NCBI GenBank assembly: GCA_047651235.1
Contig: CP178758.1
Location: 780,001-812,000 of the forward strand
Reading direction: 5' to 3'
Source: Candidatus Electrothrix yaqonensis
GTDB taxonomy: Bacteria; Desulfobacterota; Desulfobulbia; Desulfobulbales; Desulfobulbaceae
DNA: 32,000 nt
Part shown: piece by piece, positions 1 to 32,000 of the stretch
Position numbering within the stretch: position 1 is the first letter of the stretch
Layout: every line of letters starts with the position of its first letter
Made by a program: the position numbers and the translations under genes
Notes under the pieces: model-generated
The model's database searches: none
What the model was told of the DNA's origin: nothing
Seen by the model: only the letters and a program-made list of their open reading frames with translations

Positions 1-69
1 TTTTTGCGGTCCCAGTGCAGAAAGAAGAAAAGGCTTGTCTATCTGTTGCTTAAAAGCTACCATTACAGC

Positions 70-429
70 ATGGATACGTCAAAGATCGAATTGCTTGAGT
101 ATGTCAGTGATGACGGAAAGAATATTTTTCGGACATGGCTCCGCAAACTGAAAGACAGCACAGCAAGAGCGCGAATTCGAGTTCGATTGAACAGAGTCAG
201 GCTGGGCAATTTCGGCGATTGCAAGTCTGTCGGGAAGGGTGTCAGTGAACTGAGGATTGATTACGGCCCCGGCTACCGTGTTTACTTCGGAAAAAGCGAG
301 GCAGCCGCAGCATTCCGACAGGGGACGGACCTCGGCAACGGGCAGCCGACCGCATCTTTTGGTTCTGCCCAGACAGCGGGACAATATATTTCGTTTTTTT
401 CTCATATGTGCAGAATACGTTACAGGTAA
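70..429 (+). pseudogene. RelE/ParE-superfamily toxin (addiction-module killer, HigB-like), C-terminus aberrant
   Basis: ATG at 70 lies inside ORF 4..429. [27 protein letters not shown]...[21 protein letters not shown] fits the family consensus up to about nt 294. The expected LLxGGxKxxQ tail is then replaced by unrelated Ala/Gly-rich sequence. No antitoxin gene follows. Confidence 0.5.
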
Positions 430-587
430 AATATTAGGCGAAACGAACTTTTCTTCCTGTCAACATCTTTTACAAGGATTTTTCCGGAAAATCAAGTATG
501 AATTTACCTGAATACCGACTGTATCGGCTGCATCCACGACAACCGGATCCCGGCAGCTTTTCCAGATAGCAAGTCTTTCTAACTTCC

Positions 588-1622
588 TAGACCTCCTGCA
601 GAACTGCCTGTTCTTCTCAGGCGGTGAGGTTTTTCCCTTTTTCAAAATTTTCCGCTTCAGGCAGCTTTCTTCATTTTCCGTGCCGCAACCTTCATATTCA
701 CTATGCCGGATATGATATTTTTCTTTATATTATGGCCTTTAAGCCTGTTCCGGTATGTTTCCGACATGATTTTAAATACCTTCACCTCTCTTATGACATG
801 CTCAACTTTGATACGTTTTTTCGATAAATCAAGATTATATGCCTTCTGTTCGGCGGTCAGTTCACCGTTCCGGGGCTTTTTAAAGGGAATTTCGGCGCGC
901 CGGTCATATGCCGCGATTCCCTGATATCCGCTGTCGGCCTTCTTCGGAATACCGTGAAAACGCTCCCGCCCCTTCTGTTCCTTATATATCCTGAAATCAT
1001 GAACACTTCCGGGATACGACGCCGAAACCGAAAAAATCCGTCCGTCGGGACCGGCGGTAAACTGCGTTCCGAGCGTGTGTTTTCCCTTCTTTCCGCTGTA
1101 ATACTTCTTCTGTCCTTTCTTCAGGCGCTGAACCGGCTGTTCCGTCGCATCGATTATCAGGTATTCCGCATCTTCCCGTGTGATTTCACGCTTTTTTTCA
1201 ATATGAATCACCCGTACCGCGATTTTTTCCATCCGTTTCACTGCGCGCATCACCGTCGTCTCATCGGAATCGAAGAAAAAACTGAGGAACTCATATGTCA
1301 CGTAACAACGGTAATAGATAAGCGAAGACTTCGCAGGAGCATGGCGAGAAGGTGGTTTTCAGCTCCTTCCAAGTTGTGCTTTCTCCCGCCCTTTTCAAAA
1401 TTATCTCTCCGCTCTTCCCATAAAGGGCGGATCTTTTCCGTCATTCCGTTGAAAAGATCAATATCGACACCGGTCAGACGGCGGAATGTTTCAGGGCGGC
1501 GGGAGAGTTTTTCGAATGTGAGCATGATTTTCAGACCTCCGGGGTTGATAATCGAAAAAGTGACCGAAAAAATATCAGCATCCGCCGTTTCTGTCAAATC
1601 ACCAAGTTTTGCAGGAGGTCTA
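588..1622 (-). mobile_element. Insertion sequence of about 1.03 kb (DDE_Tnp_4 / IS5-superfamily type) with terminal inverted repeats
   Basis: Perfect 13-nt TIRs TAGACCTCCTGCA (588-600) and TGCAGGAGGTCTA (1610-1622) bracket the transposase reading frames. Confidence 0.7.
657..1525 (-). pseudogene. DDE_Tnp_4-type transposase, frameshifted
   Basis: ORFs 1298..1672 and 657..1301. The likely true start is ATG at 1525, preceded by GGAGG (MLTFEKLSRRPETFRRLTGV, HTH_Tnp_4-like). The C-terminal half has a DDE_Tnp_4-like YYSGKKGKHTLGTQ...GSVHDFRIYK. The frame switches near 1300-1320: LLAMLLRS... is followed in another frame by YYRCYVTYEFLSFFF. Confidence 0.7.
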
Positions 1623-1842
1623 ATAACTACGGGATTCAAAGCCGTCCTGACGGAACAGCGGCATAATTCCACTTCGGCAGAAACTCGTCGAATTGAATTT
1701 TCATATTTTCTTTACTTCTACTTTGGCACTCACAAAGGCTGTGGTAATAATTTGCAATTCCGTTGTTTCTCATATGCGAAATCAATCGAAGCTTGCCTCT
1801 TTTCATGCCGTTGACAAAGCTGTCTTATAACTTCATCTTCGT

Positions 1843-3148
1843 TTACATCTCGACGTGGAAAATTGACTTGAGTAATGTTGTTATATCAGCGCAACTCAAT
1901 AACGGGACACCGACTTGATGGTATAATCGTTGCTCGACCATAAACAACATGGCCATCATGACCATAGTCATATGATGATGCCAAGCCAGCCATCCCCGAG
2001 CCTGATAATCACCCATTCCACATTCATTTTTTGCATCCTGAAATGGCCGTTCAACCCAATATCGTTGAGCTTGCATATATGCAAGTCGTCTTGTTGACGT
2101 GTTACTTTCCGCATTACTTAGGCTATATTTAATTTTTTTCGGGGACTTAACCTCATGTCTGACAACTAAATGCCATTTTCTTGCTTCAGCCTCTTTACCG
2201 TCCCATAGCCACTTCCCTATGCAGAATATCCACAATGAGTTTGCCTTTGGTCGTATTTCGAACTTTCACCCGTTTCCATGCATTATTAAGTTGTTGCATC
2301 ACCCATTTATCAACACGTATGCCTTCTTTTTGTGCTTCGAGCTTGCTCGGGCGTTTCCCTTTGTTCGATTTTGCTTTTGGAACGACAGGGTTGGGATCTT
2401 CAATATAAATTATAAATTATTTGGTCTTTATGAACATCTGCCATGAACTTTTCATCGTTATTATCAAGTTTCCGAAGAAATTGAGAATTCTTCCCGTAAA
2501 AACCATCACAACCCACCCAGTTAAAACGAACGCCATTCTTTCGCGCATGGAAGACCATGTCAAGAGCCTGTTCATGCTTTGTTTTGAAAACAATTTTGTC
2601 GGCGGGAATCTTAGCCTTAAGACAACGTTCCTTGTCATCCGTCCAGCTTTTCGGTAAATACAGCCGACAGTCGATCGGCGTTGAAAAGCGACCATATCCC
2701 AAAGTTGCAAACACTACTACTTGACAGTTGTCGGTTTTACCAAGCTGCCCGCACCATTGACGAGAAACCCCAACAGACATTTTACCCTTTTTGGGTATCC
2801 CGGATTCATCAATAAAAAGAGCGCTATCTTCCTTTCCTCCAAAAATGTTATCCGCATCTTTAGCTACGTGGTTGTTTACAGGACGCCAATCCCAGTTCGA
2901 TTCGGAAAGAAAATACTGGAGGGGCTCATATTTAACGCCCGGAACCTTTTCCTCCATACGTTCCATGTTTTTTTGTCAGACTGGAATAAACCTTTCAAGT
3001 ATTGGAATGCTTTATCTGACAAACTTACCGTATGTCTCTTAAAAAAATGATGATATCTTTCGTGAAAAGACGTAAGTTGCCGGGCGATGCCGGTCAACTC
3101 AAAGAATTTGTCATGGGGACTTCTTTTTTCGGGGCTGGGAGCGTTCAT
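1843..3148 (-). pseudogene. IS701-family DDE transposase, at least 3 frameshifts
   Basis: Three minus-strand ORFs (2876..3148, 2400..2966, 1843..2235) plus an unlisted segment at 2236-2400 (YIEDPNPVVPKAKSNKGKRPSKLEAQKEGIRVDKWV...) read as one transposase when joined. Motifs: FIDESGIPKKGKMSVGVSRQWCGQLGK, WLWDG...KWHLVVRHE...IKYSLSNA, RLAYMQAQRYWVERPFQDAKNECGMGDYQARGWLAWHHHM. Confidence 0.75.
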
Positions 3149-3336
3149 AAAAAGAATAAAGTTATAATCAGGGCGATTGACGGGTATTTTTTTGATAGCT
3201 GTTATCAGGTGCTAGCTTGATCAAAAAGCGATAAAATTTTCCTAATGAAAGATACAACTTTATCCGGATATTGCAAGAAGTTTTTACAAATAGATCAAAA
3301 GGTTATGGTTGACAAAGTAGAATTAGGCTCAGGATT

Positions 3337-3496
3337 ATGGGAGATCTGATCCGCAAAAGTCATAATGTATCGTTGCTGATGTATCATGTATCATTTCGTC
3401 TGCGTAGCCAAGTATCGGCGTTTTGTGATCACGGAGGAAGCGGATGAGGTTCTTCAGTCTGTTTGCACCTCGGCATTGACAGGCTCCGCAGAATAA
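3337..3496 (+). pseudogene. tnpA: IS200/IS605-family tnpA (Y1 transposase) N-terminal fragment, frameshifted and truncated
   Basis: Not in the ORF track. ATG 3337 gives MGDLIRKSHNVSLLMYH. After a frame change it continues FVCVAKYRRFVITEEADEVLQSVC and then stops at 3494-3496. This matches the conserved RKSHNVxxLxYHxVxxxKYRRxV start of IS200 TnpA. Confidence 0.7.
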
Positions 3497-3593
3497 GCAA
3501 AAATGGTCGTTTTTACACAGCAGATTCAAATCATCGAATTTATCAGCTCCACAGAGTAAAGGAAAAAGAAAAGGCTAAAAACGAGGAAGAATA

Positions 3594-4193
3594 ATGAAAA
3601 TTATATGCGTCTCAGCAAGTCCGAGAGAAAACAAGTCCACCCGTTTTCTGCTGGAACAATCTCTTGATTCAGTCCGACGGACAGCAGAAGAATCAGGAAG
3701 TGACATCGAAACGGAACTGATCGATCTTGCCCCGCTGCAGTTTCAGGGCTGCATTGCCTGTGATGCCTGTAAAAAAGGCGTCCTGTGCAGTCTGCAAGAT
3801 GATTACCAGGACATCATCCCGAAGCTCGCCGACCCGGAAATGGTCGGACTCATCATGGCAACGCCTGTATATATGGGCTGCATGTCCAGTCAGGCCAAGG
3901 CGTTTCTGGACCGGACTGTCGTCTTCCGGCGGAACGGTTTTATGCTGAGGAATAAACTCGGCGGCGTGATCGCGGTGGGCGGCTCACGGAACGGAGGCCA
4001 GGAGCTGACTGTGCAGGCTGTTCATGCGGCCATGATGATTCATGATATGATTCTTGTCGGTGACGGTGACCATTTCGGCGGTGCTGCCTGGGGTAACCAT
4101 CCTGACGGGTATCAGCATGATACGACCGGAATTGCCACGGCACGGAATCTCGGCAGGCGCATGGGCGAAGTTGCCGCCATGATGCGGAGATAA
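3594..4193 (+). CDS. Flavodoxin-like iron-sulfur flavoprotein / NADPH-dependent FMN reductase family
   Basis: 199-aa ORF. It has MKIICVSASPR...KST, the Cys cluster CIACDACKKGVLC, and PVYMGCMSSQAKAFLDR...GGSRNGGQE. An AGGAAG RBS lies upstream. Confidence 0.8.
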   Translation: MKIICVSASPRENKSTRFLLEQSLDSVRRTAEESGSDIETELIDLAPLQFQGCIACDACKKGVLCSLQDDYQDIIPKLADPEMVGLIMATPVYMGCMSSQAKAFLDRTVVFRRNGFMLRNKLGGVIAVGGSRNGGQELTVQAVHAAMMIHDMILVGDGDHFGGAAWGNHPDGYQHDTTGIATARNLGRRMGEVAAMMRR

Positions 4194-4296
4194 CCCATGT
4201 ATGATCTTCATTGCGCGATGCTGCAGAGAATGGTAAAACGTGTCGGCATAAAATACTGCAGGCGAAACTTCCCAGTCTATCACGGAACAAGAACAT

Positions 4297-4611
<315 letters not shown>

Positions 4612-5304
4612 GCTCTCGCGGAAGAGGAACCGGACGGAGAATTTATTCATTGCGACGGCAAAACTCTCCGGGGAAGTTTCGATATAGCTGGAGCAGTATA
4701 TTTACCTTCGACGCCCTTCATTGTCAGAAAAAAACTCTTCAGGCCGCCGCTGAAACGGGAAACGATGTGATTGCTCAGGTTAAAAAAAATCAGAAAACTC
4801 TCCTGAACGACTGTGAAAATATCGCGAATACGTCTGTTCCTGATGATGTTTTCACGGAGCCTTTTGAAAAAAAAACGAAACCGTATAGAGAGTCGCAAAG
4901 TGGAAGTTTTTCTGTCCCCGCTGCTTACGGATGCGAAAAAATGGAGTTCGGCCGAAGCCGTCATCAGAATCGATCGATTTCGTCAGGTGTTTGATACAAA
5001 GAAGAAAAAATGGAAAAACACTCATGAGACATCCTTTTATGTTTCAACAGCCGGTTCGGACGCTGAAGAAATATGTCAGGGAATCCTGGGGCATTGGCGG
5101 ATCGAGAATGGAAATCATTATGTTCGGGATGTTTCTATGGGCGAAGACCGCTCCCGAATTCGTTGCAATCCGCACATATTTGCGAAACTGAGAAGCTTTG
5201 CTCTCAATATTCTTCGTAAGAACAAGGTGAAGAATGTCAGCCGGGAGCTTTTCAGGAACTGTATGGATATAAATCGTCTGTTTGATTACGCCGGGATTTT
5301 CTAG
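4612..5304 (+). pseudogene. ISAs1-family transposase remnant: 5'-truncated, internally deleted, frameshifted
   Basis: [10 protein letters not shown], then [12 protein letters not shown]...VKKNQKTL, then RIESRKVEVF...FYVSTAG...ILGHWRIENGNHYVRDVSMGEDRSRIR. About 100 aa are missing between GSFD and FDALHCQKK. The frame switches at an A9 run (4867-4875). Confidence 0.75.
4685..4700. repeat. Solo copy of the IS630/MITE terminal repeat TAGCTGGAGCAGTATA
   Basis: 16 nt identical to the right TIR (reverse complement) of the MITE at 25231-25333. It sits exactly at the internal deletion junction of the ISAs1 remnant. Confidence 0.55.
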
Positions 5305-5350
5305 AATTGAACAGCCCAGGGGGGTGCAGACAGGAAGGAAAGGAAGGAAT

Positions 5351-5384
5351 ACGGGTATACCGGCAGAAAACGCGGCATACCCGT
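5351..5384 (-). terminator. Stem-loop downstream of the 5398..5910 gene
   Basis: ACGGGTAT (5351-5358) pairs perfectly with ATACCCGT (5377-5384), with 3 further inner pairs. No clear U-tract on the minus strand. Confidence 0.35.
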
Positions 5385-5397
5385 GAGTCGGTCGGTT

Positions 5398-5910
5398 TTA
5401 GTACTTGTAATAGTACTCTTTGTAATTCGAGTTGTAGTCCGAGTTATAGTATTCTTTGTACCTTTTGTGCATAGGCTTCCGGTCGTATTTGGTGCATCGG
5501 CTGCCGACCCAGTTTACAAGATGATCCCAGTGTCTGGGAGAAAGTCTTTTTCCATGTCCGATTTTCCGGAAGGTATCGGCGAGATAGAGCATCACGCCTC
5601 TAGCTGTTGCTTTACCGTACCAGCCGTCGATAGGGCCGGAGCAGTAACCCAGCGCAGTCAGCATGCACTGCAGCTTTTTCACCTGCTGGCGTTTATGCCG
5701 TCGCGGACCGGGAAAACCGTCCCGATACTTCAGACCGGAAAACTGATCATCCATAATCTGTGGTCGCGGCTGCGGCGAATAATAGCCGTCCTGACAGGTT
5801 CTGCAGCTGCTGCAGCCGGAGCGGCTGTACCCCGGTCCGGCAAAAACAAAAACGGCCAGCGTGACAACGGCAGCTCCGATCATTCCCTGCAGTATTTTTC
5901 TGTTCTTCAT
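5398..5910 (-). CDS. Secreted protein with a peptidoglycan-binding-like (PG_binding_1-type) domain and a Tyr-rich C-terminal tail
   Basis: The start is probably MKNRKILQGMIGAAVVTLAVFVFA (signal-peptide-like) at 5910, preceded by AAGAGG. VKKLQCMLTALGYCSGPIDGWYGKATARGV resembles the PG-binding repeat. The tail is KRYKEYYNSDYNSNYKEYYYKY. Confidence 0.6.
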   Translation of the reverse strand: MKNRKILQGMIGAAVVTLAVFVFAGPGYSRSGCSSCRTCQDGYYSPQPRPQIMDDQFSGLKYRDGFPGPRRHKRQQVKKLQCMLTALGYCSGPIDGWYGKATARGVMLYLADTFRKIGHGKRLSPRHWDHLVNWVGSRCTKYDRKPMHKRYKEYYNSDYNSNYKEYYYKY

Positions 5911-6097
5911 TACATAACCTCTTACCATAATTTATAAACATGTTGCATTCCCCGGCAGGAGCGCAACGCCCGTCCTGAAATCGTTCCTGTTTCTGTGTTG
6001 CCTTTATTGTATCTCGTTCAGTGCAATTTCGGTATATTTTCTTTTTTTCGATTTTCCGAAGCATCCGACGTTCCGCTTGCTGCAGGAATACAGAAAA

Positions 6098-6643
6098 TTA
6101 TTTCTTTTTGATCTCTCCAAAAAAACGTCCGATCTCTCCGGCCCAAACCTGATAGCCGCGCGTGGACAGGTGGACACCGTCGTTCAGGAAGCAGGGTTTG
6201 GTCACCGGCAGGCATTGTTCGGTGAACGGCTCTGTCATATCCAGAAAAGAGCAGCTATTCTGTTCCGTCACCTTGCGGAGTTTCCGGTTGGCAGCGGCGA
6301 TGCTTACTTCAGGCAAACCTGAGCCCCGCATCGGCATGATGGAATTTACAGTAACGGTGCTGTCCGGGCACAGGTTGACCAGCCGGGGCAGCATTCCGGC
6401 AAAAATGGAGGAGAAATACAGACTGCCCATCAGGAGATTATTGGTGCCTGACATGAGCAGAATATAATCGGGTTCCTGCACGGCCTCCAGTTCGCAGGCC
6501 AGCCGGGCAGACAGCTCTTCGGTGTGCTCTCCGGCAATGCCGCAGTTGATGACCTGCATGTCCGGCAAAAGCGTTTCCCAGTCGCCCCATTCTACCAAGG
6601 AGTCTCCGATCATCAGCAGGGATTTTTTTGTCTGCCCGTACAT
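6098..6643 (-). CDS. SGNH/GDSL-family hydrolase
   Basis: Block I is LLMIGDSLVEWG, block III is LLMSGTNNL, and block V is NDGVHLSTRGYQVW. Confidence 0.8.
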   Translation of the reverse strand: MYGQTKKSLLMIGDSLVEWGDWETLLPDMQVINCGIAGEHTEELSARLACELEAVQEPDYILLMSGTNNLLMGSLYFSSIFAGMLPRLVNLCPDSTVTVNSIMPMRGSGLPEVSIAAANRKLRKVTEQNSCSFLDMTEPFTEQCLPVTKPCFLNDGVHLSTRGYQVWAGEIGRFFGEIKKK

Positions 6644-7031
6644 TTGTACATTTACTGTTCTATTTTTCAGATGTTTTCAGAAGATCTGCCGGTTTGACTG
6701 ACAGCCTCCCGCTATCATGCCTTCAGACTGAAACTCTGCTATAAGAGGTACAGAATAACAGTCTGAAAGTCAACCATTTTCTCCTGCAATAGTATGAGCA
6801 GATGTCCGGAACAGGCCGGATGAGAGTATGCTGCAGAGTTTCGGTGCCGACCGGTGGATCAACAAAAATGCAGAAAAAATATTCAGCCTCACTGTCACAT
6901 CTTTCTGTCGGCCAGCAACGGAAAATTTTTTCCTGTCTTTTCAGGCATAGGGGCCTTGTTTTGACTGGTCGGAATCTGCCGCAGGCAAAGTACAACTTTG
7001 TGAACCGGTTGACATCGGCACGAATTTCCGG

Positions 7032-7060
7032 TTGAAAAACACTTCGGGATGAGATACAAT
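7032..7060 (+). promoter_or_regulatory. Sigma70-like promoter candidate for folD (TTGAAA-N17-TACAAT)
   Basis: TTGAAA at 7032-7037, a 17-nt spacer, and TACAAT at 7055-7060. This would give a leader of about 150 nt before the folD ATG at 7220. Confidence 0.4.
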
Positions 7061-7147
7061 CGGCATCTCCTGCAACAAGGAGTTACTCTCAATTCATCCG
7101 ATAAAACAACCGGCTGCCCTTGTCTGCCGGTTTGCTGTATGTGAACC

Positions 7148-7185
7148 GAGGATAGAGAGTCAGAGTCAAGTTATCCTCAGTTTTT
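7148..7185 (+). promoter_or_regulatory. Terminator-like hairpin in the folD leader (possible attenuator)
   Basis: GAGGATA (7148-7154) pairs with TATCCTC (7172-7178). AG then TTTTT (7181-7185) follow, about 35 nt before the folD start. A second hairpin is AACCGGC/GCCGGTT at 7108-7132. Confidence 0.3.
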
Positions 7186-7219
7186 CACTTACGGAATATT
7201 TTTTAAAAAAGGAGCAGCC

Positions 7220-8107
7220 ATGAGTGCAAAAATTATCAGCGGGACTGAAACCGCCAAGGAAATACGGGAAGAATTGAAAGCTGAAGTCGCCGGGCTGGCG
7301 GAAAAACATAATGTTGTGCCCGGACTGGTGACCATTCTGGTCGGAGAAGATCCGGCTTCCCAGTCCTATGTGGCGGCCAAGAACAAAACTGCCCATGCTC
7401 TGGGCATTCATTCCGAGCAGGTAACGCTTGATGCTGAAACCAGTGAGGCTGATCTGCTGGCCTTGGTGGAAAAATATAATATTGACGAAAAAATCCACGG
7501 CATTCTGGTCCAGCTGCCCCTACCCAAGCATATTGATGAGGCCAAAGTGCTGAACGCCATCAATCCGGACAAGGATGTGGACGGTTTTCACCCGGTCAAT
7601 GTGGGCCGCATGGTGCTCGGTGAGCAATGCTTCCTGCCCTGCACACCGCACGGGGTGCTGGAGCTGATTCAGCGCAGCGGCGTGGAGACCTCCGGGGCCG
7701 AGGTGGTGGTTGTCGGGCGTTCCAACATTGTGGGCAAGCCGGTGGCCAACCTGATGCTCCAGAAGCGGGAGGCAGGCAACGCCACAGTGACCCTCTGCCA
7801 TACCCGGACTAAAGATATGGATTTTCATACTAAACGGGCAGATATCCTCATTGTTGCCGCCGGAGTGGCCAATATGATCAAGGCGGATCAGGTTAAAGAA
7901 GGCGTGGTGGTGATTGATGTCGGAGTCAACCGTATCGGCATGACTGAATCCGGCAAGGCTAAGCTGGCCGGTGATGTGGAGTTTGACTCTGTCAAGGAAA
8001 AGGCTGCCGCCATTACCCCGGTGCCCGGCGGTGTCGGCCCCATGACCATCACCATGCTGATGAAGAATACCGTGCAGTCCGCCAAGCAGTTTGCCGGACT
8101 GGCGTAA
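7220..8107 (+). CDS. folD: Bifunctional methylene-THF dehydrogenase / methenyl-THF cyclohydrolase
   Basis: 295 aa. Contains ILVGEDPASQSYV, GILVQLPLPKHI, DKDVDGFHP, VVVGRSNIVGKPVA and ITPVPGGVGPMT. An AAGGAG RBS is present. Confidence 0.95.
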   Translation: MSAKIISGTETAKEIREELKAEVAGLAEKHNVVPGLVTILVGEDPASQSYVAAKNKTAHALGIHSEQVTLDAETSEADLLALVEKYNIDEKIHGILVQLPLPKHIDEAKVLNAINPDKDVDGFHPVNVGRMVLGEQCFLPCTPHGVLELIQRSGVETSGAEVVVVGRSNIVGKPVANLMLQKREAGNATVTLCHTRTKDMDFHTKRADILIVAAGVANMIKADQVKEGVVVIDVGVNRIGMTESGKAKLAGDVEFDSVKEKAAAITPVPGGVGPMTITMLMKNTVQSAKQFAGLA

Positions 8108-8133
8108 CGCGGTAACGCGCGGGTGTCGGTGTC

Positions 8134-8162
8134 GTAGGGACACGGCGCGCCGTTGCCCCTAC
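8134..8162. repeat. GC-rich palindromic (REP-like) hairpin just after the folD stop; diverged member of the family at 10299 and 24241
   Basis: GTAGGGACACGGCGCGCCGTTGCCCCTAC is nearly self-complementary. It shares the CGTAGGG...CCCCT frame with the copy at 24241. Confidence 0.5.
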
Positions 8163-8225
8163 AGTTCCGAACCGAAAACGAGGATATTTTTTGAGGAACC
8201 TGCGCTGTAAAGGTATATGAAAGGA

Positions 8226-8253
8226 ACAGGCAACCGTGCAATCCGTTGCCTGT
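8226..8253 (+). terminator. Intercistronic hairpin between folD and cooS
   Basis: ACAGGCAAC (8226-8234) pairs perfectly with GTTGCCTGT (8245-8253). T-rich sequence (TTTCTGTTTTTT) begins only about 8 nt later, so terminator function is uncertain. Confidence 0.3.
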
Positions 8254-8296
8254 GCTCAGATTTCTGTTTTTTAGCTGTTTTTGAGGAGACCGCACT

Positions 8297-10288
8297 ATGG
8301 CCAAGCCTAACCGCTGCGAAAGCTGTAACGATATAACCGCCAGCTCAACCCGTGACCTGCTCAACCAGGATCTTGCCAAACAGGTCCGTACAGCCTATGA
8401 CCGTATTGAAGACCGCGGCATGTCAGCCTGTCTGTTCGGCTCCGGCGGGACCTGCTGCCGGAACTGCAATATGGGGCCGTGTCAGATTATTGACGGGGTT
8501 GAGTCCATGGTCGGTATCTGCGGGGCCACGGCAGATACGGTTGCAGCCCGTAATTTTGCCCGTGTCGTGGCAGCCGGTTCCTCGGCTCATACGGATCATG
8601 CCCGCGAAATGGTGCGCGGCTTTATCGCCACCGCCAAAGGCGAGACCCCGCACGAGATCAAAGATGTGGCCAAGCTGCATGAGATGGCGCAGCTTTTCGG
8701 GGTTGAAACAGAAGGCCGGGATAAAAACGAAATCGCCATTGATTTGGGTGAGCGGGCTCTGGCTGAATTCGGCAAGCAGAATGACACACCGCTGACCATG
8801 CTGAAACGGGCGCCGGAAAAACAGCAGAAGATCTGGAAAAAACAGGGTGTTGAGCCGCGCGGGATTGACCGGGAAGTGGTGGAGATGATGCACCGGACCC
8901 ACATGGGCGTGGATCAGGAATATCATAATATTACCCGTCAGGCCTCCCGTTGTGCGCTGGCTGATGGCTGGGGTTCCTCCATGCTCTCCACTGAACTCAC
9001 CGATATTATGTTCGGGACGCCGGTACCTAAACGGGCTATTGTGGATCTTGGTGTGCTGCGGGAAGACATGGTCAATGTGACCGTACATGGTCACGAGCCT
9101 CTTTTGGCTGAGTCCCTCTGTCTGGCAGCCGAAGATGAGGAAGTCCAGACTTTGGCAAAAAAAGCCGGTGCCAAGGGTGTGAATCTGGCCGGTGTCTGCT
9201 GCACCGGGAATGAGATCCTAATGCGTCGGGGTATCCCGGTTGCCGGTTCCTTTATCCAGCAGGAAATGGTACTGGCAACCGGCGCAGTCGAAGCTATGGT
9301 TGTGGATGTTCAGTGCGTGATGCAGTCGCTTGCTCAGGCAGTAAAGGGAAAACATACCGACATCATAACCACCAATTACCGGGCCATGATGCCGGATGGC
9401 ATTCATATCCAGTTTGACGAGCATGATGCCTATGCCTCGGCCAAAAGAATTCTGGCCCATGCCATAGGTAATTTTAAAAAGCGAGGTCCTCATTATATTC
9501 CTCAGGATAAGAAATTCGATGTGGTGGTCGGCTTTTCCCACGAGACCATCAATTATATGCTCGGCGGTCGGTTCCGTCAGTCCTATCGTCCACTGAACGA
9601 CAACATCATCAACGGGCGTATCCGGGGTGTAGGCGCTCTGGTCGGCTGCGAGCATTACAAGCATTCCGATGATGTCCATTTTACCATTGCTACTGAGCTG
9701 ATCAAAAATAATGTACTGGTACTTGCTACCGGTTGTGCAGCCCAGGCTCTTGGTCGACGTGGTTTGATGCGACCGGAGGCAGCAACCGAGTATGCCGGAG
9801 ACGGGCTGCGCGAGGTCTGCGAGACCGTGGGTATGCCGCCGGTCCTGCATGTGGGATCCTGCGTGGATAATTCCCGCCTGCTTATCGCTCTGACCGCAAT
9901 GGTCAAGGAAGGCGGGCTGGGGGATGATATTGCCGAACTGCCAGCAGTCGGTTCCGCGCCCCTGTGGATGAGTGAAAAGGCAGTAGCCATCGGCCAGTAC
10001 TTTGTCACCAGCGGGGCTCATGTTATCTTCCAGGATCTGCCCATCAGCGGGGCCAAGAAATTCTCCGAGTATCTGCTCAAGGAGATCAAAGAGGAATACG
10101 GAGCCTGCTGGGGTGTTGCCAGTGAGCCGTTGGATATTGCCAAAGCCATGATTGACGCCATCGAGGAAAAACGCGAAGCCTTGGGCATCAACAAAAAGAA
10201 AGAGCGCGTACTCATGGATATGGCCATGCGCCGTGAAATCGAGGCCGGAAATGGACTGGCCGGGGCCGGTTGCGGCGGGCATGGTTGA
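8297..10288 (+). CDS. cooS: Ni-dependent anaerobic carbon monoxide dehydrogenase catalytic subunit (CooS/AcsA type)
   Basis: 663 aa. It has the N-terminal Cys cluster CLFGSGGTCCRNCNMGPCQI, plus HGHEPLL, GVCCTGNE and VGSCVDNSR. A GAGGAG RBS is present. Confidence 0.95.
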   Translation: MAKPNRCESCNDITASSTRDLLNQDLAKQVRTAYDRIEDRGMSACLFGSGGTCCRNCNMGPCQIIDGVESMVGICGATADTVAARNFARVVAAGSSAHTDHAREMVRGFIATAKGETPHEIKDVAKLHEMAQLFGVETEGRDKNEIAIDLGERALAEFGKQNDTPLTMLKRAPEKQQKIWKKQGVEPRGIDREVVEMMHRTHMGVDQEYHNITRQASRCALADGWGSSMLSTELTDIMFGTPVPKRAIVDLGVLREDMVNVTVHGHEPLLAESLCLAAEDEEVQTLAKKAGAKGVNLAGVCCTGNEILMRRGIPVAGSFIQQEMVLATGAVEAMVVDVQCVMQSLAQAVKGKHTDIITTNYRAMMPDGIHIQFDEHDAYASAKRILAHAIGNFKKRGPHYIPQDKKFDVVVGFSHETINYMLGGRFRQSYRPLNDNIINGRIRGVGALVGCEHYKHSDDVHFTIATELIKNNVLVLATGCAAQALGRRGLMRPEAATEYAGDGLREVCETVGMPPVLHVGSCVDNSRLLIALTAMVKEGGLGDDIAELPAVGSAPLWMSEKAVAIGQYFVTSGAHVIFQDLPISGAKKFSEYLLKEIKEEYGACWGVASEPLDIAKAMIDAIEEKREALGINKKKERVLMDMAMRREIEAGNGLAGAGCGGHG

Positions 10289-10298
10289 TATGTATGCA

Positions 10299-10320
10299 GG
10301 GGCGGTTCGCGAACCGCCCC
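10299..10320. repeat. Perfect 22-nt palindrome GGGGCGGTTCGCGAACCGCCCC (REP-like) after the cooS stop
   Basis: Self-complementary over all 22 nt. An identical core recurs at 24242-24263 after the hdrA stop. Confidence 0.75.
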
Positions 10321-10392
10321 CACGGCACATCGCAAGAAAAAATGTATAGATAATTTCTGCCCACAGCGGCGGATCACAGGCAAGGAGGATTG

Positions 10393-13032
10393 ATGAAATC
10401 GGGGAGCAATTTGGAGCGGGTGCTCCGGAGCGGCGCATTTGCCGTGACCGGTGAGCTGGGACCGCCAAAGAACAGTGACCCTGATGTGGTCAGAGAAAAG
10501 GCAAGGATACTGAAGGGCAATGTGGATGCAGTCAATATCACCGACTGCCAGACCGCCATTGTCCGCATGTCGTCCATCGGTGCCGGTCTGCTGGCGCAGA
10601 ATGAAGGCGTGGAGCCGGTTATTCAGATGACCTGCCGGGACCGGAACCGGATTGCTATGCAGTCGGACTTGCTGGCCGCATCTGCCCTGGGCCTGAAAAA
10701 TCTGCTCTGTCTGACCGGTGATCACCAGAAATTTGGCAATCATCCCGGTTCCAAGGGCGTGTTTGATATGGATTCCATCCAGCTGCTCGGCATGGTCCGG
10801 GATATGCGGGACGGAAAAAAATTCCAGTGCGGGGAGGAAATTAAAGGCAAAACCACCGATCTTTTTCTCGGCGCAGCCGCCAATCCCTTTGCCTATCCTT
10901 TTGAATTCCGGGCAGTCCGTATGGGCAAGAAGATTGCCAACGGCGCCGACTTCATCCAGACCCAGATCATCTACAATGTGGAGAAGTTCACCAAGTTCAT
11001 GGAAATGTCCCGTGATCTTGGGCTGCATGAAAAGGCGTATATTCTGGCCGGGGTAACCCCGCCCAAATCGTTGGGCATGGCCCGGTACATGAAGAAATTC
11101 GTGCCTGGAATGGATGTGCCGGATGAGGTGATCAAACGGCTGCAGGGTGCCAAGGACAAAAAACAGGAAGGTATTAATATCGCGGTTGATATTATCAATC
11201 AGGTCAAGGAAATCTCCGGTGTAGCCGGTGTCCATGTCATGGCCATTGAGTGGGAGGAGGCGGTTCCTGAAATCTGTGAAAAAGCAGGCCTGCTGCCGCG
11301 TCCGACCTTTGATGAGGCTGCCGAACCTGCCTTGGCTGCGGAGCCGAAGACCGAGGCAATTGAGGCTGTTGAGGTCAGAGGGGCTGTTGACCAAGCTGCT
11401 GCCGATGATATTCTGGAGAAGGCCAAGGCCGAAGCTGAGAAAATTATAGCTGCCGCCCGGACGGAAGCTGAGGCGCTCACTGCTCAGTCCGGCGGAGCGA
11501 CAACAGAAACTGCTGCATGTGAACCGGCAGCAGATGATGCAGGAGAACATGCAATGAATGAAAATGGACGTCGTGCGGCGTTGGAATCAGTCAATAAGGG
11601 ACTGGAAGCCTTGAAGAAGGCCTACGGGCTGAGTGATGATCAATTTAATGCCCTGATGAATTTTGTCGATGCAGCTTCGGTTCTGGGACAGGCGCCGAAA
11701 CCGTACAGCCGGCCTGCAGCTCCTTCTGCACCGACTGCTCCTGCTGTTGAAAAGCCTGCTGCAGATGATGCGGCCAGGGCGGAAGTAGAGGCCAAAGCTC
11801 AGGCAGAGGCCGAAGAAAAGGCAAAAGCTGAAGCTGCTGCAAAGGCCGAGGTAGAAAAGAAAGCGCAGGCAGAAGCTGCCGCCAAGGCGGAAGCCGAGGA
11901 AAAGGCAAAAGCCGAAGCTGCTGCCAAAGCGGAGGCAGAAAAGAAAGCACAGGCAGAAGCTGCCGCCAAGGCGGAAGCCGAGGCCAAAGCTGAAGATAAG
12001 GCTAAGGCTGCTTCGGCTGCTGCAGCGCCTTCTGATCTGGATGCTCCGGTGCTGGCTGCCGATGAAACACCCTTTGCCGAGCGGGCCACCAAGGTGCCTG
12101 CATCCAGCTACAGTATGGGCTACTCCGGCGCCATCCGGGAGGTCACCCTGGGTAACGGCGAGAACACCGTCACTGTAGGCGGGTCCACTTCTCTGCCCTT
12201 CCATCTTTTTGAAGGCGAGATGGGCAACAAACCGCTCATCGCGATGGAGGTCATGGATGTCCGTCCTGACAACTGGCCGGAGACCCTGAGCAGACATTTT
12301 GACGATGTTATGGACAGTCCGGTAGACTGGGCCAAGAAATGCGTTGACGTGTACAAGGCTGATGCCATCAATATCTGGCTGGCCGGAACCGACCCCAACG
12401 GAGCCAACCGTCCGGCAGCAGATGCGGCCAAAGATGCTGCCGCTGTCATCAATGCCGTGGACGTACCGATCATTGTCTGGGGCTGCGGCAACGCGGAAAA
12501 AGATACCGAGACCCTGCGTGAAGTCACCGCGCAGATCGGCGACAAAAAGGTCTGCCTGGCCCCGCTGGAGGACAGCAACTACCGGGCTGTCGGTGCAACG
12601 GCAATGGCCTTCCAGCATCCGATGGTGGCCGCCTCACCCATTGATGTCAACTTGGCCAAGCAGCTGAATATCCTGCTGGAGAATCTCGGTGTGCCCCTGG
12701 ATACCGTGATGATGGATCCCTCTGTAGGTGCCTTGGGCTACGGTATCGAATATACCTACTCGGTTATGGAGCGCATCCGTATTGCCGCCTTGACCCAGAA
12801 GGATGAAAAACTGCAGGTGCCGATCATCTGCAATCTGGGCCGTGAAGTATGGAAGGCCAAGGAGGCCGGGCTGCCCACAGATGACATGATGGGCGACCAG
12901 GAAAACCGGGGGGTCATGATGGAGGCAATCACGGCTTCCTGTATGCTGACGGCCGGTGGTGAGGTGCTGATCATGCGCCATCCCAAGGCGGTCAACATGA
13001 CCAAATCGCTGATCAACGGTCTGATCGGCTGA
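10393..13032 (+). CDS. metF-acsD: Fusion protein: methylene-THF reductase (MetF) domain, then a ~270-aa Ala/Glu/Lys-rich linker, then the corrinoid Fe-S protein small subunit (AcsD/CdhD) domain
   Basis: One uninterrupted ORF; ATG at 10393 follows AAGGAGG. The N-terminal ~300 aa are MetF-like (AVNITDCQTAIVRMSS, QMTCRDRNR, LCLTGDH, FIQTQIIYN). The C-terminal ~300 aa are AcsD-like (YSGAIREVTLGNG...VGGSTSLPFHLFEG, DAINIWLAGTDPNG, PIIVWGCGN, PSVGALGYGIEYTYS). No stop or RBS lies between the domains. Confidence 0.85.
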   Translation: MKSGSNLERVLRSGAFAVTGELGPPKNSDPDVVREKARILKGNVDAVNITDCQTAIVRMSSIGAGLLAQNEGVEPVIQMTCRDRNRIAMQSDLLAASALGLKNLLCLTGDHQKFGNHPGSKGVFDMDSIQLLGMVRDMRDGKKFQCGEEIKGKTTDLFLGAAANPFAYPFEFRAVRMGKKIANGADFIQTQIIYNVEKFTKFMEMSRDLGLHEKAYILAGVTPPKSLGMARYMKKFVPGMDVPDEVIKRLQGAKDKKQEGINIAVDIINQVKEISGVAGVHVMAIEWEEAVPEICEKAGLLPRPTFDEAAEPALAAEPKTEAIEAVEVRGAVDQAAADDILEKAKAEAEKIIAAARTEAEALTAQSGGATTETAACEPAADDAGEHAMNENGRRAALESVNKGLEALKKAYGLSDDQFNALMNFVDAASVLGQAPKPYSRPAAPSAPTAPAVEKPAADDAARAEVEAKAQAEAEEKAKAEAAAKAEVEKKAQAEAAAKAEAEEKAKAEAAAKAEAEKKAQAEAAAKAEAEAKAEDKAKAASAAAAPSDLDAPVLAADETPFAERATKVPASSYSMGYSGAIREVTLGNGENTVTVGGSTSLPFHLFEGEMGNKPLIAMEVMDVRPDNWPETLSRHFDDVMDSPVDWAKKCVDVYKADAINIWLAGTDPNGANRPAADAAKDAAAVINAVDVPIIVWGCGNAEKDTETLREVTAQIGDKKVCLAPLEDSNYRAVGATAMAFQHPMVAASPIDVNLAKQLNILLENLGVPLDTVMMDPSVGALGYGIEYTYSVMERIRIAALTQKDEKLQVPIICNLGREVWKAKEAGLPTDDMMGDQENRGVMMEAITASCMLTAGGEVLIMRHPKAVNMTKSLINGLIG
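11812..11979 (+). repeat. Two tandem 84-nt (28-aa) coding repeats inside the MetF-AcsD linker
   Basis: Units 11812-11895 and 11896-11979 differ at about 7-8 of 84 positions by hand alignment. They encode EEKAKAEAAAKAE(V/A)EKKAQAEAAAKAEA. Degenerate partial units flank them (about 11786-12010). Confidence 0.8.
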
Positions 13033-13044
13033 TGCGGCCCGGCA

Positions 13045-13064
13045 GGGTTCAGACGCCTGAACCC
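13045..13064 (+). other. Intercistronic stem-loop between metF-acsD and acsB
   Basis: GGGTTCAG (13045-13052), loop ACGC, then CTGAACCC (13057-13064), a perfect 8-bp stem. Outer CCGG/CCGG pairing is possible. Confidence 0.4.
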
Positions 13065-13117
13065 CGGAACGATGAACCTGAACTCTGAACCGTCTATACC
13101 ATAAGGGAGTTGTCTCA

Positions 13118-15325
13118 ATGTCAAAGATTATCTGTTCCGCAGCGATCCGCGGTGCGCAGAAGATCGTGGATATGGCTGAAGAATCCTATGAAGAGGCCCT
13201 GAAAAAATACGGCCCTGATCAGGAGGTTGCCTTTCCCAATACCGCCTATTATCTGCCGATCATCTATTCCATGCTCGGTGCCAAGGTGGAAAAGCTCGGT
13301 GATATGAAAGATATTTTTCAGGAGTGCCGCACGCTGCTGCCTGCCATTGTCACCGAGGATATCTGGCTGCCCTATCTGGGCCAGGCGCTGGACGCAGGCA
13401 TGGCCACATATTTTGCCGAGGAGATGTACGAGGCCATTGATTACCTCAATTCACCGGATTATTACACCAAGACAGAGGATCCCACTGCAGATAATATCTG
13501 GCTCGGTGCAGCAGATGACGTTATTTTCCGGAAGCGCGGCGTCGAGTTTGTTGACGGCACAGCACCCGGATTTGCCGCCATTGTCGGTTCCCCGGCAGAC
13601 CCGGCGGCTGCCTCGAAGATTGCCTTGGAGCTGCAGGAGAAAAACCTGTACATCTTTATGCATACGGAGTCGGACGGGAATTTCATGCCCGAACTGCTGG
13701 TGCAGAACGGCGTCCAGGTGGGCTGGAATACCCGGCTGGTCCCCTTCGGCAAACGCTATACCTCGGTGGTCTTTTCCATCGGTTTCGCCTGCCGTGTAGC
13801 CTTGGCCTTTGGCGGTGTCAAACCCGGCGACTCCAAGGGGAACCTCATATACAATAAAGAACGGACTTTTGCCTTTGTTATGCCGTTCGGTCAGGTCAGC
13901 GACGAGTGGTATGCCAATGCTGCCGGAGCCATCAACTGGGGCTTCCCCACCATCTCCGATTATGCCATCCCGGAGATCCTGCCCACCGGCGTCTGCACCT
14001 ACGAGCATGTGGTATCCAATGTGCCGCATGATGAGATTGTGCAGAAGGCCATTGAGGTGCGCGGCCTGAAGGTCACGATCAGCAAGATCGATATTCCCAT
14101 GTCCTTCGGCCCTGCCTTTGAAGGTGAGCGTATCCGTAAGGACGACCTGTTTATGGAATGCGGCGGCGGTCGGACCACTGGAGTTGAGGTCCTGATTTCC
14201 AAGGAGATGGACGAGATCGAGGACGGCAATGTCATTCTTGAAGGCCCGGATATCTCGGACATTGAACAGGGTCAGAACCTGCCCATTGCCATTCTGGTTG
14301 AGGTGGCAGGCCGCGAGATGCAGTCCGACTTTGAGCCGATCCTGGAGCGCCAGTTCCATCACCTGATCAACTATGTGCAGGGCATTATGCACATCGGTCA
14401 ACGGAACATCATGTGGGTCCGTATCGGCAAGGCTGCGGTAGAGAAAGGCTTTTCCTTCAAACATATCGGTACGGTTCTGCACGGCAAGCTGCATCAGGAG
14501 TTCGGCGCGATTCTCGATAAGGTGCAGGTCAAGATTTTCACCGTGCAGGACAAGGTCGAAGAGGTTATGGAGATTGCCAAGCAGGTGTATACCGAACGCG
14601 ACCTGCGCCTCGGTTCCATGACCGATGAGACCGAGGAGGTCTTCTACTCCTGTACCCTGTGCCAGTCCTTTGCCCCCAGCCATGTCTGCGTGATCACGCC
14701 GGAGCGAATCGGTATGTGCGGGGCCTACAACTGGCTGGACGGCAAGGCTTCCTATCAGATCAATCCGACCGGCCCGAATCAGCCTATTGACAAGGGGGAG
14801 TGTACAGATCCAGACAACGGCTACTTCACCGGCATCAACGAGTTTGTTAATCAGGCTTCACGGGGCGCGGTGACCGATGTCAGCTGCTACTCCCTGATGA
14901 ACAATCCCATGACCGCCTGCGGCTGCTTTGAGGCCATTGCCGCAATGCTGCCGCAATGTAACGGTATTATGGTGGTCAACCGCGACTACATGGGTATGAC
15001 CCCGTCCGGGATGAAATTCACCACCTTGGCCGGTATGGCGGGCGGTGGTATGCAGACTCCCGGTTTCATGGGCGTGTCCAAGCATTACATGACCAGTAAA
15101 AAGCTGTTCAAGGCTGAAGGCGGCATCAAGCGGGTCGTCTGGATGCCGAAGATCATGAAGGACGAAATCAGTGAGAAGCTGCAGGCAATCTGCGAGCATG
15201 TGGGTATGCCGGAACTCTACGACATGATCGCCACGGAAGAGCAGGGCACCACTGAGGAAGAAATTCTTGAGTTCCTCAAGGAAAAAGGTCATCCTGCGCT
15301 GGAGATGGAAACGGCTATGGGGTGA
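13118..15325 (+). CDS. acsB: Acetyl-CoA synthase (CO-methylating, A-cluster subunit AcsB/CdhC type)
   Basis: 735 aa. Contains FYSCTLCQSFAPSHVCVITPERIGMCGA and NPMTACGCFEAIAAML (A-cluster Cys motifs). An AAGGGAG RBS is present. Confidence 0.95.
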   Translation: MSKIICSAAIRGAQKIVDMAEESYEEALKKYGPDQEVAFPNTAYYLPIIYSMLGAKVEKLGDMKDIFQECRTLLPAIVTEDIWLPYLGQALDAGMATYFAEEMYEAIDYLNSPDYYTKTEDPTADNIWLGAADDVIFRKRGVEFVDGTAPGFAAIVGSPADPAAASKIALELQEKNLYIFMHTESDGNFMPELLVQNGVQVGWNTRLVPFGKRYTSVVFSIGFACRVALAFGGVKPGDSKGNLIYNKERTFAFVMPFGQVSDEWYANAAGAINWGFPTISDYAIPEILPTGVCTYEHVVSNVPHDEIVQKAIEVRGLKVTISKIDIPMSFGPAFEGERIRKDDLFMECGGGRTTGVEVLISKEMDEIEDGNVILEGPDISDIEQGQNLPIAILVEVAGREMQSDFEPILERQFHHLINYVQGIMHIGQRNIMWVRIGKAAVEKGFSFKHIGTVLHGKLHQEFGAILDKVQVKIFTVQDKVEEVMEIAKQVYTERDLRLGSMTDETEEVFYSCTLCQSFAPSHVCVITPERIGMCGAYNWLDGKASYQINPTGPNQPIDKGECTDPDNGYFTGINEFVNQASRGAVTDVSCYSLMNNPMTACGCFEAIAAMLPQCNGIMVVNRDYMGMTPSGMKFTTLAGMAGGGMQTPGFMGVSKHYMTSKKLFKAEGGIKRVVWMPKIMKDEISEKLQAICEHVGMPELYDMIATEEQGTTEEEILEFLKEKGHPALEMETAMG

Positions 15326-15346
15326 TTCGGCCAAAAAGGTAGTATA

Positions 15347-15393
15347 AAACGGAGATCAGGGATAGAAAATTGTTAAGATCTTGATCTCCGTTT
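15347..15393 (+). terminator. Hairpin after acsB
   Basis: AAACGGAGATCA (15347-15358) pairs perfectly with TGATCTCCGTTT (15382-15393). The loop is long (23 nt) and the T-tract is short. Confidence 0.4.
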
Positions 15394-15442
15394 AAAGCTG
15401 ATATTGAAAATATTACGCTCTTGCTCTGTCTAACAAAATGAA

Positions 15443-16168
15443 ATGATTAATCGACTGAAGCAAGTTTATTCTGAAAATACAATAGTAGGAATTGCCCTTA
15501 CCGCATTAGCAATATTTTTTGGACAGGTAATATTTCCAGAACAGGTTAAAGGTTTAATAGAATATTTAATTCCGCTGTTTATTATAGTTGCGTGTCTGGA
15601 AATTTTGTTTATCAGGGAAAATCTTAAAAAATTTAATTGCGACTCAGAATTTGAATACAATTCATTTAATTCCGGTGAGGAATTTGATAATTATTTAGCA
15701 AATCGATTTAAAACGGCTAATTCTGTAAAAGTTCTACATGTTGATGCGCAAACAATCCCTAAAAGAGAAAATAGAAGATACTACGATATAGCAGATGATT
15801 TCATAAAGTCAGGTAAAAGTTTCAGGAGGATTTTTTCTGATACAAGCAATGCAGATGTGTATCAGTGGATGCAAGAAGATCTTGAGAAGTTCCAGAAAGA
15901 TAGATATTTTGCTCATCTTTTGGACAAGGTAACAATACATAATATCCGAACAATAGGCATTATGTTAATTGATGACGAGGAAGTATGTCTTGGGGGCGGA
16001 TATGTTACTTCCTTTAAGCATCCAACAATATCGATCAAACATCCAGACATTGTTAAGTTCTTTTCCGATTATTTTGATTATTTGCGGGATAACTCTATTA
16101 ATCTGAAAACAGATGAAAAGATAAATATGGATATTTTGGAAGAACGTATTAATAATTTACCGACTTAA
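15443..16168 (+). CDS. AT-rich orphan: N-terminal two-TM membrane anchor plus a soluble domain of unknown function
   Basis: 241 aa. Hydrophobic segments are IVGIALTALAIFFGQVIF and LIEYLIPLFIIVACLEILFI. The soluble part (NSVKVLHVD...IGIMLIDDEEVCLGGGYV...) has no catalytic motif I can recognise. No Shine-Dalgarno is visible. Confidence 0.65.
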   Translation: MINRLKQVYSENTIVGIALTALAIFFGQVIFPEQVKGLIEYLIPLFIIVACLEILFIRENLKKFNCDSEFEYNSFNSGEEFDNYLANRFKTANSVKVLHVDAQTIPKRENRRYYDIADDFIKSGKSFRRIFSDTSNADVYQWMQEDLEKFQKDRYFAHLLDKVTIHNIRTIGIMLIDDEEVCLGGGYVTSFKHPTISIKHPDIVKFFSDYFDYLRDNSINLKTDEKINMDILEERINNLPT

Positions 16169-16200
16169 TTATTTTAGAAAAATGAAAGAGGGCCTGCAGG

Positions 16201-16815
16201 ATGCCGTACAGCAGCTTCAAATCAGTCGGTGAAGTAAGTCAGAAATTTGATATCGAAGTACGAGCCGAATCGTTTATAGAAACAAAAGAAATTCAGGTGT
16301 TGGAATATATTTCTTCCCGTCTTGAAGAGAAGTTACGAGAGGACGCCTACTTTATTAATGAATTTGCTATCTGCGAGCAAATTATCAGCCATATACTGGA
16401 TGCAGTTGCGGAACAGCATAAGCAGCTCCTTGTCTGGTCGCACATTTCTTTCAATGTAGACAGAGAACAGGATTTGGTCGGTGAGCCTGATTACCTGATT
16501 GCCCCAAAAACAAAGCACGGTGTCATGTCTGTTCCGCCTCTTTGTATCATGGAGGCAAAGCAGGAAAAATGGAACGAAGGTTGGGCACAGACCTTGGCGG
16601 AAATGTACGCAGCATCGCTTAAAGGGGCAGAAACATGTTACGGTGTTGTCACCACGGGTAAGGCATGGGAATTCGGCAAGTTTGAGTACAGCATCTTTAC
16701 CAGAGACCCGACGCAGATATCGGCTACAGAAAATTTACAGAAAGTGTTTGATGTATTGAATTGGTTATTCGGCAAAGCCTACCCTGGCAAGCAGAATGCA
16801 CAGGATAGGGCGTAA
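16201..16815 (+). CDS. PD-(D/E)xK nuclease-superfamily protein (HsdR-N-terminal-like family, function unknown)
   Basis: 204 aa. The motif is GEPDYLIA (D97) ... CIMEAKQEK (E118, K120). The preceding NEFAICEQIISHIL helix is typical of this standalone family. The start lies 32 nt after the previous gene. Confidence 0.7.
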   Translation: MPYSSFKSVGEVSQKFDIEVRAESFIETKEIQVLEYISSRLEEKLREDAYFINEFAICEQIISHILDAVAEQHKQLLVWSHISFNVDREQDLVGEPDYLIAPKTKHGVMSVPPLCIMEAKQEKWNEGWAQTLAEMYAASLKGAETCYGVVTTGKAWEFGKFEYSIFTRDPTQISATENLQKVFDVLNWLFGKAYPGKQNAQDRA

Positions 16816-16901
16816 TTATAACAAATTAACAGCTGCCGGGCGGACAGGAGAGCGTATCCCCCGGTGTTCTGATTCTGGTTTTTGAACAGGAGGATAAATA
16901 A

Positions 16902-18251
16902 ATGGCGTTAACCGGTATACAGATTCTCAAGATGCTGCCCAAGACGAACTGCGGCAAGTGCGGCATCCCCACATGTCTTGCCTTTGCCATGAAAGTGGCT
17001 GCCGGGCAGGTTGAGATTGAGACATGCCCTGATGTAAGTGAAGAGGCAAAGGCCACTATCGGCGAGGCGTCAGCACCGCCGATCCGGACCGTCAAAATCG
17101 GTGCCGGTGATGCTCTGTTTACCGTCGGTGGCGAGACTTGCCAGTTTCGGCATGAAAAACGCTTTGAAAATCAGACCGGGCTTGCCGTCCTGATTGCTAC
17201 GGACGAGGATGCGGCCTCGGTGGACGGCAAGCTCAAGCGGGCCAATGATTTGGAGTACGAGCGTGTCGGCGTGATGATGCGCAATAATCTGGTTGCGATC
17301 AAGGATAACGGCGGTGCCTCGCTGGCTGACATGGCGAAAAAGGTCATGGAGGCGGCTCCCAAGCAGGCCATTATCCTGATGAGCGATAATGTTGATAACC
17401 TCAAGGCAGGTGCCGAAGCATGCGGCGACAATCAGCCGCTGCTCTACGGTGCAACCGGCGAGAATGCGGAGGCCTTTGCCGACCTTGCCAAGGAGACCGG
17501 CTGCGTCATCGGTGTGAAGGGCAAGAATCTGGATGACTTGGTGGAGACGGCAGACAAGCTGATCGCCGCCGGAGTCAAGGATATGATCATTGACTCCGGA
17601 GCCCGGACGCTTCGCGGAGCTTTTGAAGATAATGTCGTGGCGCGACGCTCTGCAGTTAAAGAAAAATTCAAGGCGCTCGGCTTCCCGACCATCACCTTCC
17701 CCTGTGAGATGTGTGATGACCTGATGATGGAGGCCATGATCGGCTCTGTACTGATGGCCAAGTATGCGGGCATCACCGTGTTCTCCGACATTCAGGGGGA
17801 TGTGCTGTTTCCGCTCCTGCTGGAGCAGCTCAACATCTTCACTGATCCGCAGCGGCCTATGGTCGTGGCTGAGGATATCTACCCGATCACCGGGCCGGAT
17901 GAGAATTCACCGGTGCTGATCACCTGTAACTTCTCGCTCACCTACTTTATTGTTTCCGGTGAAATTGAAGGCTCCAAGGTACCGAGCTGGCTGCTGATCA
18001 AGGATACTGAAGGTCTGTCCGTGTTGACTGCTTGGGCCGCTGGTAAATTCGGTGCTGATCTGATCGCCATGTTTGTGAACAAGTCCGGTATTGCGGACAA
18101 GGTCAAGCATCGGGAGCTGATCATTCCGGGTTATCTGGCCACCATCAAGGGTGAGCTGGAAGAAGAGCTGCCTGATTGGACCATCACCATCGGGCCGCGT
18201 GAGGCCGGGCATCTGCCTGCCTTCCTCAAAGAGTGGAAACCGGCAGCATAG
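16902..18251 (+). CDS. acsC: Corrinoid iron-sulfur protein large subunit (AcsC/CdhE type)
   Basis: 449 aa. It has the N-terminal 4Fe-4S motif LPKTNCGKCGIPTCLAFAMKVA...CP and the C-terminal corrinoid-binding region LITCNFSLTYF...WLLIKDTEGLSVLTAWAAGKF. An AGGAGG RBS is present. Confidence 0.92.
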   Translation: MALTGIQILKMLPKTNCGKCGIPTCLAFAMKVAAGQVEIETCPDVSEEAKATIGEASAPPIRTVKIGAGDALFTVGGETCQFRHEKRFENQTGLAVLIATDEDAASVDGKLKRANDLEYERVGVMMRNNLVAIKDNGGASLADMAKKVMEAAPKQAIILMSDNVDNLKAGAEACGDNQPLLYGATGENAEAFADLAKETGCVIGVKGKNLDDLVETADKLIAAGVKDMIIDSGARTLRGAFEDNVVARRSAVKEKFKALGFPTITFPCEMCDDLMMEAMIGSVLMAKYAGITVFSDIQGDVLFPLLLEQLNIFTDPQRPMVVAEDIYPITGPDENSPVLITCNFSLTYFIVSGEIEGSKVPSWLLIKDTEGLSVLTAWAAGKFGADLIAMFVNKSGIADKVKHRELIIPGYLATIKGELEEELPDWTITIGPREAGHLPAFLKEWKPAA

Positions 18252-18371
18252 CAAGGGCTGGCGGTGCAGTTTTGCTTTGTACAATACAGCCCTGTCGTCC
18301 ATCGGATGATGGGGCTGTTTGGTGTGGGGATATCTATAGGAAATAAGGAGGTAAAGTTGAATTATTGAAAA

Positions 18372-18499
18372 ATGAGCCTGCAATTTACAACCGGATAAAA
18401 GTAAAGTCGATAGCAATCTCAAAAAAACATAAAGTCGGTTTTGAAGAGGCTTCCAGCGTTTTCAGAGAGCCTCTGGCTCCTGATTTTGTAACGAAATAA
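18372..18499 (+). pseudogene. BrnT/DUF497-family toxin remnant (N-terminal ~40 codons, frameshifted)
   Basis: Not in the ORF track. NLQPDKSKVDSNLKK runs into a stop at an A7 run, then continues in another frame as KKHKVGFEEASSVFREPLAPDFVTK*. This resembles the WDxxKxxxNxxKHGVSFEEAxxVFxDPLA start of BrnT toxins. Confidence 0.45.
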
Positions 18500-18514
18500 T
18501 GAGGCTTGATTTTT

Positions 18515-18659
18515 GGTAGTGCCCCTCTTGAGTGTTGTTAAAATGAAAATTACGTAATCATAAGGAGTTGTCCCGCCGAAGACATAAGCCATAAAGTGAG
18601 TCGTTTTAGAGAGCTGCTGGCGTTTTTAGACTTCAACAACACTCAACAAGGTGACTACC
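18515..18659. repeat. Imperfect ~25-bp inverted repeats flanking a 95-bp core (MITE-like or structured-RNA candidate)
   Basis: Left arm GGTAGTGCCCCTCTTGAGTGTTGTT (18515-18539). Right arm AACAACACTCAACAAGGTGACTACC (18635-18659). 21 of 25 positions are complementary, including a 12-nt perfect inner block. The core contains the palindrome ATTACGTAAT. Confidence 0.5.
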
Positions 18660-18898
18660 TGATTTTGAATCATTTGTTTATATGAATTTATGGGGCTTGA
18701 AATGCATTGTCGTTGTCGAAAATATTATTATCTCTCAATCAATGGTTCGGTAATTTTTCCTGCGTTGGATACCTTTCTGGTGCTAGCCGATTGAACATAT
18801 TGAATTTGCTAAATTAAAATTTATTTACCGAACTATTGTTAATACAGAACTATCTATATTCACTATCGTTATAATTCATCTTTTCAAGGTAGCGCCCT

Positions 18899-19909
18899 GT
18901 GATTGTTGAGAAAATTTTTAATATAATAGTTGGTATTTGTGGATTATTAGCTTTCGCTATCACAATAGGAGGTATATACTATACCTTCGTACATATCCCA
19001 TCGCCTACAGGAATCAATAAAGATTTAATAAAAATTATATATGTACTCGGAACAGCTATAGTTACATTAGTAGCTTCTTTTCTGTTTTTGTCATTCATTT
19101 CATTCTATTACATAATAAAACTGCAAGAAAAATTAGGTAAGCTTCCTATAGAAAATAAACAACAAGAAGGCATCATTATTTCTAAGCAAAGAATGTTAAG
19201 AAATATAACAGCATCTCTGCACAATATAACACATCATCATAGAAATATAATTATCCTTTTGGAGGGAGCGATAAACGATTTAAAAGAAGATGCGCATAGC
19301 CTAGACGATAAAAAGTGTGAAAAAATTTGCAATAAATTTGAAAGATATATCTGTTTAGTTTTAATGAACATCAACTCAACTATGAGTGTTATGACTCAAG
19401 ATGAGTGTTCAACTTGTATAAAAATAATAAAAGATAATAAAGTAAAAACTTACTTTAGAGACTCAAATTCTTATAGAGAGAGAAGATACTCTGATTATAC
19501 ACAAAAAGGAGAATATAATATATATGATATTTCTGAAAACACAGCATTTCATTCAATTGCAGATCCGAATACAAAAGCTTCATTTTTTGTGTCTGATAAT
19601 TTAGAAGAATATTCAAATTACGATAATAAAAATCCAAATTGGAAAACTTTATATAATGCAACTATAGTGGTTCCAATCCAATTTAAAATAAAAGAAATTT
19701 TTAAAAATGAAGCGTATGTAGTAGGCTTTATATGCTGTGATAATTTCAGAGGAAGATTTGAATCAAAAGAGGTTAAAGATTTCCTTTCTTCAATAGGGGA
19801 TTCATTGTATAGTTTGTTCTTTTTATATGATTGTTATTATAAATTATGTACAGAAAAAGGATTTAATAATGGAAGGCTACGAAAATATGGTAAATGGGAC
19901 ATATGTTGA
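18899..19909 (+). CDS. Very AT-rich orphan: two-TM N-terminus plus a cytoplasmic GAF-like domain
   Basis: 336 aa with a GTG start. TM segments are IIVGICGLLAFAITIGGIYYTFV and IIYVLGTAIVTLVASFLFLSFISFYYII. The C-terminal YNATIVVPIQFK...AYVVGFICCDNFRGRFE...FLSSIGDSLYSLF resembles the core strands and helix of GAF domains. Confidence 0.55.
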   Translation: MIVEKIFNIIVGICGLLAFAITIGGIYYTFVHIPSPTGINKDLIKIIYVLGTAIVTLVASFLFLSFISFYYIIKLQEKLGKLPIENKQQEGIIISKQRMLRNITASLHNITHHHRNIIILLEGAINDLKEDAHSLDDKKCEKICNKFERYICLVLMNINSTMSVMTQDECSTCIKIIKDNKVKTYFRDSNSYRERRYSDYTQKGEYNIYDISENTAFHSIADPNTKASFFVSDNLEEYSNYDNKNPNWKTLYNATIVVPIQFKIKEIFKNEAYVVGFICCDNFRGRFESKEVKDFLSSIGDSLYSLFFLYDCYYKLCTEKGFNNGRLRKYGKWDIC

Positions 19910-20082
19910 CAAGACAAAGGCTAAACAAGATTCTTTACAATTTTTTTTAGCTCCCACTCCTTATTATAAATCCTCAATATCCAAAGAGATAAAAAAGGAC
20001 AATATTCAAACGATGTGGAAAAAAATTAAAAATGCAATTAAATTAATATGTTAACAGGGCAGGATGCATTTGCGCACCAATC

Positions 20083-20511
20083 ATGGCATTAATTAGTTAT
20101 AGTCTTTATCATTCAGCGATAGCTGTCAATATAAGCGGTGAACTGGTCAAGCAGAAGGAGTTCAGGGCGCATTCCGAACTGACAACGGTGATTGACGGGG
20201 TCGATTATCAACCGGACATTTCGGTTTATAAAAGGAAGAAACTGCATTATATAAGCGAGCAGGATGAAACGAAAACGCAGGAACTTCCGCTGCTCGCTAT
20301 AGAAATCGTCTCACCCAGTCAGACGATGAATGAGTTGATCAAGAAAGCTGACTTTTATGTCCAGTCCGGTATTCATTCTGTCTGGATAGTGCATCCGCAG
20401 ACACATAGTATTACAGTAAAAACACAAAGCGAAACAAGCATTTATCACGAGGGGCTGTTGGAGGATATAACCGGTATTAAAGCTGATCTTGCTGTTATCT
20501 TTGAGGATTAA
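20083..20511 (+). CDS. Uma2-family (DUF820) PD-(D/E)xK endonuclease, short form
   Basis: 142 aa. Contains YQPDISVY ... LLAIEIVSPSQ ... KKADFYVQSGIHSVWIVHPQ, the Uma2 signature. Confidence 0.8.
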   Translation: MALISYSLYHSAIAVNISGELVKQKEFRAHSELTTVIDGVDYQPDISVYKRKKLHYISEQDETKTQELPLLAIEIVSPSQTMNELIKKADFYVQSGIHSVWIVHPQTHSITVKTQSETSIYHEGLLEDITGIKADLAVIFED

Positions 20512-20520
20512 GTTTTTTGT

Positions 20521-21054
20521 ATGAAAAAATTCACGTTGACTTCCTTGAAAAGGGAGCTGAGAGAGAAGACAAAAGAAGAATTAATCAAAGAGATCAGTTT
20601 GCTCTGCAAGAAGTTTCCACAAGTGAAGGGATATTATCAGGCTCAGGCAGGTGATGTTCAGGAGATTGTTGCAAAATGTAAGAAGATAATTGAGAAGGAA
20701 TTTATTGACGGGAAAACAAGAGGTCTGCCAAAGGCAAGGTTGTCGGTAGCGAAGAAAGCAATAAGAGATTTCAACAGATTAGTTGATAATGTAGAACTGA
20801 CCGCCGGGATGATGTTCACGTATACCGAAAGTGTCTCGCAGTTTAACTCTCGGTTTGCTCCTGATACTGAAGAGTTCTATACCGAACCTGAAGATATGTT
20901 CGAAGAGGCTCTGGAACTCTTAGCTCAACATAACCTTCTGGCCAAGTTTAAAAACAGAGCCTGTAAAATTGTTGCAGGTTCGACTGAGGGATGGGGTCAC
21001 CGTGATTCTTTGCAGGAGAGATACGAGGCTGTCTATGGCGAACAAGTTTATTAA
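20521..21054 (+). CDS. Conserved hypothetical protein (resembles the family I recall as DUF6155; unverified)
   Basis: 177 aa. Contains LKRELREKTKEELIKEISLLCKKFPQVKGYY ... LPKARLSVAKKAIRDF ... NLLAKFKNR. It starts 9 nt after the Uma2 gene. Confidence 0.65.
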   Translation: MKKFTLTSLKRELREKTKEELIKEISLLCKKFPQVKGYYQAQAGDVQEIVAKCKKIIEKEFIDGKTRGLPKARLSVAKKAIRDFNRLVDNVELTAGMMFTYTESVSQFNSRFAPDTEEFYTEPEDMFEEALELLAQHNLLAKFKNRACKIVAGSTEGWGHRDSLQERYEAVYGEQVY

Positions 21055-21178
21055 CATGAATCCGTGCTGGTTCCTGATAAATTACTATATCCCGTGCCTA
21101 CACGGGACAACCTGTATTTCTGCGCCAGAGACTGATAAAAAATATACTTTAACCATTAAATAACTACTGGAGACTGCA

Positions 21179-24100
21179 ATGGGAAAAGGAATGGAACACA
21201 GGGCCGGATCAGTCATGGTCGTGGGCGGCGGTATCGCGGGAATTCAGACCGCCCTTGATCTGACAGAACTGGGCTATTATGTCTACCTGCTGGAAAAAGC
21301 ACCGGTTGTCGGCGGGGTTATGGCTCAGCTGGACAAGACCTTTCCGACCAATGACTGCTCTCTTTGAATACTCGCGCCCAAGCTGGTAGAGGCCGGTCGG
21401 TCTCCAAACATAGAGATGCTCACCAATGCCGATTTATTGGCATTGAACGGAAAGCCCGGTGATTTTACGGTTACGGTCCGTAAACGCCCACGCTATATTG
21501 ATGCGGACAAGTGTACAGCCTGCGGGCTCTGCACTCAGTATTGTCCCAAACATCTTTCTGATGCCTACAACGAAGGATTGGCCCTGACCCGGCCTATCCA
21601 TATTGATTACGCCCAGGCAGTGCCTGCGACCTACTATATTGATCCTTCGGCCTGTCTGCATGTCCAGCATGAAACCTGCCAGATCTGCGTGCCGGTCTGC
21701 CAGAGTCATGCCATTGACTTCACCCAGCAGGCGGAAGAGGTCGAGGTCAAAGTCGGGGCGATGGTGCTGTCTCCCGGTTTCGGTCGGATTGATGACGCCA
21801 CCTTGGAAAAATATTCCTATGGCAAACACCCGGATGTGGTCACGGCAGTTGAGTTCGAGCGCATGACTACAGCCTCCGGTCCATTCATGGGCGAGGTAAA
21901 ATGCTTCTCCGACGGTCGGCATCCCAAATCCATCGCCTTTATTCAATGCGTCGGGTCCAGAGATCTGGGCTGTGACAACGGCTACTGCTCCTCGGTCTGC
22001 TGTATGTACGCCATCAAGGAAGCAATGGTGGCCAAGGAGCATGACCCGGAAGTGGATATCACCATCTACTACATGGACATCCGTACCCAGGGCAAGGAGT
22101 TTGATAAGGCCCGGCAACGGGCGGAGAACATGGGGGTGAAGTTTGTCCGGGCCAGGGTTGCCGGGGTAACGCCTTGGGAGAAGCACCTGCAGCTGACCTA
22201 TTCCACTCTAGACGGTCAGCATGCGTTCAAGGCCTTTGACATGGTTGTACTTTCCGTCGGCCTGGAAGCGCCCAAGGATGCCAAAGGTATTGCCGATACC
22301 ACCGGTATTACTCTGAACAAATACGATTTTGCCCAGTCCGAGACCTTTACCCCGCTGAACACCAGCGTCGAGGGCGTGGTGGTGGCCGGGGCCTTCCAGG
22401 GACCCAAGGATATTCCTGAATCCGTTACCCAGGCATCAGCGGCAGCCGGGCTGGTCGCCGGGATGCTGGAGAAGCAGCGTGGTCAGGGGATCATCCACAA
22501 GTCCTATCCGGATGAAAAGCCGATGGACGAGGAGGTCCGCATCGGGGTCTTTGTTTGCCATTGCGGCATCAACATTGCCTCGGTAGTAGATGTCCACAAG
22601 GTGGAGGACTCGGTCGAGGGCATGGAATGGGTGGTCTATCATACTGATTCTCTCTACTCCTGCTCGGCAGATGCAGTGCAGACCCTCAAGAATCGGATCA
22701 TTGAGCATAAGCTGAACCGGGTGGTGATTGCGGCCTGTTCACCGCGGACCCATGAGCCGCTTTTCCAGGAAACTCTGCGGGATGCGGGCCTGAACCGCTG
22801 CCTGATCGAGATGGTCAATATCCGCGATCAATGTTCCTGGGTTCATGCCGGAGAGCCGGTCGCAGCCACAATCAAGTCCGAGGATCTGGTGCGCATGGCA
22901 GTGGCCAAGGCCCGAGGAATGCAGCCTCTGCCGGAGCAGACCGTGCCGGTCACGCCCAAGGCCCTGATCATCGGGGCAGGCATTGCCGGAATGACGGTTG
23001 CTCTGACCTTGGCCAAACAGGGCTTTGACTCTGTTCTGGTGGAAAAGGGCGAGAAACTCGGCGGCAGCCTCGGGCTGCTCAACCATACCCTGGATGCCGA
23101 TGCAACCGCAGGCCATCTGCAGCAACTGGTGGCCGAGGTCGAAGAAAATGAGCATATTGATGTGCTGACCAATGCCGAGCTGAAGGACTTCTCCGGTTTT
23201 ATCGGCAACTTTTCCTCAGTGCTGGCAGAAAAGGACGGCCAGGAGCATACGGTAGACCACGGCGTCATCGTGCTGGCCACCGGCGGTCATGAACACCGGC
23301 CTGATGGCTACCTGCTGGAAGAGAACGACAAGGTGGTCACCCAGACCGAGCTGGAGCAGCAGCTGGCCGGGACCGGCAAGGCGCCGGAATCGATTGTCAT
23401 GATCCAGTGCGCCGGTTCGCGAGGCGATGACCTGAACTACTGTTCCAAGGTCTGCTGCAACCATGCGGTCAAGAATGCACTCAAGATCAAGGAGCTGAAT
23501 CCGGCCAGTCAGGTAGTTGTCCTGTACCGGGATATGCGGACCTACAGCTATGCCGAGGATGCCTATCGCGAGGCCCGGCTCAAGGGCGTGATCTTTATCC
23601 CCTACGAGCTGGACCGGAAACCGGAGATTTCTGTCAAAGGAAAGGGCAAAAAGCTGACCGTCAACTTCTTTGACAGCCTGCTGCAGGAAGATGTGCAGAT
23701 GACCCCTGAAATGGTAGCCTTGTCTGTGGGGATTGTCCCGGACAGCACCGAAGACCTGAGCAAGCTGCTCAAGGCACCGCTCACTGATGACCGTTTCTTT
23801 TTGGAAGCCCATGTCAAGCTGCGGCCCGTGGAACTGCCGGTCTCCGGGGTCTATGTCTGCGGTCTGGCCCATGCCCCTAAGCCGGTGGATGAGACCATTG
23901 CCCAGGCCCAGGCTGCTGCTGCCAAAGCGGCTATCCCGCTGGTCAAAGGCAAGGTGACCATTGACCCGATTGTCTCGGTGGTCCAGCAGAACAAGTGCAT
24001 CGGCTGCGGTATCTGCGCCAGCCTCTGTCCCTTTGGAGCCATTGAGATGATCAAAGTGGAGAAGAAGCGCAAGGCCCAAACCATTGCTGCTTCCTGCAAA

Positions 24101-24229
24101 GCCTGCGGTATCTGTTCCAGCCATTGCCCGACCTTTGCCATCTCTATGGGCGGGTTCACCAATGAACAGATCATGGAGCAGATTGCTGCCTTCGGCCAGG
24201 TGACGGCAAAGGAGCCGGTTGAGGCGTAA
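21179..24229 (+). CDS. hdrA: Heterodisulfide reductase subunit A-like flavoprotein, tandem (two-module) form, selenocysteine-containing (TGA at 21365-21367 read as Sec)
   Basis: ORFs 21179..21367 and 21416..24229 share one frame. Read through the TGA, the sequence is [24 protein letters not shown], matching the conserved HdrA FPTNDCSxCILxPK motif with Sec in place of Cys. There are two dinucleotide-binding motifs ([13 protein letters not shown] and [13 protein letters not shown]) and ferredoxin-type CxxCxxCxxxCP motifs. Confidence 0.9.
21389..21404 (+). promoter_or_regulatory. Candidate bacterial SECIS apical hairpin for the hdrA UGA
   Basis: GAGGCC-GGUC-GGUCUC is a 6-bp stem (one G-U pair) with a GGUC loop at 21395-21398, 30-33 nt after the UGA. 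The loop resembles the GGUC apical loop of the E. coli fdhF SECIS. The lower stem is not obvious. Confidence 0.4.
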
Positions 24230-24240
24230 TGGTATATCGT

Positions 24241-24264
24241 AGGGGCGGTTCGCGAACCGCCCCT
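24241..24264. repeat. Palindromic REP-like element AGGGGCGGTTCGCGAACCGCCCCT after the hdrA stop
   Basis: Perfect 24-nt palindrome. The 22-nt core is identical to 10299-10320. Confidence 0.75.
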
Positions 24265-24306
24265 GCAGCTTGATCTGAAACAACAACATCTACATGAGGT
24301 GTTTTA

Positions 24307-24906
24307 ATGAATAACGATTTCTCTCCCAGAATCCTGGGCTTTCTCTGCAACTGGTGCTGCTATGCCGCAGCCGATGCGGCCGGGGTCTCCCGGTTTCAGT
24401 ATCCGCCCAACCTGCGTACCATCCGGGTGATGTGTACGGGCCGGGTTGATCCGGCCTTTATCCTGCGCGGTTTTATTGAGGGTGCAGACGGCATCTTCAC
24501 CGGCGGTTGACAGCATGGCGAATGTCATTACCAGGTAGGTAATTACGATGCTATGGGTGTGGATGCGCTGGTCCGAAAGGTGCTGGAGGAAGTGGGCATC
24601 CGCAAGGAACGATATGATCTGCAATGGGCTTCAGCAGCGGAAGCGCCGCGCTTTGTCAAGCTGATTACGGACTTTACCGATCGGATGCGGGAATTCGGTC
24701 CGCTGGGTGAGGCGGAAGGTCTGTCTCAGGAGGAGATCAAGGAGCGGCTGGAAAAAGCCTTGGCTGCGGTCTCGGATCAGAAGGTCCGGGTTAGCTTTGG
24801 TAATGCTGCCAAGGCCGTGCGCAAGGATGCGGTTTGGACACCGGAACATATTAACGAGGTGGTCACCACCAAGATGGCTAAGTCTTTGGAGAAGGCTTTG
24901 ACCTGA
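24307..24906 (+). CDS. mvhD: MvhD-like (methyl-viologen-reducing hydrogenase delta subunit family) protein, selenocysteine-containing (TGA at 24508-24510 read as Sec)
   Basis: ORFs 24307..24510 and 24553..24906 share one frame. Read-through gives GADGIFTGG-U-QHGECHYQVGNYDA, matching the MvhD GGCxxGxCHYxxGN motif with Sec at the first Cys. The N-terminal FLCNWCCYAAAD is also typical. Confidence 0.9.
24513..24551 (+). promoter_or_regulatory. Candidate SECIS stem-loop for the mvhD UGA
   Basis: The apical stem is AUUACC (24527-24532) with GGUAAU (24538-24543) and loop AGGUA. The lower pairs are UGU/ACG and GCAU (24513-24516) with AUGC (24548-24551). The GGU in the loop is 19-21 nt after the UGA. 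Confidence 0.5.
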
Positions 24907-24939
24907 TGTAGCTTAAGACATTTTTTAGTAAATTTGTGA

Positions 24940-24977
24940 AGCGGTACAGCCCTGCATGGGTTGTACCGCTTTTTTTA
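24940..24977 (+). terminator. Rho-independent terminator ending the hdrA-mvhD unit
   Basis: AGCGGTACA (24940-24948) pairs perfectly with TGTACCGCT (24962-24970) and runs directly into a T7 tract. Confidence 0.8.
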
Positions 24978-25070
24978 TGTAGCATGCAAGAAAATGCTTG
25001 ACAAATTATAAAATATATTAAGAATATTCTTTTTATAAAGTCAAGATATAGCTGGAGCAATATAAACTGA

Positions 25071-26001
25071 CTATAATTTGTACCGCTGAAAAAGCTCATC
25101 AACGGAACAGCGATGTTTTCTCCTGAGAGCTTTGGCCTGCGCCCATTTATGTTCGATGGGATTCAGGTCGGGAGAGTAAACAGGCAGGTACTCGATCAGA
25201 TGCCCGGAAGATGTTACAGCCTCCCGGATATAGCTGGAGCAACATAATTTGAATATGCCCACAAGAGGCATAAGTTTTGCCTTCACGCCTTTCAGATAGC
25301 TGATCCTGTATTCAGTTTATACTGCTCCAGCTATATCCCGACGTTTATGAAAAGAGGCGTTGTCCATGACAACCACACTGCGTTCAGGCAGTTTCGGTAA
25401 TAAATCCTGCCTGATCCATGCATAAAACACATCGGAATTGACGGTCCCGTCGAACAGAGTCACCGTCAGCAGATTTTTCCCGGACAGTGCGCCGACAGCA
25501 TTGATACGGCCCTTCTCCCGCCAATTATGAATACCGGAGCATCGTTCACCTACGGGCGCATATCCGCAGGTGCGCGGCATATCATGAGCGAAGCCGCTTT
25601 CATCAATATAAATCAGAGGAAAACCGGATTCCTCATATGTGCTGATTTTATCGACAAAGACAGAGCGTTTCTTTTCATCCGCCTTCGGATGCGAAAGAGT
25701 TTTTTTTACGGCTGATTTTCAGGCGTTTCAGAGCTTCCCCTATACCGCGCTGGCTGCATCCGAACCGTTCCGACCGTTCATACTGATACGCATCGGGATA
25801 CAGTTCAACATCACGGGCGAGCAGTTCCATGTCAATATTTGTTGCCGGTTTATTTCGGCTCCGGCAGGGTTCGACACGTTTCGTCCATCGGCTCACGCTG
25901 GATTTACCGACTCCGAAACGGGCTGCGGTTTTTTCGAAACTCAGACCGTCCCGCTCTTTGACTTCCAAAATTTTACGGCGAAAATCTATTGAATATGTCA
26001 T
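25071..26001 (-). pseudogene. IS630-family DDE transposase, interrupted by the nested MITE and by a frame change at an A8 run
   Basis: The N-terminal HTH is in ORF 25675..26001. The middle part has LIYIDESGF...VVVMDNASFHKRRDI, and the C-terminal part has REAVTSSGHLIEYLPVYSPDLNPIEHKW. The D, D, E triad context is recognisable. Removing 25231-25335 restores FHKRRDIREAVT. Confidence 0.8.
25231..25333. mobile_element. 103-bp MITE with IS630-type TIRs, nested inside the IS630 transposase gene
   Basis: The TIRs are TAGCTGGAGCAACATAA (25231-) and TTATACTGCTCCAGCTA (-25333). TA is duplicated at 25229-25230 and 25334-25335. It has no coding capacity. Confidence 0.75.
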
Positions 26002-26042
26002 GCCGATATAATACTCATTTTATTCTGCTTCAGCTATACTAT

Positions 26043-26083
26043 AAAAAAAGAGGGGTAATCACTTTTCCAGTAGATTCCCCCCC
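26043..26083 (-). terminator. Rho-independent terminator candidate downstream of pyrD
   Basis: On the minus strand, GGGG(G)AATC pairs with GATT(A)CCCC with one mismatch. TC then a T7 tract follow (A7 at 26043-26049 on the plus strand). Confidence 0.5.
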
Positions 26084-26187
26084 TTGTAAATATTAATCAT
26101 CAAGAAAATTAAAGTTGTAATTTTATACTCCTAAAAGTTGCAACATCCGGCCCGGCCAGAGAAACGCAGATTTTTCCTCGTTCCATT

Positions 26188-27159
26188 TTACTCTATCCCT
26201 GTCTTCAAGGTGCCGATAATATCAACAAGATGGTCTTCCCCTTGCTCTTGCAGATAGCTTGTTACTCCATGAACTATATTTTCTGCTGCCGAAGGATCAT
26301 AAAAATTCGCTGTGCCCACTTGAATCGCCGTGGCCCCGGCTAAGAAAAATTCCAAGGCATCGTTAGCAGTGGTAATGCCGCCGATACCGATCACAGGCAC
26401 CGAAACAGCCTGGGCAACCTGCCAGACCATGCGCAGGGCCACCGGTTTAATAGCAGGGCCAGATAGGCCGCCGATCACATTGGCCAACCTCGGTCTGCGG
26501 CTGATTGGGTCAATAGCCATACCGATCAGGGTGTTGATCAGAGAGACCGCATCTGCCCCGGCCCCTTCAACCGTCTTGGCCATAAGGACAATATCGGTCA
26601 CATTGGGCGAGAGCTTGACAATGACCGGCAGGCCGGTTGCTCTGCGCACCGCTTCGGTTACCCGCGCTGCCATCTCCGGCACGGTGCCGAAGGCGACCCC
26701 GCCTTTTTTTACATTAGGACAGGAGATATTCACCTCCAGGGCGGCGATGCCGTCCACTGCATCCAGCCTGCGGGCAATCTCGCTGTATTCTTCTACTGAA
26801 TCGCCGAGGATGTTGACTACTACCGGTGCGGTAATGGTCCGCAGATACGCTATCTTCTCCTTGATGAACCGCTCAACCCCGACATTTTCCAGCCCGATGG
26901 CGTTGAGCATACCGCAGGCAGTTTCAATAATTCTGGGCGGCGGATTTCCTGGCCTGGGTTTGAGGGAGATTCCCTTGACAATAATGCCGCCGAGCTGATC
27001 AAGATCCACCAAGTTCTCAAATTCACGGGCATAGCCGAAGGTGCCGGAAGCGGTCATGACCGGATTGGCCAGCTCAAGGGGGCCGATGCAGACCCGCAGG
27101 TCAGGCGTACTGCTCCGAGCTTTCTGTACTCTCTGTGAGGTCTCCATCATCGGCTCCAT
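26188..27159 (-). CDS. pyrD: Dihydroorotate dehydrogenase, class 1B catalytic subunit
   Basis: 323 aa. Contains NPVMTASGTFGY, GGIIVKGISL, NAIGLENVG, VNISCPNVKKGG, KLSPNVTD and GGLSGPAIKP. The start is ambiguous among Met codons at 27159, 27150 and 27147. Confidence 0.92.
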   Translation of the reverse strand: MEPMMETSQRVQKARSSTPDLRVCIGPLELANPVMTASGTFGYAREFENLVDLDQLGGIIVKGISLKPRPGNPPPRIIETACGMLNAIGLENVGVERFIKEKIAYLRTITAPVVVNILGDSVEEYSEIARRLDAVDGIAALEVNISCPNVKKGGVAFGTVPEMAARVTEAVRRATGLPVIVKLSPNVTDIVLMAKTVEGAGADAVSLINTLIGMAIDPISRRPRLANVIGGLSGPAIKPVALRMVWQVAQAVSVPVIGIGGITTANDALEFFLAGATAIQVGTANFYDPSAAENIVHGVTSYLQEQGEDHLVDIIGTLKTGIE

Positions 27160-27950
27160 TGCAGCTGATCGGCAAAAAAGACAGGCCCCTGTTTACAGAC
27201 ATGCACCAGGCCATCTTTGCCCTGCACGGTGCAGCCGAGACAGGCGCCCATGCCGCAGGCCATGTGCGTTTCCAGGGAGACCTGACAGGGCATCTCTGCC
27301 TGCCTGCATTGTTCGGCAATAGTCCGCATCATCGGATGAGGGCCGCAGGTATAGACCTGGTGTACCGCAGGCAGGACGGCATCCAGCAGATCCGGAATAA
27401 AGCCATGATGCCCCATGCTGCCGTCATCAGTGGCAGTCCGCACTGTATATCTCAAGTCGGAGAATGCCTCGACCAAGGGAGCAAGTTCATCTTTATTGCG
27501 GGCACCGAGCAGGACATAATCCTCTGCTGTTCGGTATGCTGTCCGCTGACCGCTGCTGTGCAATTTGTGCAATTGTTCCGCCAGGAAGAGGAGGGGGGCG
27601 ATGCCCATACCGCCGCCGATCAGGCAGAAAGGCCGGTCATCGGGCAGGGTGAAGCCCTTGCCCAGCGGGCCGACCAAATCCAGTTGATCGCCGACACCAC
27701 GACGGGCCAGCATCTCGGTCCCTTTACCGAGTACCTTGAAAAGCAAAGAAATATTTCCATCAGCAGAGACACGATGAATGGACAGAGGCCGCCGAAGCAG
27801 GGGATCAAGACTGTCCGTCACCCGAACCATGACGAATTGGCCCGGCAGCGCGGCTGCAGCGATATCCGGGGCCTGGAGCTGCAGGCGAAATATATCGGCT
27901 GCCAGCCGGTCAACGGCGAGAAGAATACATTTCTGCTGGAATTCTGGCAT
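27147..27950 (-). CDS. pyrK: Dihydroorotate dehydrogenase electron-transfer subunit (FAD/2Fe-2S)
   Basis: 267 aa. Contains PGQFVMVRV, RRPLSI, GGGMGIAPL and the C-terminal Cys cluster CGMGACLGCTV. It overlaps the pyrD start. Confidence 0.9.
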   Translation of the reverse strand: MPEFQQKCILLAVDRLAADIFRLQLQAPDIAAAALPGQFVMVRVTDSLDPLLRRPLSIHRVSADGNISLLFKVLGKGTEMLARRGVGDQLDLVGPLGKGFTLPDDRPFCLIGGGMGIAPLLFLAEQLHKLHSSGQRTAYRTAEDYVLLGARNKDELAPLVEAFSDLRYTVRTATDDGSMGHHGFIPDLLDAVLPAVHQVYTCGPHPMMRTIAEQCRQAEMPCQVSLETHMACGMGACLGCTVQGKDGLVHVCKQGPVFFADQLQWSR

Positions 27951-28049
27951 GAAACAGGCTAATATTTAAACGTTGAAAATGAAAGAGGAAGCAGGTTACT
28001 GATTCCGGTATAATAACCGGCACAGGCTTTTGATTCAAGAAAACATTAT

Positions 28050-28069
28050 CTCCTGTTGAAAAACAGGAG
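28050..28069 (+). promoter_or_regulatory. Perfect hairpin that includes the predicted RBS of the prepilin peptidase gene
   Basis: CTCCTGTT (28050-28057), loop GAAA, then AACAGGAG (28062-28069). The AGGAG in the 3' arm lies 10 nt upstream of ATG 28080. Confidence 0.35.
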
Positions 28070-28079
28070 CAGGACCATA

Positions 28080-28859
28080 ATGGAAATAATCTATCTTATA
28101 TACAGTTTTATTGTCGGTGCCCTTGTCGGTTCCTTTCTCAATGTGGTTATACTCCGGCTGCCGGAAGACGAATCCGTCGTCTTTCCGGCCTCACACTGCC
28201 CGAAATGCGGAACTGATTTACATTGGTATGAAAATATCCCCATCCTCAGCTATCTTGTCCTGCGCGGGAAATGCAGAACCTGCAAGGTCGGGATCTCCCT
28301 CCAGTACCCGGCTGTGGAGCTGTGCATGGCTGTACTCTCGCTGGCCTTATTCCGACAATTCGGTCTTTCTTTTCCCTTCTTTCTCTATTTTCTCTTTGTC
28401 GCAGCCCTGCTGGCGATCATTTTTATTGATATTCGTCTTCAGATTATCCCGAATAAAATCAGCCTTCCCGGCATTTTAGTCGGTCTTGCCGGATCCCTGT
28501 TCAACCCCTTGGTCTCGTGGCAGGAAGCTGCGCTGGGAGTTCTTTTCGGCGGCGGGATCCTGTACGGAGTCGCCTATGGCTACGCTCTGCTCACTAAGCG
28601 GGAGGGAATGGGAATGGGCGATGTCAAGCTGCTGGCCATGATCGGGGCCTTTCTCGGCTACAGGTGCCTGCTCTATGTGATTTTCTTCAGCTCCCTGACC
28701 GGTTCGGTTGTCGGCATTGCTGCAATGTTCTACCAGAAAAAAGGCGGCCAGACCCGGATACCCTTCGGGCCTTTTCTGTCTCTGGCAGCTATGTCCTGGA
28801 TCTTTTTTCAGGATACTATTTTTTCAGTCTGGTACTGGTATCTTTCGATATCGGGATGA
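28080..28859 (+). CDS. pilD: Prepilin peptidase / N-methyltransferase (A24 family)
   Basis: Contains SHCPKCGTDLHWYENIPILSYLVLRGKCRTCK (zinc-binding CxxC pairs) and GMGMGDVKLLAMIGAFLG (catalytic Asp region). The ORF track begins at TTG 28056; ATG 28080 is preferred because of the RBS. Confidence 0.88.
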   Translation: MEIIYLIYSFIVGALVGSFLNVVILRLPEDESVVFPASHCPKCGTDLHWYENIPILSYLVLRGKCRTCKVGISLQYPAVELCMAVLSLALFRQFGLSFPFFLYFLFVAALLAIIFIDIRLQIIPNKISLPGILVGLAGSLFNPLVSWQEAALGVLFGGGILYGVAYGYALLTKREGMGMGDVKLLAMIGAFLGYRCLLYVIFFSSLTGSVVGIAAMFYQKKGGQTRIPFGPFLSLAAMSWIFFQDTIFSVWYWYLSISG

Positions 28860-29021
28860 TGATGGAAAAAGATGCAGGGCTTCCCTCTTCAATCTGCGGG
28901 CCTGCTGTGAAGTACCGGGTCTGCTCTTCTGCAGCCTGCGGCATATTTAGAGAGATCGAAAAATCATTTTATCTTGATACCCTGCTCATAAGGACGGGAA
29001 AATTTATTCAGGAGAACAATA

Positions 29022-30506
29022 ATGAATAAAAAGAGTTACAGGAAAGTACTGGTTGAAGATATTATCGGATGGACTGACAGCGTTCTGGTCCTTGCTGCCT
29101 TTATCCTGCTGAGAAAATATTATATTGAAGGCAAGGCGCACGATTTCAACATTGTTTTTCATATGATTAAAAATATCAAGGACAACTTCCTTTATTTTTC
29201 AGTACTTGACGGTGGTAAATTTCTTGTCCTTTTCTTTGCTTGCCATACTGCTGTCTCCTATACGAGGCTGAACCGACTTTCGCTGCTGGAGAACGAAAAA
29301 TGGAAAAAGTTGATTGCAAGGCTCCTCATCACCGTAATAGTGATCGCCTCAGGCTTGATTCTGCTTGCCCATCCGCTTGGAATTATACCGCCTGATTCTT
29401 CTTTTTCCTTTTGTTTTTGTCTCGTATTACTGAGTCTGTTTTTCTGCACCAGGCTGCCTCTGTCCGCATTTCTCCGCTGGAGAAAAAAACAGAGACCGGC
29501 AAAAGAAAATCGGTGTCATGCCCTGATTGTGGGCTACTTTAATCCCCGGGCGCGCTTATTGGACAAGAAACTCTCAAAATTTAATTCGGGGTATTCACCT
29601 ATAGGTTTCGCGGATGATAAAGATTCTGATGCCATTAAAATGGAGTTTAGTGAGTTTATTCAGGACGAAAAAGACGTTGAGAGAATTTGGCATGATTTGA
29701 GGCAGGATACCATAGTTTGTTTGCTGGAGGAATTTGAAGAGTACATTTCGGTCCATCGGGTAGATGAAGTTTTTATTACGCTACCTATCAGAAGTTTTTA
29801 TGAACAAATCGATACCATTATAACCAGCTGCAGAAAACAGGGAATTAACGCCCGACTGTTTAACGAGCTGTTTAACGGTGATGCTAACGATTCTGCAGAT
29901 CGTTCATATGGTGAAGGTTACATTCTGGAAAATCTTACTGATTTTCTTGTTGATTACGATTTTATCAATCAGTCGGAATTTCATCAGGATATCAAGAGGG
30001 CCTTTGATGTGCTGCTTTCCCTGACAGCACTTGTACTGCTCTCCCCCGTCTTTCTGGCAGTGGCCGGTTTTGTGTTTCTGCTGGACGGACGGCCCGTTCT
30101 TTCTGTTCAGGAACGTGTCGGGCTGAACAAGCGGCGTTTTAAACTGTTTCAATTCAGAACCACTGTGCGGAATGCCGGAGAATCTGCTCCGAAGATGACA
30201 AAAACAGGGAAATTTCTGCTGAGAACCGGGCTGGATAATCTTCCTGAGTTGTGGAATATTCTCAAGGGCGATATGAGTTTTATCGGGCCCCGCCCATTTT
30301 CTATAGAACGGTTTAAGCGGATCCAGGAAAATACCCATCTGCGGCGTTTCAGCGTTAAACCCGGCATGACCGGACTGCAGCAGATCAACTGCGGAAATGA
30401 CGTAACACTTGAAGAAAAGATGAATATGGATCTTCAGTATATTGCGGAATGGACTCCCTGGGGGGATATCAGGATTCTGCTCAGAACGTTTTTTGCGCCG
30501 CTGTAG
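29022..30506 (+). CDS. Polyprenyl-phosphate glycosyl-1-phosphate transferase (bacterial sugar transferase, WbaP/EPS-priming type)
   Basis: 494 aa. It has N-terminal TM segments. The C-terminal part reads KRAFDVLLSLTALVLLSPVFL...KFRTT...TGLDNLPELWNILKGDMSFIGPRP. Confidence 0.85.
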   Translation: MNKKSYRKVLVEDIIGWTDSVLVLAAFILLRKYYIEGKAHDFNIVFHMIKNIKDNFLYFSVLDGGKFLVLFFACHTAVSYTRLNRLSLLENEKWKKLIARLLITVIVIASGLILLAHPLGIIPPDSSFSFCFCLVLLSLFFCTRLPLSAFLRWRKKQRPAKENRCHALIVGYFNPRARLLDKKLSKFNSGYSPIGFADDKDSDAIKMEFSEFIQDEKDVERIWHDLRQDTIVCLLEEFEEYISVHRVDEVFITLPIRSFYEQIDTIITSCRKQGINARLFNELFNGDANDSADRSYGEGYILENLTDFLVDYDFINQSEFHQDIKRAFDVLLSLTALVLLSPVFLAVAGFVFLLDGRPVLSVQERVGLNKRRFKLFQFRTTVRNAGESAPKMTKTGKFLLRTGLDNLPELWNILKGDMSFIGPRPFSIERFKRIQENTHLRRFSVKPGMTGLQQINCGNDVTLEEKMNMDLQYIAEWTPWGDIRILLRTFFAPL

Positions 30507-30581
30507 TTTATGGAATAATTCCTGCGTGTCCTGAAAAAGGTGCATGCAGGAGAGAAGCAGAGCAAGAAACGGCCTGTCCCG

Positions 30582-32000
30582 CTACCCCAGCACGGTCTGG
30601 AGTACTTCCCGTTCCAGCGGGGTGTCAAAAACAAAATGAAGGGTATACCGGTTGGTCTTTTCGTCCGCCTGACTGATTGACATGACAGTCCCCTGGACGT
30701 TCAGCTGCGGAGGAACGCCTGCGACCGGAACAGTGATGTGCAGCCGTCGGCCGAAAAGTACTCTGATGTGTTTTTTCTGGGCAAGGTGGAAATTCATGGC
30801 AAGGCCGCCCTGGGAAATATCCGAGAGCCTGCCTTTGAAACGCTGCCCCATAGCGTGCCCCAGATTGTTGATGATCTGAAATTCTATCTTGCGGGCAAGA
30901 CGGTAGCGTTCAAACATCCGTCGGTTCAGCCCCTTGCGCAGAAGCAGGCCGTGCACATCATTCGAGCGGTTGTAGAAATCGCGCAGTTTGGTTTCCAGAC
31001 CGGGAAATGCCTCCTGCCAGCGGGCAAAGCTGGAGCGCTTGAGGATCGATATGCGGCTTTCCGTCTGCGCACTCATACCGACGGTCCAGACAGAAGCCTC
31101 AAAAAAGTTTTCACCGGCCAGATCCCCCTCGCTGAGGGTTTTTACGTAGAATTTCCGGTCATTTTTCCGGTAGAACACCCGTATCATGCCCTGATTGACA
31201 AAAAACAGCTCGTCGTTTCTGTCTCCCTGATGAACCAGTATTTCTTCCGGTTCCAGCTGACGGTTTTCCAGTTCATGGTAAATCGCGCTGAACTCCTCTG
31301 CGGTAAGTTCATGGAGAAGGTTTGACCAGATATCAAGATAACTGCGTACCCGGACGCCGCTTTTTTTCTGCTCGATCAGCTCGGAGGACTGAATGATTTC
31401 CGTCAGCGCATTGGGATTGATTTCATTAAAACGTTCTTTGAGCCGTTCTGCATTATGTAAATCGTTACTTTCCATACATTCGACAATAAGATCAAAAAGC
31501 CGGTGTGTGGCTTCCGCCTGATTACCGGCCATGGCAATCCGCAGGATATTGGTTTCTCTGGCCGCAACAGGATTATTCTTCACAGGGACATGCAGTGCCT
31601 CAGCAGATGAACGGTGCAGCTTGTGTTTTCCGCCGTGGTTGATGTTCCGGACAGCCTGTTCCGCTGCCTGCAGGAGCTTTTTCACCGAAACAGTGCTGTC
31701 ATTATCGTCCGTTGTATTGGAGGCGATAATTTTTTTCAGGGAGGGCAACGCCTTGACGGAACCGATCTTGCCAAGTGTTCTGCAGATCGTGGTCTGCAGC
31801 TGATATCCGGCTTTGGTACGGATCAGACATGCTTCGTCCAGCAGGTCCACCAGCGGCGTGACCAGACTGTTGTCCGGGATATCCCCGAGCAGAGCAACAA
31901 CAGGTTCTTTCAGTTCCCGGGGGACAGTCTGTAATGCATGGAGAAAAAAAGATTTTTTTTCATGTGCATCAATTCTGCTGGCTGCTCTCAGCACCTCCCC
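30582..32000 (-). CDS. Partial (N-terminus beyond the window) multidomain protein: HEAT-like repeats, CAP_ED (cNMP-binding-like) domain, C-terminal PilZ domain
   Basis: The PilZ motifs are RRMFER (RxxxR) and DISQGG (DxSxxG). The CAP_ED-like segment is ILVHQGDRNDELFFVNQGMIRVFY...GDLAGENFFE. The HEAT-like segment is LLGDIPDNSLVTPLVDLL...LGKIGSVKALPSLKKII. Confidence 0.75.
   Translation of the reverse strand, partial: GEVLRAASRIDAHEKKSFFLHALQTVPRELKEPVVALLGDIPDNSLVTPLVDLLDEACLIRTKAGYQLQTTICRTLGKIGSVKALPSLKKIIASNTTDDNDSTVSVKKLLQAAEQAVRNINHGGKHKLHRSSAEALHVPVKNNPVAARETNILRIAMAGNQAEATHRLFDLIVECMESNDLHNAERLKERFNEINPNALTEIIQSSELIEQKKSGVRVRSYLDIWSNLLHELTAEEFSAIYHELENRQLEPEEILVHQGDRNDELFFVNQGMIRVFYRKNDRKFYVKTLSEGDLAGENFFEASVWTVGMSAQTESRISILKRSSFARWQEAFPGLETKLRDFYNRSNDVHGLLLRKGLNRRMFERYRLARKIEFQIINNLGHAMGQRFKGRLSDISQGGLAMNFHLAQKKHIRVLFGRRLHITVPVAGVPPQLNVQGTVMSISQADEKTNRYTLHFVFDTPLEREVLQTVLG

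Follow-up and report, generated by a model that had tools for sequence, protein, structure and literature searches.

Is the AT-rich island that separates acsB from acsC in the Wood-Ljungdahl operon of the cable bacterium Candidatus Electrothrix (yaqonensis) YB6 a single acquired module, or the product of unrelated events that happen to adjoin? A preliminary description of this locus had interpreted its two genes, encoding a membrane protein (ORF1) and a PD-(D/E)xK nuclease (ORF2), as one horizontally acquired module, a candidate novel defence or addiction system, and, less probably, as a lineage-specific accessory to the pathway. We analysed the locus within a window (the whole stretch of YB6 DNA considered here, 32 kb in length) and compared it with the corresponding region of related genomes. 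We conclude that the 1.5-kb island probably consists of two single-gene insertions, stacked at different times in one permissive spacer. The features on which this reading depends are as follows.

13118..15325, + strand: acsB (acetyl-CoA synthase, ACS/CODH beta subunit), the native left boundary; Pfam ACS_CODH_B_C (5.7e-120) and CdhC (5.9e-67)
15347..15393, + strand: native stem-loop directly 3' of the acsB stop, with 12 perfect pairs, extendable to 14, and a 19-23-nt loop
15394..15442, + strand: AT-rich leader of ORF1, its sequence lacking a Shine-Dalgarno
15443..16168, + strand: ORF1 (ACL93V_03645), 241 aa, 32% GC; two predicted N-terminal TM helices and a predicted PLD-superfamily-fold domain
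16169..16200, + strand: 32-nt spacer between ORF1 and ORF2, with the ORF2 ribosome-binding site GAGG at 16188-16191
16201..16815, + strand: ORF2 (ACL93V_03650), 204 aa, 45% GC; predicted solitary PD-(D/E)xK nuclease
16816..16901, + strand: native acsC leader, AACAAAttAACAGCtGCCGGGC..., with AGGAGG at 16888-16893, resuming right at the ORF2 stop
16902..18251, + strand: acsC (corrinoid Fe-S protein large subunit), the native right boundary; Pfam CdhD (1.2e-77) and FeS (2.4e-14)

The coordinates and shared orientation of these genes are as first described (acsB ending at 15325, acsC starting at 16902, and the two ORFs 32 nt apart), and the expectation that acsB and acsC are normally contiguous is borne out: four Electrothrix genomes, and nearly every Desulfobulbaceae locus from outside the cable bacteria, have ~40-300 nt between them (mostly 50-160). 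Both boundary genes are conserved across the 80 related loci, with identities of 77-94% for acsB in 79 of them (46% in L072) and 68-94% for acsC in all 80. The drop in GC, estimated by hand at about 35% in ORF1 against about 58% in acsB, was also about right, with measured values of 0.32 for ORF1, 0.45 for ORF2 and 0.38 for the whole gap, compared with 0.55-0.58 for acsB and acsC. No purine-rich stretch precedes ORF1, consistent with its reported lack of a Shine-Dalgarno.

The hairpin reported after the acsB stop is likewise real, being recovered in a repeat search as a perfect 12-nt inverted repeat (15347-15358 / 15382-15393), and the 120-nt leader that contains it has a folding energy of -26.7 kcal/mol (z = -2.65 versus shuffles). 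Its sequence occurs once in the window and is common only to the window and L081, a short Logan contig from SRR34468995; stem-loops of other sequence occupy the same position in most related genomes, at empty and occupied sites alike. All inserted DNA in the acsB-acsC gap lies 3' of the stem-loop and before the conserved acsC leader, which in YB6 aligns with the empty-site spacers of L002, L003, L005 and L006; the ORF1 leader (15394..15442) has no significant similarity to the empty-site spacer. The hairpin is a native part of the operon that marks the insertion point, not a part of the insert.

Since the ORFs run in the direction of the operon and acsB is separated from acsC by no canonical terminator (a terminator scan found none on the + strand of 15326-16901, and a proper U-run is absent 3' of the stem-loop), ORF1 and ORF2 are probably transcribed by read-through from the operon. 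Promoter-like sites inside the island are not in excess (22, against 16.6 +/- 4.4 in shuffles), and Rfam recognises no RNA family in the 32-kb window. The retention by acsC of its own AGGAGG, as the preliminary description had noted, suggests that the operon tolerates the inserted genes; this AGGAGG lies 8 nt 5' of the acsC ATG.

The state of the site in relatives varies considerably. It is empty in L002, L003, L005 and L006 (E. gigas, E. marina and two other Electrothrix MAGs); it holds ORF2 alone in L004 (E. aarhusensis); in L001, a closely related MAG, it holds DUF4238, DUF2283, a small gene and a broken ORF2 (a pseudogene with two independent lesions); and only in the window and in L081 does it hold both ORF1 and ORF2. 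Frameshifts and joins in L001 and L081 could be assembly errors, given that one is a MAG and the other a short contig. Neither gene is found in the acs operons of nearly all other Desulfobulbaceae. Low GC together with absence from orthologous sites in relatives indicates that the ORF1 and ORF2 DNA is foreign to the operon, and the sequence comparisons thus support horizontal acquisition; this half of the original proposal stands, while the other half, that the DNA came as one module or system, gives way to separate arrivals. A transposon, IS or MITE was considered as the vehicle and rejected, because the island proteins contain no transposase domains, a repeat search around the insert gave only short chance matches and no inverted or direct repeats at its flanks, and the hairpin is single-copy. 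An AACAAA duplication at both island ends is too short and AT-rich to count.

These site states also bear on the suggestion that ORF1 and ORF2 serve the Wood-Ljungdahl pathway, for example as a membrane tether or maturation factor. Their co-oriented placement inside the operon and the long retention of ORF2 there are compatible with such a role, but most cable bacteria lack the genes, as do the acs operons of nearly all other family members, homologs of both occur in settings unrelated to acs, and the acsB-acsC gap in other cable bacteria holds toxin-antitoxin genes instead. We regard a pathway function as extremely unlikely.

Substitution rates separate the two genes in time. For ORF2, dS is 0.64-1.45 and dN/dS 0.04-0.09, with acsC giving dS of 0.63-1.02 over the same genome pairs; ORF2 divergence that tracks acsC, with purifying selection maintained over dS of ~1, argues for long vertical residence and selection for function: ORF2 has been inherited vertically, co-diverging with acsC under strong purifying selection. 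For ORF1, comparison with L081 gives a dS of 0.34 and a dN/dS of 0.21, while the flanks show dS of 1.0-1.45; the low ORF1 dS could partly reflect compositional constraint on a gene of 32% GC. A recombination tract is visible between the same two sequences, with nucleotide identity of ~90% over 15450-16350 falling to ~80% in the flanks. L081 retains only the last ~17 codons of acsB, preceded by the gene that lies immediately upstream of ORF2 in L001.

The history most consistent with these observations begins with the entry of a solitary nuclease gene, ORF2, into the spacer in a common ancestor shared by YB6, E. aarhusensis and two related lineages, followed by vertical inheritance under strong purifying selection and by decay in one lineage. 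Much later, in the YB6 lineage, AT-rich ORF1 was inserted 3' of the hairpin and 5' of ORF2. The L081 lineage then received a copy of a segment that runs from the 3' end of acsB through the hairpin and ORF1 into the 5' part of ORF2. We suggest that ORF2 may have served as the homologous anchor for this transfer, through homology-facilitated illegitimate recombination.

What, then, is ORF2? Its predicted nuclease core, proposed at first from the motif alone, is well conserved across 32 family members: E59, D97, A119, K120 and Q130 do not vary, and E118 is present in at least 90% (30-32 sequences compared). The AF2 model (pLDDT 88.4, pTM 0.87) has the restriction-endonuclease-like alpha-beta-beta-beta-alpha-beta core and matches in Foldseek the putative restriction endonucleases 9y1l and 6okh, small proteins that are among its best structural matches, along with BpuSI and DrdV entries; a search of the PDB by sequence, using the ORF2 profile, found no match. 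By modelled fold and by motif, ORF2 is thus predicted to be a bona fide PD-(D/E)xK nuclease, of a family already catalogued. It matches almost end to end the PD-DExK family of Shah et al. 2018 (cluster 45, representative Marme_0670; PADLOC PDLC01472; CRISPR-Cas typing profiles), with which it shares the full E...PD...ExK...Q set.

The name of that profile raises the possibility that ORF2 is a type III CRISPR-Cas accessory nuclease. The match to PADLOC PDLC01472 ('PD_DExK, CAS associated') is strong (E 1.4e-45, 152.8 bits, profile positions 3-142 of 146), and a PD-DExK cluster does figure among the type III accessory candidates of PMC6546367; there, however, it has only 9 occurrences and a low score of 28.54, and is called a 'possible nuclease'. 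Against the name, too, no cas family recurs among the 140 immediate neighbours of 89 ORF2-family loci, the 32-kb window contains neither a CRISPR-like tandem array nor a cas domain in the ORFs scanned, and, unlike the catalogued family, ORF2 and 89 other loci do not adjoin cas genes or CRISPR arrays. A CRISPR function is on this evidence highly unlikely, and a nuclease family labelled 'CRISPR-associated' in typing tools turns out to be a free-living gene, so that the annotation should be read with care.

The 140 neighbours match 152 Pfam families, none more than three times, and most are unrelated small ORFs or housekeeping genes. Some ORF2-family loci lie near GmrSD, type ISP restriction-modification, AbiE or toxin-antitoxin genes, and the commonest PADLOC match among the 140 neighbours is a paralog (8/140); a defence-island setting for the family seems weak. 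ORF2 is most likely a Mg2+-dependent DNA endonuclease that acts alone and is kept by the host for conflict with foreign DNA, and would most likely resemble a solitary restriction enzyme without a partner methyltransferase rather than a CRISPR accessory; its role in defence is a guess from the predicted fold and from the behaviour of the family.

That behaviour invites another interpretation, in which ORF2 is a free-standing, homing-endonuclease-like selfish gene that cuts empty sites, is perhaps favoured in polyploid filamentous cells, and brings the host no benefit. The gene is present in some genomes and absent from others at a single intergenic position flanked by conserved genes; a decayed copy exists in L001; neither transposase nor terminal repeats accompany the gene; the family has several copies per genome, often in tandem paralog arrays; relatives occur on plasmids of filamentous cyanobacteria (none in the phage collection); and amino-acid identity of 73-79% among proteins of Electrothrix, Parabeggiatoa and Symploca, and so across Desulfobulbaceae, Beggiatoaceae and cyanobacteria, suggests recent exchange. 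Yet the divergence of ORF2 follows that of acsC under strong purifying selection over dS of ~1, the surroundings of family members are highly varied and lack a common target, and the junctions of empty and occupied sites have no conserved recognition sequence in common that could serve as a target site. We consider homing unlikely for these reasons, and retain the reading of ORF2 as a host-kept insertion.

ORF1 proved more recognisable than first thought. The two TM helices described for it correspond to two long N-terminal hydrophobic helices (residues 2-30 and 32-63), and its soluble domain, in which the preliminary description had found no familiar motif, takes on a PLD superfamily fold in the AF2 model (pLDDT 82.9). 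Foldseek matches in the PDB include F13, NucT, Nuc, Zucchini, PLDs and PLD3 (E 2e-7 to 1e-3; query-normalised TM score 0.41-0.45 over ~160-180 columns), which places ORF1 within the fold. Catalytic PLDs are defined by the HKD motif, HxK(x)4D(x)6GSxN, and this ORF1 does not have: T170 and G172 stand where H and K would be, and the motif reads T-x-G(x)4D(x)6GGxY. L/I/M and S/N/G predominate in the corresponding columns across 127 remote relatives, which keep only D177 and the Gly residues, and the family consensus for the region is P-L-x-S/N...IID..EV. Absence of both H and K throughout the family implies that ORF1 cannot share the PLD catalytic mechanism.

Two known groups help to place this domain. 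Zucchini/MitoPLD and Nuc/NucT resemble ORF1 in having one PLD-fold domain of ~170 aa (Foldseek E 2e-6 to 8e-4), and Zucchini also has an N-terminal membrane anchor, but ORF1 departs from the HKD motif as described above. The effector (E) domain of TrmB (Pfam Regulator_TrmB) is a PLD-like fold without HKD, as the soluble domain of ORF1 appears to be; Foldseek matches to TrmB and TrmBL2 reach E 1e-6, and the Regulator_TrmB model recognises the distant ORF1 relative P0154 (23.4 bits, cut-off 22.2), with P0151 at 17.8 bits and ORF1 itself giving no match. Where TrmB has an N-terminal winged-helix DNA-binding domain, ORF1 has none, and carries its two hydrophobic helices instead. From the structural model, the soluble domain of ORF1 is predicted to be a cytoplasmic PLD fold of the TrmB type in which the catalytic His and Lys are missing; anchored on the cytoplasmic side of the membrane, it most likely binds a ligand or has a regulatory role.

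ORF1 has no match above threshold in Pfam, NCBIfam, PADLOC or PHROGs, its profile finds nothing in the PDB by sequence, and no relatives were found in phage or plasmid collections; a sub-threshold resemblance to PRTase-CE (17 bits against a cut-off of 27) was not relied on. It has 18 close homologs and, at 50% identity, 127 representative clusters of relatives, which would define a small uncharacterised family of membrane-tethered PLD-fold proteins without HKD; one relative is fused to a nucleotide cyclase.

With both proteins described, the proposal that the two genes form one defence or abortive-infection system, pairing a nuclease with a sensor or effector in the membrane, can be weighed. 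The genes are adjacent, co-oriented and 32 nt apart in both YB6 and L081, the tract of high identity takes in ORF1 together with the start of ORF2, and three of five ORF1-family contexts include conflict-type genes (nucleotidyltransferase with HNH; HEPN with GmrSD). The proposal had been staked on the two families co-occurring elsewhere, but among the loci compared they are not neighbours outside this site: none of 89 ORF2-family loci carries an ORF1-family gene within 4-5 kb, and none of the five ORF1-family loci, including L082, L084, L086 and L088 and consisting mostly of short metagenomic contigs, carries an ORF2-type nuclease, homologs of ORF1 elsewhere being solo genes beside unrelated genes. 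Furthermore, ORF2 is maintained alone in E. aarhusensis under the purifying selection reported above, the two genes differ in GC and, within the same genome pair, in dS (0.34 for ORF1, 1.45 for ORF2), and ORF1 has neither PLD catalytic residues nor a PADLOC match. A type II toxin-antitoxin or addiction module was also rejected, neither protein matching a toxin-antitoxin family in Pfam, NCBIfam or PADLOC.

These comparisons point to ORF1 and ORF2 being unrelated insertions that arrived separately; a paired defence system is not supported and, in our estimation, quite unlikely. Retention of the pair in two lineages and the tract that spans ORF1 and the start of ORF2 leave room for a functional coupling of recent origin, which may exist. 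More generally, a membrane-protein gene may come to lie beside a nuclease gene through chance stacking, and one genome is too few for calling a defence system; reading the island as ordinary gene accretion removes what would otherwise be the false lead of a new two-gene system.

The window contains a second low-GC island.

18252..21415, + strand: low-GC island 2, after acsC, with content of the same kind as the acsB-acsC insert
18899-19909: orphan membrane protein of island 2, 27% GC
20083-20511: Uma2 nuclease of island 2
20521-21054: DUF6155 of island 2

Here, too, the components occur apart: the Uma2 gene stands alone at the post-acsC site in L005, at 82% identity, and homologs of the island-2 membrane protein adjoin a ThsB_TIR gene with an integrase, or a P2-like terminase, not Uma2. 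The Uma2 gene holds the equivalent place in island 2 to that of ORF2 in island 1, and Uma2 (DUF820, PF05685) and ORF2 are alike in being small single-domain PD-(D/E)xK proteins. ORF2, by contrast, does not match the Uma2 Pfam model and belongs to a different sequence family, which has ~50 N-terminal residues of its own. Direct kinship between the islands was rejected for both gene types (no BLAST similarity between ORF2 and the island-2 Uma2 protein; BLASTP E 0.35 and hhalign probability 0.1% between ORF1 and the island-2 membrane protein). Multiple transfers of Uma2, with a mobile context in some lineages, have been described (PMC3424549).

In other cable bacteria, the acsB-acsC and post-acsC gaps contain ParE, YoeB/RelE, UPF0175 with DUF3368, MntA/HepT, Mrr_cat, HEPN, Uma2 and DUF4238, and in Electronema the acsB-acsC gap is held by true toxin-antitoxin pairs. 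Small toxin-antitoxin, HEPN and nuclease genes accrete at both of these spacers in cable bacteria, one on each side of acsC. The two spacers resemble variable and defence islands, in which toxin-antitoxin and other small conflict genes likewise gather at permissive positions between genes; unlike typical genomic islands, they lie inside a core carbon-fixation operon rather than at a tRNA gene, and contain no integrase or transposase. The cable-bacterial Wood-Ljungdahl operon thus tolerates, and long keeps, foreign nuclease and toxin genes in two spacers, a tolerance that bears both on transcription of the operon and on cable-bacterial genome evolution.

A more speculative extension, which we think improbable, is that solitary nucleases of the ORF2 and Uma2 type are self-propagating 'intergenic homing' elements suited to polyploid, filamentous bacteria, whose cutting and the ensuing repair make the adjacent DNA a recombination hot spot. 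Such an activity, if true, would explain why a newer, very AT-rich gene lies immediately upstream of an older nuclease gene in both islands, how ORF1 entered L081 with ORF2 as the homology anchor, and why the spacers of a core operon fill with unrelated cargo. The hosts to which this idea would apply are cable bacteria, Beggiatoaceae, Achromatium, multicellular magnetotactic bacteria and filamentous cyanobacteria.

The spacers of the acs operon are recurrently colonised in cable bacteria, and this is the point of most interest in the analysis that follows. In the window the operon reads as listed here, the ORF1 and ORF2 proteins being identical in sequence to ACL93V_03645 and ACL93V_03650 of Candidatus Electrothrix sp. 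YB6, whose closed genome represents the cable bacterium Ca. Electrothrix yaqonensis.

Gene order of the acs operon in the window
7220-8107, folD
8297-10288, CODH (acsA)
10390-13032, MetF-AcsD fusion
13118-15325, acsB
15443-16168 (+), ORF1, and 16201-16815 (+), ORF2: island 1, between acsB and acsC
16902-18251, acsC
18252-21415, island 2, between acsC and the HdrA-like oxidoreductase gene
21416-24229, HdrA-like oxidoreductase

The fusion is a single 880-aa ORF joining an MTHFR (MetF) to a CdhD-type AcsD domain through a long Ala/Glu/Lys-rich linker, coded by 42/84-nt tandem repeats of KAEAEEKAKAEAAA-like units (11801-11983).

Re-checking the window bore out what the preliminary description had read from the sequence of island 1: the ORF coordinates and 32-nt ORF1-ORF2 spacing are correct, ORF1 is poor in GC and lacks a Shine-Dalgarno sequence, acsC has its own AGGAGG (16888-16893), and a 12-nt perfect inverted repeat (15347-15358/15382-15393) follows acsB. 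Measured GC is 0.32 for ORF1, 0.45 for ORF2 and 0.55-0.58 for the flanking genes. ORF2 has a ribosome-binding site, GAGG at 16188-16191. The hairpin, whose stem can be extended to 14 pairs (leader fold z = -2.65 against shuffles), is single-copy in the window; when the 90 nt after acsB were folded systematically, most cable bacteria and near relatives proved to have a strong stem-loop there, whether or not the site is occupied, and empty sites have one at the same position with another sequence. It is thus native to the operon, not insert-borne. Local alignments place all inserted DNA between this hairpin and the conserved acsC leader, CAAGATATAAC...AACAGCCGCCGGGC, which picks up again at the ORF2 stop. 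Neither terminal repeats, target duplications nor a transposase were found in island 1 by repeat search and domain scan. Because a terminator scan found no + strand terminator within the island, and acsC keeps its own ribosome-binding site, ORF1 and ORF2 would probably be expressed by read-through.

For comparison, the genes of the operon were located in 80 loci that contain an acsC homolog, one genome per species. As had been supposed, acsB and acsC are normally uninterrupted: outside the cable bacteria, nearly every Desulfobulbaceae locus has a gap of about 40-300 nt, usually 50-160, and in four Electrothrix genomes (E. gigas, E. marina, L005 and L006) the spacer is empty and measures 149-161 nt. 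A role in the pathway, which the position inside the operon might suggest, is highly improbable. Occupied spacers differ from one another in content: ORF1 and ORF2 occur together in the window and in the Logan contig L081; E. aarhusensis (L004) has ORF2 alone (82% amino-acid identity, 864-nt gap); and the spacer of the Electrothrix-like MAG L001 holds DUF4238, DUF2283, a small gene and an ORF2 disrupted by a single frameshift and a single stop codon. In Electronema (L007-L016) the gap contains neither ORF1, ORF2 nor the L001 set as such, and its cargo comprises ParE-like, YoeB/RelE-like, UPF0175 plus DUF3368, ParA-like ATPase and DUF169 genes. The DUF4238 proteins of L001 and the Electronema MAG L009 are 87% identical, a likeness that suggests exchange between the genera at this locus. 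In the same genomes the spacer downstream of acsC is just as mixed in content, with genes for MntA/HepT-type pairs, for HEPN and Mrr_cat proteins, for Uma2 and for an ORF2 paralog (29% identical). On account of these mosaic contents in relatives, we regard island 1 as one case of a general accretion of small conflict-type genes in the two spacers that flank acsC in cable bacteria. E. aarhusensis has an ORF2-family member on each side of acsC.

The island had been interpreted as one horizontally acquired two-gene defence or addiction system; horizontal acquisition is supported, the novel two-gene system is not. Elsewhere, in the loci compared, the two families do not co-occur as a pair, since none of 89 ORF2-family loci has an ORF1-family ORF and no PD-(D/E)xK partner lies beside ORF1 homologs in Desulfobacter curvatus or in three metagenomic lineages. 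Close homologs of ORF1 are few, 18 in all, and its family forms 127 representative clusters among 1.8 billion proteins. In D. curvatus the homolog is followed by a nucleotidyltransferase gene; in two metagenomic lineages it lies amid tryptophan-dioxygenase, M20-peptidase and DAHP-synthase genes, and in a further one amid unknown genes. Functional pairing of ORF1 with ORF2, for which their adjacency in the window and L081 would speak, is accordingly quite unlikely. Homologs of ORF2 number more than 325 and come from Electrothrix, Parabeggiatoa, Beggiatoa, Achromatium, Symploca, Magnetomorum and others; identity to the Parabeggiatoa and Symploca proteins is 73-79%. The immediate neighbours of ORF2-family genes (n = 140) match 152 different Pfam families, each at most three times, and their commonest PADLOC neighbour is another paralog (8/140). 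Sediment metagenome contigs carry tandem arrays of 3-4 co-oriented, divergent paralogs (L103, 4001-6797; L116, 1265-4612; L125, 1014-5696).

Divergence between genomes separates the histories of the two genes.

Synonymous divergence (dS) in three genome pairs
window and L004: ORF2 0.96, acsC 0.93, ORF1 absent in L004
L081 and L004: ORF2 0.64, acsC 0.63, ORF1 absent in L004
window and L081: ORF2 1.45, acsC 1.02, ORF1 0.34

Synonymous divergence of ORF2 parallels that of acsC in the same pairs and its dN/dS is 0.04-0.09 (ORF1: 0.21, window versus L081); ORF2 is therefore an old vertical resident under strong purifying selection, retained by selection. A purely selfish, homing-type ORF2 is unlikely. 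Its relatives are found on plasmids of filamentous cyanobacteria, and none were found in phages. The window and L081 are ~90% identical in nucleotide sequence from 15450 to ~16350 (ORF1 and the first ~150 nt of ORF2) and ~80% identical in the remaining ORF2 and acsC. Of acsB, L081 (1-360) contains no more than the final ~17 codons, ahead of its hairpin. In front of these codons come an in-frame stop and the 3' end of a small gene, which in L001 (5102-5293) is the gene immediately upstream of ORF2. This structure suggests that the acsB fragment is a duplicate brought in with ORF1; alternatively, the 2.9-kb contig could be misassembled at this point. On the simplest reading of the L081 sequence, a segment from a YB6-like donor (acsB 3' end, hairpin, ORF1 and 5' part of ORF2) would have been inserted where the gap was occupied before, ORF2 serving as homologous anchor, and ORF1 would thus be a later, separately mobile addition. 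Island 1 arose by two sequential single-gene insertions 3' of the native hairpin, ORF1 being the younger and separately transferred.

The proposed nuclease core of ORF2 is borne out, with E59, D97, E118-A-K120 and Q130 conserved across the family. ORF2 is a new member of an already catalogued family: it matches the PADLOC PD_DExK profile (E 1.4e-45). A 2018 survey of type III CRISPR accessories includes the PD-DExK cluster, with weak association, as a "possible nuclease" (PMC6546367). No recurrent cas gene was found near ORF2-family loci (140 neighbours, 89 loci), and we consider a CRISPR accessory role very improbable. In a structure search its model (pLDDT 88.4) matched small proteins that bear the annotation putative restriction endonuclease, and also the type IIG enzymes BpuSI and DrdV; ORF2 would act on its own, as a DNA endonuclease in conflict between host and foreign DNA.

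The family of ORF1 is small and uncharacterised; its fold is known. Its model (pLDDT 82.9) contains the two N-terminal helices described before and a PLD-superfamily fold, with matches including F13, NucT, Nuc, Zucchini and TrmB/TrmBL2. The His and Lys of the HKD motif, present in catalytic PLDs, are missing family-wide, and ORF1 has T170 and G172 at their positions; one relative reaches the Regulator_TrmB threshold. ORF1 therefore carries a membrane-anchored, non-catalytic PLD-fold domain of TrmB type, which positive residues flanking the helices suggest faces the cytoplasm, and it would act as a ligand-binding or regulatory protein. A sub-threshold PRTase-CE (PF24390) match of residues 50-141 (E 0.005; 17 bits, cut-off 27) was set aside, as the fold search lent it no support. 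The distant family member P0186 fuses an adenylate/guanylate cyclase domain (11-160) to a PLD-like domain without HKD (219-377), and other relatives have two or three tandem domain copies (e.g. P0152 and P0160, 657 aa).

Island 2 occupies the place of a large formate-dehydrogenase-like gene in non-cable relatives (L010, L011, L017 and L024, at about 7450-11700). There it is read as a pair of neighbouring ORFs, one of 843 aa (Fer2/Pyr_redox/4Fe-4S and the start of the molybdopterin domain) and one of 560 aa (the remainder of that domain); the pair may be a single gene with a selenocysteine, divided at its UGA codon. Electrothrix has lost the gene, and low-GC small ORFs stand in its place. One of these (18899-19909, 27% GC) codes for a 336-aa membrane protein with only 18 homologs, found with a ThsB_TIR gene and rve integrase (L179) and in a P2-like terminase/Ogr region (L180); judged by these contexts, it looks like mobile-element cargo. 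The next gene downstream is the older Uma2 gene, an arrangement that matches island 1, where ORF1 comes before ORF2. In its left part, which is non-coding, island 2 holds an imperfect 35-nt inverted repeat (18515-18549/18625-18659; 77% complementary, 75 nt apart), just preceded by a terminator-like hairpin (18467-18479). IS elements are abundant upstream of the acs operon, where 657-1301 (-), 2400-2966 (-), 4297-4770 (+) and 4813-5304 (+) hold three DDE transposase genes or fragments (DDE_Tnp_4, DDE_5 and DDE_Tnp_1) and an ORF for a carbamoyl-phosphate synthase small chain; this ORF, no longer than 157 aa and ending just before one of the transposase genes, looks truncated.
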